Virus record (IMG/VR): IMGVR_UViG_3300035459_000118
Span: 1-64,000 of that record
DNA from: a virus
Length of the DNA: 64,000 nt
Strand: one strand, 5' to 3'
The position numbers and the translations under genes were made by a program. Below are positions 1 through 64,000 of this stretch, in pieces. Every line of letters begins with the position of its first letter. Positions within the stretch are counted from its first letter, which is position 1. The notes beneath the pieces are model-generated. The model searched no databases and was not told the origin of the DNA. It saw nothing but the letters and a program-made list of their open reading frames with translations.

Positions 1-399
1 GACCTCAAGCCGACCCAGGTTTTCAGCAGGAGACCCTGCCTGGCTCCGGTAATAAACCGCTCCATCCTTCGCAGGAGTCCCTTCAAGGACCTGAACAGTC
101 AGGTAGCCTCTGACCAGGACGTCTGCGATCTTGGTGGGATCGGGAGTGGCTTCTCCGAGACCCTCGCTGGCGGTCATCTGGCTCGGGAACGGCCGAATGA
201 GGAATCCATAGGGCTGAACTTCATCTCCAGCCGCCATGGGACGGATCTTTCCGGAGACCATCTTTACCGGGATGCCGAAGGCCTCGCAAGGGTAGTCCTC
301 GTCGAATTGCTGCGGTTCGATAACTGCATGCTCCCGGCGAGTAACGTCGCCTGCGATTCCCGCAGGCATTCTGTAGATGAACGCATTGGACACTGTCAT
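1..399 (-). CDS. Head decoration/cement protein (partial, runs off window start)
   Basis: Not in ORF track. Manual translation gives MTVSNAFIYRMPAGIAGDVTR...FGIPVK...GFLIRPFP...DVLVRGYLTV. GGAGGT RBS 8 nt upstream; directly downstream of the DUF2213 protease, as in this head-module type. Confidence 0.7.
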   Translation of the reverse strand, partial: MTVSNAFIYRMPAGIAGDVTRREHAVIEPQQFDEDYPCEAFGIPVKMVSGKIRPMAAGDEVQPYGFLIRPFPSQMTASEGLGEATPDPTKIADVLVRGYLTVQVLEGTPAKDGAVYYRSQAGSPAENLGRLEV

Positions 400-453
400 A
401 ATCATTTACCTCCGTTTATTTTTATTGTTACGACTTCCTCTCAGGAGCCTTTT

Positions 454-2001
454 TTACTTCCTGGTATGGAACTCTTTGTTAACCTGATTGATCTTTGCCG
501 CCGTTGTTGAAGCCTGCCCATCAGACGTTAATGCCTTCTGGGAAGCTGTTCTCTGAATCTTGCCGTTCCGAAGGCTCCCGACCAGTACCGAGGCAGCCAG
601 GATCGCCGTATTAAGAGAATCGGTCGTCATGACCTTGGGGTCTTTCCAGGCGAATATCTTCTCGATTTCCTTACCGTACTCATCATTTGCCGTAGACTGG
701 ATGAGCACCGCAGCCTTGAGGGAATCCATCGTCTTCTTGTGATCCTTGGTAGGCTTCTCCAGCTTCACGCCGGGAACGAGGATGTCGGCATGGGAGATGA
801 AATCGGGCCATGCATCTTCGGTCTCCTTCTTCTCCTCTTTTTCTTTCTCCTCTTCCTTTTTGGTTTCGGCCTCCTCGGCATCCTTGGTTTTCTTCTCGGC
901 CTCTTCCTTCTCTTTGGCCTCGGCTTCCTCGCGGAGCTTCTTCTCCTCCTCGGTCTCGTCAGCGTCTTCGGTTTCCATCTCCTCGAAGATTTCGCCAAGG
1001 ATCTCCTTGATCATCGCCTTAAGCTCGGCCCTGTTCTCTTCGGCATCCTTGGTGGCCTTTTCTTTGGCTTCGGCCTCTTCTTTCTCGCGCTTGGCCTTCT
1101 CCTCCGGAGTCTCCTCAGCATCATTGGCTTTGGCCTCTTCGGCAAGTCGCTTTGCCTTTTCCTCTTCCGTCTCATCAGCATCCCTTACGCCAAGGCTATC
1201 GAGAAACCGAAGAACCTTTACCGCCATACTGACTTTCTTCTCGGCCATATCTTCTTCCTCCTGTTGACTGTCCGTCGTTTTTTTATTCTTTCCACAAGTG
1301 CATTTCCCGCAGCCTGTGCATGGTGCTTGATCTTGAATTTTGCAACGATCTCCCGCACGACCCTTGGCAACAAGGGCAACGTGATTGCCAATAATGCCCA
1401 TCTGTTTCCCAAGTCCCGGTTGAATCTGGGCGTATTCGGCATCATATCCGCACGAAAGCTCTCTCTGACCAGACTTGATAAGATTGATCGCCTCCTCAGT
1501 TGTGACCAGAATATCGGCAAGCATCAAATCTCTCTGCTCTCCGATTCCTCGATGAACATTCTGAATCGTCCCATGGGCCAAATTGCTCCAATTTTCGGGA
1601 CCGACAAATCCTTTGGGATGATTCAATGTCAAGGGCTTACCCTCAAAGGACTTCAGTGCAATCTCATTGAATACATCAGTCTCATCACGCTGAATCCGAA
1701 TCATCCCATCTGGGGTTGCTTCTACTATCGGTTTCCCGTCATTTCCAATAAGATCGTTCGCCCTGTAAAGAAATTCCCCGATACGCGTAATGGGGACATC
1801 CGTACAAAGAAGATACTTTTCAGGTGTCTCAGCAATATGCTCAGAAAGCTGCTCGGTTACATAAAACCTTATTGCCTCATCAACCCCAGTAATTTTGCCG
1901 GCATTCTTGGAGGCATAGAAGACCTCTTTTGCCTTCTCTTCAGAACCGTATTCTTTGATCATGTTTTCCATGATCAATTTTCCTTTTTCGGTAAGGGGCA
2001 T
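454..2001 (-). CDS. Prohead protease/scaffold (DUF2213-like) with acidic repeat C-terminal region
   Basis: Motifs SFEGKPLTLNHP, ELSCGYDA, NHVALVAKGRAG; DA(D/E)ET(E/P)EEK repeats. Likely start is MPLTEK at 2001. Confidence 0.85.
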   Translation of the reverse strand: MPLTEKGKLIMENMIKEYGSEEKAKEVFYASKNAGKITGVDEAIRFYVTEQLSEHIAETPEKYLLCTDVPITRIGEFLYRANDLIGNDGKPIVEATPDGMIRIQRDETDVFNEIALKSFEGKPLTLNHPKGFVGPENWSNLAHGTIQNVHRGIGEQRDLMLADILVTTEEAINLIKSGQRELSCGYDAEYAQIQPGLGKQMGIIGNHVALVAKGRAGDRCKIQDQAPCTGCGKCTCGKNKKTTDSQQEEEDMAEKKVSMAVKVLRFLDSLGVRDADETEEEKAKRLAEEAKANDAEETPEEKAKREKEEAEAKEKATKDAEENRAELKAMIKEILGEIFEEMETEDADETEEEKKLREEAEAKEKEEAEKKTKDAEEAETKKEEEKEKEEKKETEDAWPDFISHADILVPGVKLEKPTKDHKKTMDSLKAAVLIQSTANDEYGKEIEKIFAWKDPKVMTTDSLNTAILAASVLVGSLRNGKIQRTASQKALTSDGQASTTAAKINQVNKEFHTRK

Positions 2002-2005
2002 TAAC

Positions 2006-3202
2006 TTATCCTTGATTTTTCTTTTTCTCTCTATTCTTATCAAAACGGGCCAATCGTTTTCTGAGGGCTTCTTGTAATTGCTCAGGAGTTTTACTCTTTC
2101 GATAATTTAACCCCTTTGACGGGGTTAAGTGCCCCTTCTTCCCCGACCCTTCGCCGCCGTCGATAGTTGCTTTTTCGTGTTTGTCATTTCTTTTGTCACA
2201 TTCAACTTGAGCCATAATACCAGAAGGAAATGGCCCTGTTTCATCTCCGCCTTCAGGATCTTCGACATAATATTTCTCATTGGCATACTTTTCAACATGG
2301 TAATAACGACCGCCATCCTTCGTGGGCTTTTCTGCACCAGATTCCATCTTCTGGAGTCTGGTATAATAATCAGGAATCTCCGCAAGGTGATCCAGGGCTA
2401 TCCGTCTGGCGATAATGGGATTGTCAGTGTGCTCCCTCTCAACCTTATCTCCCATAGCAAGTTCTTTCTGGTCGATCTTGGTTATGTCTCCCTGGGTTGC
2501 GAATTTGCCATTGGAAAAGAAAGACTGCAACAGGGCATAAGAGACATCCTCCAGCTCGGAAGGCTCAATGCCCAAAGCCTTGGCTATCGAATGGATGTCC
2601 CGATGGTCCTCAATCTTCTTATCAGAGGAGAACAGCGCGATAAGCTGCTTTACCTTATCGTCAATGACAAGGCCGGAGAAGGGGGCGATCTTCTGGGCTT
2701 CCTCGGAAGATAAAGAGGAATCTTTGGACGACTTTGTTAATTTTGCTTTAGCTGCTTTTTCCCTTCGTTCTCTTTGCTTCGCCTCAAATTTTCTTCTAAA
2801 AGCAAGAAAACCGGCAGTAGAATGTCCCTTCTGCCCAGAGCCAGGACCGCCATCCTTTGTCCCCGAACAATCCTTCGCTTCCTTCTCAGTCACTTCCAGA
2901 AGAGGGTCAAGCGCACCGCCGAACAGTTCAGAGAGGGCGGAATCTTTAGCCTTGCTCTTTTCTACTGCCTTTTGAACTTCATCCATTTCCTTAGCAGTTA
3001 AATCAAAAGATTGCGATACTTTACTCATCGCATCATCAAATCCAGAACCATTTTTCATCATTGTAATGATCCTGTTTGCTGCATTAACAATATCGACACT
3101 CGCATCCTTCCCGATAATCCTTCCGTCTTTCACTTCTTTGATATCGCAAGTAAGCATCGTTTTCTCCTTGCCGGAAATCGGCTCAGCAAAAAGTTCTTCC
3201 AT
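2006..3202 (-). CDS. Multi-module head-associated protein with DUF5661-like domain
   Basis: ELAMGDKVEREHT...IALDHLAEIPDYYTRL motif; two DGGxGSGxKGH motifs; lies between MuF and the protease. Confidence 0.6.
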   Translation of the reverse strand: MEELFAEPISGKEKTMLTCDIKEVKDGRIIGKDASVDIVNAANRIITMMKNGSGFDDAMSKVSQSFDLTAKEMDEVQKAVEKSKAKDSALSELFGGALDPLLEVTEKEAKDCSGTKDGGPGSGQKGHSTAGFLAFRRKFEAKQRERREKAAKAKLTKSSKDSSLSSEEAQKIAPFSGLVIDDKVKQLIALFSSDKKIEDHRDIHSIAKALGIEPSELEDVSYALLQSFFSNGKFATQGDITKIDQKELAMGDKVEREHTDNPIIARRIALDHLAEIPDYYTRLQKMESGAEKPTKDGGRYYHVEKYANEKYYVEDPEGGDETGPFPSGIMAQVECDKRNDKHEKATIDGGEGSGKKGHLTPSKGLNYRKSKTPEQLQEALRKRLARFDKNREKKKNQG

Positions 3203-3243
3203 TTATATAAATGGAAAATAGGGGTCTCTAAAAATTTTATTTT
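3201..3243 (-). promoter_or_regulatory. Class A phage promoter-like motif (AAATAAAATTTTTAG-N17-TTATATAAA)
   Basis: One of five intergenic copies with conserved spacing. Confidence 0.7.
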
Positions 3244-3282
3244 CGCATATTCATTTAAAGCCGGTTATAATTAAAAGATGCA

Positions 3283-4095
3283 CTATCCTTCTGGAAGCTG
3301 GACATCAGGCCAGCAACGGCAACGCCATATTGCTCCAGCATGGTGAGCAATCATATTTGGCTTCTTATCTGAACCCTCATTAATCAATGGAGGATTATCC
3401 CAACGACAGAAAACCCCATTCATTTTCCTGTGGGACCTACGCACAACCAAATCCCCCACCGTCCTCCAGACATACCCCTCAGACCCTACATAAGTCGCCC
3501 TCGCCTGAGTCAAAGCGACCCCAGCCTTACTCACCTCGGTAGAAGCAATATTCTCCGCCCTGGACTTCGCCACCGATTCGCTGGCCATTATCATCTTGGC
3601 TATGTCATCAGCCCTGTTACTCTGCGACATATTCAAAAGAATCAGCTTATGCACTCTCTCGGCAGCCTGGGTGGGGATTGACTTTATCAGAGTGACATTT
3701 TGTTGCATTATTTCCTTGAGAACATCTCCTGTTGGCGCGTTCTGGATCTCATCCCTCAAGGCAGAAGCCATTTGCGCCGTGTGCTGTCTCCAGGCAAACT
3801 TGTCCTGATTGTCAACCGAACGGAAGACGTTATTGCAGACATGAAGAGCCCAAGGACCCAAAATATCAGAATATGCTCTCAATGCCCTTGTCAGGGAATC
3901 TTCAAGGTCAGGGTTCAGAGGGTCGTCAGCCATATAGCCCTTTACTAGCTTGCCTACCTCGCGAGCAACTCCCCGCAGAATTCGCTCATAGGTATTGGAA
4001 ATCCCCCTGCTCTTATTGGCAAATGGAGAATCCTGGCCTTTCCTCTTTATGGGAGGAGGTAGTGGCTTTTTTGTTGAGGCGTCGAAGGTGTACAT
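3283..4095 (-). CDS. MuF-like minor head morphogenesis protein
   Basis: WRTVGDLVVRRSH...HAGAIWRCRC signature; adjacent to portal. Confidence 0.9.
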   Translation of the reverse strand: MYTFDASTKKPLPPPIKRKGQDSPFANKSRGISNTYERILRGVAREVGKLVKGYMADDPLNPDLEDSLTRALRAYSDILGPWALHVCNNVFRSVDNQDKFAWRQHTAQMASALRDEIQNAPTGDVLKEIMQQNVTLIKSIPTQAAERVHKLILLNMSQSNRADDIAKMIMASESVAKSRAENIASTEVSKAGVALTQARATYVGSEGYVWRTVGDLVVRRSHRKMNGVFCRWDNPPLINEGSDKKPNMIAHHAGAIWRCRCWPDVQLPEG

Positions 4096-4221
4096 TTATC
4101 CCTTGATCTCTGTTTCTTTTTTTGCTGGATCAAAACCCAGAATCTCTATTACATCTTTGGGAGTCTCAACCATTTCCTCGTCGTCAGGATCTTCGATGTC
4201 TTCTTTCTGTTCTTCGCTCAT
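4096..4221 (-). CDS. Small acidic protein (41 aa)
   Basis: Manual translation MSEEQKEDIEDPDDEEMVETPKDVIEILGFDPAKKETEIKG; ATGA overlap with the portal stop and abuts the MuF start. Confidence 0.65.
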   Translation of the reverse strand: MSEEQKEDIEDPDDEEMVETPKDVIEILGFDPAKKETEIKG

Positions 4222-6665
4222 GCTCGTATTCCCTCTCTCCAAGATGAAAACACCCTTGGATCTATGTAGGCTTGAAGCGCCACAACGGGAGTATTTCCTA
4301 ATCTCTGACTGACCCCCTTGGCGATCAGCATTACCTTTTTCTTATATTCTTGAAAAGTGCTCGGAGGTTTCTCGTTCTTGAGTAATTCAATAGCTGTCGA
4401 AGTCCCAACGTGAGTACGGAAATCCTTCGTCTTGAACTCTTTGCCATCAAGAGAATGCGAATATTCAGAAAGCTTATCGGCACTGGTATTGAAAATTCTC
4501 CCTTCATTCCCAACCTTCTTCTTACGTTTCAAAAGCATTTTCGCAATCGCAGGATCGCTGACAGGGATATTTAAATCAACCCCCTTTTTGCCAACATACC
4601 GCAGAAAAATATCTCCATCTTCTTCTACAATATGGCGACCCTCCAATGTTGTAGCCCCATACGCCTTCTTCTTAGCATGATTATCTTTATCACTTCCGGG
4701 ACGGATACCAGTTTTCATTATCAGGGCAAGGCAAGCAGCCCTCTCGTCTTTATTTACCTTGCTGGCATTTTCTTTCCAGACAACATCAAACTGCTTACGA
4801 AGCGAAGTAATTCTTTGATATTTCTTTTTCGCATTTTCATCCAAATCTTCATATATCAATTCTGTCTGTGACTTTTTCTTTTCTCCTGCCTCGCTGGCGC
4901 CTTTCTTTACAAACTCGCCACCATGCTCACCAGAATTGGCACGAGGATGTTCTTCTTCTTTAAAATCAGCATCCAGATATTTTCTCGCCAACTTTCTCAG
5001 GGCATCCTTAAAACGAATTTTCTTTTTGACAGAATCCTGTGTTTTCGGAATATCCCCTTTCTCTTTTCCTTTTTCATTTAAAAGATCTGGATTCTGACCA
5101 CCCAAAGGCTCATTGCCATCAGGATTCTCGGGAACCTCACCTCCTCCACCTCCAGCTCCCGGACCTCCACCCATTCCATTCAACATTGCTTCCAGGTCCC
5201 CAGGAGGAGGCTCATCCTCGGCATCTTTAATCTCCTCGGCAGTGATATTGGTGAACCTACCAGTGATTTCGCTCTGCTGCCTCAATTCCTTGAGAGCTGT
5301 CGCCTTAGTAGTCACCCCTGAACCAAAAGTCGTCGACTGGGTCTGAGCATCCTGTGTAGCAATCTGAGACTTCTCCATCTCCGAAAGCTGCCACAAAGGT
5401 TTGAACGAAAACTGAAAATCTTCGGGAAGGTTCTTACCCGACCTTGACTTCTCCATTACGGCAATGAGCTTACCGAGCTGAGGACGAACCTGATTCTCTT
5501 GGTCCTTCTTGATACGATCGTAATAATTCCTCAAGTCAGATTCGCCAGTAGAATTCAATCCTGCCGGCGACTGACCGAACAACCGTACCAACGGGATCCC
5601 CGTAGCACCGGAAACCTGCATCCCGAATTGCTGAATAAGGTCAGGAATACCGGAAAACGTATACTGATGAGTATCAAACTCGTCCTCTCCGTCAAGGACC
5701 GTTATTCCCTCCAACCCCTGGAGCATGTTGATATAGTTCACATGCTTGATAATCGCTTGCTCGTCCCTGCCGCTGTTAGCCAAGGCCTGCCTCAACCCCT
5801 TGAACTTGATTACCCGCAGGTAAGCCTTATAGAGCAACTGCGCACCGCCCTGGGTAGCAGAGTCAAAGGCAATAAGCCTATCCAGCATCCGTTCGACGAC
5901 GGAGAGCCCCCAAAGGTTCTCGAAGAGCTTCTGGAAATATGGGAGCTCGATCCCATCAAACCGAATTACCCTCGTATAATGAATCTTCTGTTCCGGGAAA
6001 ACCGTGACCCCTCCGAAGGTTTCGTAGAACTTGGGCTTCCCCATATCCTTGCAAACTTCGGTTACCAACTCGCCCATACTCGGCTGAATCATCCAGCGAT
6101 CCAGAACGACCAGCCCCTTGAACTGATCCTTGCGAATCTTCTCCACGTCAAGTGGCTTTGAATAATCCGCACCGTCTATGAGCATAACGGCAATGGCACC
6201 GCCGTAAAGTCTTGCCCATTTGATCGTCGAACATAAAGATTGCCAAATGTCGAATTCATTGATGGAAACCTGGAGCTTCTCTATATCGTCAGGTTTCATC
6301 TCCGAATGCATGGATATTCCCTCTCTGGTCATATCCTCTCCAACCACATCCACCACCTGCCCAACCAGCCACGAAGAACGATACATGGCTTCCAGCTCTA
6401 TATGATTCCTGGAAATGAACGGCCCAAGATTGTAATAACTATGAGAGATTTGATTCCGTTGATCCTGATTCCCGAGTCGAGCTACCATGTTACCGAAAGA
6501 ATCCTCTGTCTGAAGGCTTTTTGTGGATGACATTGGTTGCTGCACAGGAGTCGGAGGGCCCTGCATGGAAAGGAGTCTCCCTGGCGTCATGGGAATGCTG
6601 TCTGCCTTCGCTTGCTGCTGCGCCTTCTGCTGCTGTGTTATACTCTTGTTGCCGTGCTTAGACAT
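4218..6665 (-). CDS. Portal protein (DUF1073-like) fused to a C-terminal type IB DNA topoisomerase domain
   Basis: Portal motifs WARLYGGA, ATGIPLVRLFGQSPAGLNSTGESDLRNYYD. Then a Gly/Pro linker, an EHPR..G.F motif, and TopIB motifs IRPGS, YGATTL, GKKG, KDFRT, LGNTP, AYIDP. Confidence 0.85.
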   Translation of the reverse strand: MSKHGNKSITQQQKAQQQAKADSIPMTPGRLLSMQGPPTPVQQPMSSTKSLQTEDSFGNMVARLGNQDQRNQISHSYYNLGPFISRNHIELEAMYRSSWLVGQVVDVVGEDMTREGISMHSEMKPDDIEKLQVSINEFDIWQSLCSTIKWARLYGGAIAVMLIDGADYSKPLDVEKIRKDQFKGLVVLDRWMIQPSMGELVTEVCKDMGKPKFYETFGGVTVFPEQKIHYTRVIRFDGIELPYFQKLFENLWGLSVVERMLDRLIAFDSATQGGAQLLYKAYLRVIKFKGLRQALANSGRDEQAIIKHVNYINMLQGLEGITVLDGEDEFDTHQYTFSGIPDLIQQFGMQVSGATGIPLVRLFGQSPAGLNSTGESDLRNYYDRIKKDQENQVRPQLGKLIAVMEKSRSGKNLPEDFQFSFKPLWQLSEMEKSQIATQDAQTQSTTFGSGVTTKATALKELRQQSEITGRFTNITAEEIKDAEDEPPPGDLEAMLNGMGGGPGAGGGGGEVPENPDGNEPLGGQNPDLLNEKGKEKGDIPKTQDSVKKKIRFKDALRKLARKYLDADFKEEEHPRANSGEHGGEFVKKGASEAGEKKKSQTELIYEDLDENAKKKYQRITSLRKQFDVVWKENASKVNKDERAACLALIMKTGIRPGSDKDNHAKKKAYGATTLEGRHIVEEDGDIFLRYVGKKGVDLNIPVSDPAIAKMLLKRKKKVGNEGRIFNTSADKLSEYSHSLDGKEFKTKDFRTHVGTSTAIELLKNEKPPSTFQEYKKKVMLIAKGVSQRLGNTPVVALQAYIDPRVFSSWREGIRA

Positions 6666-6815
6666 TTGTCGGCTCCTTTATTTCTTCAATCTACGATTGC
6701 GTTCTTCAAAATCAACTATATCTCCAGAAGGGATCATTTTAAACTTGCCGTTCCCCAACGGATCAGCACCATAATCTCCCTTTTTGTTTAAATCGATATG
6801 CTCCACCAAGGAGCC

Positions 6816-7922
6816 TTATTTTTGTTGAACAGCTTTAATCTTTTCCCATTCATAGCCAAATATCTTATGATTTGTATCTGCATCACCAACCCTTGTTCCC
6901 TTCTTATGACTCTTGATTGCCTTCTTGAAATCCTCAATGGTCATTTTATCAATCGGGCCAAGATGAGAAGCATCATCATAGTGAGCGAGGAAGGCATTGC
7001 GAGCATGGAGCTCGTCTGAGAAACCGAGAAAACACTTGTCCTCGTCATATTTTCCATCCACTTTTTCACGAACAATAAAAACAAACGGGGCATCATTAAC
7101 AGGGCCAACAAAGCAATCAATAGGATCTCCATCAACACCTTCGGTTCCAAGGATTTCGCCATAGGGGTAGAACATCTTGACTTCAAATTGCTCACCATGA
7201 CTGTCCTCCCCTTTGCGAATGGAACCTTGGGGATTTTCTATATGAATCTTGAGTCCTTGGAAATCAATGTTGGATTCGGAATCGGAGGTTGAAACAACTT
7301 TACTAGGCAATAATAATTCAGATTCATTGATCCCAACGTACCCTGAATTTACCCAAGGAATATCGTTTTTATGAACAGTGAATTTTTTAACAACCCCATG
7401 TTTCCCTGCGAATCCTTTCGCAATATTCTTATCAAAAGAAAAACTGTCGTATTTACCTGGTTTTGAATTGCTGGAAGTATCTCCTCTATACACTGTTAAA
7501 AGATCAGGGACATCACTCCATGTCTTATATCTCTTCGACTCTAAAGAAGTAAGAATTCTGTTCTGCCTCGCAGCTTCAAAAGTATTTGGTAAATCCATTT
7601 CAAAATTCTCAAGCTCTTCGAAAAACTTAGCAAAAATCTTTTGTTTATCTCCTTCTCCACGGAAGATATCTTCAGCAGCATCATCTATCTTATCAGTAAG
7701 CCGTTCTACTTTATCGTAATGAAAATTGACACCAGAAGCAAACCAGTCCTTACCTTTACGATTATATTCGGTAAGCCTCTCTTCTTTTTTAGATAGCCCA
7801 CTTACTTCGGCAAACTTTCCATCCTCTTCTCTGGGATGCTCACTTTCAACAAATGCCTCCGCATCCCTCGTCTGAAGGTATTTGCTTTCTTTCATATCTT
7901 TCACGATGTCGTAGAGAAGCAT
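6816..7922 (-). CDS. Polyvalent protein: HPR motif, ADP-ribosyltransferase-like domain and inorganic pyrophosphatase-like (InPase) domain
   Basis: EHPREEDGKF; YRG...SFS...ESE (R-S-E type ART); IENPQGSIR...YGEI.GTEGVDGDPIDCFVGP...DEDKCFLGF. Confidence 0.7.
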   Translation of the reverse strand: MLLYDIVKDMKESKYLQTRDAEAFVESEHPREEDGKFAEVSGLSKKEERLTEYNRKGKDWFASGVNFHYDKVERLTDKIDDAAEDIFRGEGDKQKIFAKFFEELENFEMDLPNTFEAARQNRILTSLESKRYKTWSDVPDLLTVYRGDTSSNSKPGKYDSFSFDKNIAKGFAGKHGVVKKFTVHKNDIPWVNSGYVGINESELLLPSKVVSTSDSESNIDFQGLKIHIENPQGSIRKGEDSHGEQFEVKMFYPYGEILGTEGVDGDPIDCFVGPVNDAPFVFIVREKVDGKYDEDKCFLGFSDELHARNAFLAHYDDASHLGPIDKMTIEDFKKAIKSHKKGTRVGDADTNHKIFGYEWEKIKAVQQK

Positions 7923-7926
7923 CTTA

Positions 7927-8253
7927 TTACCCCTTTATTTTCTGTTCAAGAATGGCCTTATCTTTTTTAAGAAGCTCAACATCCTCATAAATATCCTTGT
8001 CCTTGGGATACTGCCTTTGCTGAATCTTGGCCTTCATCAAAGTGTCGTTGACTTGATTCAGCCGGTTGATATTGCGATCAAGCTCCATGCTTTTCTTGAA
8101 TTCCTGGATCTTACCATCGACCTTGGTTTCAAGAGACTTCATATCAGCCGGAGTCACAATATAAGTCGGCAAAGCAAGAATCCCGCCGATGATCGCAACT
8201 ATGCCAACAATTGACGCGACACTCTTCCAACATCTTGATAGAAAACTGATCAT
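7927..8253 (-). CDS. Membrane-anchored coiled-coil protein (lysis region)
   Basis: N-terminal TM helix followed by a coiled coil. Confidence 0.45.
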   Translation of the reverse strand: MISFLSRCWKSVASIVGIVAIIGGILALPTYIVTPADMKSLETKVDGKIQEFKKSMELDRNINRLNQVNDTLMKAKIQQRQYPKDKDIYEDVELLKKDKAILEQKIKG

Positions 8254-8654
8254 AATGGTTTCCTTGTTATCCTCACCCCGGAATCTGCCTCTGAATCCAA
8301 GGTCTGATCGGGCGTATTTAACGCAGGCACGTCTTTCTTTTCGGTACTGGCTAAACCTTCAGGGCATTCCTTTTGAATGCCGTCTGACCTTCCCTGGCGA
8401 AGCTTTTGCAACCAGGCAATCAATTTAACCACCCACTGGAATGTAAAGAGCTGCTGAAAATAAGTTATGATCTTATCATCGACCACGCTCTTGCTTTTGA
8501 GAGCTTGAACCTTGGCACATCCCAAGAAGATTGTTATTACTCCGATGGTCTTTACGTTCTCCACTGACCAACGGAGAATGTCCTGCAAGGCATACAGAAC
8601 AAAAGCCATTGCCAGATCAACATATGGATCAGTATTGGGAATGTGCCAGTTCAT
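8250..8654 (-). CDS. Membrane protein, possible holin
   Basis: Two hydrophobic segments; in the lysis cluster. Confidence 0.35.
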   Translation of the reverse strand: MNWHIPNTDPYVDLAMAFVLYALQDILRWSVENVKTIGVITIFLGCAKVQALKSKSVVDDKIITYFQQLFTFQWVVKLIAWLQKLRQGRSDGIQKECPEGLASTEKKDVPALNTPDQTLDSEADSGVRITRKPL

Positions 8655-8666
8655 AAAAAGTCCTTT

Positions 8667-9194
8667 CTACTTAGGATCACACAAACACTGAAAATGATCC
8701 GCAACCTTCATCCTGTGAAACGACGAATCCCCACAAGCACGCACAGCCCAATACATCGGCTGATATGTTCCCCATGTATATGTGTGAACAAGCTCTTGCG
8801 TATTTGGGTCAACCGACATCCGGTCACGTAAGGTGATCCGGAACCACCAGTCAGCATCCTCCTTGGCAATGGGATCTTTGCGGATGATATATTTCGGATC
8901 AATGTACCCCAGAGTATTTGCATTGATGACAGGATCACAGATCGTCAGAACAAAAGAATCCTGCCTGTATCCGAAGTCGTGCCAGAATGCTTCCCGGTGA
9001 GCCTTATCTCCCCAAGCGTCATATATCAATGGCAACCGAGGAACACTCGCCCCATCAGATTCAAAATCGATCGGCATCTCTCCTCGGCGACAGTCATGAA
9101 CCCAGATCAAAGGCTCTTCGATGATCTTACGGACGAGTCTTCCTTCAAAATACCCGCAATCTTCAGAATGAACCTGATTCAAGAACTTTGCCAT
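8667..9194 (-). CDS. DUF1353-like protein
   Basis: FESDGASVPR...AFWHDFGY...ADWWF...YWAVR motif. Confidence 0.7.
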   Translation of the reverse strand: MAKFLNQVHSEDCGYFEGRLVRKIIEEPLIWVHDCRRGEMPIDFESDGASVPRLPLIYDAWGDKAHREAFWHDFGYRQDSFVLTICDPVINANTLGYIDPKYIIRKDPIAKEDADWWFRITLRDRMSVDPNTQELVHTYTWGTYQPMYWAVRACGDSSFHRMKVADHFQCLCDPK

Positions 9195-9259
9195 AATCAT
9201 TCTCCTCAGAAAAGAATTTGCCAGAAGGGAGGTGCCCGCTCCCTTCCAGTAAATCATTT

Positions 9260-9646
9260 TCACCCAGGGATGGTACTGGCGAGCAGGAGGAACTTGTCAA
9301 TTTCCACAAGGATGGCCTGCTTATACGCAGCGGACATGGGGATCAAAGTAACCGAAATCGGCTTGTCCGTCGCTATGTATCCACTGACGATGACTCCAAT
9401 AGCAGCAGCATCTCCCGGGAACTGTTTTGCGATCTCCGCCATGAGCTGATCGTACGTCAGCGACCCGGACAAGGCGACCTTGACGGCATTCAAGCCCTGC
9501 ACGACGACCGGCTTGTACTGGGGGTTGTTCTTGAGGGTCAGGTAAAATGCTGTATCCACAGCAATATTCACCGGCGCATTGGCTGTAATCCCCGCACAAC
9601 CGATCAGAAAAACCAACATCAACAACGAAACGATAATCTTCTTCAT
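9260..9646 (-). CDS. Lipoprotein (possible spanin-type lysis component)
   Basis: MKKIIVSLLMLVFLIG-C lipobox; RBS AAGGAG. Confidence 0.55.
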   Translation of the reverse strand: MKKIIVSLLMLVFLIGCAGITANAPVNIAVDTAFYLTLKNNPQYKPVVVQGLNAVKVALSGSLTYDQLMAEIAKQFPGDAAAIGVIVSGYIATDKPISVTLIPMSAAYKQAILVEIDKFLLLASTIPG

Positions 9647-9675
9647 CTTCTTTCTCCTTTCTTGTTGTCTTTGTT

Positions 9676-10002
9676 TTAACAAGTTTTAATCTCTCCCTTG
9701 GTGATATATCCATGCCACTCACAACCCTCGCCGTTAATCTTGATTCTCAAAATACTCGGGGTGAGTGTCAGCGTCTCGAACGTATCTCCTTCCCTCTTCC
9801 ATAAAGTGCGACCATTGCCAATGGGTGCTCCACCATCAAGGGGATTCTTGAAGCAGACAAACAGCGGATGATCAGGTCCACACAACGGACAATCAAGTCC
9901 TATACCTACCCCATGACGTTCAGGCACAGGATTATGGTCAGCATCAAAAACTCCTTCCCCACCAGCGCCTACCCAATGAGGATTTAGATCAGTCAGTTTC
10001 AT
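9676..10002 (-). CDS. Cys/His small protein (DUF6527-like)
   Basis: CPLC...W...TLTPSI...CEWHGYITKG. Confidence 0.55.
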   Translation of the reverse strand: MKLTDLNPHWVGAGGEGVFDADHNPVPERHGVGIGLDCPLCGPDHPLFVCFKNPLDGGAPIGNGRTLWKREGDTFETLTLTPSILRIKINGEGCEWHGYITKGEIKTC

Positions 10003-10011
10003 ATTTCTCTC

Positions 10012-10479
10012 CTACGGTATAAACACGTGAATTCTTTTCACATTGGGACCTAGGACCTCACAATCAATATGGGTCCACGAACTTGTCGGAGGATTCGCCT
10101 CCATCCGGGTAATCTTCAACAGCCGAGGATCATCCTGATACTGCAATATCAATTTCTGAATATCGCCGGCATTAAATCCCTTAACCTTCGCATCAACAGC
10201 ATTGCCCAGTTTATGCTCGCTTTTAGGAGCTCCTGTTTTCGTAGCAGGAATACGATAGCCAGACTCTGTCAAGGGATTCACCTTCACCCAAAGCCAGTTG
10301 TTAATTGTTATGACAATATGGTCTTTCTCCGTATTCAGCTTCTCATGAAGAAACTCAGACAGGCCATCGATGGAGTCAATCAAATCGGAAGATAAGTGAT
10401 TCCAGGCATTCTCACCTTCAGATTTGAATATCTCTGGAGGAACCAATTCTTCAAGCCGAAAATACTTGCTCTTTTTCAT
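10012..10479 (-). CDS. Endolysin, peptidase M15 family
   Basis: SGYR...SEHKLGNAVD...WTHID zinc-peptidase motifs. Confidence 0.85.
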   Translation of the reverse strand: MKKSKYFRLEELVPPEIFKSEGENAWNHLSSDLIDSIDGLSEFLHEKLNTEKDHIVITINNWLWVKVNPLTESGYRIPATKTGAPKSEHKLGNAVDAKVKGFNAGDIQKLILQYQDDPRLLKITRMEANPPTSSWTHIDCEVLGPNVKRIHVFIP

Positions 10480-10594
10480 TTTCTTCCTCTTTCAAATCGT
10501 TTCTTTCCAATCTATTTTCACACACTTCCTGACAGTGCTTACATGGCCACCAATATTCTTTGCACCAAGGGAACTGGAGGATTATCCGCTCCAT

Positions 10595-11206
10595 TTATTT
10601 TCCCCAAAAGTTCTTACCTGGAACTCCCTGAATTCCCCTTTCTCCTCGATCCCCTTTCTTACCTTGCTTTCCTGAAAGATTCACCTCATCATTTATTATC
10701 TTGAATTGTTCAGTTTGGGTACAGACCGTCACTTCTCTAATCGGATTGACCGGATATGTCACACTCCATAACAACGTGTATTCTCCGGGATCAACATAAT
10801 GAGGGATCTTGACAAATATCTGATCACAATCGACTCCAACCGGAGCAACTGCATCAGAATCAACCAGGTCAATTTTATAATGATTCATCAACTTTCGGGT
10901 TAACTTTCCTTTAAGATTCATTCTTTTGCTGTAACAAACCTCATAAACCAAGGAGCCACCCGTATGAACTATCTTCCCAGTATTTATTATCTTCAATGGG
11001 GAAGATACTCTTAATGGCTCATACGGATAGAATAACCACCAAGCAATCAAAAACGAATAACATATGATCCCAATAATTGCAAAAGAGATCATGATCTCCT
11101 TGACATCGTTGCAAATGATCTTGAAAAATTCCCAGTCTATCGGAGTGTTCCAATAAATCCAGAAACGTGATATTTTATTGGTTAACAATTCTATTATCCT
11201 TATCAT
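10595..11206 (-). CDS. Membrane protein with short collagen-like tail
   Basis: TM helix; GKQGKKGDRGERGIQGVPG. Confidence 0.5.
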   Translation of the reverse strand: MIRIIELLTNKISRFWIYWNTPIDWEFFKIICNDVKEIMISFAIIGIICYSFLIAWWLFYPYEPLRVSSPLKIINTGKIVHTGGSLVYEVCYSKRMNLKGKLTRKLMNHYKIDLVDSDAVAPVGVDCDQIFVKIPHYVDPGEYTLLWSVTYPVNPIREVTVCTQTEQFKIINDEVNLSGKQGKKGDRGERGIQGVPGKNFWGK

Positions 11207-11514
11207 CTTACGACCTCCCCAGCAGTACCAGAGTTAGCATGGACATGTATTTTCTTTTCTATTTCTTCGTGGATTGTTTCACATGTCACAATCAAAGTTC
11301 TTTCGGCTATTTCTTCTTTCAACTCGTTCTTTACTTTATCGGCCTCAGACTTGAGATCATACACTGCCTGGGCCAGGTCTTTCTTTAAGGCTGCATTCGA
11401 TTCTTTGATTTCATTACGAAGAGCCTTATTGTCATCTCTCTGGATGCTGTAGAAATAAGCCATCACACCCAAAAGGAAGGAATTGATTCCCCATAGTATT
11501 TGCCAAGTCTCCAT
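11203..11514 (-). CDS. Holin/antiholin-like membrane protein
   Basis: N-terminal TM helix plus coiled coil, upstream of the endolysin. Confidence 0.4.
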   Translation of the reverse strand: METWQILWGINSFLLGVMAYFYSIQRDDNKALRNEIKESNAALKKDLAQAVYDLKSEADKVKNELKEEIAERTLIVTCETIHEEIEKKIHVHANSGTAGEVVR

Positions 11515-11533
11515 GCTGCCTTCCCTCCTTTTG

Positions 11534-11818
11534 CTAGAAAAATATATTCGGCCACTCGGCTTTTATGAATTCTCGTATTGCATAAGGTCTGCCTTCGACC
11601 ACTTCCTGCCGACCTTCGGTGCATGTTGCATTGTCGATCCATATATCCTTACCGTCTATTGAAACAACCGCCTGACAATGGTCATGCCCATCTGCATCCT
11701 TGCCCCCAAAAATGTAAGAGCTATACTTCTCTCCGAGGGCAAGAGCATTCCTCAACGCATTATGGCGGCACTGAGGAGGGGCGTCGATCTTCTTCTTGAG
11801 GAAGTCCCAAAAGGCCAT
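11534..11818 (-). CDS. Hypothetical protein (Cys-His-Asp, transglutaminase-like?)
   Basis: Start MAFWDF at 11818; CRHNA...HCQAV...WID. Confidence 0.35.
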   Translation of the reverse strand: MAFWDFLKKKIDAPPQCRHNALRNALALGEKYSSYIFGGKDADGHDHCQAVVSIDGKDIWIDNATCTEGRQEVVEGRPYAIREFIKAEWPNIFF

Positions 11819-11819
11819 C

Positions 11820-13982
11820 TCACATATCTCCCAAGTACAGCACCTTGTAAGTGCTTGCCGCATTCGGATCAAATCCCGCTTCCTTGACCAAGTATCCCCT
11901 GCTCCCGCCCTTGGTGGAGAGGAGGAGTGCACCTGTGGCGGCTGGCATGGTGACTGGTTCAAGTTTCCAGTTGTCCATGGTAGCGTTTACAGCAGCACTA
12001 TTTCTTTTAATAACCGCCGTAGAATTCTTGCAAGTAAAATACCCTGCTTGACTTGCTCCTATACTTGAATAAATTTTCCCTGTTGAGGCTCCTGCTATAT
12101 TATCGCCAGCTAAAAAAGTACCGGTTATTGCACTAATATCAAGCGTAGTCCGATAAAGAGTACCTATCGTTAAAACACTCTTTTGTATTCCGATTGCTGT
12201 ACCGTCGGAAACCAAGTGCATGTTACCGGCAGGATTTTGTTCTGTATAATTGTTCCCATCAAGAACACCATACTGGCTCCATCCGGTAGGCAACGATCCT
12301 GTCCAAGCCGTAAAATCATTTCCCACATCTGCTCCCACCGCCAGCCCACTCGGAGCCGTACTTGATATATACCCCGCTGCCATCCCCGTAGCCTGATAGA
12401 AGGCGATCATGTACCTGCCATCCTGATATGGGGAGAGATCAACTCCCACCGGAGCAGCGAAAGCGTTGCTCACAGTGGTGTCCATCAGGGCATTGCCTGC
12501 TGTGATGGAGCCAGTGGCTACGATGGGAGCGTTCAGCACCTTGAAGAGTTGGTAGGTGTAGCCACTTGGGTCATTGTAGTTGAACACCGCATCCTTGGCA
12601 GACCAGTTGTAGAGAGTGCCACCCTTGAGAGAGGTGATGGTGGAGCCGGAAGTGGAGGGGGTGAGGACTTGAGCTACGCTCATCCCAGGAAATGTAGCAG
12701 TCAAGGGGCTGATTGCAGTAATTCCTGTGCTTGTTGCTCCAGCCGTAACAGCGGTATGATACTCGGTATGAGTTGCTGCATCCGTAAAGGTAGCACTTGC
12801 AGTACCATCTCTTCTAATTGCCCAAGTTCCAGAAGTTAGACTATCGCATGTAACTGATGATTTTAACAGTTTACCCTGTACGGATAAAAGTTGCGCTGTT
12901 CTTGTCGCAGCAAGAGCGGCGGCAGCGGCTGCCTTCCCAGCCGCAACCAACCAGCCCGTATCTTGTGTTGTCCATTTCGAGGTATCGTCAAACGTGGGAT
13001 CGAGTAAAAGTTCTGTGCTTGTCTCCCCCGTCCCCACGCTCCTCGTGAATCCCTGTATCGCCCTGCCAGCAGAGTCACGAACGACGAGGAGATGGCCCTG
13101 GTGATTGGTCAGAGGGGTAACGCTGAATATCTCATACGTCACTCCACCTGAGTAGTTGGGATCGAACGTGGCATCCTGGTAGGCCCAGGACTGAGTCGCA
13201 CCGCCAGAAGTGGAGTAGATTTTGGCTCCAGTGGTGGCGAGGTCGGTGACACGTTGGACTGAAATAGATGTAACATCCGTCTGCCCACCTGTAGCTCGTA
13301 CCTCAATAGTGCCCGAAGCTACAGTACTTGTTGCATACTTATTCCCCCCCCCCAAAGTGGCAAAGATTATAGAATCAGTCTGGTTATCTCTTATACTAGG
13401 ATTCGTACCAGTTGAAGCTCCCACAAAGGATGATTTGTATAAGGCGTAACGGGTTAAAATAGAGGTTTTCTTAACACCACCAAAATCAGTACAGCTAAAA
13501 GAATCAGTATCAATTATCGTTGTTGTTCCTACCGTTCCCCACCCACTGGTAAAATTAAAAGTAGCAAACGGATTTGTATCTAACGCCTCCCCCCCTGCCG
13601 CTCCAATATACCCCTCAATCCTCAGCCCATTACTCCTGACCCTGATCTTCTTCCCGATGTGAGCAGACAGATCGACCCCCACCAGTTCAAGGAGAGCACC
13701 GGCAGCAACCGTAGCAATCCGGGTGTTTATTGCCGTTACCGTACCAGAAGCGACGGGTGTAAGATCATTGACTGTTGTAGCAACAAAATCAGCGAATGCC
13801 CCACCGGAGGCAGTCCCTTCTCCATTTGTGGCGGAGATCTTCATGTTCTGTTGACTGACGGTTCCAGAGGCTACAAGTATCTTGGATACGGTATCATCCT
13901 CTTCCCCACCAGCCCACGCGGTCTGGAAGGGGAGAACGACCAGAGACAGGCAAAGGAGGTATGCGAGAAATCGTTTAAACAT
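11820..13982 (-). CDS. Signal-peptide-bearing beta-rich fibre/adhesin-like protein with three internal repeats
   Basis: MFKRFLAYLLCLSLVVLPFQTAWA leader; Thr/Gly/Ser-rich; repeated G.I.S.KGG...DA.FD.N...Y motif. Confidence 0.55.
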   Translation of the reverse strand: MFKRFLAYLLCLSLVVLPFQTAWAGGEEDDTVSKILVASGTVSQQNMKISATNGEGTASGGAFADFVATTVNDLTPVASGTVTAINTRIATVAAGALLELVGVDLSAHIGKKIRVRSNGLRIEGYIGAAGGEALDTNPFATFNFTSGWGTVGTTTIIDTDSFSCTDFGGVKKTSILTRYALYKSSFVGASTGTNPSIRDNQTDSIIFATLGGGNKYATSTVASGTIEVRATGGQTDVTSISVQRVTDLATTGAKIYSTSGGATQSWAYQDATFDPNYSGGVTYEIFSVTPLTNHQGHLLVVRDSAGRAIQGFTRSVGTGETSTELLLDPTFDDTSKWTTQDTGWLVAAGKAAAAAALAATRTAQLLSVQGKLLKSSVTCDSLTSGTWAIRRDGTASATFTDAATHTEYHTAVTAGATSTGITAISPLTATFPGMSVAQVLTPSTSGSTITSLKGGTLYNWSAKDAVFNYNDPSGYTYQLFKVLNAPIVATGSITAGNALMDTTVSNAFAAPVGVDLSPYQDGRYMIAFYQATGMAAGYISSTAPSGLAVGADVGNDFTAWTGSLPTGWSQYGVLDGNNYTEQNPAGNMHLVSDGTAIGIQKSVLTIGTLYRTTLDISAITGTFLAGDNIAGASTGKIYSSIGASQAGYFTCKNSTAVIKRNSAAVNATMDNWKLEPVTMPAATGALLLSTKGGSRGYLVKEAGFDPNAASTYKVLYLGDM

Positions 13983-13986
13983 GGAA

Positions 13987-14226
13987 TTACTCCTTTACTA
14001 TACCTTTTTGATCAGCCAATCCAAGAGATACTGCCGCAGAAGACTGGGAGAGGATCGCATCCTTCTCCTCATCAGGGAGGGCAATGAAGGCATTAATTCG
14101 ATCTGACCTTTCCTTCTCCTTCTTCTGATTCAACCGATCATCAGCCAGTGCCTCGGCATATCCCTGGATTTCGTCTTTGATAATTTCTGCTTGTTCATCC
14201 GTCAAGGTAATTGTGATGTCTGCCAT
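13987..14226 (-). CDS. Hypothetical protein (possible fibre chaperone)
   Basis: Short acidic ORF between two fibre-like genes. Confidence 0.4.
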   Translation of the reverse strand: MADITITLTDEQAEIIKDEIQGYAEALADDRLNQKKEKERSDRINAFIALPDEEKDAILSQSSAAVSLGLADQKGIVKE

Positions 14227-14228
14227 GA

Positions 14229-15761
14229 TTAAGCTCCTCCATCAATAAATAATCCAACACCTGTTGATTTACATTCGTAATATCCCGTCACAACACACTT
14301 GCACCTTATCGACGCACGGATAGTCCCATCCGAAGTAGCCTTATTACCGGCAGCCAGAGCGGTTCCATTCAGGTAGATGACATCCGTTCCAGTTACTACA
14401 TCCACGCTGAACACCGTCGCAGTTGTCGCCATCACCTCAACATTACGACCAATAACAGCCGTCGGAAGCGAGGCAATGTATGCTCCTGTAACAAGGGCTG
14501 TCTGACCTGTTGTCTCATTGATGGTCAAATTGCGGGTAGAAGAAACCGTAACCACCTGGGTGTCTCCAAGAAGTCGGCCATCCCCCTTACGATAAGAATA
14601 ACACAACCAATTCCCGGAACCCAAAGATTCAAACACTGCTGTATCACCAACAGCAGTTGTGATTGTTCTGGCTCCTGGGAGAATAAATGACGTCACATTG
14701 TATGTCAGATCCCGAGCGACTGTGAAACGCAAATAAAAGATGTATCCCGCAGGGACCGTACCGAACGTGGAAATGGCTGTCGCATCAGTTGTAATATCCA
14801 AAACATCTCCGGTAGCTGTTGATAAATCTACCGTCGCGCCGGCAAAGTCAGCACCCTTACCTCGAATCTGGCCGGTCCCATAGTGACCTGGGCCGTAGAG
14901 TTGCAGACTAGCGTTATTCCCGACAGTAGCAACGGAAAGGAACTTGCCGACAATCTGCAAACCATTTCCAACTGCCGTACTGTTTGTTTGACCGCTATCC
15001 CTACACCTTCCGGCTGTTCCGGTGCCAACAACAGCAAGATTTCCAATCACGGGAGTATTGTCAGCTACACAATTTACAATTCCCCTTGTGGCTACTTCAA
15101 GAGATTGACCTGAAGTCTTGGTGGAAATGGCAACACCCAAAATACCTACGTCACCAACAACAGCAGTTACCACATTCCCCGTATTATCAATCTTCACAAG
15201 AAGATTTGCAGTCGTTCCAGTTGTGCCGGCAGTCTTGGTTGTGCTTAGGTATGAAGACCCAAGAGTGGATGGAGCTGTTCCTTTGATGAATCCAGCCCCA
15301 GTTGTAGAGGTTGTATAATCGGTCCCTGCGCCTGCAGCAGAAATCGCTCCAGCTCCGTTTGCTTTCACAATCCCGTTCACGGCACCGACTACAGGATCTG
15401 TCTCGGTAATTACCCCGCCGCTACATTCACCATATACGAGAGACCCATCAGATCCGGCAACCTTGATGCAATATCCAACAGTAGCCGTACCGGTAACAAT
15501 CGTTGATATGGGGATACCGTTTATAATTGACCCGTCAGGCATCATATATTTAGCTGCCTGGACGGGCATGGTGCTGTACTGACGTGCTCGTGCGGCACTA
15601 GCTGGGGCAACCGTAGTAGCATTTACGATCGACACAATGCGGCCGTCGGGCAAGAGGACTTTGTCCGCAATGGGAGGATAATTGTCATATGAAGGCGTTG
15701 CCGCTAATGCCGAAAGCGAAAGCAGCAAAATCATCATTACTATAGAAAATATCTTTTTCAT
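14229..15761 (-). CDS. Signal-peptide-bearing fibre-like structural protein
   Basis: Likely start MKKIFSIVMMILLLSLSALA at 15761 with GGAGGT RBS; ETDP, AAGAGTDY and LPG...ITTAVGD...SLGSGNW fibre-type motifs. Confidence 0.55.
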   Translation of the reverse strand: MKKIFSIVMMILLLSLSALAATPSYDNYPPIADKVLLPDGRIVSIVNATTVAPASAARARQYSTMPVQAAKYMMPDGSIINGIPISTIVTGTATVGYCIKVAGSDGSLVYGECSGGVITETDPVVGAVNGIVKANGAGAISAAGAGTDYTTSTTGAGFIKGTAPSTLGSSYLSTTKTAGTTGTTANLLVKIDNTGNVVTAVVGDVGILGVAISTKTSGQSLEVATRGIVNCVADNTPVIGNLAVVGTGTAGRCRDSGQTNSTAVGNGLQIVGKFLSVATVGNNASLQLYGPGHYGTGQIRGKGADFAGATVDLSTATGDVLDITTDATAISTFGTVPAGYIFYLRFTVARDLTYNVTSFILPGARTITTAVGDTAVFESLGSGNWLCYSYRKGDGRLLGDTQVVTVSSTRNLTINETTGQTALVTGAYIASLPTAVIGRNVEVMATTATVFSVDVVTGTDVIYLNGTALAAGNKATSDGTIRASIRCKCVVTGYYECKSTGVGLFIDGGA

Positions 15762-15780
15762 CTGCGTTACCTCCAGAATT

Positions 15781-17055
15781 TCAAACAAAATCTGCGAACG
15801 AAAGAGCCTTTGCCAATTGAAGTTCCGTAAATCCCCAAACCAGGGCATCCATCCTATTCGGGCTTCTCTCTCCTGGCGTCCAGAGACACATCTCGTCCTC
15901 AAGATATCCGAACGTTCCTACATGGTGACCGCGACCTTGCTCATACACGATTGAGACAGGTTCTGCCCTTGTTCGCTTTGACTTAGAGGCGGAAACCAGG
16001 ACGACCTTTACCTGCCGATCTACCTGGGCTATGACCTGAGCGATCATCTCTCCGCCGTTATTCTTCTCGGCTACTATATACATTGCGCCAGACTGGTAAA
16101 GAGCAGCAACAGCAGCCTTAGCCCAAACAAGTGGAGTGCCTTGAATCGAATCATCACGAAATACATACCCATGATTCTTGCATTTTCCGCACGTTATGAT
16201 CCCGCACTCATCGCCAGTGGAGGAAACCGAAGGGTCAATTGCCACAATGATCTTCTCCATTTTGGGAAGATCGGAGAAGACCCTGGTCTTCTCTATCGTA
16301 TCTCTCCTCCAGAGGGCACCAGGAACCTCATCAACATCCTCGGCCAGAATCTCCATCCTGTACGCGACCGAGGTCATATCCTGAGTAATCTCGCTCAGAG
16401 CAGCTTTACTGAGATGAGGATTGTCCATCGAAGTAAAATGGAAGGCTGCATAACGAGCAGGATTCAGCTTCTGTTGTTCAGATATCTTTTTAAAGAGCTT
16501 TGCTGCATGCTGAGGATCGCTCGCCTTTGTCTTGAGAGCCGACCTCGTCCGCAGCGACGGAGGGGTATATATGAATATCGCATCTCCGTCTGTATCCAGA
16601 AGCATGGGGGCTCCAACCAACCCCCATGCATCTTCATTCATCAACTGCCATTCATCAAGGATTAGGACATCCGCATAATCTCCCCGAAGGGAATCCGCGT
16701 TCCAGGCTGTCTTTGCCTTGATACGCTGCTCGGTCCCTGGGACCTCAATGTAATGCTCCGATTCGTTTTTATAAAGAACCTTCGCTTTAATCGGCTCATC
16801 AAGTGCTCTTGTTACTGTCGCCCAGAATCTGCCGATCTGCTCCATCGTAGGAGCTGCGTAGAGAACCCGCTTTTGCTTTAAGAATACCTCGGTACCAAGT
16901 ATCCCGACTCCTACTGTCTTGCCTCCCCGTCGGCCTGCCTTGATCATCTTGCGCTTTGCAGGAGAATCAATGAACTCTCTCTGCTTGGGGGTAGGCCTTG
17001 GTAATCTTACCTTATAAGTACGTGCCTCTTGTTGGGACGATGATGCCTCCTGCAT
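15781..17055 (-). CDS. terL: Terminase large subunit
   Basis: AGRRGGKT Walker A, LILDE Walker B, IVAIDPS and NRMDA nuclease motifs. Confidence 0.95.
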   Translation of the reverse strand: MQEASSSQQEARTYKVRLPRPTPKQREFIDSPAKRKMIKAGRRGGKTVGVGILGTEVFLKQKRVLYAAPTMEQIGRFWATVTRALDEPIKAKVLYKNESEHYIEVPGTEQRIKAKTAWNADSLRGDYADVLILDEWQLMNEDAWGLVGAPMLLDTDGDAIFIYTPPSLRTRSALKTKASDPQHAAKLFKKISEQQKLNPARYAAFHFTSMDNPHLSKAALSEITQDMTSVAYRMEILAEDVDEVPGALWRRDTIEKTRVFSDLPKMEKIIVAIDPSVSSTGDECGIITCGKCKNHGYVFRDDSIQGTPLVWAKAAVAALYQSGAMYIVAEKNNGGEMIAQVIAQVDRQVKVVLVSASKSKRTRAEPVSIVYEQGRGHHVGTFGYLEDEMCLWTPGERSPNRMDALVWGFTELQLAKALSFADFV

Positions 17056-17804
17056 CAGACAGTATCCCCTTCCTGTTGTACGGGTTTATCGGTATATTCC
17101 ACCAAGAGTTTGACAGGAGTATTAAGATCGATCTCGTGCTTATCCTTAAATATCCCGATCTCCTGACCCATCTTTATCAATGCCCCCGGCTTATCGTAAA
17201 GCTCGAATTCAATACGCTCGTCGATTATCTCATCGCCAGGATTTCCATCTATCGACTTCCTGACGAGAACACGGCGCGTCCTGTTTATTCTAATCTTCTT
17301 GATTGCCTTGCTTGCCTGAAATGGTAGGTCCTTAAGATTGGTAATCTTAATGTCTCCTTCTGGAGTAAGATAATCGGCAATATCAGAGTGTGCGAGAATG
17401 GACATCTCCTTGAGCACTTTGGCTTTATCATTGATATACCGGGTGGAAATGTCCTTCTCTTTTGCTGTGATTGCCTCTTGTACTTTAATACTACTTAAAA
17501 CCTGAGAAGCCCTGACAGCAGCAGACTCATCTGAAGAAACATTAAAGCTCTTACAACGGAGTACAGCTTGCATCCCATTGTAATCCTTTGTATATTCACG
17601 AACAAACTCGCGCTGCTTACTAGTAAGACCAAAAGGATCAGTATCTAATCTCCCATTCTTGCTCACTGTGCTTTTCTTCTTCTTGGGAGGAAGAAATCTT
17701 GAATTATTAAATCTCCTACTACCTGCACCATAGAATACTTGTTTCTGGGAGGTTTGATCTTTTGGTTGAGGTATGTTGAATCGGCTGGTCATATTGGTTT
17801 CCAT
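17055..17804 (-). CDS. terS: Terminase small subunit
   Basis: LTSKQREFVREYTKDYNGMQA HTH and ELYDKPGAL...LG.F motifs; overlaps the terL start. Confidence 0.9.
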   Translation of the reverse strand: METNMTSRFNIPQPKDQTSQKQVFYGAGSRRFNNSRFLPPKKKKSTVSKNGRLDTDPFGLTSKQREFVREYTKDYNGMQAVLRCKSFNVSSDESAAVRASQVLSSIKVQEAITAKEKDISTRYINDKAKVLKEMSILAHSDIADYLTPEGDIKITNLKDLPFQASKAIKKIRINRTRRVLVRKSIDGNPGDEIIDERIEFELYDKPGALIKMGQEIGIFKDKHEIDLNTPVKLLVEYTDKPVQQEGDTV

Positions 17805-17828
17805 TTCAATAAATAGACTGATACATCT

Positions 17829-17871
17829 ATTTATATAAATGGAAATTGGGGGTCTCTAAAAATTTTATTTT
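17829..17871 (-). promoter_or_regulatory. Class A phage promoter-like motif upstream of terS
   Basis: AAATAAAATTTTTAG-N17-TTATATAAATA on the minus strand. Confidence 0.75.
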
Positions 17872-17895
17872 CATCGGAAGATTGCTAGAAACACA

Positions 17896-17932
17896 AATGC
17901 AGAAAGGTGATTGGTTATCCTTTCTGCATTTG
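17896..17932. terminator. Strong hairpin, possible terminator
   Basis: aaatgcagaaagg...cctttctgcattt inverted repeat. Confidence 0.5.
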
Positions 17933-18098
17933 CTGACCTGGGTTTCTATATTGGCAACCCTTGTCTATGCTTTCAGGCGTGAAAGCTTTGGCATAGTGCT
18001 CCGATGATGGAGCAAGCGGAGATTCTCAGGCTAACCTACGGCCACAACGTAGTGCCTGTTATGTGTAAACATGAAGGAAGCTTCCGAGGTCCTCCTTT

Positions 18099-21000
18099 CT
18101 ATTCTTTGACATTTATACCTGTTATTTCTTTCATGGGAATCAGATCATCAGGACAATGCCAGATTACAATCTTACCATCGGGCAATTTGTATTTTTTGGG
18201 AACAATCATTTCCAGGTCGACGATCTTCTTGATTAGTTCTGCTTTTTCGTTGGCAAGAGCAACAATACATTCACGTGCAGTTCCGCCAGAATTTAGAAGA
18301 TTATACACAGTGGGATCATTTACAAAAACTTCATCGAATGTTTTCATTTCAAGCCCTTTCTTAACCAATCAAACCATAATTGGCTTGTCTCATCTGAAGC
18401 AAATTTCAGAGAAAATAACAATGCATCCATCTCCCACCATTGGATAGTATAATATTTTATAATGCTTCTTTTATAATCGGAAACAAAATCTTCCCCAAAC
18501 GCATCGAACGATACCTCTCTAATATTTCTTTTCCCTTTTTCCCACTGAACATGGTGCCGCCATTCATGGGCGATTGCATTGACCATGTAACCATCATCGT
18601 TTGAATACCGCAAACTTAAAACTATCAAACCTCGATTAGTCAAATCGCAATATCTTTCGCCAACCAAGATTTCTCCTCTTTGCTTATGCACATATCCTGC
18701 GCCCATTGGAAGATCCTCCAGCATGATTTCAGGAAGAGGAATAGATCTGTCGAATTTGCGCAGCCAATTCAATTCTATCCATTTACGTGCAGAAGAAGCA
18801 CTCATTTAAATTCCTTGTGAAAATTCAAGAACTATTTTATCCATACGATCGAGTTCTTCTTGCGTCAATTCCCGACACTGCGGATTATGCTGGCATGACC
18901 AGATAGAGAAATGGCCCTTCTGAAAATTATCTTTCAAGATCTTTTTGAGATTCTCCATGGCTACTTCAGATTCGAGAGCTTTAACTATGCTGCAATAGAT
19001 AATTGGAGTAGACATAGCTCAGTTCTCCCAAACTATTTATTGATCGTATTCCACCACGTGACAGCATCCGCTTCATTTTTAAGATGAGGACCTTCCTTAC
19101 CGCAAGAAGGACAAAAAACCCAACATCGGTTTTCTCTTCGGACCATAACACTTGATTTACAATTGCTACAAAATACGAGACCATGCGACTGTTGTTCTTC
19201 TCTGTTTATATATCCCAGCATTTCAAGAATCGCAATAGTATTAAAAACATTGGAAGAAAGAAGATATCCAGATTCTTTTTCTAATTCTCCCATTTTTACT
19301 GTAACTTCTTCCTCAATCGCTTTTCTTTTAGAAAAAGAAAAACCTAATTTTTCCTTATCCATTTAAAGAACCTCCTCCAGCCTATCCATATCTTCAACAA
19401 TAACCAAATATCGACAGTCTTTCTTTTCCATAGAAGGAATGCTTACGAGAATACTTTTTTTCTGATAATCAATAGACTCAACTATTCCATCTGTTGGCTG
19501 GATCGAGAATCCAATAAAATCCTTGAGACGGACCCTGTCGCCAACACGGAAAGGACATAACCATGTAGTAGCAATTTTAGACTCAACAAGACGAATTATC
19601 GCGCATTCAACGATTCTCTCGACAAAGGTCGCAACATCAATATAGTCTGGGATACGAATATTCGCACGTTCAAACATCTTCTGCAAGCGTTGCGTGGCTT
19701 CCTTTCTCAACTCCTGATACTTATCCATCTCTATATTCTCCTTTCGAAAACACTTTTCAGGTCTTTCCATGCATCTTCTATCGTCATCCTGGGAAAAGCA
19801 TACTGAAAATAAATTGGATTCTCTTTCATGTATCTCTCAAAGCCAGACTTCGATCCGCGATCCATACTGACTGATCTTTCTGCTTGTTGTTCAGGAGTGA
19901 AAAGTATTCTGGACTTTTGGACGAGGATGTTTTCCTCAGAACAGGGCAAAAGCAATCTCTCTGGTACTGCAACAGCAAGATCATTCTGAAAATTCTGGAT
20001 TGTTTCTGAAAAAGATGGTTTTTCTTTTGGAATTCTTTTCTTGATGTTTGGATTACGCCTTCTCGCATCCTCAGCGTTCCGGTTGACTCGCTTGTGCTGG
20101 CACTCCTCGTTGCTGCAATACTTACGTGGCTTGAAATCCTTTTGCTGAATAATCTCTCCACAAGCAGCACAAATGAAGGATGGATATTGGGTAACTTTTC
20201 TCTCTTTCTTGGCTCTTCTTCTGGCAATCTCAATCCCAAGAGCCTTCTCACATTCTCTTGTATGACAATACTTGCGGGGACGATACTTTGAATACCCAAC
20301 CTCGTTGGTACATCCGGGTCTCTGACAGATCATTGAGGCTTCCTTTCCATATCTCTAAGAATTTTTATGAATGATTCTCTATAAAATTCCTTTGATTCGT
20401 TAAGTCCTTTCCACTGGTCCATTGGAACAACAACAAAACCATGTTTATTCAAGATGCCTGCCAATTCAATAATATCGAATACGGCATGGCCTTCCTGATC
20501 ATGCTGGATATGGACATTGGAAAATGACGAGAATGGAATGTCTCCGTTAATTCTGGGCTGTGGGGAACAACCGATAATCAAATACAAAAATACAAGAACA
20601 GCAAGAACAAGCAAACAACAATCGAAAACAAGTTTCCGCTTAGTTAATGATTCCGATAATGATTCCGAACCCAAATTAGAAGGTTTAACATCTTCTCTTT
20701 TTAAGAAGAACTCATTGTGGCTACCATACCTGGAAGCTAATTCCAGATCTTTCTTTTCTTCTTCGGAAAGATGGCATTTCATCTTCTTCTCCTTTTTGAG
20801 TGTAATTCCCGGATGGCTTTCTGATTGGCTTTTTCATGCATTGTGGCAAAAGGATGCCGGCCTCTTTTAAAAGAATTCAAAAAGAGAAAGTCATCTTCCA
20901 GCCTATTTATTTCAACAACGAGACTGCGACAATCTTGTTCCATTCGATCCTGTATAATCAGTCCTTCTTGAATAAAAGAAGTGGCAATCTCATCGCAAAC

Positions 21001-21409
21001 ATCATCAATAATAAAAACCCGTTTACCTCTTCCAGAAGTCGAAGTTGCAATCATTATCTTCATCCTATAAATTCGTTAACCACCTGCAACACAAACCAGG
21101 CAAAAGCCAACACAAAAAGCAAAAAACAAGTTATCCGATCATCCATATCAAAACCTTCCTCATCTTTATGAGTGCAAAAATAGAAACAACAGCACCGCCG
21201 AAAACTATAAGTCCCGGCCAGCCCCAAAGACGAATAACAAAAATTAAAAAGATTGCTATACTTGAAAATAAAGAAGCTGCAAAAATGATCTTTTCCATAA
21301 CCAAAACTTTCTTGAGATAAAAAAGCGGGAGTTGAATAAGGGGTTTCTTCCCGTACATCCAACCCCCGCTTGGGTCAGCGCATTCTTCTGACTGCGGAGC
21401 CTGTCTCAC
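18099..21409 (-). other. Cluster of small overlapping hypothetical genes (18099-18368, 18806-19015, 19033-19362, 19363-19770, 19731-20333 Cys-rich, 20330-20782, 20779-21063 and small membrane ORFs)
   Basis: Tightly packed co-directional ORFs, several with CxxC motifs. Confidence 0.6.
18344..18805 (-). CDS. Putative zinc metallopeptidase
   Basis: AHEWRH (HExxH) plus downstream EMDA. Confidence 0.55.
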   Translation of the reverse strand: MSASSARKWIELNWLRKFDRSIPLPEIMLEDLPMGAGYVHKQRGEILVGERYCDLTNRGLIVLSLRYSNDDGYMVNAIAHEWRHHVQWEKGKRNIREVSFDAFGEDFVSDYKRSIIKYYTIQWWEMDALLFSLKFASDETSQLWFDWLRKGLK

Positions 21410-21756
21410 GCAGCCAATGATTGACCATCCATTGGATGGGAGATGCCGGCGTTGGCGAGATTAGTCCCGAAATCATTTCCGGAAACGGCGGTACTTACCT
21501 TTTTATAAGTGGTGGCCGTACTGGCCGTGGCGATCTCGGCAATCGTAGAGCCGATGGCGCCGATGGGGTGGAAATCGATCATTGTCATGCTTTCAAAGTT
21601 TGAGGTCACAATGGTATCCACCATATTCGGTGGGACGCCAGAGACGGCCTCCGCCCGACTCGACACAATGACGTTTTCAGCCCCTCCCCAGGTTGGTCCC
21701 GCAAACAATGCGAACAATGCGAGACACAGGAACAACATGAAAATACTTTTCTTCAT
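21406..21756 (-). CDS. Secreted hypothetical protein
   Basis: MKKSIFMLFLCLALFALFAG signal peptide; GGAGGT RBS. Confidence 0.55.
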   Translation of the reverse strand: MKKSIFMLFLCLALFALFAGPTWGGAENVIVSSRAEAVSGVPPNMVDTIVTSNFESMTMIDFHPIGAIGSTIAEIATASTATTYKKVSTAVSGNDFGTNLANAGISHPMDGQSLAA

Positions 21757-21817
21757 TTTTACCTCCTTCTTCTGTCGTTAATCCTGGAATCACCAGTCTT
21801 TCGTTCCCTTCGAACTA

Positions 21818-21836
21818 ATTATACTTTGCTTTAATG
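21818..21836 (-). promoter_or_regulatory. Class B promoter-like motif (SATTAAA-N4-RGTATAAT)
   Basis: cattaaagcaaagtataat on the minus strand. Confidence 0.6.
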
Positions 21837-21876
21837 AAATCCGCAAAAAATAATTTTATTCGGAGGGAAACCTCAC

Positions 21877-21920
21877 ATTTATATAAAGAAAAACCACACC
21901 TTATCAAAAATTTTTATTTT
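21877..21920 (-). promoter_or_regulatory. Class A promoter-like motif (variant)
   Basis: aaaataaaaatttttga-N17-ttatataaat on the minus strand. Confidence 0.6.
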
Positions 21921-22118
21921 AAGCGCAAAAAATACCCCTTTAGCGGAGCTGGGTTAGCTAAGTATTTGATCTCAATAGATTATTTTGGTGAAAACTTGAA
22001 TGAGAAACTCGGCTTTTTGGCCTATTTTACTGATTTTTGATAAGGGCAACTAAAAACAAGCTATATAACCCATTGATTTCGTTAATAAATAAAAATTACA
22101 TTTTTTATAAAAAAATGC

Positions 22119-22172
22119 TTTACTTTTCTTTTAAAACAAGTATACTGAACTTGAGTAAAGGTTCTTTTACAA
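22119..22172 (+). promoter_or_regulatory. Sigma70-type early promoter followed by boxA-like site
   Basis: TTTACT-N16-TATACT in AT-rich context; GTTCTTTTACAA at 22161-22172. Confidence 0.6.
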
Positions 22173-22174
22173 CA

Positions 22175-22695
22175 GAGGGGAGCAGCGAACAAAGGCGAGC
22201 AGATTCCACCCTCAAACGAAAGTCGGAAACTCCCGACAGCGAAATTAAAACCCTGCTGAATGGGTTTAAAATACGGGAAGCAAGGTCTTCTTTCCAACCC
22301 AAACCCAACCCCAGAGCCCACTCCCACTTACAGATGGCAAGCCACTAAGTGGGTTACCCAGGATGAGAACTCCTGGTGACTTCGAGGAAAGACTCGTCGC
22401 CAACCAGCCAAGGCGTGAACCTCGTATGAAAGCAACGAGGATTTCTGGTGCGTAACGGCGCATGAATTCCGAAACGGTAACCCCATACCGAAGAAGGGGC
22501 AGTTTCAAGTGGTTCCTGACTGAACCGATTCTTTGACGAAAGCACTCAGCTGCTAGGTATCGTTACCCCGACGCAAAAATGTTCGGAGGCAATACCACAA
22601 GTGCCTGGTCACGAGAAATATGATCCTGTGGGTCGGTGGAAGCACTGACCCGGCGCAATACAAGTTAAGGATCTGAAATGCGCGTACGATCGCCC
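22175..22695 (+). ncRNA. Putative structured non-coding leader RNA (tandem hairpins)
   Basis: No credible ORF; about 18 consecutive stems, e.g. cccactta/taagtggg, ccagga/tcctgg, cctcgt/acgagg, gggtcggtg/cactgaccc. Confidence 0.55.
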
Positions 22696-22717
22696 TTTAA
22701 TATGAAAGGAGAAAATC

Positions 22718-22891
22718 ATGATCAAGCCTGGAGACAAGGTTCAAATCATTCAACTGGGAGACGAATACTACGGCAGGACCGGGAAGGTTCTTTCTGTTTC
22801 ACGGAGCCTCGCCCTGGTAGAATTTCACGATGGGACAACCCGCTACTACAACAATATGAACGGCATCGATATTAAAAAGGAGGAGCCATGA
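22718..22891 (+). CDS. Small KOW/SH3-like protein
   Basis: Manual translation MIKPGDKVQII...YYGRTGKV; strong RBS. Confidence 0.6.
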   Translation: MIKPGDKVQIIQLGDEYYGRTGKVLSVSRSLALVEFHDGTTRYYNNMNGIDIKKEEP

Positions 22892-23142
22892 AAATCAACT
22901 ACGGCATCAATAAAGTCGAAATAACAATCCCTCGCAAGCACCGAAAGAAGAAAATCCTGCACGAAAACCATTCGGCGGAAATCCAGCGTTCTCAGGCGAC
23001 GAAAGCTGGGACAAAAACTATGAAGCGATCTCCGCCACAGTGAAGAAAACCGTCGCCGAGAAACACCCCGGATGGGGGTTGACCGGCTTTTGCGAAGCGA
23101 AAAACTAACCCGTTTAAAATAGTCCAGAAAGGAGAAAATATC

Positions 23143-23865
23143 ATGAAGGGATGCTTGAGAATAGTAAGAGGCAATGAGGTAAAGCTGACACTCCCCGGTC
23201 CCAGCATCACAATCAAGGCAGACGGTACGCTGTGGTTTGGGCGCAATCCGATGCTGCCGATCCTGGGCTCCGGAGATGGGCCGGATAAGCAGCGCATGGC
23301 CGACCTCGTTAAGGCTGGCAAATACGATCAGATCCCGGCAATCTATTTTACACGCTTGGGCGACAATCCTAACGGACTCTGGACGGGCACTGACGAGGAG
23401 TGGGCCAAGCACCCGGCGAAAGCGGAACAAGATCGTGTCGCGGCGGCAAAGGCGGCTGAGACTGCCAAGCAGGTTAGAATCTATCTGTCTTCGCGCGGGT
23501 GGGGAGATTACTCTGGCTGTGAGTGGATCGGCGACATCACCCGCCCGGATGCTGAGATTTTGGCAGAGTGTAAGCATATCCTGACCACGGGGCATGACGT
23601 TGACCAGCCGAATCAATCGGATAATGAGATTATGAGCCAGATCACCAAGGCCCGCGCTGATTGGGAGTCTGCCCCCGCGCGTAAGGCGGCGAGAGAGGCG
23701 GCGGAAGAAGAGGATATCCGCCGGAAGATCGCATCTGGATATTGCTTTGCATGTGAGAGTTACTGCCACGGCGACTGTGGGAATTACAGCAGCGATCCGC
23801 GCGTGATGTATCGCCGGCAACTCAACGAGGCGACGCGCGAAGCCAATTACGGCATCGAGGATTAA
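23143..23865 (+). CDS. Hypothetical protein with C-terminal Cys cluster
   Basis: CFACESYCHGDC; RBS. Confidence 0.6.
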   Translation: MKGCLRIVRGNEVKLTLPGPSITIKADGTLWFGRNPMLPILGSGDGPDKQRMADLVKAGKYDQIPAIYFTRLGDNPNGLWTGTDEEWAKHPAKAEQDRVAAAKAAETAKQVRIYLSSRGWGDYSGCEWIGDITRPDAEILAECKHILTTGHDVDQPNQSDNEIMSQITKARADWESAPARKAAREAAEEEDIRRKIASGYCFACESYCHGDCGNYSSDPRVMYRRQLNEATREANYGIED

Positions 23866-23887
23866 CGCCACGAAAGGAGAAACACCA

Positions 23888-25447
23888 ATGTCAAAAGGAA
23901 TCCAAGATTTACTCTTCATGATCCGCAGCGGATACGCCTTTATCTATGTTGAATCCTCAGAAATCCAGAAAGCCACCGCCGACATCTATAACGGACTATC
24001 CGAAAACTTCAAGGCCACCAACAACGGCGGCATCCAGTACAAGGTCTCCGTCTGGGACCACGAATCCAAAAACGCCCAAGGAGAAAGCCAAGCCAACGAC
24101 CCCAACGACGTTCTTACGCTACTTGAAAACGTCAAGAGCGGCATGGATGAGGTTTCTATCGGCACAGTATTAATCGCTAAGAACTATCAATGGTTTCTCG
24201 GAGACGAGTACGGCAACTGCGATAAGTTCAAGGCTGCCTGGTTACTCAACAGGGCTGGGAGTTTCTCTTCCCCCGAGGGGAGAAAAGTCCTGATCATCAT
24301 CGGGAATATTCCTTTCGAGAAGGCAATTCCCGACATCCTCAAGCGAGACTTTGCCAAGATCGAATTCCCACTTCCCAACGAGAAAGAAATCGAAGACATC
24401 TACAACTTCACCGTAAACTCCGTCAAGGACGATCCCAAGTTCGTCATGCCGACCGACAAAGAAAAGCAGAGAATCATTGCCGGAGCCAAGGGCTTAACCT
24501 ATTCCGAAACCATCAAGGTTTTCTCCTACACTCTCGTCAAAAATAAGGGGATATTTAATCCCGAGACGGTCGAGGAACTCCGTGCAGAGGAAATCAACTC
24601 CACCCCTGGGCTCTCCCTGAGGCATTATGACAAGAAGCTGGAAGACCTCAAAGGGTACGAGATCGCGAAGGAAATCGTCGACGAGTGGATCAACGATCAA
24701 GAAGCAAGAGGGGTCTTAATCCTGGGGCCTGCCGGCGTCGGGAAAACACACTTCTGCCAAGCTCTTGCCTCTCATTACAATCGGCTCCTCATCGAACTGG
24801 AGTTTGCTCAACTCATGGGGGACGGGCTCGTCGGTCAGGCAGAAAAGGCGATGAAACGCGCACTGGATGTTATCGCTGCAAATGCAAATCCCGCAGCCCC
24901 GATCATCGTATTTTGCGACGAAATCGAAAAGGGATTGGCTGGAACCTCAGGAGCAGGAGGGTCAAAAGGGACAAACGATGGAGGGACAACCGATCGTAGT
25001 AATGCTCAATTCCTCAAGTTCCTCAGTGACGCTCGTCCAAAAGGAATTTACATCGTAGCTTCCTGCAACGATATCGAGAAGCTCCCAGCGGCCTATGTAC
25101 GGGCGGAACGATGGGACTGTGCCCCTTTGTTTGTTGATCTCCCCTCTCGCGGTGAACAGGAAGCAATCCTTGCTCATTATCAAGGGGTCTACAAGGTAAC
25201 TGAACGACCGGCCAATATGGCTGGCTGGAGCGGAGCAGAAATTAAAACATGGTGTAAACTTGCCCGGAAGAAAATCGACGTTGGCAAGAAAGCAAACGGC
25301 GCCGACGCTCTCATTGTCCCGGTTTCAAAAACCATGGCAGACGAGATTGATTACCTCCGCACCTGGAAAGAAGGAAGAACGGTACCGGCATCGAGAACGA
25401 CGGCCATCGAAAAGGTCGAAAGCAAGGGAAGGAAACTGGAAATCTAA
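23888..25447 (+). CDS. AAA+ ATPase (Ycf46-like)
   Basis: GPAGVGKT, FCDEIEK, RAERWD; degenerate N-terminal AAA domain; ends with PAS motif. Confidence 0.85.
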   Translation: MSKGIQDLLFMIRSGYAFIYVESSEIQKATADIYNGLSENFKATNNGGIQYKVSVWDHESKNAQGESQANDPNDVLTLLENVKSGMDEVSIGTVLIAKNYQWFLGDEYGNCDKFKAAWLLNRAGSFSSPEGRKVLIIIGNIPFEKAIPDILKRDFAKIEFPLPNEKEIEDIYNFTVNSVKDDPKFVMPTDKEKQRIIAGAKGLTYSETIKVFSYTLVKNKGIFNPETVEELRAEEINSTPGLSLRHYDKKLEDLKGYEIAKEIVDEWINDQEARGVLILGPAGVGKTHFCQALASHYNRLLIELEFAQLMGDGLVGQAEKAMKRALDVIAANANPAAPIIVFCDEIEKGLAGTSGAGGSKGTNDGGTTDRSNAQFLKFLSDARPKGIYIVASCNDIEKLPAAYVRAERWDCAPLFVDLPSRGEQEAILAHYQGVYKVTERPANMAGWSGAEIKTWCKLARKKIDVGKKANGADALIVPVSKTMADEIDYLRTWKEGRTVPASRTTAIEKVESKGRKLEI

Positions 25448-25493
25448 TCTATCGGCTGTCCTACCGGCCAAACGGGGAGAAAAGAAGAAAAAA

Positions 25494-25844
25494 ATGGCAA
25501 AATTCGACGTGTCTTTTTCCATCAATAAAAAAGGGGGCAGAACGAATTCAATCAAAAGGGAATTGGAAGAGAAGTTGGGAATGAACATTACCATCGTGAA
25601 AAAGAACCCTAACCCTTCCCGAGCAGAACGACTTTCCGAGGCTGAAGATCTAGTCAGTCAGGCCAAAGATATCGTCCAAGAGCTTCAGGATGAGATGCAA
25701 AACTGGAACGACAATATGCCCGAAAATTTGCAGCAAAGCGACAAGGCTCAGCAGGTATCCGATGCGGCCGACAACCTCCAATTGCTTTACGATGATCTGG
25801 ACAATGTTGATTTCAGCATAGTGGAATTTCCTGGCTTATATTAA
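25494..25844 (+). CDS. Hypothetical coiled-coil protein
   Basis: DNMPENLQ.S motif. Confidence 0.55.
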   Translation: MAKFDVSFSINKKGGRTNSIKRELEEKLGMNITIVKKNPNPSRAERLSEAEDLVSQAKDIVQELQDEMQNWNDNMPENLQQSDKAQQVSDAADNLQLLYDDLDNVDFSIVEFPGLY

Positions 25845-25879
25845 ACCAAATAAACAAATCCAGAAAGGAGAACAAGAAA

Positions 25880-26767
25880 ATGATCAACGAAAGGAATATC
25901 TTCACGAAGGGAATGCTCATCAACCTGACCATGGGTGCCTACTGGGGGCAGAAGAAGCTCTCCAAGGAACAGCTCAAGGACATGCCGACGGAAATCGTCA
26001 GGGGAGTCCATGATCTCTTCGACGAGAAGTTCAAGAACCTGCTCAAAGAAATCGGCGCCCTCGACAACGAGACAAGGGGTCTCGTAAAGAACCAGTCGGT
26101 CCCCTTTCCCATCGACGGAATTTACTTCATCCGCTCCGAACAGATTGAACCGATCATCGAACTCCTGGAACAGCGCAGGGGTCTCCGGGACGAGATGATC
26201 GAAAAGGCCATCGAGAACTACGACCAAGCCATCGTCGACTTCGCCCAGCAATATCCCGAATATTACAATCACGGCAAAAGCAAGTACCTCTCCAAGGAAC
26301 GCTTCGCGGAGCGGTTCTACTTCAAGTACCAGTTCCTCAAGATTTCCGCTCCGGATGAGGAAGACAAGATCATCAGCCCGGAACTCTACAAGAAGGAAAT
26401 GGAAAAGTTCCGGGAGACCATCGACGAGATGAAGAAAGACATTGTCTCAACGATCTACCAGGAACTGCTCAACACCACTGCTCGGCTCAAGAAACAGTGC
26501 GGCGACGGAGGGAAACCCAATCAACGGACACTCAACACTTTGTCGGAATACCTCCGACGGATCAATGACGTATACTCCGATTTCGTCGACCGTGACGACC
26601 TGAAGCGGGCAATCGAAAACGTCAAGCTCTCCATCCTGGGAGTTACCGCCGAGGATTTACGCAGCTCCGAATCCGGCAAGGAGGAATTCCGCCGAGGGAT
26701 TTCCGCCGTGATCAGTGAGATCCAGAATCTGCCGGATATCCCGCTGCGGAGGGCAATCGAACTTTAA
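25880..26767 (+). CDS. DUF3150-like helical protein
   Basis: N-terminal W.GQKKL motif, C-terminal RAIEL; downstream of the AAA ATPase. Confidence 0.5.
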   Translation: MINERNIFTKGMLINLTMGAYWGQKKLSKEQLKDMPTEIVRGVHDLFDEKFKNLLKEIGALDNETRGLVKNQSVPFPIDGIYFIRSEQIEPIIELLEQRRGLRDEMIEKAIENYDQAIVDFAQQYPEYYNHGKSKYLSKERFAERFYFKYQFLKISAPDEEDKIISPELYKKEMEKFRETIDEMKKDIVSTIYQELLNTTARLKKQCGDGGKPNQRTLNTLSEYLRRINDVYSDFVDRDDLKRAIENVKLSILGVTAEDLRSSESGKEEFRRGISAVISEIQNLPDIPLRRAIEL

Positions 26768-26839
26768 CCTTTCAGTCTTTCCCCGGAACGGAAGAATCCG
26801 GGGATCGGCCGAACGATTAAAACCAGAAAGGAGGAACAG

Positions 26840-27235
26840 ATGAAAACAATTGGAATTATCGGCTCCCGAAGAAGAGATACCAAAGAAGATCTTGAAAAAG
26901 TAATAAATGCATTTGTAAAAATATACGAACCTGGAGATCAAATCTGCTCTGGAGGCTGTAAAAAAGGAGGAGATCGCTTTGCAGAAATTATCGCCGAAGC
27001 GATGGGGATTCCTCTTGTTATTCACCTCCCCGATAAGAACAAACTCAACCCAATTCTTCTCGAAAAAGCTCCGAGAGCAGCCTACCGTGAAATCAACTAC
27101 GCAAGAAATACATTGGTAGCAATGGACAGCAATCCAATAATCGCCTGCGTAGCTCCAGACAGAAAAGGCGGAACCGAAGATACCATCAAAAAGTTCATCA
27201 AATTCCACGGAAAAGAAAATCTAATTCTCGTATGA
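26840..27235 (+). CDS. SLOG-family (YspA/DUF2493-like) nucleotide-binding protein
   Basis: IIGSR...SGGC.KGGD...RN...GGT. Confidence 0.7.
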   Translation: MKTIGIIGSRRRDTKEDLEKVINAFVKIYEPGDQICSGGCKKGGDRFAEIIAEAMGIPLVIHLPDKNKLNPILLEKAPRAAYREINYARNTLVAMDSNPIIACVAPDRKGGTEDTIKKFIKFHGKENLILV

Positions 27236-27415
27236 AAAGGAGGCCTCAATGGGAGAAGCAAGCCGCAGAAAGAAACTCGGCCTAACATTTAAAGAACGAG
27301 CAGAAGAAGATTGGGAAGATTACGTCCATCCACTCGAAGGGAAACCCGTAAAAACCAATGAAGAACTTGCCGAACTGGCGAGGACAATTCATCAAATTAA
27401 GAAAGGAGAAATGCT

Positions 27416-27757
27416 ATGCCCTGCTACCAAATTCGCACCGTCTCGATAGAATTTCATGTTGGTAATGTTGACCTGCTCAAGAAGGCTCTTGAGGCAGCCG
27501 GATGGAATATCTCAAACATCACAACTGGCGCGATATACGCCAAGAACAACAATCTCAGAAAATCAATACGGATAGGTTTAGATTCTACAAGCACAACAAA
27601 AATTACAAGTCAAGAATTCTCACAAACAGAATTAAACAACCTCAACAATTCCATCAAACGCGCCTACAGCGAGCAGGTAATCGATGAGCTTGCGAAGAAG
27701 CAACGGTGGATCAAGAGGAATATGGGACAGGGGAACTTTCAACTTCAACGATTTTAA
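27416..27757 (+). CDS. DUF1257-like protein
   Basis: LLKKALEAAGW...IKRAYS...AKKQRW. Confidence 0.5.
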   Translation: MPCYQIRTVSIEFHVGNVDLLKKALEAAGWNISNITTGAIYAKNNNLRKSIRIGLDSTSTTKITSQEFSQTELNNLNNSIKRAYSEQVIDELAKKQRWIKRNMGQGNFQLQRF

Positions 27758-28009
27758 TTTTTAAAAAGGAGAACGACCATGGAAAAAAGAATCGAAGATT
27801 TTTTGAACATTGATGGAAATGCCATTGCCTTCCATAAAAAGTCGGATGCTGCCAAATTGGAAGAAATAGAAAAATGCTCTTTCGAGGCAGAAATCCCCTG
27901 CTCTACCGGAAAAACAGGAAAAAGAAAAATCATTATATTAAGCCGCAACAAATTTCACTTCCTGGTCGTCAATGCGCGTAAAGGGATTCGGGTCAAGGAA
28001 AGGAAGACC

Positions 28010-28051
28010 AAATAAAATTTTTAGAAAGACTCCAAAATCATTTATATAAAT
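28010..28051 (+). promoter_or_regulatory. Class A promoter-like motif
   Basis: aaataaaatttttag-N17-ttatataaat. Confidence 0.75.
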
Positions 28052-28180
28052 AGAGGCATTCATGTCTGGCCGACGTGAACAAACCATAAATGATCCTGAA
28101 GTCTCCTTCCATCGCGAGGTGGTGGGGTAGCGGCCAGCTACGAATGCAGACTTCAGGATTTTTCTATTTTGGAGGGAGAA

Positions 28181-28870
28181 ATGAGCAGATTCAATGTACC
28201 GAAACCTTATGGGATTATTTACAAAATTGAAAATAAAATCAATGGTAGGATTTATATCGGACAAACAAAACAAGATTTAAATAAAAGAATTTTTGAGCAC
28301 GTAAATAATAATGGTAAAATGTATATACAAAATGCGATAAGAAAACACAACATTAAGTCTTTTGTATTTCTTGAAATTGATCGAGCTTATTCAAGAAATG
28401 AATTAAACGAAAAAGAAAAATATTGGATTAAAAAATTAAACTGCAAATATCCAAACGGGTATAACCTTACAAATGGAGGAGAAGGAGGTGCAACTTGGAC
28501 CGGGGGGCACCACACAGAAGAAGCAAAAGAAAAACTTAGAATAGCAAACACAGGGAGAAAACAATCAGAAGAAGAGAAAAAGAAAAGAGCTATTTCCAAT
28601 AGTGGAAAGAAAAGATCAAAAACAACAAAACATAAACAAAGTTTGGCGGCTAAAGGAAAACCAAAATCAAAAGAAAGTATTGCAAAAAGATCAAAAACAA
28701 GATTCGATAAAACAGGACCAAACAAAATAGTCTCCTGTAAAGGTTGCAATAAAATAATGGAATTAAGACCTAATGATAATAGAAAATATTGCAATTGGGA
28801 ATGTAGAGTCTTGCATCAAATAAACCCGATGAAAGGAAAAAAAACGACCCGATTTATCAGAAAGAAATAA
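28181..28870 (+). CDS. GIY-YIG homing endonuclease with NUMOD3 repeats (likely frameshifted; natural end about 28985)
   Basis: IIYKIENKINGRIYIGQT, GYNLTNGGEG, HTEEAKEKLR. The +1 frame after the A8 run continues KKRPDLSERNK...LCECGCG. Confidence 0.85.
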   Translation: MSRFNVPKPYGIIYKIENKINGRIYIGQTKQDLNKRIFEHVNNNGKMYIQNAIRKHNIKSFVFLEIDRAYSRNELNEKEKYWIKKLNCKYPNGYNLTNGGEGGATWTGGHHTEEAKEKLRIANTGRKQSEEEKKKRAISNSGKKRSKTTKHKQSLAAKGKPKSKESIAKRSKTRFDKTGPNKIVSCKGCNKIMELRPNDNRKYCNWECRVLHQINPMKGKKTTRFIRKK

Positions 28871-28991
28871 ACAAAGATCAAAACCAAAACCACCAGCCAA
28901 ATTATGTGAATGTGGTTGTGGAAATTATGCAAATCTAGGAAAAAGATTTATAAACTTTCACTATAAAAGAACAGGAAAGGAGTAAAATCAA

Positions 28992-29234
28992 ATGGATACA
29001 ATTTTAATATCAATCCTGGAGGATGGCACTCTTACCGTCAAGACATCGGAAATTTCGGGTGGGAATCACATGAGTGCCGACGCCCTGATGATCGAACTCG
29101 ACAAGATGATGGGTGGCCAGGTTACGATTCAGCAAAACCCTGAAGCGAAAGGCAAAGCGCACCTGCATCATCACGAGCATGCCTTCGCGGGTGGGCATTC
29201 ACACGACGGAGGAAAATCATTCCATAATCATTAA
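28992..29234 (+). CDS. DUF2997-like small protein with His-rich tail
   Basis: ISILEDGTLTVKT..ISG..H motif. Confidence 0.5.
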   Translation: MDTILISILEDGTLTVKTSEISGGNHMSADALMIELDKMMGGQVTIQQNPEAKGKAHLHHHEHAFAGGHSHDGGKSFHNH

Positions 29235-29264
29235 CTAACAAAAAAAAGAAAAGGAGAAAAAATC

Positions 29265-29909
29265 ATGAACAAAAAGTTTTCATTTACAAAAGAAACAAAA
29301 GTTGTTTTCGGAATAACCCTTCGAAGAATTAAAGCAAAAATTTCGTTCGGAACAGTTACCAAAGGAGAACTAGGTGGCTGGATAGAAAAAGAAGAAAACA
29401 TTGATGTATCCGGCAACGCTTGGGTATACGGCAACGCTCGGGTATACGGCAACGGTCGGGTATACGGCAACTCTCGGGTATACGGCAACGGTCGGGTATC
29501 CGGCGACGGTCGGGTATCCGGCGACGCTTGGGTATACGGCAACGCTCGGGTATACGGCAACGCTCATGTATCCGACAACGCTCGGGTATACGGCAACGCT
29601 CGGGTATACGGCGACGCTTGGGTATACGGCGACGCTTGGGTATACGGCAACACTTGGGTATACGGCAACGCTCGGGTATCCGGCGACGGTCGGGAAATCT
29701 CTCCTCTATGCATTTATGCAACACCGTGGTCTGTTTCAGTATCTTCCAAGATGACTATTTCCATTGGCTGCAATTGCCTGACTCCAGAACAGTGGGACAA
29801 ACAAGGACCTCAACTAGCCAAACAAAATGGTCTTACAAAAGACCAAATCGCAGAATACAAATTGCACATCGAATTCTGCAAAAAGTGGATGGCTATTTAC
29901 TGCAAATAA
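29265..29909 (+). CDS. Hexapeptide-repeat (VYGNAR) beta-helix protein
   Basis: LRRIKA...GELGGWIE then tandem VYGNAx; ends SIGC. Confidence 0.85.
   Translation: MNKKFSFTKETKVVFGITLRRIKAKISFGTVTKGELGGWIEKEENIDVSGNAWVYGNARVYGNGRVYGNSRVYGNGRVSGDGRVSGDAWVYGNARVYGNAHVSDNARVYGNARVYGDAWVYGDAWVYGNTWVYGNARVSGDGREISPLCIYATPWSVSVSSKMTISIGCNCLTPEQWDKQGPQLAKQNGLTKDQIAEYKLHIEFCKKWMAIYCK
29406..29695 (+). repeat. 18-bp tandem coding repeat (gggtatacggcaacgctc variants)
   Basis: About 16 units seen directly. Confidence 0.9.
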
Positions 29910-29999
29910 ATTTACATGCAGAGGATACCCGCTACGGCGGGTATAATGCACAAATCCGGTTCCAAGTCCGGATAAACCAATAAACGAAAGGAGAAACAA

Positions 30000-31449
30000 A
30001 TGAGTGAGGATAATCTTTATTCGTTAGCAAAGACCCTAACAGAACAATTCATGCCTTGCAACATGAAAATCGGAGAAATCACAACTCATCCAGATGGAAG
30101 AAAAGTCAAAATAATTAGTGGCCAATATTGGGGAACATATGGCTTAAGCAACTTCTGGTATTGGAGAGAAGTCCTTCAAGACGGGACCTTATCTGAAAAA
30201 ATTGAACATGGATACGGATGGTAAACAGAAAATAAACAAAAGGAGGAAAGAATGGAATTCGAAGACTACATCGCATACAAGTACGTCAGGATCGATACAG
30301 ATGAATTCCGCTTCACAGAGTTGCTGGCAGGAGGGCCATCTCACTGCGATCTCGTAAAAGAAAATGAGAAAGCTTTTTCTGCCGGCATCATTGCAGTCTA
30401 TCCGGAATACTTTTCTCTCTTCAGCACAGGCAGCACAACACTAAAAATTGGATGGTCACACGAAAGCGATTTTCCTTTACTGGAAAAGATTGTCAAAAAG
30501 AAGTTCAAACCCCAAACATAGGAGAGGATAATGGCCAACCAATTTTCAGACAAGGAAAACCGAGCCTTATTGAATGATCTTAAAGTCAACAATAACCGAC
30601 TCGACACCAAAAGAATTCAAGACATGGTCGTCCTCTGGCCTGGGCTTTTCCCGGGAACCGAACGAAATGAACGATCACTTTTTGAACAAACCAAGAAAAT
30701 AGCAAAGAAAGAAAACTTACCGTGCCTCGTCATCTCTGCTCCAAAAAGGGATCGAAGCAACTGGACCAAACCCGGAACAGTTTCTCCACGAACAACAAAA
30801 GGAAAGATGTTTGAGCAAATCCTAGCCATCGTCCAGGACGAAATCAGACTCTGCATTCCAAAAGCAGCAAAGAGAATCCTCCGGCTTATCGAAATCCAGG
30901 CCGAAGAAAACATCGAACTGAGAAAAGAACTACGCGATCTAAAGTCGTATCAACAAGGGATCAATCAAAAATATCAAACAGAACTATCCAATAAAGGAGG
31001 AAGTGCATCATGAATCCACTGTTCAAACTGATCATGGCTATTTTGGTTTTCTGCCCTCAAATGATGGATGTCTTTTTCAATACCGTATACCAACAGTATT
31101 GGGCTTTGTTGATGACCGGACAAGCATTCGTCGCTCTTGTTCTTTTCCACCAAGCCCTTGACGAATGGCACTCGATTATCCTCAAAAGAAAACTTCAAGG
31201 AAGGAGAGCATCATGGCTTTGCAAATTACGGAGGAGGCTACAAAAAAGACGCCAGACGGGATAATCGAAGTTTCCATCATCCTGAAAAAAGAAGGTTTTA
31301 AAAAACAATATACATACTCCATCCGCTCAGAATACGAGCTGGGACAAGTACGCAAACTAATCCATTGCAGAGCTTACGGAAGGGCATTAAACCTTCTGAA
31401 ACAAAACAACAAACCTTTCACGGATACAGAAGGAGGAAACAAATCATGA
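30000..31449 (+). other. Small hypothetical genes (30000-30224, 30252-30521, 30531-31013, 31010-31264, 31213-31449)
   Basis: Co-directional ORFs with GGAG RBSs. Confidence 0.6.
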
Positions 31450-31661
31450 AGACCAAAAAGAAAATGGGACGACCCCGATCAACATCAGAAAAGAAAGTAG
31501 TTGTCTCGGGGTACGTACCTATCTCTCATTTCAAGGAGATCGCAAAAGCAGCCCATAACCATGGACGCTCAATTAGCGCAGAACTTGACAACCTGATTGC
31601 TTCTGGATTGAAGCATCTCCCTGGCATCCACGTTACTCCAGCAGAGGAGGAAAAATCATGA
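31446..31661 (+). CDS. Ribbon-helix-helix (Arc-like) DNA-binding protein
   Basis: GRPR...VSGYVP...AHNHGRSISAEL. Confidence 0.65.
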   Translation: MKTKKKMGRPRSTSEKKVVVSGYVPISHFKEIAKAAHNHGRSISAELDNLIASGLKHLPGIHVTPAEEEKS

Positions 31662-31939
31662 GTAGGTTCAATCTCCCGATTCAATCAAAAATCTCAGTCA
31701 GCAGATTTAATAGACCAGCAAATCAAGAGCCAATTCACATCCCAAAATGCTACTGGCCCTGTCCCTGCGGAGGGACGGTCCCCAACGCCCCCGAATTCTG
31801 CAAGAAGAGGAAACGATGGACCGAAAGGGCAGGGTGCTTTTGTGTCGACATCCTCATTTGTGACCAATGTGAGAACCGAATGGAGTGTCCGGCAATAAGG
31901 GAATACAATAAAATCTATCCCATAAAAAAACATCATTAA
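31658..31939 (+). CDS. Cys-rich hypothetical protein with two SRFNxP motifs
   Basis: MSRFNLP...SRFNRP; several Cys. Confidence 0.55.
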   Translation: MSRFNLPIQSKISVSRFNRPANQEPIHIPKCYWPCPCGGTVPNAPEFCKKRKRWTERAGCFCVDILICDQCENRMECPAIREYNKIYPIKKHH

Positions 31940-31960
31940 ATCAGAAGGGAGAATCTCAAT

Positions 31961-32368
31961 ATGTCAGGAAACGGAAGGCACATGGACATGTACGCATGGC
32001 TAACGGCATATGTAACGGGAATTGAGGGGATGGTCGAATTCGATGCCCCTGTCCATAGGGATCGAGGGACAACATTAGATCCTGTTAATGTTTTCTTGAT
32101 CGACGACACAGAAACCGAATCCCTTTCTCCCGAAAAAATCCTTATGAAAAGAGAGGCCTACACAAACCTCTCGCAAGAAGCCAAGGAAGTAATAGAAATG
32201 ATCTTCAGGTGCCCACAGGAAATCATGGAATGTTTCATGACTCCGAAATATCACAAAATTAGTAAGAAAAAAATCCTTGAATACCTGATCACAGCTATGG
32301 GCTGGACCCCCAAAAGGGTTTCAAGATGCTTTACGGAGCTGAAAGAATTTTCCTCAAGTTTTGATTAA
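31961..32368 (+). CDS. Possible sigma-factor region-4-like HTH protein
   Basis: SPEKIL...LSQEAKEVI...MGWT..RV....ELK. Confidence 0.35.
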   Translation: MSGNGRHMDMYAWLTAYVTGIEGMVEFDAPVHRDRGTTLDPVNVFLIDDTETESLSPEKILMKREAYTNLSQEAKEVIEMIFRCPQEIMECFMTPKYHKISKKKILEYLITAMGWTPKRVSRCFTELKEFSSSFD

Positions 32369-32381
32369 AGTGGGGTATAAT
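32363..32381 (+). promoter_or_regulatory. Class B promoter-like motif
   Basis: gattaaagtggggtataat. Confidence 0.65.
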
Positions 32382-32476
32382 AAAAAAGCGGGGAGGGAAA
32401 AGAAAAGATAAGACTGGCACCGCCAAAAGCGGACCCGAAGTCCAGATACTATCGAATCCCTCCCCCATTTAAAACT

Positions 32477-33853
32477 ATGAAAATAAAAATCATCGATCCC
32501 GTAATTTGCCAAACCGACTCCCCACAGGTTCTGAAGGAATTCCTATTCACGACCAAGACCTATTGGAAAAAAGGTCAATTCCATCGTGAGAAACTGGAAT
32601 ATCCTCACCCTCTCGTCGATAAAAAAACAGGGGTATTCCTAGCTGGATTTTTACCTCGCGTGCTCAGATCCTGCAAAACACGGGGAATTCCAGTTGAAGT
32701 CGAGGGCGAATTCGAGAAAATAAAATACGACCCGTTATTGATATATCCGTCGATTACCTTATTCCCCGATCAACGAGAACTTGTATCATTGGGGTTTGAA
32801 AAGCAAAGGGGAATCCTCGCCGCACCCACAGGAACCGGGAAAACGGTGCTTTGCTACGCCCTTATCTATCCATTGATGCCATGCAAAGCACTTGTAATCT
32901 GTCCGAGCAAATCCATCCTCACTCAGACCGCAATGGAATTTCAAGACAACTTCAAGATGAAAGTCTCGGTCTATGGAGATGGGAAAAAAGACCTAAGCGG
33001 GGATGTGGTGGTAGCCTTGATCAACAGTCTCAACCAAATGGAACCAGAAGAATATTGCACTCAATTCGATATAGTAATCGTTGATGAAGCACACCATGTT
33101 GCTTCCATCCCGACCGACCGGGAAATCGCCGACGGTAAAATCGGCATGTACTATAAATTCCTGACAGGGTGCCTCTCCCCGATGAGGATAGGACTCACCG
33201 CTACAACCGACAAGGACGGCTCAGAACGAGCCATGGCGGCTGAAGGACTACTTGGCCCGGTGATTGGGCGTTTTACCTTTGAAGACGCTGTAAAAGCTGA
33301 AAGAATAGCGAAACCAAGGGTAAAACTGATAGCAGTCCCAATAAATACCAATATCAGGGAGCTAAGTACATATCACGACATCTACAATATTGGAGTCGTC
33401 TTCAACCGTATACGCAATAACATAGTCACGGATTTCATAGCAGAGCAAGCAAAAGCCGGGAAAACCTCCCTCGCCTTCGTAAAGCTACTGGAGCATGCCG
33501 ATATCCTGGTAAATCTTTTGAAAAACAAAGGGGTGCCCTGCGAATACGTCAGTGGTGAAATCTCCGGAAAGGAAAGGGAAAGGATTAAGCTCCTCCTCGA
33601 ATCCGGAGAAGTCAAATGCGTAGTCGCGACCTCGGCTTGGAGAGAGGGCGTGAACATTCCAAAGCTGGATATGGTTATCAATGTAGCTGGATATTTATCT
33701 GAAAAAACCGCCCTTCAGATGGCAGGTCGGGCACTCAGAGTCTCCGAAGGCAAGGAAGAAGGGGTAATTGTAGATTTCTTAGATTCAGGAAAATACCTTT
33801 CCGAACATTGCGTCCGCAGGCTACTCGTCTATGCCGAACTTGGATGGTTATGA
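32477..33853 (+). CDS. SF2 DNA helicase (UvsW-like)
   Basis: APTGTGKT, DEAH, LTAT, EGVNIP, QMAGRALR. Confidence 0.9.
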   Translation: MKIKIIDPVICQTDSPQVLKEFLFTTKTYWKKGQFHREKLEYPHPLVDKKTGVFLAGFLPRVLRSCKTRGIPVEVEGEFEKIKYDPLLIYPSITLFPDQRELVSLGFEKQRGILAAPTGTGKTVLCYALIYPLMPCKALVICPSKSILTQTAMEFQDNFKMKVSVYGDGKKDLSGDVVVALINSLNQMEPEEYCTQFDIVIVDEAHHVASIPTDREIADGKIGMYYKFLTGCLSPMRIGLTATTDKDGSERAMAAEGLLGPVIGRFTFEDAVKAERIAKPRVKLIAVPINTNIRELSTYHDIYNIGVVFNRIRNNIVTDFIAEQAKAGKTSLAFVKLLEHADILVNLLKNKGVPCEYVSGEISGKERERIKLLLESGEVKCVVATSAWREGVNIPKLDMVINVAGYLSEKTALQMAGRALRVSEGKEEGVIVDFLDSGKYLSEHCVRRLLVYAELGWL

Positions 33854-34737
33854 ACTTCGACATCATTAGATTTCTCGAAGAGTATTCCATTCAGCACAGA
33901 ATCCGTGGGCAAAAAACAACCCGAGGCTGGGTCCAGCTTCAAATCTGCCCATTCTGCGCCGGTGATAACTATTATCTTGGAATCAACACCTCAAAATTAT
34001 TTTTTCACTGCTGGCTATGCCACAAGTCCGGAGAAATGGTCTTCCTCGTTAGAAACCTTCTGGGAGTAGACTATCGGCAAGCAAAAGAAATTGTAGAAAA
34101 ATACGGCGGGATTTCTCTCTCAGAAGAAGAACCTATCAAACCTGCCGAACAAGTCGTAATTCCTGGAATGACAGGGCTTCAACCGATTCATCTCAACTAC
34201 CTACGGTCAAGGAACTTCGATCCAGCCTTCCTGGAACGAAGATACAGGATAAACGCCTGCTATACCGGAGGACGCTTCCCGTATAGGATAGTAATTCCAA
34301 TCTATGACAATGGAAGGCTGGTCAATGCCACCTCCAGGGACGTCACCGGCCAACAGCAAGAACGGTATATGTCCCTAAGAAACGAAGAGGCTGTCGTCCC
34401 TCGCAATGAATGCGTCTACAACATAGATTCGGTTGTCGGTGAAAACGTTCTAATTGTCGAAGGGCCGTTCGATGTCTGGAGGATAGGAGGGGCGACGGTA
34501 TCCCTATTGGGGACGGACTCCAGCATGGCCCAAACAATGAGGATCGTCGCGAAATTACCAAAGAACCTTTATATCATCTTCGACAGTGAGGAACAAGCAC
34601 AAAAGCACGCATCAGAATTGGCCTTTTGCTTCGCTCCATTTGTCAAACACGTCGAGATTGTGACCATCCCGGTCAAAGATCCAGCTTCTCTGTCTCCAGA
34701 ACAAGGGTTGGAAATAAGAAACGAATTAAATTTATGA
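33850..34737 (+). CDS. DNA primase (Zn finger plus TOPRIM)
   Basis: CPFC...HCWLC; IVEGPFD; IFD; KDP. Confidence 0.9.
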   Translation: MNFDIIRFLEEYSIQHRIRGQKTTRGWVQLQICPFCAGDNYYLGINTSKLFFHCWLCHKSGEMVFLVRNLLGVDYRQAKEIVEKYGGISLSEEEPIKPAEQVVIPGMTGLQPIHLNYLRSRNFDPAFLERRYRINACYTGGRFPYRIVIPIYDNGRLVNATSRDVTGQQQERYMSLRNEEAVVPRNECVYNIDSVVGENVLIVEGPFDVWRIGGATVSLLGTDSSMAQTMRIVAKLPKNLYIIFDSEEQAQKHASELAFCFAPFVKHVEIVTIPVKDPASLSPEQGLEIRNELNL

Positions 34738-34748
34738 AAGGAAAACCC

Positions 34749-36599
34749 ATGGAAATCACCGAATTGAAAGAAAAGATCATCTCTGCATCACAAGATTATT
34801 ACTCGGGAAATCCTCAAATTTCAGACGATGAATTCGATGCATTGATCGAAGAACTCAGAACTACCAACCCGGAGGACGAACTTCTAAAAACCATATCGAC
34901 CGGATACTCTTCAGAATTGGATCATTCTGGCGAAAAAGCCAAGCATAAATACCTGACAGTTGGATCTTTGAGCAAAATCAACTCAACCAACTGCGAGAAG
35001 CACTTTGAAAAAAAACCAGGACAATATGTCATCACCAGCAAGATCGACGGCGGCAGTGTAGTCTGTTACTATGGAGACACCGGAAAATTTGAAAAGGCCG
35101 TCACTCGTGGGGACGGAACAATCGGGATTGACTGCACTGCCAAAATGAAATACATTGTCCCAAAAAATATCGGACTATATGACGTGGCGATTCGTGGCGA
35201 AATCACCATGACAAAAGAGATGTTCAATCTTTTCTATCCTGATGCCGCAAGCCCAAGAAACACGGCAATGGGGTTGCTCTCGAAAGACAATCCTACTCCA
35301 GAAGAGCTGCTTCGTCTTTCTTTTGTCTCGTATAACATCTATGGACCGGCAGGGGACAAAGAAATCCCTCCCTATCATAAGAAATCAAAAGTCATGCAAG
35401 ACCTCCACGAAAACGGATTCACCATTGTTCAATATACAAAACTTTTCGACATGGACCCGAGATTTTTGGAGTCCCTTAAAGGCAAGCTCAGCCCAGAATT
35501 TCCTGCGGACGGACTGGTCATCACCAACGAATTAAATAGATTTGAAGAAATTGCCTATAAATTTGTAGCTGAAACAGCAGAAACAACCGTGACAAAAATC
35601 GAATGGGAGACTTCTCGCCTTGGGAATGTTATCCCTGTTATCTATTTCAATCCGGTAAAACTTTCGGGAGCAACCCTGCAAAAATGCTCCGGATTCAATG
35701 CAAAATGGGTCTGCGATAATCGAATTGGTCCAGGGGTCAAGATTATTGTTCACCGCGCTGGCGAGGTAATTCCGGCAATAAAATCCGTTTTCCCAGAAAT
35801 CCCAGGAAGAAGGCAAACAAATAGACCATCTGAATGCCCAGACTGTTCAACCGTGTTGGAATGGGTAGGTGTTAATCTTTATTGTCCGAACAAAGACTGC
35901 TCTAAAAAAGTTGTTTCAAGACTCCTTCTATGGCTTGAATACATGGCTCCAGTGGATTCGCTCGGAGAAAACATCTTGCTTCCATTCCTGAAGGAAATAC
36001 GATGGACTTCCATTAAGGATATTTACAGTCAACGAAAATGGAATGATTTCATCGATAAATTTATCGCCGGACATACGATGCACGCTTGCGAACTCCTATG
36101 GAAAATGCACGACAAACTCTACCAGGAATCGGTTGATCCAGGAAAATTCTTTGCAGCTTTTGGCCTGCCAAGTGTTGGAGGGACAATATCAAAAAAGATA
36201 TCCGAAGAAATTGGGCTTGACCGGTATTTTGAGTATGGTCCCGATACAGCAATGAACCTCGGCAGAATCACAAAACCGGCATTGAAATCCCTATATGAAA
36301 ATTTCAGTTACATGAAAGAAATATACCAACAAATCAAATCCGCGCAAGGCTTTATCAAGAAAGAAAAAAGCGATGGTATCAAAGTTGCCATTACAGGGAA
36401 ATTGTCAAAGCCAAGAAAAGATCTCATTTCGGAATTTGCAACCCATGAAATCGAGGTTGTTGATTCAGTTTCAAAAGGAGTTGCCTATCTCATTACCGAC
36501 AACCCAAATTCAGGGTCAAGCAAAAATACCTCGGCACAAAAGCTGGGGGTACAAGTAGTTTCTGAAACAGAATTCAGGGTTATTGTTAAAATGACGTAA
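34749..36599 (+). CDS. ligA: NAD-dependent DNA ligase
   Basis: ISDDEFD, KIDG, TRGDG, Zn finger, C-terminal BRCT. Confidence 0.95.
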   Translation: MEITELKEKIISASQDYYSGNPQISDDEFDALIEELRTTNPEDELLKTISTGYSSELDHSGEKAKHKYLTVGSLSKINSTNCEKHFEKKPGQYVITSKIDGGSVVCYYGDTGKFEKAVTRGDGTIGIDCTAKMKYIVPKNIGLYDVAIRGEITMTKEMFNLFYPDAASPRNTAMGLLSKDNPTPEELLRLSFVSYNIYGPAGDKEIPPYHKKSKVMQDLHENGFTIVQYTKLFDMDPRFLESLKGKLSPEFPADGLVITNELNRFEEIAYKFVAETAETTVTKIEWETSRLGNVIPVIYFNPVKLSGATLQKCSGFNAKWVCDNRIGPGVKIIVHRAGEVIPAIKSVFPEIPGRRQTNRPSECPDCSTVLEWVGVNLYCPNKDCSKKVVSRLLLWLEYMAPVDSLGENILLPFLKEIRWTSIKDIYSQRKWNDFIDKFIAGHTMHACELLWKMHDKLYQESVDPGKFFAAFGLPSVGGTISKKISEEIGLDRYFEYGPDTAMNLGRITKPALKSLYENFSYMKEIYQQIKSAQGFIKKEKSDGIKVAITGKLSKPRKDLISEFATHEIEVVDSVSKGVAYLITDNPNSGSSKNTSAQKLGVQVVSETEFRVIVKMT

Positions 36600-36623
36600 C
36601 CCATTCTAATCATTAAGAAATAA

Positions 36624-36665
36624 AAATAAAATTTTTAGAAGCGTCACTTTTCCGCTTATATAAAC
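36624..36665 (+). promoter_or_regulatory. Class A promoter-like motif
   Basis: aaataaaatttttag-N17-ttatataaac. Confidence 0.75.
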
Positions 36666-36685
36666 GAAGGGAATAAAAAGGTTGA

Positions 36686-36972
36686 CCGAGGCGGCCTCCC
36701 TCAGAAAGAAAAACACAAGAAATGCGAAGATCCTTTATGTATGGGCTTGAGGTCATCGTCTTTTTAGATGGCCTCGGCCTCGGAAACTGAGTCCTTCGTC
36801 GCTTGTGTTTTGCTTCGATGGCTTTGAGTCCATACATAAAGGATTTTTTATTTTATGACATAAAGAGATCCAAAATTATTGGCCCAAAACCAATAATAAG
36901 TTTGGCCGGAACCCAAATTTATTCTATCCCCTCGATCATCCCTTATGATCACTTTAGGTTTTGGATCTCTTT
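36686..36972 (+). promoter_or_regulatory. Structured leader/attenuator upstream of initiator-like gene
   Basis: 29-bp stem 36730-36758/36816-36844 followed by a U-tract; second 14-bp stem 36862-36875/36959-36972. Confidence 0.6.
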
Positions 36973-36994
36973 CTTTTCTCCTGGAGGTTTCTCA

Positions 36995-38542
36995 ATGATT
37001 CAGTCTCCCCAACTAGAAGCAAGATATCGCGATGCAGAATTACGATCAAGAAACCAATTTACCCCTTCAAATATAACCATCCCAATAGAAGCAGCAATTA
37101 ATCCTTTCCTGTCAAATACAGAAAAACTACTTTTTGGATGGATTGCAAACACAGCAGCATCAAGCTGGGGATGCCAAGATACAAACGAACGTCTTGCAGA
37201 AAAAATGGGAAAATGCCCTCAAACAATTACTAATTGCATCTCAAAACTAAAACAATTTCAATATATCGATACAATAGACAAAAGAGAAGGATATGATCAT
37301 TCCTCAAGGACTATATTGGTTGACCTTTCATACCCGCAAAGATATATGGAGGCAAAAGTATTTTATTACGACAATTATGGGAGTATAAATCTTAAGGAAT
37401 TAAACGAGAAACTCAAACCAATAATCGAAGCATGTCGACAAAATCAGGGTATAAGAAAATTTATATACTGGCATAATCAGGGTATAAAAAACTTTATACC
37501 AAATAATAGTATTAGTACAAGTATAGTAATGAAACCATTTACAGATAATAAAAAGAAATTATCTGTAAATAGGTTTCATATCCGTCCTACGGACGTGTCT
37601 GTCTCATCAACTGAAAATCTTCCTCCTGGGGATATTCAACTTGATCTTCCATTAGAACAACCAAAACTCCCAGTAAGCAGATTCAATCGTCCAGCAAAGC
37701 TAACTCCCAAACCAGTCACTTCTCCCACCGTCAAGCAAGCCAGCGTTGCGATGGATAAGATGTTCTGCCAGATGGCTAAAGATGAACGCGCCGCCCGTCG
37801 AGAAAAGAAAAAGCAAACTCCATTTCAAAGTATCCCCCAAGAAATCCGCATCATGATGGAATCCTGGAAAAGTCTGGGGTTCAAGATCCCAAATCCAGAA
37901 ACGGCGCCAAATACTTACAACAAAGCCATTCGTGCCCTGAAGAAGATTCAAACCGGAACCCTTATCCCCGGAGAAGAAAGAAAATTCAACCCTGACGACA
38001 TAAACAATGCAATGCTTAAATTCTCACAGATTGTGTTTGACCCGGATTATGGACCCAAACAACCAGTAAAAGACCAGCTTGCCAAGATGAGCCTGGAGGG
38101 TTTTTTATTCAACGCGTATGGTAGAAACATCCGATCTTGGTTCCTCAAGTGTCACGAGGAGGAATTAAAGAAAAAGTCAGAGATGATTGAGGATAAGTGC
38201 CCAGAGGTCACTAACCGACTCAAGGGCTATTACGAGAGATATCCCTTGGCTGGAATGAAGAAGCGATTCACAGAGTCCGAAGAGAACAAGTTCCGCTTTG
38301 CGACGGCACGCATTGTCGAGTTTTATGACAAGAAGAAACACCGAATGAGCGGTATCACAAGGGGATACCACGAGATTGCCGATCTGCTCTGCGAGGCTAT
38401 TAGAAAGCAATATGGTGATAAGGTCACGAACATTCATCCAGGATCATTTGCATCATCATTTGCATTCTCTTGCCTGATAAAGCTCATGAATGAGCAGGGC
38501 TACTTCACCGATTATCAGGCAACAAATGTTGATGGGTATTGA
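36995..38542 (+). CDS. Replication initiator-like protein (N-terminal winged HTH)
   Basis: LSNTEKLLFG...GC..TNERLAE...TITNCISKL..FQYI; GGAGGT RBS; precedes the helicase. Confidence 0.6.
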   Translation: MIQSPQLEARYRDAELRSRNQFTPSNITIPIEAAINPFLSNTEKLLFGWIANTAASSWGCQDTNERLAEKMGKCPQTITNCISKLKQFQYIDTIDKREGYDHSSRTILVDLSYPQRYMEAKVFYYDNYGSINLKELNEKLKPIIEACRQNQGIRKFIYWHNQGIKNFIPNNSISTSIVMKPFTDNKKKLSVNRFHIRPTDVSVSSTENLPPGDIQLDLPLEQPKLPVSRFNRPAKLTPKPVTSPTVKQASVAMDKMFCQMAKDERAARREKKKQTPFQSIPQEIRIMMESWKSLGFKIPNPETAPNTYNKAIRALKKIQTGTLIPGEERKFNPDDINNAMLKFSQIVFDPDYGPKQPVKDQLAKMSLEGFLFNAYGRNIRSWFLKCHEEELKKKSEMIEDKCPEVTNRLKGYYERYPLAGMKKRFTESEENKFRFATARIVEFYDKKKHRMSGITRGYHEIADLLCEAIRKQYGDKVTNIHPGSFASSFAFSCLIKLMNEQGYFTDYQATNVDGY

Positions 38543-38549
38543 AATTTTT

Positions 38550-38568
38550 CATTAAAGCCCGGTATAAT
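38550..38568 (+). promoter_or_regulatory. Class B promoter-like motif
   Basis: cattaaagcccggtataat. Confidence 0.65.
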
Positions 38569-38601
38569 AAACCCAGAAGGAACAATCCAGAAAGGAAATA
38601 A

Positions 38602-40173
38602 ATGTCATTATTAAAGCGCAGGGTGGTCGATGTCTCCGCCGAGGAGGATATGTTAACGGGGATGATCGTCAGTGATACTTTTTGTCGCGATGTAGCAAAG
38701 TTGGTCAGTCCATACACTATAGAAACACCATACATCGCACGAATTATCAAATGGTGCCAAGAATATTATTACAAGCATAAAGAAGCTCCTGGGATGCTCA
38801 TCCAGAACATCTTCAATGCTGAAAAGGATAAGATTGATCCAGCCGAACAAGAAGCTATTTCAGGCATCCTCGTCAAATTGTCCGAACAATATGCCACTTC
38901 AGAAATTAACGTCGATTACTTCAAGGATCGTGCAATGGAGCTTATTCGTTCCAGGGCACAAAAATATGCAGCAACACAAATCCTCTCTCTTAATGAGATT
39001 GGCAAAACAAAAGAAGCAGAAATTATCTTCAAGGAATATCACACAATATCAATAGAAACTTCTGGCTGGGAAGACCCATTCAATCCTGCCGTTATTCGAA
39101 ATCACTTTGTTGATGAGCAACTCCGCAAAAGCTATCTTTTCCAACTAAAAGGGGAAGTAGGGAAATTTATTGGCCCTTTTGAACGCAACTGGTTAGTAGC
39201 ATTCATGGCTCCAGTCAAAAGAGGTAAAACATTTTGGCTTATAGAATTGGCACTGCAAGCAGTCTTTATGGGGAGGAGGGTCATTTTCATCTCACTTGAA
39301 ATGAACCTGGAAAGAGTAAGAAGAAGGTTTTACAAACGGTTGACCTCAATGGTCAACGAAACCCTTGATTATATTTTCCCTGTATTTGATTGCTTAAAAA
39401 ATCAGGACAATACTTGTAATAAAAAAGAGAGAGCAATTGATATGAGATTGCTTGATTCAGAAGGTAAAAAACCAATCTACACTAGAGAGCTAAAATACAA
39501 AGCATGTGAAGCTTGCCGAGGAACAAAAGATTTTATCCCAGCTACTTGGTTCACAACCAACAAAGTCGAAAAGATGAAAACCCAGAAAGCAATAAAACTA
39601 CTCGATGCTCAAGCCAAACATTTTGGTTACAATACGAATTTTGGGAGCAACATCAGGACTCTTGCTTATCCGGCATTTTCTGCCAATCTTAGCCGGGTAA
39701 AAAGGGATATAATGAATCTGGTTGAATCCGGACATTTTATTCCAGATGTTATCGTAATCGATTATGCTGACATTCTTGCTCCAGAGGATTCCAGGATTAT
39801 TGGTCGAGAACGAATAGATCAAACCTGGAAATCCTTGAAAGGAATAAGCGATGAAATGCATTGCATGGTTGCAACAGCCAGTCAATCAAACCGTGGTTCT
39901 TTTGAAAAAAAGAACGTGGTTCAGACTGATGCGTCTGAAGATATCCGTAAACTTGCTAATAGCGATTTATTTTTAGCAATAAATCAGACCCCACAAGAAA
40001 AGAAAGACAGCATAACAAGAATCTCAAGAATCGCTTGTCGCGATGAAAATTTTGATCAGTACGAGGGGGCAATCGTGTTGCAACAACTTGCCCTTGGTCA
40101 AATTTGCCTTGATAGTTATATGGATAGGCCTACTACGGTATCGCAAATTTCTTATGAAGATTTTTTTGTATAA
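38602..40173 (+). CDS. Replicative DnaB-like helicase
   Basis: APVKRGKT, SLEM, IDYAD, TASQ. Confidence 0.9.
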   Translation: MSLLKRRVVDVSAEEDMLTGMIVSDTFCRDVAKLVSPYTIETPYIARIIKWCQEYYYKHKEAPGMLIQNIFNAEKDKIDPAEQEAISGILVKLSEQYATSEINVDYFKDRAMELIRSRAQKYAATQILSLNEIGKTKEAEIIFKEYHTISIETSGWEDPFNPAVIRNHFVDEQLRKSYLFQLKGEVGKFIGPFERNWLVAFMAPVKRGKTFWLIELALQAVFMGRRVIFISLEMNLERVRRRFYKRLTSMVNETLDYIFPVFDCLKNQDNTCNKKERAIDMRLLDSEGKKPIYTRELKYKACEACRGTKDFIPATWFTTNKVEKMKTQKAIKLLDAQAKHFGYNTNFGSNIRTLAYPAFSANLSRVKRDIMNLVESGHFIPDVIVIDYADILAPEDSRIIGRERIDQTWKSLKGISDEMHCMVATASQSNRGSFEKKNVVQTDASEDIRKLANSDLFLAINQTPQEKKDSITRISRIACRDENFDQYEGAIVLQQLALGQICLDSYMDRPTTVSQISYEDFFV

Positions 40174-40186
40174 ATCTTCAACAATT

Positions 40187-40205
40187 CATTAAAGAGGGGT
40201 ATAAT
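40187..40205 (+). promoter_or_regulatory. Class B promoter-like motif
   Basis: cattaaagaggggtataat. Confidence 0.65.
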
Positions 40206-40272
40206 CATAATACAGAGGATTGGGAGTTACCCAAAATAAAAAATAGAAGAACAAAATGAAAGGAGAAAGAAG

Positions 40273-40869
40273 ATGGAAAAGGCAAGATTGATCGAGGGAG
40301 TTACCACACTGAACGCAGCGGAGTACGAAGTCGATGGGAAGAAACTGCCCATCATTACCGAAAAGATCAAGTACGTCGCCGTCAAGCTGGAAAAGATCGA
40401 AGCGGCATTCAAAGCGGCATGTGAAGGCGTCGCCGGCAAACCCCAGGAGGAATTCGTTCCTCAGCTCGTCGTCGACGTGTACAATGAATTGGTCGAACCC
40501 GCTGCTGCATCTGCCGAGGCCGAAGCAGCTGCTGCCGCCACTACCGAGACAACCGCAACAGAGGCTGCCGGAACCAAAGCCGAGGAAAAGAAGGCAGACA
40601 CCAAGGCAGATGCCAAGAAAAAGGCTCCCCCGGCTCGGGCAAAGGATGCCTTCGGCAACGCCATCGGTTCCATGACCGGTGAAATCGCTGCTGCCCTGGT
40701 CACCGGAGCGAAAAAGGAAGACATCGTCAAAACCCTGATGACCAAATTCGGCCGGACCCAGGAAAAAGCAGAGGCGTACCTCAAGGGATGCCTCAAGTCG
40801 TGGAAGGAACGAGGATTCCAGATCACGGTAAAAGACGAAGTCTACACCATGGCTCTCCCCAAGAAATAA
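40273..40869 (+). CDS. Ala/Lys-rich protein with probable C-terminal winged helix (DNA-binding)
   Basis: Low-complexity linker, KDAFG...LK..KERG...; own promoter and downstream hairpin. Confidence 0.45.
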   Translation: MEKARLIEGVTTLNAAEYEVDGKKLPIITEKIKYVAVKLEKIEAAFKAACEGVAGKPQEEFVPQLVVDVYNELVEPAAASAEAEAAAAATTETTATEAAGTKAEEKKADTKADAKKKAPPARAKDAFGNAIGSMTGEIAAALVTGAKKEDIVKTLMTKFGRTQEKAEAYLKGCLKSWKERGFQITVKDEVYTMALPKK

Positions 40870-40899
40870 CATCACGGGGGACTGGGTTTTTCTATCAAC

Positions 40900-40933
40900 T
40901 TTCCGGGTCGGGAACCTTCTCCGACCCGGAAAA
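40900..40933 (+). terminator. Hairpin terminator-like element
   Basis: ttccgggtcgg...ccgacccggaa. Confidence 0.55.
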
Positions 40934-41021
40934 GATAATTCCACTCAGGGGAAATCTGCCCTGTTCAACAGTGTAAAGCAACCTACAACTCAATAAGAGA
41001 AAGAAAGGAGGAATACCACCA

Positions 41022-41771
41022 TTGAAAACCGAAGGGGCAACTATCTCTCACCTTCTGAAGAAGGTTTACCTCGGCGGGATCGTGGAAGAAGCGATCGTAG
41101 ACTTTGGAGCCAACACAGTCCAGGCTGTCGATCCGACCAATTCCGTTTTTCTTAAGGTGTCAGAAAAACCTTCGGGGGACGGCATCGGCAGGGTTGGGAT
41201 TGGAAGCCCAACCCTTTCCATGATCATCAAGCATTTTGATGCAATCAAAGGCGAGATTGCCATCACCCACGAAAACAATCGCCTGGTCGTAGGGGCAAAA
41301 GGTCGAGGAGAGGTAAGGTACCTCACCGTCAAAGAAGAATTCGTAGCCAGTGCTGTCGCTGAGGACAACATTGGCGCACTCGTTGACCCCTGCATACTCA
41401 CAGCCACATTGCCGGCACAGTCCTGCTCCGATTTCATGGCCTACATGGCTTTGGTAAAAACCAAGTCTGCCAAGTTCCGCTATTCCCAAAAAACCAAGAC
41501 CGTTCATATCGAAAGTGGGCTGGAAAGCGAACACCAGTTTAATGTCCCGGTCGGAGCGGCAGAATTACTGACCGATGATAAACCCGAAGACTTCTCTGTT
41601 ATGGTTTACGGCAGCCATATTGACCAGATCTTCGGTGTTCTGGAATGGTCGGAAAAAGAAAAACCAGCCATCCTCATGGCTCCGAACCATCCCTTGCTCA
41701 TCGTTCAGAATGACGAAAACATTTGGGCTTGCCTCCCGTTGACGGAGTCGGCCGAAGAACAACAATCGTAA
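41022..41771 (+). CDS. Sliding clamp (gp45/PCNA-like)
   Basis: About 250 aa with two beta-rich domains, QAVDPTNSVF; directly upstream of the clamp loader. Confidence 0.6.
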   Translation: MKTEGATISHLLKKVYLGGIVEEAIVDFGANTVQAVDPTNSVFLKVSEKPSGDGIGRVGIGSPTLSMIIKHFDAIKGEIAITHENNRLVVGAKGRGEVRYLTVKEEFVASAVAEDNIGALVDPCILTATLPAQSCSDFMAYMALVKTKSAKFRYSQKTKTVHIESGLESEHQFNVPVGAAELLTDDKPEDFSVMVYGSHIDQIFGVLEWSEKEKPAILMAPNHPLLIVQNDENIWACLPLTESAEEQQS

Positions 41772-41794
41772 GGAAACCGGCAGGAGCTGAGCGT

Positions 41795-42739
41795 ATGCAA
41801 TCGAATCTCTCGCAGTTTATCTGGTACGAAAAACACCGCCCATCAATGCTGGACGAAATGACTCTTCCCGTCCAGTATCGTCGCGCTTTCGAAGGTTACC
41901 TGAAAGAAGGGAATCTTCCGCACTTGTTGTTTCATGGTCCCCAGGGTAGCGGGAAAACCACGTTGGCCTTCGTTCTCATGAACAACATCGACTGCGTGCG
42001 GATGATTTTGAACGCTTCGTCGAGCGACCGTGGCGTTGAAACCATGCGAGGAAAAGTGAAGCAATTTGCCTCAAGCCGAACAGTTGACGGCTCTCTGAAA
42101 ATCGTGTTTTTTGACGAGAGCGACGGTCTGACTCCTCAGGCACAAGAGGCGCTGCGAAACACTATCGAAACATATGCCCAGACCTGCCGGTTTATTTTCA
42201 CCTGTAACGAGATCGACCGTATCATTGGTCCACTTCAATCTCGTTTTACCATTTTTGAATTCTCGGCGTTTCCACTTGATCAGGTTATTCAACAAGCTGA
42301 AAAGATCTTGGTCAAGGAACGCATCGAATATGATATAGAAAGCGTCAAAAAAATTGTCAACCAGCATTATCCAGATGTAAGAGCAATAATTAATAATCTC
42401 CAGTTATGTTCATCTGGAGGCGATTTAAATCCCGAAACAGTTTCCAAAACAACCGTTGACCCGGCGTTGTTGCTTGATTGCATTGCCAACGGGGAAGTTG
42501 CAAAGATACGGAAAATGCTCGTTGGGATGTCAAACTTCGTATTCGTCTACCGTTACCTGTTTGATACTCTATTGATGTGTGACGACCTCACACAAGAGCA
42601 AAAGATAGAAATAACCCACGCCTTGGCCGAAGGGCTTTACCGTGACGCGCTGGTTGCCAATCGGGAAATCAATTTCATCGACTGTGTTATAAACATTATG
42701 GGGATTATTAAATGCCCCACCATTTCATTTTTGGGATGA
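41795..42739 (+). CDS. Clamp loader ATPase subunit (RFC-small/gp44-like)
   Basis: WYEKHRP, GPQGSGKTT, LNASSDRG, DESD, LQSRF. Confidence 0.95.
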   Translation: MQSNLSQFIWYEKHRPSMLDEMTLPVQYRRAFEGYLKEGNLPHLLFHGPQGSGKTTLAFVLMNNIDCVRMILNASSSDRGVETMRGKVKQFASSRTVDGSLKIVFFDESDGLTPQAQEALRNTIETYAQTCRFIFTCNEIDRIIGPLQSRFTIFEFSAFPLDQVIQQAEKILVKERIEYDIESVKKIVNQHYPDVRAIINNLQLCSSGGDLNPETVSKTTVDPALLLDCIANGEVAKIRKMLVGMSNFVFVYRYLFDTLLMCDDLTQEQKIEITHALAEGLYRDALVANREINFIDCVINIMGIIKCPTISFLG

Positions 42740-42743
42740 ACAA

Positions 42744-43181
42744 ATGCCCCTTGACCTTTTTGGTTTCATAGAAAATTTGTTTTCTAAAAAGCAATTCATA
42801 GATTCCAGGGAGCCGTATAAAGAGACCTATATGGCGATAAAGTTTTTGTCGCTATATCCCGGGACATTTATAATTGCTGCCGTTGCCAACCGGCTTTCCT
42901 CAAAGATACCGGCTTGGGCAACTAATGTCTTTTTATTCAACACGATCAAGAAACAAAGGCCTCCTCATTTTCAGTATCCAAAGGCAGAAGAGAAAGAAAA
43001 ACAGAAATGGCCCAAAGAAGCCATTCAAAAAATATGTAACAAGTTTTGTTGTTCCGAAGAACATGCTATACAAATTTTGCAAATTTTATCAATGAAGGAT
43101 CATCAAATTCTTGAATCTCTTGGCATAGGGCCAGAAGGAGAAAAGAAAAGTGGCAACAAAAAGAATCGAAGAGTTCCTTAG
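42744..43181 (+). CDS. Clamp loader small subunit (gp62-like)
   Basis: LFGFIENL..K...YMAIKFLS...N; follows the gp44-like gene. Confidence 0.65.
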   Translation: MPLDLFGFIENLFSKKQFIDSREPYKETYMAIKFLSLYPGTFIIAAVANRLSSKIPAWATNVFLFNTIKKQRPPHFQYPKAEEKEKQKWPKEAIQKICNKFCCSEEHAIQILQILSMKDHQILESLGIGPEGEKKSGNKKNRRVP

Positions 43182-43638
43182 TAAAGGTGCAAAGCCGGAC
43201 CCGGTCAGGCAATTTGAAAAGCTTTCCGCCGGCAAAAATAAAGAAGAAGTTCGAGAACTGGAAATGGCGATGCTTACTCCAGAACCAATTCCACAATACG
43301 TCGGCGAAGAACAACGGTATATCATGAACAGCGAATTTACCGTGAAAATGGTCTTTGCCTCACAAGAGGACATGGACTTCTTTGGTCGATTCATACCAAT
43401 TGCCAACTATATGGAAAAATCTATAACCGACCTCAAGATCATGTTCGACCTTTTCCGTTCTATAGATGCCGGCAAAATTTCTTATGATAAAAAGACCGGA
43501 GTTTTTCAAATAGAAGCAGAAAAGTCAATAGAGTTACCAAAACTCCCCACCCCTCCATCTGCAAGAACAATTATTGAAGGAGTAAAAATCATTGGAAACG
43601 ACACAACAACACCCATTAAACGATTCTTCCGCCGTTAA
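43150..43638 (+). CDS. Hypothetical protein heading the modification cluster, PIP-like C-terminus
   Basis: Ends TTPIKRFFRR. Confidence 0.55.
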   Translation: MATKRIEEFLSKGAKPDPVRQFEKLSAGKNKEEVRELEMAMLTPEPIPQYVGEEQRYIMNSEFTVKMVFASQEDMDFFGRFIPIANYMEKSITDLKIMFDLFRSIDAGKISYDKKTGVFQIEAEKSIELPKLPTPPSARTIIEGVKIIGNDTTTPIKRFFRR

Positions 43639-43656
43639 ATAGAAAAGAATATAAAA

Positions 43657-44538
43657 ATGCCAAGACCCCATAAATATAAGAAAAGACAAAAAGACCTAGG
43701 TGGTCCTTGTCCAATTTGTGGAGAACCAAGGAAACTATATAAAAAGACTTGTTCAAAAGAATGCAGTTCTACCTTGAAGTCTAGAACTTTAAAGAAAATG
43801 TATGATTCTGGAGAATTAGATTTTTTAAAAGATATTCAAAAAATAGTTGGGACTGGGAACCTTGTCGCATTTAACAAAACAGAAAAAGGCAGAGAAAATG
43901 CTTCTGTTGCTTGCATAAAAAGAAATACAATCCATGGGAACCCTACAGAGAAAGAAACAATACGAATAAAGATAAGTTCTTCTAGAAAAGAAGGATTGGC
44001 TTCTGGAAGAATTCAAAATCCAATGTTAGATCCGATAAAAGCCAAAGAAGCTGGGAGAAAAAGAAAAGCTGCCTATGATTCTGGTGAAAAAGTTCACCAT
44101 ATGAAAAACCCCTTAGTGGTAAAAAAAGTAAGCGAATCTCTCAAAAAAGCCTATGCATTAGGGAAAATAACCCCAAATAGTGTTGTTTATCGGTGTCATT
44201 ACCATAGAGGTTGGTATGTTGATAAGAATGGTAATTTCCAATTTTATGCAAGCAATTGGGAATTTTTAAGAATGGAATTTTTAGATAGCTGTACAGATAT
44301 AAAATGGAGAAAAATTAGACAAGAATACCGAATCCCATATATCGATATGACAGGAGTACATAGAACCTATTTTCCGGACTTCGAGGTTCAATTTGGTGAT
44401 AAAATAATTATAGAAGAAATTGGAATTCATACAGAAGAAAAACAACATAAAATAAGATGTGCTAAGGAATATTTTAATAACAAAACAGAAATTTTTGTTG
44501 CTCTTGGAGGAAACCAATTAAATGAAAGAACTTGGTAA
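43657..44538 (+). CDS. Free-standing homing endonuclease (TnsA-like PD-(D/E)xK)
   Basis: NUMOD-like NPM repeats; YASNWE...IPY...RTYFPDF...IEE. Confidence 0.7.
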   Translation: MPRPHKYKKRQKDLGGPCPICGEPRKLYKKTCSKECSSTLKSRTLKKMYDSGELDFLKDIQKIVGTGNLVAFNKTEKGRENASVACIKRNTIHGNPTEKETIRIKISSSRKEGLASGRIQNPMLDPIKAKEAGRKRKAAYDSGEKVHHMKNPLVVKKVSESLKKAYALGKITPNSVVYRCHYHRGWYVDKNGNFQFYASNWEFLRMEFLDSCTDIKWRKIRQEYRIPYIDMTGVHRTYFPDFEVQFGDKIIIEEIGIHTEEKQHKIRCAKEYFNNKTEIFVALGGNQLNERTW

Positions 44539-45967
44539 AGATATTGACCCGCTGGAAATAGAAATCAGAACAACCGCACAACGATGGCTCAATAATAACA
44601 AGAACCTTTTAATTTCTGGAAGTGACTACCAAAGCCCAAGAATTAGCAGTGAAATCCCTGATTGCAGTATGCCGCTCAGCATGGATACGTATAAATTTTG
44701 TTCTCTAAGTTGTTGTTATTGTTTCAGTTTTTTCTTTAAAGCAAATAATCCAGCAATAAAAAATTCTGAAACAGGAATGGATCTTACCAGTATTAATGCA
44801 AAAAAATTTATAGCTGCAATTTCTGGAAAACCTATTGACAGTCGTGGAGCTATGATGCATAAGCTTTTCTATAACCGTAAATTTCTTTTACACATAGGAG
44901 GATTGGCTGATCCCTTCTGTAATTTCGAGGCAAAAAACGGAGTAGGCTATGAAATAATGAATGCTCTGGGTGATTTGAACTACCCCACTTTATTCTCTAC
45001 CAAAGGAGCCAATGTTGCATTAAGCAAAAAGTATACCGACCTCTTCGAAAGGTATGCCAAACAAAACAACTTCGCCTTTCAAGTCAGCATGGTGACCAAT
45101 GATAAAAACATGGCTTCCAGGGTAGAAATTGGAGTCCCATCCCCAGAACAAAGAATCGAATTGATTCGTCGATATAGTGCTATGGGGTATTGGACAATCC
45201 TCCGGTTACGACCTTATATTATTGGTATTACCGACGAGTCAATCGACAGTCTCCTGGAAGATGCTCTGGCAGCTGGCATCAATGCAATCAGCATGGAATT
45301 TTACGCTCTTGATGCAAGGGCTTCAGGGGAAGCCAAAAAACGCTACGATTGGCTCGGAAAGATCGTTGGCGCCAAGAACCTCATGGAATACTTCGCTCGA
45401 CTTTCTCCCGGTGAACGTGGGGGATATCGTCGGTTGAATCGTCTTGTCAAAGAAATCCATGTCAAGAAGGTCTACAAGTTCTGTATCGAACATGGCCTAG
45501 AGTTTGGTTGTTCAGACCCTGATTTCAAGGAACTCACCACGACCGGATCATGTTGCGGGATGCCAGACAAATACGAAAAGAATCATCTTCTGGAAAACTG
45601 GACCCGCCAGCAGATGACATTCCATCTTAAGGAAGCAAGAAGAATCTATCATTTAACCGGCAAATTGAATACTTTCCGGTTTACCCAGGTATACAAAGAC
45701 GAACCATATTTTGACTATCCTGGCCTAAGTCACGATCATGTTTGTGAAACAAGTATGTGCGCAGCCGACCGGGTAAACCTTACTTACCGTAGAATCCTAC
45801 GCAACTATTGGAATAATCTCCGTTCGTATGCTGCTCCCCAAAACTACTTTCATGGGAAAGTCATCGCTTGCGGGATGGATGAAAACAAAGATTTGATCTA
45901 TACGTATAATCCTATGCCGTATGAGAAACATTGGGCTGAAGAGGGGATTGACTTGAAAGGAAAGTAA
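44522..45967 (+). CDS. Radical SAM protein (spore photoproduct lyase-like)
   Basis: DTYKFCSLSCCYCF (CxxxCxxC), GGLADPF, STKG, PSPEQR, LRLRPYI, SCCG. Confidence 0.8.
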   Translation: MKELGKDIDPLEIEIRTTAQRWLNNNKNLLISGSDYQSPRISSEIPDCSMPLSMDTYKFCSLSCCYCFSFFFKANNPAIKNSETGMDLTSINAKKFIAAISGKPIDSRGAMMHKLFYNRKFLLHIGGLADPFCNFEAKNGVGYEIMNALGDLNYPTLFSTKGANVALSKKYTDLFERYAKQNNFAFQVSMVTNDKNMASRVEIGVPSPEQRIELIRRYSAMGYWTILRLRPYIIGITDESIDSLLEDALAAGINAISMEFYALDARASGEAKKRYDWLGKIVGAKNLMEYFARLSPGERGGYRRLNRLVKEIHVKKVYKFCIEHGLEFGCSDPDFKELTTTGSCCGMPDKYEKNHLLENWTRQQMTFHLKEARRIYHLTGKLNTFRFTQVYKDEPYFDYPGLSHDHVCETSMCAADRVNLTYRRILRNYWNNLRSYAAPQNYFHGKVIACGMDENKDLIYTYNPMPYEKHWAEEGIDLKGK

Positions 45968-46533
45968 TGAGTAAGTGCATTTTCATCGATACAGAAACTA
46001 CATCCGCCAATCCCGATAGGGGTGGGCTGATTCAACTTTCAGGGATCATTGAAATTGATGGCACAATAGCCGAAGAATTCGATATTCATACCAACATTTT
46101 CAAGAATGACGAAGTGACAGAAGAAGCCCTTCAAACAAATGGATACACATTGGAACAAATCTATGGCTTCTCCCATCCCAACAAGGCTTTTGTCGAATTT
46201 AGAAAGCTCCTCGAAAAATATGTTGACCCGTATAATAAGGCTGACAAATTCATTGCCCTGGCCTATGTTGCGAATTTTGACAATACAGTCCTAAGAGAAT
46301 GGTTTCGTAAAAACGGCTCCCAGTATTTTGGCAGTTATTTTTGGCACCCTTGGATTGATATATTCAATCTTGCGGCCTATTTATATCAAGACCAACGAGC
46401 GCAATTTGAGAATTTCAAAATGAAAACCGTTGCTGCTTATTTGGGAATTGAATGTGATCAAGAGCAATGCCATGGAGCACTTTACGACACGAAAATTGCC
46501 CGGCAAATATACTACAAATTAACGAGTCAATAG
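45967..46533 (+). CDS. DEDDh 3'-5' exonuclease (DnaQ-like)
   Basis: IDTETT, ANFD, HGALYD. Confidence 0.9.
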   Translation: MSKCIFIDTETTSANPDRGGLIQLSGIIEIDGTIAEEFDIHTNIFKNDEVTEEALQTNGYTLEQIYGFSHPNKAFVEFRKLLEKYVDPYNKADKFIALAYVANFDNTVLREWFRKNGSQYFGSYFWHPWIDIFNLAAYLYQDQRAQFENFKMKTVAAYLGIECDQEQCHGALYDTKIARQIYYKLTSQ

Positions 46534-46542
46534 GAGGAGAAA

Positions 46543-47640
46543 ATGGGAAACAAAAAAGTCAGGGTCGCTATCATCGGGGTTGGGAACTGCGCATCGTCAT
46601 TGGTGCAAGGTGTGCACTATTATCGGAATGCCAACGAAAAAGAAACAGTCCCAGGATTGATGCATGTCAACTTGGGAGGGTACCATGTGAACGACATCGA
46701 ATTTGTTGCAGCCATCGACGTTGCCGCAGCCAAAGTAGGCAAAGATCTTAACGAGGCGATCTTTGCCGGCGAGAATAATACGATTTGTTTTGACCAAGGA
46801 CTCGTCAATATCCCAAGCGGAGTTACCGTCCAGAGGGGAATGGTCCATGATGGCATTGGGCAGTATCTCAAGGAGGTCATCCCAATTGCTCCTGGGTCGA
46901 CCGAAGATATCGTTCAGCTGCTGAAAGACACCCATACCGATGTGGTCGTGAACTATTTGCCGGTCGGTTCCGAAGAAGGAACAAAATGGTATGTAGAACA
47001 AATCCTGCAAGCCGGTTGTGCCATGGTCAACTGCATTCCTGTTTTCATCGCCTCGGCACCGTTCTGGTCAAACAGGTTTAAGGCAAAAAATCTTCCCATT
47101 GTGGGGGATGACATCAAATCGCAGGTCGGAGCGACAATTACGCACCGGGTATTATCGTCTCTGTTTCAGGCTCGGGGAGTCCGCCTTGACCAAACATACC
47201 AACTAAACTTTGGTGGCAATACGGATTTCCTCAATATGCTGGAACGTGGCAGGCTGGAGTCAAAGAAGATTTCCAAGACCAGTTCAGTCCAGTCTACTAT
47301 GGAAAAGGAATTGAACTGTAACGATATTCATGTCGGTCCTTCAGACTATGTTCCGTTCCTCACCGACCGTAAGTTCTGTTACATCCTCATGGAAGGAACC
47401 ACGTTCGGCAATGTTCCCCTGAAGCTCGAACTCAAGCTCGAAGTCTGGGACAGCCCCAACAGTGCCGGCGTCGTGATTGATGCCGTCAGGTGTGCAAAAT
47501 TGGCTTTTGACAATGGGGTGTCAGGAGCCTTGAAATTACCCTCGGCCTATTTCATGAAACACCCAGCCGAGCAAATCGAGGATACCATTGCGAAGCTGAA
47601 GCTGGAAGAATGGATCAAAATGATTGGAGAAAAGGAATGA
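46543..47640 (+). CDS. ino1: myo-inositol-1-phosphate synthase
   Basis: [62 protein letters not shown]. Confidence 0.97.
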
Positions 47641-48341
47641 AAACAATACCAGGATTTGAGTTTCGGGAAGATTCTAATGCAGACATACGAGCCTTTTCCG
47701 AAGCTCGACATGACTGGAAATTGTTTACGTTCCCTGGAGAGGCAAGGGTCTTGGACTTGGGTGCCCATATAGGGATATTTGCCTATTTTGCGGCACCCAA
47801 TTGCCGTAAACTCTTGTGTGTAGAACCATCACGAGAATCGTTCAATATCCTCGAACGCAATGCCAAGCTGATAAAAACCGTATTCCCAGCAGTGGAAATA
47901 GAAACACTTCCCGCTGCAGTGGTTCAAAGCGAATTGAACGGACAAAAAGTCCAGCTTTACCAAAAGAAAAATTCCGAAACCAGCGACACCCTCCTCCCAA
48001 CTAGGGGGAGGGTCGGAAGTTCAACCATGGGGGTAGGCATCCTGGAACTCTGCAAAAGGTTCCTCCCCACCACAATCAAATGTGACATAGAATGTTCCGA
48101 ATACAATGTCATCCCAGAAATCCTGTCATTCTCAAGCATACTGGAAATTGGGATTGAATTCCACCGGCTCCAACAGGGAGACAACTTGGAAAGGGCTAAA
48201 GCCATTTCCGAAGCCATCATCAATAACTGGGGAGGAGGCCATGTTATTATTAAACCTCCTGTTTTTGACAAAAAATATTGGAATACTGTAGCCATATACA
48301 GGCGTAACCTTTCCTCAAGATTCAGGAAGAACAATGGATAA
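47637..48341 (+). CDS. FkbM-family SAM methyltransferase
   Basis: [26 protein letters not shown]. Confidence 0.85.
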
Positions 48342-49452
48342 ATCCGTCGAAAGCGTCAGGAAAATTGCCGCCGAAGCCGATCAATGGAAGAACTTTGCCG
48401 ATTTTTGTCGACTTGAAATGGCGGTAGGTGGGCCAGACCCTCACATGAAGTTGACCGCAGCAATGTGCAATCTAGATTCGTGTCCCTGGTCAGAAAAGGC
48501 ATGGAGGGGACTTTGTTACCTTGGAGTTTACAATGTTCCCACCGCCGAGCAAATATGGAATGCGTGGCACTTTGAGCGATCTATCATTGAGAGGGAAGAA
48601 TTTCTTCCTTGGTTTACCAAACACTGGCAAGGGATTGCGCTCCGTCGGGAGCGTAAAAGTGCCCGTAGCCCAATCAAGATGGCAAAGTATTTTGAAACCG
48701 CTTCTGCTTGGCTTTCTGAAGCACTCCTTGATAAAAAAGAAGGGATCGGATGGATCGGAGGGATGAAAGATTTATCCCCTTTTGACCGTTACGAATTTGC
48801 CTGGGAGAATGTCCAGCAAATATACTCGATGGGTCGCTACATTGCTTTCAAGTATCTTCAGTATGGGATGCAATATCTTGATTTCCCTATCAATCTGCAA
48901 GATATCCGAGCAAAAGGAGGATGGTCTCCTCGTGCCATGTTGGCAATTCTTTGGCCAGATCAGGCAGTTCCTATCCTGGGAGGGGATTCTCCAGAAGAAA
49001 TTGCAGTTGTTGATACGTATGCTGCGAAAACAAAAGCATATTTATTAGAAGGGTATGGAGTAGACCTCTCTTGGTATAATTTGCAGGTCTTGCTATGCGA
49101 CTACAAACAATGCTATGTTGGGAAAAGGCAATTCCCAGGGAGAAGTCAAGATAGTGAAATTGCCTATGCCAAGAAGATTGAAGATTATTGGGGAGGCGAT
49201 ACAATTATGTGGGAGGCTCGCTCCATGATCTTTCCTCATCAAGCCCTAGGAGAAATGAATGGTTGGTATTCTGTCCGTGAAGAATTAGGCAAGGTCCTTT
49301 ACGACCATGGATATATGTGGTCTGATCTGATTTACGATTACAATCTTTCAAAAACCCGTCTTGCTACTCCAGTGAAACACGGGGAGAAGCCAGGGAAAAG
49401 TCAAAAAACCCTAGCCTGGGAGTCAGGATTCGGGAGGTTTTTTAAAAAGTGA
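48334..49452 (+). CDS. aGPT-PPlase clade 2 / amino acid:DNA transferase-like base-modification enzyme
   Basis: GGPDP, RRER, MGRYIAFK, LLCDYK...FPGR motifs resembling this HhH-glycosylase-fold family; adjacent P-loop kinase. Confidence 0.65.
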   Translation: MDKSVESVRKIAAEADQWKNFADFCRLEMAVGGPDPHMKLTAAMCNLDSCPWSEKAWRGLCYLGVYNVPTAEQIWNAWHFERSIIEREEFLPWFTKHWQGIALRRERKSARSPIKMAKYFETASAWLSEALLDKKEGIGWIGGMKDLSPFDRYEFAWENVQQIYSMGRYIAFKYLQYGMQYLDFPINLQDIRAKGGWSPRAMLAILWPDQAVPILGGDSPEEIAVVDTYAAKTKAYLLEGYGVDLSWYNLQVLLCDYKQCYVGKRQFPGRSQDSEIAYAKKIEDYWGGDTIMWEARSMIFPHQALGEMNGWYSVREELGKVLYDHGYMWSDLIYDYNLSKTRLATPVKHGEKPGKSQKTLAWESGFGRFFKK

Positions 49453-50513
49453 GCACCTTAAAGGTCCATACTATTATTCCCGGAAAACTATACCAGAGAG
49501 GGGAATTTGTTAAACTCTCATTGAAAGAGAAGTTGAGCGAACTACAAAGGCTCAGGGTGAATATCATCGTCAACCTCTGGAATATCCCAGACATTCTTTT
49601 GAAGGATGAAATTCCTTATTATTATCACCTTCCAATCCCAGACAGCACCATAAAAGATAGTCAGTTATTGCTACATACCGTAAAAGAAGTTGCGCAGCTA
49701 ATCAAAAATGGTGGAAATGCTATTGTTCATTGTCATGCTGGAAGAAACAGGAGTGGGTTGTTCAATGCTTTGTTGTGTATGAACTTATTGGGGATGTCGG
49801 GTACCGAGGCAATAGAACATGTCAGAAAACGCAGACCAAATGCGCTGGCGAATGAAAACTTCGTGAAGTTTATTCTTGAACAAGGAGAAAATAAGATGCT
49901 CACGCGTAGAATAATCGCCATTGGTGGAGTCCCAGGAACAGGAAAAACCTGTTTGGTCAGAAAATTAATGGAGCCGGAAGATCAATGGGGTTGTTGCGAA
50001 CTTGCAAAACTCTTGGTTGCCGAATATAACAAAACACTCAATTTATACGTTTTGGGGAAATACGAAAAAGGCGAGGTTTTCGCTGGAACCGATCGGCTTT
50101 CCATGGCCGTCCAGCCAGAAGCACAAAAATGGGTTGAATCAAGTTGTTCCAATATCCTTTTCGAAGGAGACCGGCTTTTCAATGGATCTTTTCTGAGCTT
50201 CCTTTTGACCTTGCCGAATACTGAATTGCTCGTGATTTACCTGAAAGCCTCAGAATTTGAACTGAGGAAAAGATATCAACAACGAGGTTCCGACCAATCC
50301 TTACAATTCCTGAAGGGAAGAGAAACAAAATACGCCAAAATCAGACAAGATATGAGGCTCCGAAAATTCAGTTGCGAGTTTGCCCATGAAACCCCAGAAG
50401 ATACAAAAAAGATCATTGCCACTGTTCAAGCCTTTCTTTCCACTGGAACTTTACCCCCTACATTGCAAACCGCTGCCCCCACAGGAATCATGAGCTTCCT
50501 TAAAAAGAGGTAA
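49449..50513 (+). CDS. CX5R (PTP/dual-specificity) phosphatase fused to a P-loop nucleotide kinase of DNA-modification type
   Basis: VHCHAGRNRS; GGVPGTGKT, GTDRLSMAVQP, EGDRL, RGSDQ...GRETK. Confidence 0.8.
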   Translation: MSTLKVHTIIPGKLYQRGEFVKLSLKEKLSELQRLRVNIIVNLWNIPDILLKDEIPYYYHLPIPDSTIKDSQLLLHTVKEVAQLIKNGGNAIVHCHAGRNRSGLFNALLCMNLLGMSGTEAIEHVRKRRPNALANENFVKFILEQGENKMLTRRIIAIGGVPGTGKTCLVRKLMEPEDQWGCCELAKLLVAEYNKTLNLYVLGKYEKGEVFAGTDRLSMAVQPEAQKWVESSCSNILFEGDRLFNGSFLSFLLTLPNTELLVIYLKASEFELRKRYQQRGSDQSLQFLKGRETKYAKIRQDMRLRKFSCEFAHETPEDTKKIIATVQAFLSTGTLPPTLQTAAPTGIMSFLKKR

Positions 50514-50515
50514 CA

Positions 50516-53500
50516 ATGTTTACACACCTGCATGTCCATAATCACTTCAGCTACCTCGATGGCTTCGGTACCGAAGAAGAATACATCAAAAGAGCCAAAG
50601 AACTCGGAATGACACATCTTGCTATCACAAATCACGGGAACGTGGATGGCAATATCAAATTTCAAAAAGCCTGTAAGAAAGCTGGGATCACCCCCATCCA
50701 TGGGTGCGAACTCTATGTTATTCCTGATGAATATCAAAAACCCAAAGGCGAAAAAAGAGGACATATAATCGTCCTTGTTAAAAACGCGAAGGGATGGCAG
50801 AATCTTTGTCAAATGCTCACCATCGCCCACCTTGAGGGCTTCTACTATAGGCCTCGCATCGGATACAAGAATTTTCTGGAACGGTGCGAAGGGTTGGTCG
50901 TTCTGACAGGCTGTTCTTCTTCGTTTTTAGCAAAAGACACCACCGACAAAGCACTTGATTTCGTTTCCGCATTGTATGACAAAATAGGGTCAGATTTATA
51001 TCTGGAAACAATGCCCCACCGTCTGGAAGAACAAGACAAACAAAACGCTCTGTGCCTCGATTTTCAGGGACAAGTAGGAAATATTAAGCTAGTTGCCACC
51101 AACGACTGTCATTATATCCATCCCGATGAAGCCGAATCCCAAGAAGTTCTTTTGGCAATTCAAACCAAAAAGAAATGGTCAGAAACCGACCGTTATCGCT
51201 TTACTATCAGAGGGCTTTACCTCAAGTCAGAAGAAGAAATGCGCCGAGCATTCAAATTACAAGCAATTCTCTCTGATTCCCAAATCGATCAGGCATTTGC
51301 TTCAACGATGGAAATAGCTGAAAAATGCCAATTTCTGATTCCTAAACAGGACATCTCTCTCCCAAAAGTTCCTGGATATGAAAACGAAGACCCAGGGAAA
51401 TTTATATGGGACCTAGCCGAGAAGAAACTCTTAAAAATCAGCGAAAATTGGTCGACTGAAAAGATCAATATATACTTGGACCGGCTTTCAGAAGAATGGA
51501 AGTTGATAAATTCAAAGAACTTCAGTCAATATTTTATGATCATCTGGGAATTAACTTCTTGGTGCCGTAAGAATAAAATACCCGTTGGCCCTGGCCGTGG
51601 CAGCGTAGGAGGGAGCCTTCTGGCTTATCTTTTGGAAATCACTACGTGTCTAGACCCCATTGAGTATCATCTTTTGTTTTCTCGTTTTATCGCAGAAGAC
51701 CGTATTGATTATCCTGATATCGACTTAGACTTTGCCGATATAGAACGTCTTAGAATTCGCGAACATCTTGAAGCCCTTTATGGGAAAGATCACATTTCCT
51801 CCCTTTCCACATTCACAACAATGAAAGGAAGGGGTTGTGTTCGTGATGTTTGCCGGGTATTTGAAGTTCCAATATACGAAGTCGATGCATTGGCAAAATC
51901 TATTTTTGAAGACCCAGAATCAGATGAAAGTGGCGTTGAAAATGTTTTAAAAAACACCGATTTTGGGAAGGTATTTCTTGAAAAGAACCCCAAGGTATGT
52001 CAGCATATTCTAAAGCTGGAAGGTCAATGCCGTGGAGCCGGCCAACATGCAGCGGCAATAATGATTTCCGGAGAAAGCCTCCGCAACGGGACAAGAGGCA
52101 ACCTTGTCATGCGCTCCGAGGAAACCGTCACCAATTGGGATATGGGGGACTCTGAATACGTAGGATTAATGAAACTCGATGTCCTTGGGTTGAATACCCT
52201 TTCCGTATTAGAAGAAGCCAAACGGCTCATTATCAAAAACTCAGCAAAAACAGGGTTTGATTTCGACTCAATCCCATTGAATGATGAAAAAGTTTACCAG
52301 AGTCTTTATGAAGGAAACACCAATGGAGTTTTTCAGTTTTCAGCTTGGGCGACTACCAATCTTGCCAAACAACTTAAAGCAACCAATATTTTTGAACTCG
52401 CCGACATCATCGCCCTAGTAAGGCCAGGTCCAGCAGACAGCGGACAAACCGACTTGTATATTAAACGAAAGAACGAAGGGTTGGAATGGCAACCAAAGCA
52501 TCAAATTTATGAAGAAATAACTAGGAATACTTTTGGCATCATCGTGTATCAAGAACAAGTAATGGAAGTTATTCATAAGGTCGCTGGATTACCTTATGCT
52601 ACTGCTGATAAGATTCGCAAGATCATTGGTAAAAAAAGAGATGTTAAAGAATTCCAGCCTTATAAGGATGCCTTTATACAAGGTTGCGCAAAGATGAAAA
52701 CCCTCTCCCATAAAGAGGCTGAAGAATTCTGGGAGATGCTTGAAAAACACGCACACTATAGTTTTAACAAATCCCATTCTATCGCCTATGCCCTTATCGG
52801 TTATTGGACTTCTTGGATAAAGGTCCATTTCCCCGTTGAATTCATCTGCGCTTCTCTTACTTACGGTTCAGAAAGCAAGAAAGAAGATCTCCTACAAGAA
52901 GCCTTCGATATGGGGTTGAAAATCATTACCCCCAAAATTGGTATTTCTGATGCAACAGTATGGGTAGCAAAAGACGACTCCCTCTATATCCCATTCAATG
53001 AAATAAAAGGGGTCGGAGATACGACCGCCAAGAAACTGAGTGAGGTTAAAGAAGCCGCAATTCCTATACGCAAGGGCTTCTTTTGGCCAACCAAGCAAAT
53101 TAAAGCTCCTCAAAAATCGGTTAATAAAAAAGTAGACTCATTGCTTGCTCAAATTGCCGAGGCTGAAAATACTTCTAAAGATTTATCGGAATTCTTCTCT
53201 TTCAAAATCCCTTCTGATCGGCAAAAAAATTACGATATTCTGAAAAGAACTATACCTCAATTTGACGGGAACAAAAGATGGTTGAACCTCGATGTCCCTG
53301 AAATTAAAAGCAACCAACCATTAATTTATGAAAAATCTTTTGTCCCAAAACGATCGCTCGGAAGATGTAACGATTGCGAACTGCACAAGGAATGCGACGG
53401 TCCAGTCCCATCTTCGCCAGGAATATTCAATGTCGGAATAATAGGAGAGGCTCCAGGATTTGATGAAAATCAACAAAAGAAAGGTTTTGTTGGTAAGTCT

Positions 53501-53890
53501 GGGAAGATGCTTTGGGATGAACTGATAAAATATGATCTTCGGAGAGAAGACTTCCATGTCGGTAATGCTGCTAAATGTTATCCCGGGATCAACAAAACTC
53601 CATCTGCCGAACAACTGAAAATTTGTTCAGAAAAATGGTTGTTCCCCGAACTAAAAGAAATTGACTGTAAATTGATACTGGCTTTTGGCAATTGTTGCCT
53701 CCAGGCATTTATGGGGAAGAAATCGGGGATAACTCAGATAAGCGGAACCACGGAATGGTGCGAGAAAGCTGGAGCCTGGATATGCTTTTGTGTTCACCCC
53801 GCATTTGTTTTAAGAAGCCCAGAAAATAAAAACCTCTTTAAGTCTGGAATTAAAAACTTCGTCGATAAAATTCGTCTATTAGAAGGGTAA
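50516..53890 (+). CDS. dnaE: DNA polymerase III alpha (family C) with C-terminal family-4 uracil-DNA glycosylase domain
   Basis: HLHVH PHP, GPGRGS, PDIDLD, KLDVLGL, YSFNKSH; C-terminal CNDC...GEAPG...KC.P...HPA. Confidence 0.93.
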   Translation: MFTHLHVHNHFSYLDGFGTEEEYIKRAKELGMTHLAITNHGNVDGNIKFQKACKKAGITPIHGCELYVIPDEYQKPKGEKRGHIIVLVKNAKGWQNLCQMLTIAHLEGFYYRPRIGYKNFLERCEGLVVLTGCSSSFLAKDTTDKALDFVSALYDKIGSDLYLETMPHRLEEQDKQNALCLDFQGQVGNIKLVATNDCHYIHPDEAESQEVLLAIQTKKKWSETDRYRFTIRGLYLKSEEEMRRAFKLQAILSDSQIDQAFASTMEIAEKCQFLIPKQDISLPKVPGYENEDPGKFIWDLAEKKLLKISENWSTEKINIYLDRLSEEWKLINSKNFSQYFMIIWELTSWCRKNKIPVGPGRGSVGGSLLAYLLEITTCLDPIEYHLLFSRFIAEDRIDYPDIDLDFADIERLRIREHLEALYGKDHISSLSTFTTMKGRGCVRDVCRVFEVPIYEVDALAKSIFEDPESDESGVENVLKNTDFGKVFLEKNPKVCQHILKLEGQCRGAGQHAAAIMISGESLRNGTRGNLVMRSEETVTNWDMGDSEYVGLMKLDVLGLNTLSVLEEAKRLIIKNSAKTGFDFDSIPLNDEKVYQSLYEGNTNGVFQFSAWATTNLAKQLKATNIFELADIIALVRPGPADSGQTDLYIKRKNEGLEWQPKHQIYEEITRNTFGIIVYQEQVMEVIHKVAGLPYATADKIRKIIGKKRDVKEFQPYKDAFIQGCAKMKTLSHKEAEEFWEMLEKHAHYSFNKSHSIAYALIGYWTSWIKVHFPVEFICASLTYGSESKKEDLLQEAFDMGLKIITPKIGISDATVWVAKDDSLYIPFNEIKGVGDTTAKKLSEVKEAAIPIRKGFFWPTKQIKAPQKSVNKKVDSLLAQIAEAENTSKDLSEFFSFKIPSDRQKNYDILKRTIPQFDGNKRWLNLDVPEIKSNQPLIYEKSFVPKRSLGRCNDCELHKECDGPVPSSPGIFNVGIIGEAPGFDENQQKKGFVGKSGKMLWDELIKYDLRREDFHVGNAAKCYPGINKTPSAEQLKICSEKWLFPELKEIDCKLILAFGNCCLQAFMGKKSGITQISGTTEWCEKAGAWICFCVHPAFVLRSPENKNLFKSGIKNFVDKIRLLEG

Positions 53891-53898
53891 CTTATTAT

Positions 53899-54711
53899 AT
53901 GATAATTTATAAAATTGAAAATAAAATTAATGGTAAAATTTACATTGGAAAAACAACAAAATTATTAAATCAAAGAATTGCTGGTCATATAAAACAAAAT
54001 CACTCTCGTATTCAAAAAGCCTTAAGAAAATACGGGATTGAATCTTTTATAATTTCTACTATTGATTCCGCAACTTCGCAAGAATCCCTCAATGAAAAAG
54101 AAAAGTATTGGATTAAAACTTTGAATTGTCAACACCCTAATGGATATAATTTTACTATCGGTGGAGATGGGGGACCAACATGGACAGGAGGAAGACACAC
54201 CCAAGAAACAATAAAGAAAATGAAAGAAAGAAAATTTTCAGAAGAACATAAACAAAAATTAAAAGGTCCTAAATCAGAAGAACATAAACAAAAAATTTCA
54301 AAAGCTCTTTCCGGAGAAAGAAATCCTAATTATGGGAAGCCTCTTTCTGAAGAAACAAAATTAAAAAAGAGATTAGCGATGTTAGGGAGAAAAGATTCAG
54401 AAGAAACAAAACTAAAAAAGAAAAATGCAGCGACAGGGAAACATCCTTCTGATGAAACGAGGATTAAACAAAGGGAATCGCATTTAGGGCAAATTTGGAG
54501 CGATGAAGCAAGAGAAAAAAGTCGAAAAGCCCATTTAAATAAATCACATATTTGTAGCGACGAGACAAAAGAAAAAATACGTAAGTCTCGCTTAAACATA
54601 AAGCATTCCAAAGAATCAAAAGAAAAAATGAGTAAAATCAAGAAAGGGAAACCATGGAATCAAGCGAGAAGAGATGCATATAATAAAAAATATCAAAAAC
54701 TTCGTCAATAA
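53899..54711 (+). CDS. GIY-YIG homing endonuclease with NUMOD3 repeats
   Basis: IIYKIENKINGKIYIGKT; SEETK repeats; similar to the 28181 gene. Confidence 0.9.
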   Translation: MIIYKIENKINGKIYIGKTTKLLNQRIAGHIKQNHSRIQKALRKYGIESFIISTIDSATSQESLNEKEKYWIKTLNCQHPNGYNFTIGGDGGPTWTGGRHTQETIKKMKERKFSEEHKQKLKGPKSEEHKQKISKALSGERNPNYGKPLSEETKLKKRLAMLGRKDSEETKLKKKNAATGKHPSDETRIKQRESHLGQIWSDEAREKSRKAHLNKSHICSDETKEKIRKSRLNIKHSKESKEKMSKIKKGKPWNQARRDAYNKKYQKLRQ

Positions 54712-54740
54712 AATTTATCTGCTGCAAGGGAATTAAAATT

Positions 54741-54759
54741 CATTAAAAAACGGTATAAT
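54741..54759 (+). promoter_or_regulatory. Class B promoter-like motif
   Basis: cattaaaaaacggtataat. Confidence 0.65.
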
Positions 54760-54782
54760 AAAAATACGGAGGAGAATATAAA

Positions 54783-55118
54783 ATGGCTTCAAGATTCAAT
54801 ATGTCCAAAGCTCCCGAAAAAGCGGAAGAACCCAAACCGATCCTTATTCCTGTGAAGTCCTCGACGCTTGATGCTATTGGGTATGATCGGGAAAAGGAAG
54901 AATTGACCATCGCATTCAAAGGTGGGTCCCAGTACCTTTATACGAAGGTTCCCGCCAAGACATTCGATACCCTTATGACTCCGCCCGAAGGCTCCTCGCA
55001 TGGGAAGTTCTTCCACTCTAACATCAAAGGGAAATTTGATTTCGTAAAAATCAAGCAGGGCATCAAGAAGGAGAAGAAGGCAGGAGCAATAAATGATAAC
55101 AATAACAACTCCATATAA
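54783..55118 (+). CDS. KTSC domain protein
   Basis: VKSSTLDAIGYD...L.I.F..G..Y.Y..VP...S.GKFF..NIKG. Confidence 0.9.
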   Translation: MASRFNMSKAPEKAEEPKPILIPVKSSTLDAIGYDREKEELTIAFKGGSQYLYTKVPAKTFDTLMTPPEGSSHGKFFHSNIKGKFDFVKIKQGIKKEKKAGAINDNNNNSI

Positions 55119-55309
55119 GGAAAAAAGACTCGGAGTTGGGGAATGTGTTACTCTAACATATGAACATGCAAAAGCACTAGAGTCTTTGTTAGCACGTACA
55201 AATTTTGGATATGGCGATCAAATTAAAATCATTAATAGTAAAGTTTTTGTTTTAAATGAACAAGAAGAAGAAACAGATCAAGAAGAAATAGAAATATAGG
55301 ACTGTAATA

Positions 55310-55849
55310 ATGTCATTTGAAACTCCCGACCTCAATTATGCCGAAGACATCAAGGTAGACCCATACAACCTTGACCTTGAATGGGCTCAGTTGCCAGGTT
55401 TGCATTCCAAGTGGGCAACCAGGCTTATTGAGGTTGAGAATCAGCGCGACCGGCTCAGGGAACAGATCGAGCTGAAATATGCCGAATTGGATCTGGAAAT
55501 CCGATCCAACCTCGCGCAATACAAACTGGGAGAAGGCTCTCCGGAACGTGCGATTAAATCCACCATCGTAAAGAATGAACAATATAAAACCCTCCAGCAG
55601 CAATACCTGAACGCGAAGTATGCGGCGAAAGTCTTGAGGATCGCCGTTAAGGGAATAAAAGATAAAGAGAAAACCATCGATCGTTTGACCAAGCTCTATC
55701 ATGATCAGTATTACATGAAGCCGTACAAAGGCAAAGAGGAGGGTGAGTTGTCAGAAAGAAAGCCGGAAGATGAGGCAACCGAAAACACGGCAGGGGCAAC
55801 GGCAGCCCTTAATGCCCATATGAACGTAAAAAGGTTTTTCAGGAGATAA
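55310..55849 (+). CDS. UvsY-like recombination mediator
   Basis: DIKVD..NLD.EW..LP, coiled coil; near SSB and RecA. Confidence 0.6.
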   Translation: MSFETPDLNYAEDIKVDPYNLDLEWAQLPGLHSKWATRLIEVENQRDRLREQIELKYAELDLEIRSNLAQYKLGEGSPERAIKSTIVKNEQYKTLQQQYLNAKYAAKVLRIAVKGIKDKEKTIDRLTKLYHDQYYMKPYKGKEEGELSERKPEDEATENTAGATAALNAHMNVKRFFRR

Positions 55850-56003
55850 TAATGGACCTTCTAAAGTGGGTCGGAGTAACAATTTTGGCAATAATAGGCG
55901 TCTGGATCTTCGGGAGACTTTTCTGGGGATCTTTGTTCGTCAGTTTTTTTAAGGCAAAAGAAAGATATACAAACAAAAAGGAAGAATAGAAAGGAGAAAA
56001 GAA

Positions 56004-56372
56004 ATGAATCAGCAGCAACGAAGTTATGCATTGAATCGAATAAACGAGATTCAAAAAGAGAAGGTGGCCGCGATTAAAGCCCGATTCACCATGCCGGCGA
56101 AGAAATTGGAAGGGGAGGAATTTGTCTCTCTTATCCGGGCCGGAAAAGTGAAGCTAAGGGCCGACGCCCAGTATTATCATGATCTCAACAAGGCATTTGA
56201 TTTCTCGAAATATGAACACGCGGAGCGGTACGACTCGACCAAGGGAGATCCCATCATCTTCAAGGTAGAAAAAGAGGCAGGCAAAGCAAAAGATATCGTC
56301 ATGTTTACCAACGAGGAACCGCGATGTGAGGCGGCAATCGCTAATTTCATCGCACAAATCGATAAGTTATAA
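56004..56372 (+). CDS. Hypothetical protein
   Basis: RBS and ORF. Confidence 0.55.
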   Translation: MNQQQRSYALNRINEIQKEKVAAIKARFTMPAKKLEGEEFVSLIRAGKVKLRADAQYYHDLNKAFDFSKYEHAERYDSTKGDPIIFKVEKEAGKAKDIVMFTNEEPRCEAAIANFIAQIDKL

Positions 56373-56397
56373 TTAAATCAAAGTGAAAGGAGAAAGT

Positions 56398-57558
56398 ATG
56401 GGAGTTGATCGTGAAAAGATGAAGCAAGACCTGCTCAACAGGACTAAGGAGTCCTATGACAGGAAGGATGGGGAGGCGGGTCAAAACCACTTCGATCCGG
56501 AACTGGAGATCCCGTTCTGGAAACCGGGAACAACCCAGGGAAAGCCTCATATCATTGACACCATACCGTTCCTGGCGGGACCAAATTTTCCCACCAACGT
56601 CCCCAGACCGGTGCGGGAAGGAGACTTTGCCTACGTATTGGACTTATGGGTTCACAAAGCTGTCGGTCCCGGAAAGGCTACTGTCGTTTGCCCGGCACGA
56701 AACTACGGCAAAAGATGCCCAGTCTGCGAAGACGTCGAGAACCTCATGACAACAACAGGTCAGGAATACCTCGACATTCCCCATCACGCAAAGCGTCAGT
56801 GCACCTACAACGTCCTCGTGATGGATGATGCAGTTACTGAGGCCAAAGGTGTTCAGGTCTGGGATGTCAGCCACAAGTATTCCGAAAAGGCCATTGCCTC
56901 CCTAGCGATTTCGGCAAGAGGAGGGGGGTACATTGCCTTCTCCTCCCCGGAAAAGGGCATCGGCAAATCCATTGCCTTTGATGTCGCCAAGGATAAGTAC
57001 AAGACGATCAGTGGGCATCGGTTCGAGGAAAGAAATTACGATATCCCCCAGGAAATACTAGACCAAGCAATTCCCCTTGATACCATCATCAAAATCTACA
57101 CGGCGGAAGAGCTGATCGAGATCCTCTATCCGGATGGAGTTAAGCCTGAGGCGGCAGGCACTGGGAATCCTCCCGTTGAGACTGCCGGCACCGGCGGACT
57201 GCGATCATTGAGAAATCAAGGCGGAGCTCCTGATGCTGGAACGGTAGCCGGTCCAGGTCCCGTCCGTACCTTGAAAGGAACTGCAGGATTAACTCCGAAG
57301 ACGGATACCTGCCCCATCGGCGGAAACTATGCCGACGACCATGATAAGTATGAGGAATGCAAGGCCTGCGAAAAGTTCAAGGCATGTGCCGAAGCCCTCG
57401 ATCTCAAGGATGCCGCTCGATCTCAGAATAAAACGGCCGAGACCACACAGACAACTACGACACAGGCAGCAGCGACCGGAGCTGCCGCAACTACCGCTGG
57501 AGCAGGGACAGTTGCCCCTCCTAGGAGAACGCTACTCCGTCGTCCTCCCGCAGTATAG
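56398..57558 (+). CDS. Single-stranded DNA-binding protein (gp32-like)
   Basis: WVH...VCP....GKRCPVCE Zn motif, YNV, GVQVW. Confidence 0.75.
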   Translation: MGVDREKMKQDLLNRTKESYDRKDGEAGQNHFDPELEIPFWKPGTTQGKPHIIDTIPFLAGPNFPTNVPRPVREGDFAYVLDLWVHKAVGPGKATVVCPARNYGKRCPVCEDVENLMTTTGQEYLDIPHHAKRQCTYNVLVMDDAVTEAKGVQVWDVSHKYSEKAIASLAISARGGGYIAFSSPEKGIGKSIAFDVAKDKYKTISGHRFEERNYDIPQEILDQAIPLDTIIKIYTAEELIEILYPDGVKPEAAGTGNPPVETAGTGGLRSLRNQGGAPDAGTVAGPGPVRTLKGTAGLTPKTDTCPIGGNYADDHDKYEECKACEKFKACAEALDLKDAARSQNKTAETTQTTTTQAAATGAAATTAGAGTVAPPRRTLLRRPPAV

Positions 57559-57629
57559 TTCGGAAAAGAAAGCACATGGACCGGGAAATTGTCCCCGGTC
57601 CTCCGCAATCATAAAAAGAGGAATCTTAC

Positions 57630-58679
57630 ATGCCATTTAATGTCCCGAAGAAAAAGCAGGATACAAAAGAATTAATTTCTGACATCAAAGATACTATCGA
57701 AAACGGGGAACTTACCCCCATTGAACAAAAGCCAATCGAATGGGATAAGGTCCCAATCATAAGCACCGGATCAACTCTTCTTGACCTTACAATAAGCGGA
57801 GGAAAAACCTACGAAGGTGGCATTCCTGCTAGCATTTTCTGCGAAGTTCATGGTCCTCCAGGTTCCGGAAAAACAGCCATTCTTTCTACTGTTGGAGCCA
57901 ATGCTCAGCTCATGGGAGGGGACATGAGGCTTCAGGACCCTGAATCCAGAACTGATCAGGAATATGCCAGAATATATGAAATCGCATTGGACAAAACCAA
58001 TTATTCGCGACCAGCAAGAGTCGAAGATATATTTGAAGTTATCAAAACATGGGATACCCCAAAAAAACCAAAAGTCCTATTGACCGATTCCCTTGCTGCC
58101 TTAACCACTCAGATGGAACAAGACGATAAGGATGGAATGAGTCAACAAAGAGCCAAGCAATTTCATAAAGGATTCAGAACAAATGCAAGGATTATTGCCG
58201 AAATGCTTTGGCTTTGCTCAAACCAGGAAATTGATGGCCCCAAAGGAATGAATACTCCAGGAGGGAATGCTATCAAGTTCTATGCTTCACTTCGTATTCG
58301 TCTCCACCAAGTTGAAAAAATCGAAGTTAAAAAAGAGAACAAATATGGGGTTAAAGTAACCGACATTATTGGTATCGAAAGTGAGTGCTTTGTTACCAAA
58401 AGCACAGTTGACGATCCCTACCGTTCATGTCCTATCTGCATCGTCTTCGGCCTCGGGCTTGACGACGTCCGTGCAAATTTGCAATATTTGAAGGATATGC
58501 AAAAGCTTACTGGATACCCCACTCCTGATGGAAAGAAGTATATGGGAATGGATCAGGCAATTCTTCATATTGAAGAAAATGGGATGCAAAAGGCATTGAG
58601 AGATCAAACCATAATCATGTGGCATGAAATTCAGGAATTGTTCAAATTTAACCGAAGCCGAAAAAAGATTCACTATTAA
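57630..58679 (+). CDS. recA: RecA/UvsX recombinase
   Basis: ISTGSTLLD, GPPGSGKT, DSLAAL, PGGNAIKFYASLRI. Confidence 0.95.
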   Translation: MPFNVPKKKQDTKELISDIKDTIENGELTPIEQKPIEWDKVPIISTGSTLLDLTISGGKTYEGGIPASIFCEVHGPPGSGKTAILSTVGANAQLMGGDMRLQDPESRTDQEYARIYEIALDKTNYSRPARVEDIFEVIKTWDTPKKPKVLLTDSLAALTTQMEQDDKDGMSQQRAKQFHKGFRTNARIIAEMLWLCSNQEIDGPKGMNTPGGNAIKFYASLRIRLHQVEKIEVKKENKYGVKVTDIIGIESECFVTKSTVDDPYRSCPICIVFGLGLDDVRANLQYLKDMQKLTGYPTPDGKKYMGMDQAILHIEENGMQKALRDQTIIMWHEIQELFKFNRSRKKIHY

Positions 58680-58690
58680 AGGAGGAAAAT

Positions 58691-59248
58691 ATGTCTACAA
58701 GATTCATCGAAGCCTCAAAAGAGGCGTGTGAAATGACGGTCAAAGTTCAGCAGGAATGGTTCCCACAACTGGAAAAGGCCGTCATCAAATGCCTGTTTGA
58801 CACCAAGATGCGCAAACGGGGGAACAAGGTTGTCCTCGGCAGGATACTCAAGGCCAACGACCTGATCCGTCGGCTTACCGACACCATGGCCGAGGAAGGC
58901 TGCGACTATATCCTTTTCCTGGACGAAGTCGCCTTCACCAATATCCCTGATGCCGACAAAGTTCGGCTAGTGAGGCACGAACTCCGGCACTGCAAAGTCA
59001 CGGGAACCATCGAGAAACCAAAGTATAAGATCATACCCCATGACATTGAGGATTTTGTCATTGAGATCGAACTTAATAAAGACAAAATCAACTGGGCTAC
59101 CGATGCTGCTCGGCTCGTTACCGACATCTACGAGCAGATCGAAGAGACCAAAAATGAAGAAGAACAAAAGAAAGAAACTCAAGAACCTCCGGCACAGCAG
59201 CAAGCGGTTGCCCCCAAAAGCCGATTTGGCTCACCGAGGACTGCATAG
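58691..59248 (+). CDS. Putative phage metallopeptidase
   Basis: LVRHELRHC...PHDIEDF. Confidence 0.7.
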   Translation: MSTRFIEASKEACEMTVKVQQEWFPQLEKAVIKCLFDTKMRKRGNKVVLGRILKANDLIRRLTDTMAEEGCDYILFLDEVAFTNIPDADKVRLVRHELRHCKVTGTIEKPKYKIIPHDIEDFVIEIELNKDKINWATDAARLVTDIYEQIEETKNEEEQKKETQEPPAQQQAVAPKSRFGSPRTA

Positions 59249-60102
59249 TGCTACTTATTATTGACAGTAATTACGTTTCATGGGTCTGCGCCTATGCCCT
59301 TTCCCGAGGGATGGAGTATAAAGGAGGCAGGACGGAAGTTGTCTTCGGCTTTATGCGTCAACTGTTTTCTCTATTTGAGAACTTCGAGCCGACACAGGTA
59401 GCCTTCTGCTGGGACTCCAGACAAAGCAAGCGTCGGGAAATCTATCCCGAATACAAGGCAAACCGCCACAAAGAAAAAACCGAAGATGAAAAGGAATCCC
59501 AGTCTCTTATTCTTGAACAATTTGAAGAGATAAAAAAGGAAGTCTTGCCATTCTTGGGGTTTGCTAATATCTTTGAGGTTTCCGGGTATGAGTCCGATGA
59601 CCTGATCGCAGTCCTGGTTCAACAAGGGCTTTATCCGGCCGACAAAACCATCGTAATCAGCTCTGATGCCGATCTTTACCAGTTATTAGGCCAATGCTCC
59701 CTTTATTCCATAACGAAGGCGCAAACGACAAATCTGGACGGTTTCCAGAGGAATTACGGAATAACCCCCGACGACTGGGTCAAAGTCAAAGCCATGGCGG
59801 GTTGTTCTTCTGACAATGTAAAAGGCATCAGTGGAATTGGGGAGAAAAAAGCCATCGACTATCTGACAGGCAAACTGAATCATGGCAAGATGTTCTTGAA
59901 AATAAAAGACTCACAGGAAATCATCGACCGCAATCTTCAGTTGGTAGAGCTACCCTTTATTGGGACTCCCATCCCAAAGCTCCGCAGGAACGGTCTTATG
60001 CTGGACTGTTTTACTGTTGTTGCTCAAACCTACGGACTGAAATCCCTGCTTGACAAGAAGAGCCTCTTACGGTGGGAAAAGATTATTCGGAGAATTGATT
60101 AA
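59248..60102 (+). CDS. 5'-3' exonuclease / flap endonuclease
   Basis: IIDS, YPEYKANR, ESDD, SDADLYQL, SDNVKGISGIGEKKA. Confidence 0.93.
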   Translation: MLLIIDSNYVSWVCAYALSRGMEYKGGRTEVVFGFMRQLFSLFENFEPTQVAFCWDSRQSKRREIYPEYKANRHKEKTEDEKESQSLILEQFEEIKKEVLPFLGFANIFEVSGYESDDLIAVLVQQGLYPADKTIVISSDADLYQLLGQCSLYSITKAQTTNLDGFQRNYGITPDDWVKVKAMAGCSSDNVKGISGIGEKKAIDYLTGKLNHGKMFLKIKDSQEIIDRNLQLVELPFIGTPIPKLRRNGLMLDCFTVVAQTYGLKSLLDKKSLLRWEKIIRRID

Positions 60103-60115
60103 AGTGAGGTATAAT
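60097..60115 (+). promoter_or_regulatory. Class B promoter-like motif
   Basis: gattaaagtgaggtataat. Confidence 0.6.
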
Positions 60116-60555
60116 AATTTTAAGGAAGGCAAAGGATTTATTAATATTGATTATGATACTCTTACTGTTAATGGAGTCCCGTTAGAACAAATGGAAGCTG
60201 GAAAAATCAGAACCTGTCGATATTGCGAATATCTCGGAGAAAATGAATGCCCTTATTATCCTATAAGATGGAAATTCCCAAGAAAAGTTGATGACCCTTC
60301 TTGCAGTCAATTTATCGCTCTAAAGGATGTTTCAAGATTCAAAGAACGGGCAAAGATAGATCAAGTTGCTATTGAAAAAAAGAAGATTGCAGACAAGATC
60401 AAAGGACCCCTTAAAAGAAGTATAGAATTATGAAAAACAAAAATGGGTGTTTTATTGAAGCCCGTCTCGAAACACCTGTAGCTAACAGTATGGGATTGAG
60501 AAATTTTCACAGTCCATTATTGGTTAAAACATTTGAGGTGAAAGGAGAAAAGAAA

Positions 60556-60882
60556 ATGGCAAAGAAAACGTATGTTAAACCCATCCCCAAAAGCATTATG
60601 AAGGAACACCTCGAGAATATTCTTCCTACGAAGAAGGTCGGCGAGGTCGTCATCCAGACCAAACAGTACAACATCCTGATGAATACTCTCTCCCGCGCCA
60701 CGAACGAACTGGAAGAAAAACTGGCAGCAGTTCTGCCCATAGAGCGCAAGGAAATCATCGACCGAAGTTCTTCTCCGACAGTCTCAGTGACTCCGCAATC
60801 GATCCAGTTGGAGAGGTTGAACTATCGGCTCAAGGACATAATCGGCCGAATCAACGCAATGAAGAATACCTGCGAACTGTAG
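60556..60882 (+). CDS. Hypothetical coiled-coil protein
   Basis: Start MAKKTY with RBS. Confidence 0.5.
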   Translation: MAKKTYVKPIPKSIMKEHLENILPTKKVGEVVIQTKQYNILMNTLSRATNELEEKLAAVLPIERKEIIDRSSSPTVSVTPQSIQLERLNYRLKDIIGRINAMKNTCEL

Positions 60883-60896
60883 ATCTTTGAAAAAAG

Positions 60897-61179
60897 GGGT
60901 CGGCGGCGTAGTGATGGTTACGCGCAGCTGAGTAGGCAGATGAGGTAACAAATCATGTCAATGAGTGGAAATCCGGGAAAACGTGAACGACAGGCTAGAA
61001 AATGTCATGGACGTGCCCTTTGGTTGAAGGGAACGGGTGTTGCTCCGTTGAAGGTCGGTCACGAACATTTCCGGAGGTTGCTCAAAGCATCAATTTGTGG
61101 CCAATGCCGAAAGGTCAACTTGCAAAAGGTGTCAAGGAGAGCAACAGCAACACCAGCCGGTTAAATCCGGCCCGACCCT
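60897..61179 (+). ncRNA. tRNA-like element with large internal insert containing an ORF (60955-61164)
   Basis: Acceptor GGGTCGG/CCGACCC, D-like arm GCGT..ACGC, T-like arm GCCGG-TTAAAT-CCGGC; no CCA and no anticodon arm. Confidence 0.5.
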
Positions 61180-61396
61180 GATTAGAACTTGGCCAAGGAG
61201 AGACTGCTGAACGTATATGGGTCAGGCTCAAGCGTTATTAGTGGGGAACGATCGTGAAATCCCTGGGCCAAGTTCTTTTATTTTTATTATTTATTTCGGG
61301 AGGGACGAAATTTGTGAAGGGGAAACCGAGATTATAACGGCGTGAAAGACGCGACGACGGACTCCTGGCCCTCCCGATTTTTAAAGAAAGAAAAAA

Positions 61397-61582
61397 ATGA
61401 AAGTCATTTGTGTTGATAATTTTAACAGAGAAACCAGGAATGATTTCTTAATTGTTGCAAAGGTTGATAAAGAAACAGGAGAACAAATGGTGACCCGTCT
61501 TAATAATGAAGCTGATCCTGACGGACCAAACTTTTACAGGTTAGTTGGGGATGATTATGTCCTTTATGTCTGGGAACCATAA
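61397..61582 (+). CDS. Small hypothetical protein
   Basis: DNFNRE...YRLV.DDY.LY.WEP. Confidence 0.6.
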   Translation: MKVICVDNFNRETRNDFLIVAKVDKETGEQMVTRLNNEADPDGPNFYRLVGDDYVLYVWEP

Positions 61583-61596
61583 GAAAGGAAACTACC

Positions 61597-62205
61597 ATGA
61601 ACTACAATGACATGTTCCTGAAACTCAAGTGTTCGACTGATGTTCTGAATGCAGTATATCCCCTTACTCGGCCTCGCAAGGAAATCTCCGAATCGATGGC
61701 TATCATCCAGAAAATCAAGGGATTGATCCTAAAGTATCCCGGAAGATTCAATATTATCGACCTTTGCGCAGGCAATGCACTGACCTCAATCATCGCTGCT
61801 CACCTGCTTTCGATCACGGACGCCAAGGCGGTAGACGTCAGAGTAAATCCACGCGATCTTACGGGTGTGAAAAAGTTCACATACTGCAACCTGGATATCC
61901 TGAACCAGATAAAGAGCTTCGGAGTCAATTCCATCGTAATCTCTTCCCATCCGTGCAAACTTGCGACGAAGATCATCGAATTGTATAATCTGTCAAAGTC
62001 TCCGGCGATCTGTATAATTCCTTGCTGTTTTGGGGAATGGGATCTGCCCAACCGGCACTTTTTACAGAACTTCGCGCCGAACTATGATCTTTGGAGCTAT
62101 TATCTTTCTACGTTGATCAAAGATTCCGAAGTCCGGGTTGTTAAGGACCATAGAATTCTGAGTCCCTGCAATGATGTGATCTATGCGGAAAGGACAATCA
62201 AATGA
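61597..62205 (+). CDS. SAM-dependent methyltransferase-like protein
   Basis: IIDLCAGNALT, SHPC, IPCC. Confidence 0.6.
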   Translation: MNYNDMFLKLKCSTDVLNAVYPLTRPRKEISESMAIIQKIKGLILKYPGRFNIIDLCAGNALTSIIAAHLLSITDAKAVDVRVNPRDLTGVKKFTYCNLDILNQIKSFGVNSIVISSHPCKLATKIIELYNLSKSPAICIIPCCFGEWDLPNRHFLQNFAPNYDLWSYYLSTLIKDSEVRVVKDHRILSPCNDVIYAERTIK

Positions 62206-62750
62206 ATGGAAATTGGGTCCTGACATTTACAGGCAAGGCGTTTCCTCTAATTAATATTGATCCTGAAAAGATAGATATTCAAGATATTGCGCATTCTCTT
62301 TCTAATCAATGCAGATGGAACGGACATTGTCGACAATTTTATTCAGTTGCTGAACATTGCATTGAAATGTCGTTGATGGAAGGTATCAATCCTTTGGTTG
62401 GGTTACTTCATGATGCAGCAGAAGCATATATCGGGGACATCGTTTCCCCTTTGAAAAGAATTTTAAAAGGAGGATTTCAACCTCCATCATTAGGGTTGAT
62501 CGAAGACAAATTGAACAGGACAATCGAAAAGAAATTTTCTTTACCTTTTTACAGTATAAATTCTCCATCCATAGAACATGCCGACTGGATTCTCGTCGCG
62601 ACCGAAAAGAGAGATATTGTTTCTCCTTGTGAGGCCGAATGGGGAATAGGTTTGCCGGCTCCCATGGAAAAGAAAATCGTCCCGGTTTTGGTTCCGCCAC
62701 TCATTGAATTAAATTTCCTGGATAGGTTCAGAAAATTGACGGAGAAATAA
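62202..62750 (+). CDS. HD-domain 5'-deoxynucleotidase (YfbR-like)
   Basis: DIAHSLS..CRWNGH..YSVAEH, LLHDAAEAYIGD. Confidence 0.85.
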   Translation: MNGNWVLTFTGKAFPLINIDPEKIDIQDIAHSLSNQCRWNGHCRQFYSVAEHCIEMSLMEGINPLVGLLHDAAEAYIGDIVSPLKRILKGGFQPPSLGLIEDKLNRTIEKKFSLPFYSINSPSIEHADWILVATEKRDIVSPCEAEWGIGLPAPMEKKIVPVLVPPLIELNFLDRFRKLTEK

Positions 62751-62751
62751 A

Positions 62752-63185
62752 ATGGCTGAAAACGGAGAATATAGAGTCGTTTCAAATGGTTTCGTTTTCC
62801 TCGTTGAGCAATATGTAAAGAAACGATTTTTATTTTTTAGTTGGGGAAAATGGTATCTTTTGCATTCAATGTCACCAGATGGAGATTTCGATCAACCAAA
62901 AGAATTCAATACAGAAAAAGAAGCACGAGATAGAATTAAAGAACTCAAAAAACAAGATGAGGCAGAAAGTAAAAAACACCCGTTCGTTGAGGTTCCAGAA
63001 TGGCCGAGAGCCTAGGGCAAATCCCTTTTGGGAATACACATAAAGGAAAAGACATTGAAGATTGTCCGACTGATTATCTGACTTGGCTCAAAGGCGAAAA
63101 ATGGTTCCAGGATAAGTATCCTGCATTGCGCAAGAATATACTTGCGGAATTGAAATACAGAGAAAGATTTGGTGACCCGGAATGA
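62752..63185 (+). other. Two small ORFs (62752-63015; 63000-63185 with PFG.HKG..I...P.DYL.W motif)
   Basis: ORF track and motif. Confidence 0.55.
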
Positions 63186-63811
63186 AAATCATAGGCATTA
63201 TAGGCAAAAAGGGATCGGGTAAAACAACCTTTGCTAATTACCTTCAAGCTGAGTTTGAAAAGGCTCCCAAGGAACTTGCTCTCCGATTTTCATTCGGGAA
63301 ACCCCTGAAACAGATGATCGAACAAGCCGAAATTTGTTCACATAAAGAACTCTATGAAGAAAAAACGGCATTTTCGCGCCTGATGATGCAAAAGATCGGA
63401 ACGGAGATTATTCGTCGTATTGATCCTGATTATTTTTGCAAGCAAATGTGGAATGGCTTACATACAGCCTTTTCACACGAACCAACCTCTATTATCATTA
63501 TTGATGATGTCCGTTTTAAAAACGAAGCCCAGCTTATCCGGTCATTGGGAGGAATTTTAATCAAAATAGAAAGAGAGATTCAAAAGCAAGAAGATAATCA
63601 TACCTCAGAAATTGAACAAGATACGATTCGTTATCATCTTCTTTACCAAAATAATGTCTCATTAGAAAACCTCCAGAAACAAGCACAATATTTTTGTTCA
63701 TGGTCCTCAGAAGAAAACGCTAACTGTATGCCAACCCGAAAAGAACATTTCCGAAAGGAGAATACAAAATCATGGAGATCATTCGTCCCTCGTTCCAGAT
63801 ACTCGCTATGA
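63182..63811 (+). CDS. Deoxynucleoside monophosphate kinase
   Basis: GKKGSGKT, MQKIGTE..R, DDVRFKNE, HTSE. Confidence 0.88.
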   Translation: MKIIGIIGKKGSGKTTFANYLQAEFEKAPKELALRFSFGKPLKQMIEQAEICSHKELYEEKTAFSRLMMQKIGTEIIRRIDPDYFCKQMWNGLHTAFSHEPTSIIIIDDVRFKNEAQLIRSLGGILIKIEREIQKQEDNHTSEIEQDTIRYHLLYQNNVSLENLQKQAQYFCSWSSEENANCMPTRKEHFRKENTKSWRSFVPRSRYSL

Positions 63812-64000
63812 CCGGTCACCCGGAGCTTCCGTATCAATATCAGCCAAACCCGGAACTGTTGATCGAAGCTGCCGGGAGAACCTGTTACAAATCCGAAGAC
63901 AAGATCACCGAAGGGTCGGCAAAGGATTTCGTTGCAATGGCCCAGGAAAAGAAACACCTAACTGTCCTGGAACATTCCTGGGAGGTGAGAAGGTATCCAA
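63772..64000 (+). CDS. thyX: FAD-dependent thymidylate synthase (partial)
   Basis: Manual translation MEIIRPSF...IEAAGRTCYKSEDKITEGSA...HLTVLEH; RBS AAGGAG. Confidence 0.8.
   Translation, partial: MEIIRPSFQILAMTGHPELPYQYQPNPELLIEAAGRTCYKSEDKITEGSAKDFVAMAQEKKHLTVLEHSWEVRRYP

Follow-up and report, generated by a model that had tools for sequence, protein, structure and literature searches.

Enzymatic domains fused to phage portal proteins have been described before. Passages of Iyer et al. from 2017 (PMC5512222) already describe portals fused to PBECR, 2H and InPase domains, and InPase portals are also present in cultured Pbunavirus and Bcepfunavirus phages. In one of these, the Pa193 portal gp19 has a C-terminal barrel and a 237-residue C-terminal extension for which the virion map shows no density (PMC11456595), and the portal barrel of P22 is described in passages of another report as directed inward (PMC4992974). 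Poxviruses, according to passages of a further report, encapsidate a type IB topoisomerase (TopIB) that supports early transcription (PMC12188299).

We analyzed one uncultured 99-kb phage genome, of which the first 64,000 nt (the window) contain a portal gene that continues into a TopIB domain. The initial annotation had taken this gene to extend MuF-type cargo fusion to the portal, a claim that the published portal fusions above do not allow. Thus, portal cargo as such is known, and what is new is TopIB as the portal cargo, an acidic partner of the enzyme, and a tag shared among cargo proteins.

The portal-topoisomerase protein

The gene is a single, uninterrupted ORF of 815 aa on the minus strand, in which a portal, a Gly/Pro linker, an HPR tag and a TopIB catalytic domain follow one another (Table 1), much as the initial annotation had proposed from the letters alone. 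HMM searches and structure prediction agreed on the two domains: Phage_portal_3 (PF06381) matched residues 90-442 with an E value of 3.1e-113 (Pfam), Topoisom_I (PF01028) matched residues 612-795 with an E value of 9.8e-18 (64.8 bits against a curated cut-off of 23.7; 69.6 bits in the genome-wide search), and the AF2 model of the TopIB domain reached a pLDDT of 89.5 and a pTM of 0.82. The linker that had been noticed was evident in the composition of residues 485-566, where 16 Gly and 9 Pro occur among 82 residues; domain and family searches with residues 490-544 returned no family match. The HPR motif was located at residues 567-585.

Table 1. Features of the portal-topoisomerase locus (window coordinates)
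Feature	Position	Strand	Details
Portal-TopIB ORF, whole (P0001)	4218..6665	-	815 aa
Portal moiety, residues 1-489	5199..6665	-	Pfam PF06381 core, residues 90-442, window 5340-6398
Gly/Pro-rich flexible linker, residues 490-544	5034..5198	-	composition
Basic amphipathic helix and HPR tag, residues 545-585	4911..5033	-	tag itself 4911-4967
TopIB catalytic domain, residues 610-815	4221..4838	-	Pfam, PDB phmmer, AF2, Foldseek, invariant columns
Catalytic codons	R655 4701-4703; K693 4587-4589; R750 4416-4418; N791 4293-4295; Y800 4266-4268	-	
Acidic partner ORF, 41 aa	4096..4221	-	ATG overlaps TopIB TGA (ATGA); TAA abuts MuF ATG
MuF-type head morphogenesis protein P0123, without cargo	3283..4095	-	PF04233 and phrog_324
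DUF5661 protein P0122	2006..3202	-	two 'DGGxGSGxKGH' motifs, 2129-2155 and 2822-2848
DUF2213-type head maturation protease P0124, acidic scaffold-like tail	454..2043	-	PF09979 E 2e-42, phrog_530
Tagged cargo protein P0121	6816..7922	-	N-terminal HPR tag 7812-7838; ART-like middle; InPase PF18823, residues 218-337

The window derives from one metagenomic contig, and two separate genes might have been joined by an assembly or frameshift artefact. However, PF06381 and PF01028 were found together in one protein in 64 of 120 protein clusters among the matches listed, independent clusters from four sources (ENA, JGI, Logan and NCBI), and in 20 of 80 IMG/VR loci, and the linker and the tag are conserved among the relatives. 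Because so many clusters and loci share this architecture, an accident of assembly is extremely improbable.

The portal moiety is about 50% identical to the portals of cultured Burkholderia and Acinetobacter phages, and the match stops at about residue 489. Homologues of solved structure are the portals of Pam3 (8hds, E 1.5e-40), E217 (8fvh) and Pa193 (9b41, E 1.7e-18). Terminase, MuF, protease and capsid accessory genes surround the ORF, confirming that it lies in a head module; scans for promoters, terminators and tRNAs gave nothing above chance. By analogy with its homologues, the protein would form a dodecameric ring at one capsid vertex, and about 12 TopIB copies per capsid would follow if the portal is indeed dodecameric and is not cleaved before assembly.

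The identity of the C-terminal domain was supported by several comparisons. A PDB phmmer search aligned it with the D. radiodurans TopIB (2f4q, E 2.3e-13). Foldseek placed human, Deinococcus and variola TopIB among the matches (1rr8, E 2.9e-9; 3m4a, TMq 0.69), and its top 22 were all TopIB enzymes, whereas tyrosine recombinases were far weaker. Each catalytic motif picked out previously is present: R655, K693, R750, N791 and Y800 aligned with R137, K174, R239, N280 and Y289 of 2f4q. These five columns did not vary in 27 relatives of 43-71% identity, suggesting that the chemistry is under selection. Conservation of N791 and Y800 leaves the religation chemistry intact, which argues that the enzyme is a genuine topoisomerase and not a nuclease. 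About 15 residues follow the catalytic Tyr before the protein ends.

The enzyme had also been called intact, and in this respect the initial annotation has to be corrected, because portal-TopIB and its closest clade lack the N-terminal clamp domain. PF21338, the N-terminal beta-sheet clamp domain, gave no match in portal-TopIB at E values up to 1 (Pfam), whereas a domain HMM found the clamp in 75 of 81 related ORFs. The clamp spans about residues 36-128 of the D. radiodurans enzyme, and the alignment to 2f4q begins at residue 129 here, compared with residue 36 for a clamp-bearing relative; residues 569-598 of portal-TopIB were disordered in the AF2 model. Every member of the closest clade is portal-fused, and all lack the clamp. 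Its absence suggests that DNA binding may be weak. The catalytic fragment of vaccinia TopIB is active on its own.

A basic domain (predicted pI 9.7) that has no clamp and adjoins the DNA end could also be a non-catalytic anchor that keeps the end of the genome at the portal or helps to condense DNA. We consider this very unlikely, given that none of the five catalytic residues varies among such divergent relatives.

The acidic partner and the HPR tag

A small ORF, absent from the initial annotation, directly follows the TopIB domain. Its 41 residues include 16 D/E and 5 K/R (pI 4.05) and a conserved core, DPDDEEMxETPxDVIxxLGFDP; the peptide belongs to no Pfam or PHROG family. The overlap of its start with the TopIB stop, together with the sequence GGAGAGAGGGA upstream of that start, indicates that translation of TopIB and of the acidic ORF is coupled.

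The association of the two genes held in both directions. In 65 of 77 related loci the acidic module begins at the TopIB stop, and all 41 testable copies of DVIxxLGFDP in IMG/VR sit behind a TopIB. In four relatives the module is fused in frame to TopIB, and AF2 modeling of one such natural fusion gave a pLDDT of 69-83 for the conserved half and below 50 for the linker. The module heads another cargo protein in 22 loci; this arrangement and the in-frame fusions would fit a role as an adaptor as well. An origin of the peptide as a split-off C-terminus of bacterial TopIB was excluded, as the natural fusion aligns to 2f4q only to residue 298.

In the clade studied here, the 'hFG..DWR' N-half of the acidic peptide is missing, as is the clamp domain. 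Loss of the clamp was accompanied by loss of this N-half in five of six domain-less cases. Since these represent about two independent events and one locus (L071) is a counter-example, the covariation is suggestive only.

Vaccinia TopIB harms E. coli when expressed in it, and one could suppose that the domain is a DNA-relaxing or nicking effector directed against the host or competitors, with the acidic ORF as its immunity protein. The carrier, the enzymatic C-terminus and the small coupled downstream gene resemble the MuF polymorphic toxins (PMC5576092), and the acidic partner is strictly TopIB-specific. However, the religation chemistry of the enzyme is intact, fusion of an 'immunity' module in frame to its toxin would be unusual for such pairs, and the family is scarce in bacterial genomes, the home of temperate MuF toxins (10 matches, all on MAG contigs). 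A toxin-immunity pair is therefore unlikely.

The HPR tag of portal-TopIB, DFKEEEHPRANSGEHGGEF, has the core 'DFKEEEHPR...GEF' and conforms to the pattern [DEA][FW]xExxHPRx(3-11)GxF. The 99-kb genome contains it just twice, each time preceding cargo domains, and the tagged proteins include a separate InPase protein encoded just upstream of portal-TopIB. Among the matches listed, 81 of 120 relatives carry the tag, with at most three copies per protein, each ahead of a cargo module. The AF2 model shows the tag as disordered. Presence of the tag was not clearly linked to the DUF2213 protease (14 of 17 versus 36 of 63 loci, the 63 being truncated loci). The 31-aa tag region had no tblastn match in cultured phages, the tag was not found in cultured portal-InPase fusions, and literature searches for HPR-type motifs returned nothing relevant.

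The internal proteins of T4 carry an N-terminal capsid-targeting sequence, a short leader before each cargo as with the HPR tag; they have no sequence similarity to the HPR-tagged proteins here. By analogy, a short leader ahead of a cargo would be removed by the prohead protease. The HPR tag marks cargo modules generally and is most likely a signal for capsid targeting or for maturation cleavage.

Distribution and proposed function

The TopIB cassette family was found on 235 IMG/VR contigs by an alignment-based search; a single-sequence query gave none. There was no match to the portal-TopIB family in 50,697 GenBank phage records, and a search of 185,579 species genomes yielded 10 loci, all on MAG contigs. 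The family is thus abundant in metagenomes, the cassette is present in hundreds of uncultured phages, and no cultured relative was found, so that the family marks a gap in what culture-based phage biology sees. TopIB of Bacteroides phage BS162P1 was rejected as a related case, being free-standing with no recognisable head module around it. Literature searches found no paper on a fusion of portal and TopIB or on TopIB in phage virions.

The carriers of the cassette are diverse. They comprise four portal families (PF06381, PF05136, PF04860 and PF06074), MuF and a DUF2213 protease; the cassette is also free-standing behind leader tags, and it occurs among domains characteristic of polyvalent proteins, namely NUDIX, ART, InPase and 2H-type domains.

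These data are best explained, with a probability of roughly 0.55, by a capsid-internal, portal-borne TopIB cargo and an acidic partner that restrains the enzyme. The portal C-terminus, which forms an inward barrel in solved homologues, would carry the catalytic domain as built-in cargo behind the HPR tag, held by a flexible Gly/Pro leash about 120 residues long, so that each virion could hold up to 12 copies beside the DNA end. The tag would direct the cargo to the capsid or mark a site of maturation cleavage. The translationally coupled acidic peptide is a dedicated partner that most likely binds the basic TopIB domain and denies it access to DNA inside the producing cell, acting like a DNA mimic or an autoinhibitory tail. 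After cleavage or ejection, TopIB would relax supercoiling of the entering genome or of the host chromosome as infection begins; the model for such early relaxation is the encapsidated poxvirus enzyme in early transcription.

Alternatively, the 12 TopIB domains might stay in the portal as a swivel that nicks and reseals DNA in the channel and so eases torsion during packaging or ejection. TopIB would be covalently attached at the inner mouth of the channel, and tethering could compensate for the lost clamp in the closest clade, whose members are all portal-fused. We regard the swivel as rather doubtful. The cassette, with its tag and partner, is also found on MuF, on a head protease and in tagged proteins that stand alone, showing that it can do without a place on the portal; this favors cargo over a mechanical role specific to the portal. 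Furthermore, TopIB travels with typical effector domains, the long leash implies loose rather than fixed placement, and a dedicated inhibitor-like partner is hard to square with a role in packaging.

Beyond the cargo reading of this one protein, we tentatively entertain a wider possibility, in which many uncultured tailed phages would share a modular capsid-cargo system. Leader tags of HPR, GSGNFGH and AEGKW types would address enzymes to the head and mark the cut sites for release, and one recurrent cargo, a TopIB injected together with the genome, would reset DNA supercoiling as infection begins. A two-part acidic DNA mimic, the halves of which match the two domains of the enzyme, would silence TopIB until injection. 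For phages, such a system might then correspond to the virion topoisomerase of poxviruses, and it would include a new class of TopIB protein inhibitors.

Packaging and delivery of TopIB, if they take place, would put phages beside poxviruses as viruses whose particles contain a type IB topoisomerase. Most bacteria have no TopIB, and DNA topology could then be a lever for early host takeover or evasion of defence. The acidic partner would represent a naturally occurring peptide that regulates TopIB with high specificity. The HPR tag, for its part, could serve engineering as a portable signal by which proteins are loaded into phage heads.

Comparison with known systems

The closest described systems are the polyvalent proteins of Iyer, Burroughs, Anand, de Souza and Aravind, in which, as in portal-TopIB, a head-internal portal or MuF carrier and enzymatic effectors are combined in a phage packaging context and in one polypeptide. 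Passages of that paper (PMC5512222) place them, like the gene here, in the head module of a terminase-portal phage, with InPase, ART and NUDIX in the same architectures. In those passages, the domains treated do not include TopIB (the word 'topoisomerase' is present a single time, among the references), and neither the HPR tag ('HPR' has no match) nor a TopIB-specific acidic partner appears, there or in the other literature searched.

The MuF polymorphic toxins of temperate phages (Jamet et al. 2017, PMC5576092) likewise combine a head protein as carrier with a C-terminal enzyme that varies, followed by a small gene downstream. At the locus here that small gene is represented by the specific coupled acidic ORF, whose neutralising activity is putative. 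Unlike these toxins, the carrier is a portal, the MuF domain being encoded by a separate downstream gene, and the enzyme is a resealing topoisomerase that is scarce in bacterial genomes.

The InPase portals of Pbunavirus and Bcepfunavirus phages (Pa193 gp19, 9b41; SCUT-S1 gp20; Burkholderia phages Maja and BcepF1) are homologous to the portal here, and the order of head genes is shared: portal, MuF, small genes, protease and cement protein. Their cargo is InPase without an HPR tag, whereas the portal here ends in TopIB, and the InPase that they carry at the portal C-terminus is encoded in the phage here by a separate, tagged upstream gene.

Finally, the TopIB domain has the catalytic fold of the poxvirus enzymes (variola 2h7f, vaccinia 1a41) and of the D. 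radiodurans enzyme (2f4q and 3m4a), and it shares with the latter the R-K-R-N-Y pentad, including the Asn variant. Unlike both the bacterial and the poxvirus enzymes, it is fused to a portal, has no N-terminal clamp and is accompanied by a dedicated acidic partner.

The portal-topoisomerase reading frame and its head module

The fusion gene sits within the head module of a phage whose parent IMG/VR record is 98,971 bp long with a 123-bp terminal repeat, the window being its initial 64 kb. We found that portal and type IB topoisomerase (TopIB) core share one frame of uninterrupted codons, as the initial annotation had proposed, with Pfam matches to both domains: Phage_portal_3 at residues 90-442 (E 3.1e-113) and the Topoisom_I catalytic core at residues 612-795 (64.8 bits against a cut-off of 23.7). 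That the fusion is an assembly artefact is very improbable. phrog_146 (PHROGs, E 1e-133) concurred that the first part is a portal. This part shares about 50% identity with its counterparts in cultured Burkholderia and Acinetobacter phages, the match stopping near residue 489, and has homologues of solved structure in Pam3, E217, and Pa193. A Gly/Pro/Lys-rich stretch occupies residues 485-566, followed by the motif DFKEEEHPRANSGEHGGEF at residues 567-585. None of 50,697 GenBank phage records contained a portal-TopIB fusion; a search of species genomes, one each for 185,579 species, gave 10 matches, every one on a MAG contig.

Features of the window, head-module genes in transcription order
Feature	Coordinates	Strand	Remark
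TerS	17055-17804		first in head-module order
TerL	15781-17055		after TerS
Several genes of no assigned function			between TerL and InPase protein
368-aa protein with InPase domain (P0121)	6816-7922	minus	directly before portal-TopIB
Portal-TopIB ORF	4218-6665	minus	single open frame, 815 codons
41-aa acidic ORF	4096-4221		after portal-TopIB
MuF	3283-4095		after 41-aa ORF
DUF5661 protein	2006-3202	minus	after MuF
DUF2213 protease, acidic tail	454-2043		after DUF5661 protein
Cement protein			last, after DUF2213 protease
720-aa ORF	11820-13982	minus	between TerL and head module
557-aa ORF	14229-15902	minus	between TerL and head module
NAD-dependent DNA ligase	34626-36599	plus	
1124-aa DNA polymerase	50516-53890	plus	

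The head modules of Pbunavirus and Bcepfunavirus have the same gene order. The 720- and 557-aa ORFs matched no Pfam or PHROG family, and the latter shares about 120 nt with the 3' end of the 424-aa ORF encoding TerL. The phage has its own replication genes on the plus strand (32477-53890), encoding a helicase and a DnaB-like helicase in addition to the ligase and polymerase; no tRNA genes were found within the window.

The C-terminal 240 residues of the fusion matched D. radiodurans TopIB (2f4q, E 2.3e-13) and the variola and vaccinia enzymes (E about 1e-6). In the 2f4q alignment, R655, K693, R750, N791, and Y800 correspond to catalytic Arg137, Lys174, Arg239, Asn280, and Tyr289, and all five were invariant across 27 aligned relatives. 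A non-catalytic DNA anchor is an improbable role for such a domain. The AlphaFold2 model of residues 569-815 (pLDDT 89.5, pTM 0.82), in which the tag region is disordered, has a TopIB fold: Foldseek matched it to human Topo I, D. radiodurans TopIB (TMq 0.69), and variola TopIB, with tyrosine recombinases scoring orders of magnitude lower. The domain had been called intact, which holds for the catalytic residues and fails for the N-terminal clamp domain, a beta-sheet unit that closes the enzyme around DNA and is absent here. A PF21338 search of portal-TopIB gave no match, a domain HMM detected the clamp in 75 of 81 related ORFs and not in this one, and the alignment to 2f4q begins at residue 129, as against residue 36 for a relative. 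The deletion is common to the closest clade (P0002-P0015, L002-L004).

The acidic partner of TopIB

The ATG of the 41-aa ORF overlaps the TGA of TopIB, its TAA abuts the ATG of MuF, and a GGAGAGAGGGA stretch lies upstream. With 16 acidic residues against 5 basic ones, the peptide has a pI of 4.05 (9.7 for the TopIB domain), and it belongs to no Pfam or PHROG family. An alignment-based search of IMG/VR found related TopIB on 235 contigs; 80 loci were retrieved, of which 77 extended far enough past TopIB to be examined. For 61 of these, a regular expression detected the module hFG..DWR..DPDDEEhxxTPxDVIxxLGFDP with its start at the TopIB stop or overlapping it, and four more seen by eye raised the total to 65. 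Conversely, scanning IMG/VR for DVIxxLGFDP gave 51 matches, 41 with TopIB directly upstream, 3 at a contig end in the same acidic context, and 7 in non-acidic unrelated proteins; thus, all testable copies (41/41) follow TopIB. TopIB and the acidic ORF might also be read as a toxin-immunity pair, which we consider unlikely.

The module is in frame behind TopIB in four proteins (L072/P0072, L080, P0024, and P0026). AlphaFold2 gave pLDDT above 90 for both TopIB domains of the L072 fusion, below 50 for the linker, and 69-83 for DVIAMLGFDP, consistent with docking of this conserved stretch. At 22 loci a larger protein (200-850 aa) begins with the module, followed by a tag and further cargo domain(s), so that the module might also link the following cargo to TopIB. 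Loci at which it heads the downstream ORF include L009, L018, L023, L036, L047, L050, L069, and L077.

The hFG..DWR half is absent from the peptides of the portal-TopIB locus and L002-L004, the clade without the clamp domain. Of 6 cases lacking the clamp domain, 5 also lack this half; the cases represent only about two independent events, which makes the pairing no more than suggestive.

Leader motifs and the cargo model

The tag [DEA][FW]xExxHPRx(3-11)GxF (HPR tag) occurs twice in the whole genome, ahead of the TopIB domain and at residues ~24-38 of the separate InPase protein. It precedes TopIB in 81 of the 120 relatives listed; multi-cargo relatives carry up to three copies per protein, each preceding a module. 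A single protein of locus L072 (5005-8112; IMG/VR 3300045241_000115) joins a DUF2213 head protease, HPR tag, full TopIB, in-frame acidic module, second HPR tag, and ART domain, and is a protease-borne cargo chain. We infer that the tag is a short linear motif that directs proteins to the head, marks them for processing, or does both; no link between it and the DUF2213 protease was demonstrable.

Free-standing TopIBs bear the HPR tag or a GSGNFGH- or AEGKW-type leader in the same position. The DUF5661 protein contains DGGxGSGxKGH twice (2822-2848 and 2129-2155). Related GSGNFGH motifs stand where the HPR tag would be in some free-standing TopIBs (L015, L027, and L077), suggesting that there is another class of tag for cargo or processing. 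In P0121, residues 40-215, between tag and InPase domain, had no Pfam match and show an R-S-ExE-like pattern (YRG, SFSFD, NESELLL). The nearest ESM Atlas clusters were the ADP-ribosyltransferase families DUF4765, DRAT, ADPrib_exo_Tox, and Mod_ADP_RT (scores 0.81-0.89), a lead only towards an ADP-ribosyltransferase-like region.

We favor, at a probability of roughly 0.55, a model in which TopIB would be carried inside the capsid as cargo, held in restraint by the acidic partner, and released at entry to act on DNA. TopIB could instead be a swivel resident in the portal; however, the identical cassette of tag, TopIB, and partner rides on four portal families, on MuF, on protease, or on no carrier at all. 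This is our main argument for preferring cargo, and it leaves the swivel rather doubtful.

Comparison with known systems

Portal-borne effector domains (PBECR, 2H, and InPase, e.g. BcepF1 gp124) have already been published (PMC5512222), that article making no mention of TopIB as cargo; we found no literature describing phage TopIB carried on a portal or in a virion. Among cultured phages, we confirmed portal-InPase fusions in Pseudomonas phage SCUT-S1 gp20 (Pbunavirus, L082, 765 aa) and Burkholderia phage Maja gp004 (L094, 889 aa), both annotated only as 'minor head protein' and, unlike the InPase protein described here, without the HPR tag. In the Pa193 cryo-EM study (PMC11456595), residues 94-528 of the homologous portal were modeled, with a C-terminal barrel, and the 237 residues 529-765, which correspond to the C-terminal part of those fusions, had no density and are not discussed there as cargo; an internal cargo that is flexible or has been cleaved would give this picture. 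Proteomics has detected a polyvalent protein in phi24B virions, and vaccinia TopIB is encapsidated and used in early transcription (PMC12188299, citing its references 72 and 73). What is new here is a TopIB without the clamp domain and with a matching short peptide alongside, an InPase cargo split off into its own tagged gene, and the synteny with Pbunavirus-type head modules.

Follow-up and report, generated by a model that had tools for sequence, protein, structure and literature searches.

The DNA analysed here, which we call the window, comprises the first 64,000 nucleotides of IMG/VR virus record IMGVR_UViG_3300035459_000118, a phage genome that is probably complete, given its direct terminal repeats. 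A sequence-only reading had placed an inositol-based DNA hypermodification pathway at 43150-50513, between the clamp loader (41723-43181) and DnaE (50516-53890) genes. Both flanks and all of the genes that it named were found, every one on the + strand (Table 1). The part of the range from 46543 to 50513 belongs to the proposed pathway, while 43150-44538, which holds a 162-aa ORF and a TnsA-like ORF, lies outside it.

Table 1. Features in and around the proposed cassette, with the matches on which each assignment is based.
Feature	Position	Strand	Basis
Clamp loader large subunit	41723-42739	+	AAA / DNA_pol3_delta2 / Gp44_lid; phrog_225 clamp loader
Clamp loader small subunit	42744-43181	+	as above (matches given for the two subunits jointly)
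ORF, 162 aa	43150-43638	+	homologues just upstream of radical SAM in 29/80 viral loci
TnsA-like / DUF7487 nuclease-like ORF, 293 aa	43657-44538	+	weak Pfam Tn7_TnsA-like_N, treble clef
SPL-like ("DNA repair photolyase" type) radical SAM enzyme, 481 aa	44522-45967	+	NCBIfam PA0069/Rv2578c-like 1.8e-17
DnaQ-like 3'-5' exonuclease	45967-46533	+	PF00929 RNase_T 5.4e-14; phrog_192 DNA polymerase exonuclease subunit
Ino1, myo-inositol-3-phosphate synthase	46543-47640	+	PF01658 3.9e-35; TIGR03450 6e-149, full length
FkbM-family SAM-dependent methyltransferase	47637-48341	+	TIGR01444 45.4 bits, cut-off 37.7
ADDT / aGPT-Pplase2-family DNA transferase	48334-49452	+	PF18724 42.5 bits, cut-off 26.2
Phosphatase-kinase fusion protein	49449-50513	+	DSPc 6.7e-14 + Ploopntkinase3 27.7 bits, cut-off 27
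Dual-specificity (CX5R) phosphatase (DSP) domain of fusion	49449-49898	+	PF00782 6.7e-14
P-loop kinase domain (Ploopntkinase3 type) of fusion	49897-50513	+	PF18751 27.7 bits, cut-off 27; phrog_800
DnaE-type polymerase	50516-53890	+	PHP, DNA_pol3_alpha, finger domains; downstream cassette border
dNMP kinase	63182-63811	+	PF21448 DNMK 1.4e-19
ThyX homologue, 375 aa	63772-64899 of the genome (window ends at 64000)	+	PF02511 Thy1 2.4e-31

The clamp loader subunits, included for context only, mark the upstream limit of the replication module. The 162-aa ORF has no Pfam, NCBIfam or Atlas match; in related phages it is conserved on the upstream side of the radical SAM gene, and it is not specific to the cassette. 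The 293-aa ORF, whose Atlas feature and structure neighbors are DUF7487, TnsA-like and NUMOD3 phage proteins, is probably a homing endonuclease and is outside the pathway; the close relative L196 has no such ORF at the equivalent position. The DnaQ-like exonuclease, a probable proofreading subunit of DnaE, stands between the radical SAM gene and ino1 and is the upstream edge of the slot in which the cassette is inserted. The dnaE product carries a C-terminal UDG-superfamily domain (PF03167 UDG, residues 973-1107). In L196 the cassette is absent and a TAGT gene fills the same exonuclease-dnaE slot, which marks the cassette as a unit.

Direct reading of the overlapping stops and starts bears out the translational coupling proposed earlier for ino1, the FkbM gene, the transferase and the phosphatase-kinase fusion: ATGA at 47637-47640, ATGGATAA at 48334-48341 and GTGA at 49449-49452, with a purine-rich stretch ahead of each. 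The longest FkbM ORF begins at 47610, but translation probably starts from the ATG at 47637, in the overlap with the ino1 stop codon. Each of the four ORFs is intact and has its catalytic motifs, and L038 and L039 keep the same arrangement at 61-84% protein identity. Within the fusion gene there is also an internal AAGGAG-N7-ATG, a candidate start that could give a stand-alone kinase.

Homology shows the predicted product of ino1 to be a canonical myo-inositol-3-phosphate synthase, matching M. tuberculosis Ino1 (PDB 1GR0) over residues 4-358 (E 2e-138), and we propose it as the maker of the donor. Assignment of the transferase to the aGPT-Pplase2 family, now renamed ADDT, holds up on the HMM score, the predicted fold and a conserved nucleophilic cysteine, the invariant Cys255 in the motif LLCDYKQ. 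Its AF2 model (pLDDT 93.4) superimposes on the crystal structure of PaMx11 gp46 (8z2n), the 5-PmdU glycinyltransferase, with Z 16.8 and rmsd 3.5 Å over 247 residues. By homology this is an ADDT-family DNA transferase with the catalytic cysteine. Its clade is divergent: sequence identity to the M6 and PaMx11 enzymes is about 14-20%, the proteins are extended at the C terminus, and a DSP phosphatase is an obligatory partner, almost always encoded by the next gene. The metal-binding Glu-Thr that precedes the cysteine in M6 and PaMx11 is Gln-Val in the window enzyme; this glutamine, where M6 gp51 and PaMx11 gp46 have an essential metal-binding glutamate, counts against the reading that we favor below.

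Profile searches also uphold the phosphatase-kinase fusion, with both the CX5R motif (HCHAGRNRSG) and the Walker A motif (GGVPGTGKT) in place and an acid loop, PIPD, in the phosphatase domain. By homology, the protein joins an intact CX5R phosphatase to a P-loop kinase of the kind associated with 5-hmdU DNA kinases. The kinase domain is presumed to be such an enzyme; its phrog_800 match is the family under which M6 gp54 is annotated, while a score only just over the PF18751 cut-off counts against the favored reading.

The sequence-only reading had proposed looking for ino1 beside the transferase in other phage genomes, and this pairing extends well beyond the window. In 26 of 51 non-redundant loci the window-type ADDT has an ino1 gene immediately upstream of it on the same strand. 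Conversely, when viral contigs were ranked by Ino1 similarity, 41 of the top 80 had a window-clade ADDT just downstream, including nearly all of those with Ino1 identity of at least 54%. The presence of ino1 is clustered over the ADDT tree (10 changes, where shuffling gives a mean of 17.3 and none of 500 shuffles is as low). The adjacency recurs among ADDT proteins with only 30-47% identity. A second, canonical ADDT (PF18724 1.3e-52) immediately precedes ino1 in the cultured phages Cr30 and RP13 and in eight contigs, and these loci also hold Tet_JBP, FkbM and Ploopntkinase3 genes. Comparative genomics thus shows ino1 to be a recurrent, immediately adjacent ADDT partner in two divergent ADDT clades. 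As loci with ino1 include either kinase type and each of the three putative 5-hmU sources, its occurrence follows that of the transferase rather than that of the other components. In other viral loci a DegT aminotransferase gene lies beside ino1, which suggests that inosamine routes exist.

We considered the possibility that the cassette performs ordinary amino-acid or amine hypermodification of thymidine and that Ino1 is an unrelated auxiliary metabolic enzyme, serving host lipids, mycothiol or osmolytes and there by chance. Every characterized ADDT uses amino acids or a diamine, about half of the window ADDT clade manages without a phage ino1, and Ino1 has 65%-level similarity to a cellular enzyme; the absences, together with the four or more gains or losses of ino1 that the ADDT tree requires, count against the favored reading. 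Set against this are the recurrence of the adjacency over such dissimilar transferases and in a second clade, the near-constant placement of related viral Ino1 beside ADDT, the translational coupling, and the absence from the cassette, in domain searches, of the PLP decarboxylase, flavin-lyase and acetyltransferase tailoring genes of amino-acid pathways. We regard this alternative as very unlikely.

A DSP phosphatase comes next after ADDT in 55 of 63 non-redundant loci, and some proteins combine the two as a fusion, but the same succession is seen in 23 of 25 loci lacking ino1, so it is not inositol-specific and may have a function other than an inositol step, such as clearing unreacted phosphomethyl-dU. 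At the same time, where ino1 adjoins ADDT it is always accompanied by a phosphatase, in the two ADDT clades alike, and the folds, DSP or HAD, are unrelated. The gene after ino1 in the Cr30-type loci encodes a small HAD phosphatase with invariant DxDG..TG..K..EDD residues, whose predicted structure is similar to that of the T4 Pnkp 3'-phosphatase. It is conceivable that an inositol-derived group is attached by some other chemistry, with the phosphate retained, a link through a phosphate oxygen, or a cyclitol altered beforehand, and that the DSP acts on leftover 5-phosphomethyl-dU. The indifference of the DSP to ino1 and the DegT neighbors of ino1 elsewhere favor this idea, while a kinase and a phosphatase joined in one protein would cycle futilely if both worked on one phosphate, the non-homologous HAD enzyme comes specifically after ino1 in the second clade, and domain searches of the window cassette found no aminotransferase or dehydrogenase; on balance we consider it unlikely.

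For the FkbM protein we propose O-methylation of the cyclitol. In the slot between ino1 and ADDT two unrelated methyltransferase families, FkbM and class I, alternate, which supports a methylation step, although only 8 of 26 ino1-positive loci have either, and this counts against the favored reading.

The main gap is the source of 5-hmdU. A whole-genome domain search found neither a ThyA-type dUMP hydroxymethylase nor a Tet_JBP, leaving the required substrate without a known source. The SPL-like radical SAM gene does lie upstream of the run as described earlier, but it is a conserved backbone gene, separated from the mobile cassette by the exonuclease. Its NCBIfam match is far below the family cut-offs, and it has no significant direct sequence match to solved structures; it retains a CX3CX2C motif and conserved C48 and C344-C345. 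Relatives are encoded on 359 viral contigs, with TAGT directly downstream in 27 of 80 of these. They pair with TET-associated glycosyltransferases in genomes without TET, and in the loci compared the enzyme and Tet_JBP are never found side by side in one system. One possibility is that the enzyme hydroxylates thymine independently of oxygen and so makes 5-hydroxymethyluracil in DNA.

Alternatively, it could be an isomerase like M6 gp53, converting an O-linked adduct to a C-linked one, with 5-hmdU coming from the ThyX homologue acting as a dUMP hydroxymethylase and the dNMP kinase feeding the polymerase. M6 gp53 is an SPL-like radical SAM protein of the same length and weak similarity (BLASTP E 1e-5), distant family members (31-34% identity) adjoin divergent ADDT and kinase genes, and ThyX, the only thymidylate-synthase-like gene in the genome, adjoins the dNMP kinase here and lies inside the cassette in L038. 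However, the closest radical SAM relatives (at least 49% identity) are in complete phages without any ADDT, many directly beside TAGT, and ThyX retains the canonical RHR...S...S.R motif and coexists with Tet_JBP in another phage. We know of no ThyX hydroxymethylase, and find this arrangement quite unlikely.

The lack of a known 5-hmU source, and of the cassette in L196, might also mean that the module was recently acquired and, for want of 5-hmdU, does not function in this phage. We find this hardly credible, given the intact, coupled ORFs and the arrangement conserved in L038 and L039; moreover, all five of the radical-SAM-bearing loci with the kinase-3 type are without Tet_JBP, which argues for a substitute and not a defect.

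Block 46543-50513 is best explained as a mobile thymidine-hypermodification cassette whose phage would itself supply the donor. Somewhat better than even, in our judgment, is the reading in which Ino1 makes inositol 3-phosphate, ADDT links it through a hydroxyl to kinase-activated 5-hmdU, the phosphatase strips the phosphate and FkbM O-methylates the ring. Thymine in replicated DNA would be converted to 5-hydroxymethyluracil, with the radical SAM enzyme, in place of TET/JBP, as the best candidate, and the kinase domain would phosphorylate the hydroxymethyl group. ADDT enzymes present an exocyclic methylene that accepts amines, hydroxyls or thiols (PMC8989533; PMC11472151). Here Cys255 would attack C6 and expel the phosphate, and a hydroxyl group, from either inositol 3-phosphate or free inositol, would add to the methylene to give an ether, as serine does in phage ViI. 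The DSP phosphatase would then remove the inositol phosphate, probably on DNA, before FkbM methylated a ring hydroxyl. The ether linkage, the choice between free inositol and inositol phosphate, and the methyltransferase target are all inferred. The product, 5-(O-methyl-inosityl-oxymethyl)-deoxyuridine, would protect the DNA against host nucleases. That dozens of unrelated phages combine ino1 with the known thymine-decorating gene set points to a DNA base, not previously described, that bears inositol, and a literature search found no paper tying inositol to DNA modification.

One of the nearest precedents is the 5-NeOmdU pathway of Salmonella phage ViI, with 5-HMUDK gp67, ADDT gp247 and PLP decarboxylase gp226, in which the ADDT adds serine through its hydroxyl, giving an ether at the C5 methylene (PMC8989533). 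The proposal shares with it post-replicative kinase activation of 5-hmdU followed by addition of an oxygen nucleophile. The ViI donor, however, is a free amino acid that is later decarboxylated, whereas the window cassette has no PLP enzyme; its genes specify a cyclitol-phosphate synthase of its own together with a phosphatase and a methyltransferase. The phages of that study obtain 5-hmdU from a ThyA-type dUMP hydroxymethylase (PMC8989533), the enzyme missing here. Pseudomonas phages M6 (gp54/gp51/gp53/gp52) and PaMx11 (gp49/gp46/gp47/gp48) likewise combine a P-loop kinase with ADDT, and M6 has an SPL-like radical SAM protein of about 480 aa, although the window enzyme is of a subfamily that lives without ADDT. 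The diamine DNA transferase (DADT) of Acinetobacter phage SH-Ab 15599 shows that Pplase2/ADDT enzymes take non-amino-acid metabolites, in that case a diamine (PMC13458397); its amine comes from host metabolism, in contrast to the phage-made polyol proposed here.

The window radical SAM enzyme shares its "DNA repair photolyase" group with spore photoproduct lyase, a radical SAM enzyme that deals with a C5-methylene radical of thymine within DNA, but the genomic partners of the window enzyme are DNA-modification and not repair genes. In the TET/JBP systems (phage TET with TAGT glycosylation, and kinetoplastid base J) a 5-methylpyrimidine in DNA is oxidized and then decorated, as we propose for the window phage, and in related loci the same ADDT/kinase-3 cassette adjoins Tet_JBP. 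The window phage differs in having no dioxygenase and in using an HhH-fold transferase rather than a glycosyltransferase, and a cyclitol ether, unlike a glycoside, would have no anomeric carbon and need no nucleotide-sugar donor. Inosityl-hmdU would be isobaric with glucosyl-hmdU, the base J nucleoside.

The viral record from which the window comes is 98,971 bp long and has direct terminal repeats, the window being its initial 64 kb, and the genes from 41723 to 53890 read as a replication module on the + strand. Among them, ino1, an FkbM methyltransferase gene, a gene for a transferase of the aGPT-Pplase2 family (now renamed ADDT, PF18724) and a phosphatase-kinase fusion gene form what we call the cassette, in which the stop/start overlaps ATGA, ATGGATAA and GTGA are seen directly in the sequence. 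Homology assignments, the junctions as read, the full-length alignment of Ino1 and the intact motifs of the fusion thus bear out the named genes and the overlapping codons of the sequence-only reading. That reading had also started the pathway at 43150, and this part we withdraw: positions 43150-44538, holding orf162 and a TnsA-like ORF (orf293), fall outside it. Orf162 has no match in any of Pfam, NCBIfam or Atlas, orf293 has no significant pairwise BLASTP match to M6 gp55, and Megablast with the block as query matched none of 50,697 phage records.

Genes of the replication module and other features of the window
Feature	Positions	Strand
GIY-YIG ORF	28169-28870	
Clamp loader	41723-43181	+
orf162, 162-aa ORF of no assigned function	after clamp loader	+
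TnsA-like/DUF7487 nuclease ORF (orf293), between orf162 and the radical SAM gene	43657-44538	+
Radical SAM gene	44522-45967	+
DnaQ-like exonuclease	45967-46533	+
Ino1	46543-47640	+
FkbM methyltransferase	end at 48341	+
ADDT transferase	48334-49452	+
Phosphatase-kinase fusion	49449-50513	+
DnaE-UDG fusion (UDG-superfamily domain at C-terminus, residues 973-1107)	50516-53890	+
GIY-YIG/NUMOD3 homing endonuclease, directly after dnaE	53899-54711	
ThyX homologue (genome 63772-64899)	63772-64000, cut	

In the closest relative with the cassette, gene-neighbourhood locus L038 (all L numbers denote such loci), the radical SAM gene is followed by an ORF for a Dam-like N6-adenine methylase (L038:995-1975), an additional 362-aa ORF with no Pfam match lies between the FkbM and ADDT genes (L038:4429-5517), and a 206-aa ThyX stands between kinase and dnaE, inside the cassette region.

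The Ino1 of the window belongs to the myo-inositol-3-phosphate synthase (MIPS) family (PF01658/TIGR03450), matching M. tuberculosis Ino1 at E 2e-138 over residues 4-358 and conserving the N-terminal NAD-binding GxGxxA region. It scores under the NCBIfam equivalog cut-off (496 versus 638 bits), and its match to the five-membered cyclitol phosphate synthase 6k96 is far poorer (3.7e-51). The partnership of ino1 with the transferase, on which the inositol proposal had been staked, recurs in other phages. The ADDT clade turned up at 110 loci in scans of viral and metagenome contigs, reduced to 63 clusters at 95% identity (a viral-contig scan with a single ADDT protein returned none, and an alignment-based scan found the loci). 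The ino1 gene lies directly upstream of ADDT on the same strand in 26 of the 51 clusters with enough upstream sequence, many loci being fragments, so that counts are lower bounds where contigs end. Searched from the other side, Ino1 relatives are encoded by 292 viral contigs, and among the best 80 of these the same ADDT clade is immediately downstream of ino1 in 41, including almost every contig with Ino1 identity of at least 54%. Ten other loci of the best 80, those of the cultured phages Caulobacter Cr30 and Ralstonia RP13 among them, have an ADDT of another, canonical kind (PF18724 1.3e-52) as the gene directly upstream of ino1, with Tet_JBP, FkbM and Ploopntkinase3 (PF18751) kinase genes nearby.

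The presence of ino1 is clustered on the ADDT tree, a quick tree with SH-aLRT support only, requiring 10 changes where shuffling gave a mean of 17.3 (none of 500 shuffles came as low), and the tree implies four or more gains or losses of ino1 beside ADDT. Since ino1 is found with either kinase type and with any putative 5-hmU source, it therefore follows the transferase, a pattern that is difficult to account for if the product of Ino1 takes no part in the reaction of ADDT.

Phage Cr30 (L002, KF301602) has Tet_JBP, canonical ADDT, a weak TAGT-like ORF (TAGT being the TET-associated glycosyltransferase, PF20691), ino1, a small HAD-type phosphatase and a Ploopntkinase3 kinase in a single cluster at 1703-10596, and phage RP13 (L003) is arranged likewise; in the database the Tet_JBP protein is annotated as SNF2-like (in Cr30) and the canonical ADDT as hypothetical.

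The family assignment of the transferase itself also holds. Against the PF18724 HMM it scores 42.5 bits, the curated cut-off being 26.2, and a search of the genome recovers it again at 43.2 bits. Its AlphaFold (AF2) model (pLDDT 93.4) superposes on the crystal structure of PaMx11 gp46 (8z2n) with Z 16.8 and rmsd 3.5 A over 247 residues, while the next unrelated matches are HhH glycosylases at Z 9, as befits an HhH-glycosylase-like two-bundle fold. Pairwise BLASTP to M6 gp51 is not significant, so that profile and fold comparison are needed to see the likeness, and a search of 185,579 GTDB species genomes found no relative of the clade. PaMx11 gp46 is a 5-phosphomethyl-dU glycinyltransferase, in which an essential metal-binding Glu lies four residues upstream of the catalytic Cys (PMC11472151). 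Cys255 of the window protein, invariant across 31 homologues, aligns with the Cys of the M6 gp51 ETVLC motif, the counterpart of PaMx11 gp46 Cys247, and so stands in the place of the essential nucleophile. Gln251 aligns with the metal-ligand Glu in a profile alignment to M6 gp51 that is weak (probability 16%); in the clade Glu and Gln are about equally frequent at this position, and the residue next after the Cys is invariably Asp or Glu. Taken together, profile, modelled fold and cysteine mark the enzyme as a genuine but divergent ADDT. As ADDTs form an exocyclic methylene that accepts amines, hydroxyls or thiols (PMC8989533), and a diamine donor is also accepted by the family according to a 2026 paper (PMC13458397), a polyol donor would be chemically reasonable.

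The phosphatase domain of the fusion has the HCX5R(S/T) P-loop and the general-acid Asp loop of PF00782, its HCHAGRNRSG and PIPD segments aligning with those of an archaeal PTP (5z5b). The kinase domain carries the Walker A motif GGVPGTGKT and matches PF18751 at 27.7 bits (cut-off 27) and phrog_800, the family of the M6 gp54 annotation, although pairwise BLASTP to M6 gp54 is not significant; as the fusion gene overlaps the ADDT stop, a P-loop kinase of the families associated with ADDT, and so a presumed 5-hmdU DNA kinase, lies next to the transferase. In most relatives the two domains are separate genes, and at 49881-49899 of the window, exactly at the domain boundary, AAGGAG stands seven bases before an in-frame ATG, so that the kinase might be made on its own as well. 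In 55 of the 63 clusters ADDT is followed by a dual-specificity (DSP) phosphatase; it is fused to the kinase in the window and to ADDT in some database proteins. We considered whether this phosphatase is specific to ino1 and rejected the idea, as it is present with or without ino1. Natural ADDT-DSP fusions of about 500 aa are the protein-database homologues P0008, P0044, P0047 and P0087 and L014:10013-11524, the last with ADDT N-terminal.

In 14 Cr30-type loci ino1 is followed by a gene for a protein of 116-169 aa with invariant DxDG, TG, K and EDD residues. A profile of this protein found no match in the PDB by sequence, and its model (pLDDT 91.3) shows a likeness to HAD phosphatases, the T4 Pnkp 3'-phosphatase among them; from the predicted fold and the invariant residues we assign it as a HAD phosphatase. 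The occurrence of two unrelated phosphatase folds beside ino1 argues that removal of the phosphate of inositol 3-phosphate belongs to the pathway, and the likeness to enzymes acting on polymer-bound phosphates suggests that dephosphorylation would take place on DNA. A HAD_2 hydrolase gene also lies directly upstream of ADDT at L018:5742-6476, a locus without ino1. The FkbM protein matches TIGR01444 at 45.4 bits (cut-off 37.7) and has no Pfam match; because an FkbM or class I methyltransferase gene lies between ino1 and ADDT in only 8 of the 26 ino1-positive clusters, methylation would be an optional tailoring step.

Where the 5-hmU would come from is less obvious. In the 98,971-bp genome there is no PF00303 (ThyA-type dUMP hydroxymethylase) and no PF12851 (TET/JBP), both of which were found in other viral records or controls by the same searches, and HMUDK_hel was not found in the genome either, which fits the kinase-3 cassette type, that with the Ploopntkinase3 kinase; divergent genes may escape tblastn when the query set is limited. 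The sole thymidylate-synthase-like gene is the ThyX homologue, which keeps the canonical motif and adjoins a dNMP kinase gene. In its product, of 375 aa, some 90 additional residues separate the N-terminal part from the RHR motif. The 18 non-redundant kinase-3 cassettes divide into 13 with Tet_JBP and 5 with an SPL-like radical SAM gene, with none having both, none having neither and none having ThyA. In the 25 cassettes of the other kinase type, ThyA-like genes are present and both Tet_JBP and radical SAM are missing. As no known source of 5-hmdU was found, we file the cassette as working like a thymidine hypermodification system (Lee et al. 2018, 2021), the first step of which would be taken by another enzyme.

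The radical SAM enzyme is the candidate for this step. It falls in the SPL-like group with the motif C60-x3-C64-x2-C67 (CX3CX2C), and it matches NCBIfam PA0069 (1.8e-17) and Rv2578c (5.9e-14), both below equivalog cut-offs, and no PDB sequence by phmmer at E up to 1. Homologues match PF04055 and bear the source label 'DNA repair photolyase'. The family comprises 516 proteins, with 359 viral contigs; two members, P0137 and P0227, contain an intein (PF14890). The closest relatives have the same clamp-loader-to-DnaE backbone as their setting, in phages that lack both ino1 and ADDT (the genome search recovers the window ADDT as a positive control), and since the gene is kept with clamp loader and DnaE where ino1 and ADDT are absent, we reject it as a part of the inositol cassette. 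In L196, the nearest of these phages (75% identity), a TAGT gene fills the place between exonuclease and DnaE that the cassette takes up in the window. Of 80 loci (L196-L275), 27 carry TAGT downstream of the radical SAM gene at a distance of no more than a few kilobases, and frequently right beside it (for example L196:3062-9427 and L205:7995-15255). Five records with the radical SAM-TAGT pair, three of them at least 95% complete, contain no Tet_JBP, no ThyA-like gene and no C5 cytosine methylase. Enzymes that need a 5-hydroxymethylpyrimidine are thus repeatedly found beside the radical SAM gene with no known maker in the genome, which is moderate evidence that the enzyme makes 5-hmU from DNA thymine without oxygen. 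Locus L205, from a complete 95-kb phage, has genes for a B12-binding radical SAM, two SPASM radical SAMs and two TAGTs between the SPL-like radical SAM gene and dnaE.

Other roles for this protein have to be weighed. It could be an isomerase like M6 gp53, which would suit the more distant family members adjoining ADDT, but the window enzyme shares just 20% identity with gp53 over 204 residues (E 1e-5), its nearest relatives occur without ADDT, and the PLP enzyme that would be the partner in a gp53-type pathway is absent from the window. Alternatively, it could be a repair enzyme that stands beside modification genes by chance. Tentatively, and with somewhat less than even confidence, we propose instead that the family is an oxygen-independent counterpart of TET/JBP, converting thymine in DNA to 5-hmU or an equivalent activated methylene that would feed either TET-associated glycosyltransferases or the kinase and ADDT; with a phage-made inositol donor, the outcome would be a methylated-cyclitol base whose making is entirely post-replicative and independent of oxygen.

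Gene identities and gene neighbourhoods are shown here; all else that we say of the pathway is inference. The system would work like the thymidine hypermodification pathways of M6, ViI and PaMx11, with which it has kinase and transferase families in common, and it differs from them in that the donor would be a phage-made cyclitol phosphate, a phosphatase partner is obligatory, there are no amino-acid tailoring enzymes, and the phage has no known 5-hmU source. The groups borne by known thymidine hypermodifications are amino acids or polyamines, and the sugar modifications known so far are glycosides built from nucleotide sugars. A cyclitol ether on DNA, if that is what is made, would be a new chemical class of natural nucleobase with a virus-made donor. 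A 2021 metagenomic survey of such clusters listed radical SAM, PLP, flavin, amidoligase, glutaminotransferase and TET partners, Ino1 not being among them, and a full-text search, with most subscription journals outside its scope, found no paper tying inositol, or radical SAM with TAGT, to DNA hypermodification.

Because the ino1-ADDT pairing is widespread and present in the cultured phages Cr30 and RP13, the prediction is directly testable by mass spectrometry. Modified bases of this sort affect how well phages withstand restriction and CRISPR nucleases, give rise to artefacts in sequencing and nanopore reads, and are a source of DNA-labelling enzymes. The radical SAM-TAGT pairing in genomes lacking TET may matter equally: it offers a candidate, open to testing, for an enzyme that hydroxylates 5-methylpyrimidines in DNA anaerobically, and we know of no such enzyme described.

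Phage ino1 genes also occur in other settings. In Stenotrophomonas phage Mendera (L001, 6092-11618) ino1 is part of a 7-deazaguanine cluster together with genes for GTP cyclohydrolase I, a QueC-like protein, an unassigned 404-aa protein and QueE, and similar placements at L133, L138, L175, L181, L183 and L187 hint that inositol may be used in phage DNA in a second way, based on guanine. At L166, L167, L171 and L177 ino1, sometimes as a fusion of 700-800 aa, follows a DegT/StrS-type aminotransferase gene and precedes PAPS-reductase/DUF3440 and ParB_N-like genes, which may represent an inosamine route tied to another DNA modification system. Yet another type of modification cluster is seen at L172, L173, L179 and L192-L195, where ino1 lies by genes for a ThyA-like protein, dCMP deaminase, a weakly T4 beta-glucosyltransferase-like protein, an HMUDK_hel-containing protein, FkbM and a C5 cytosine methylase.
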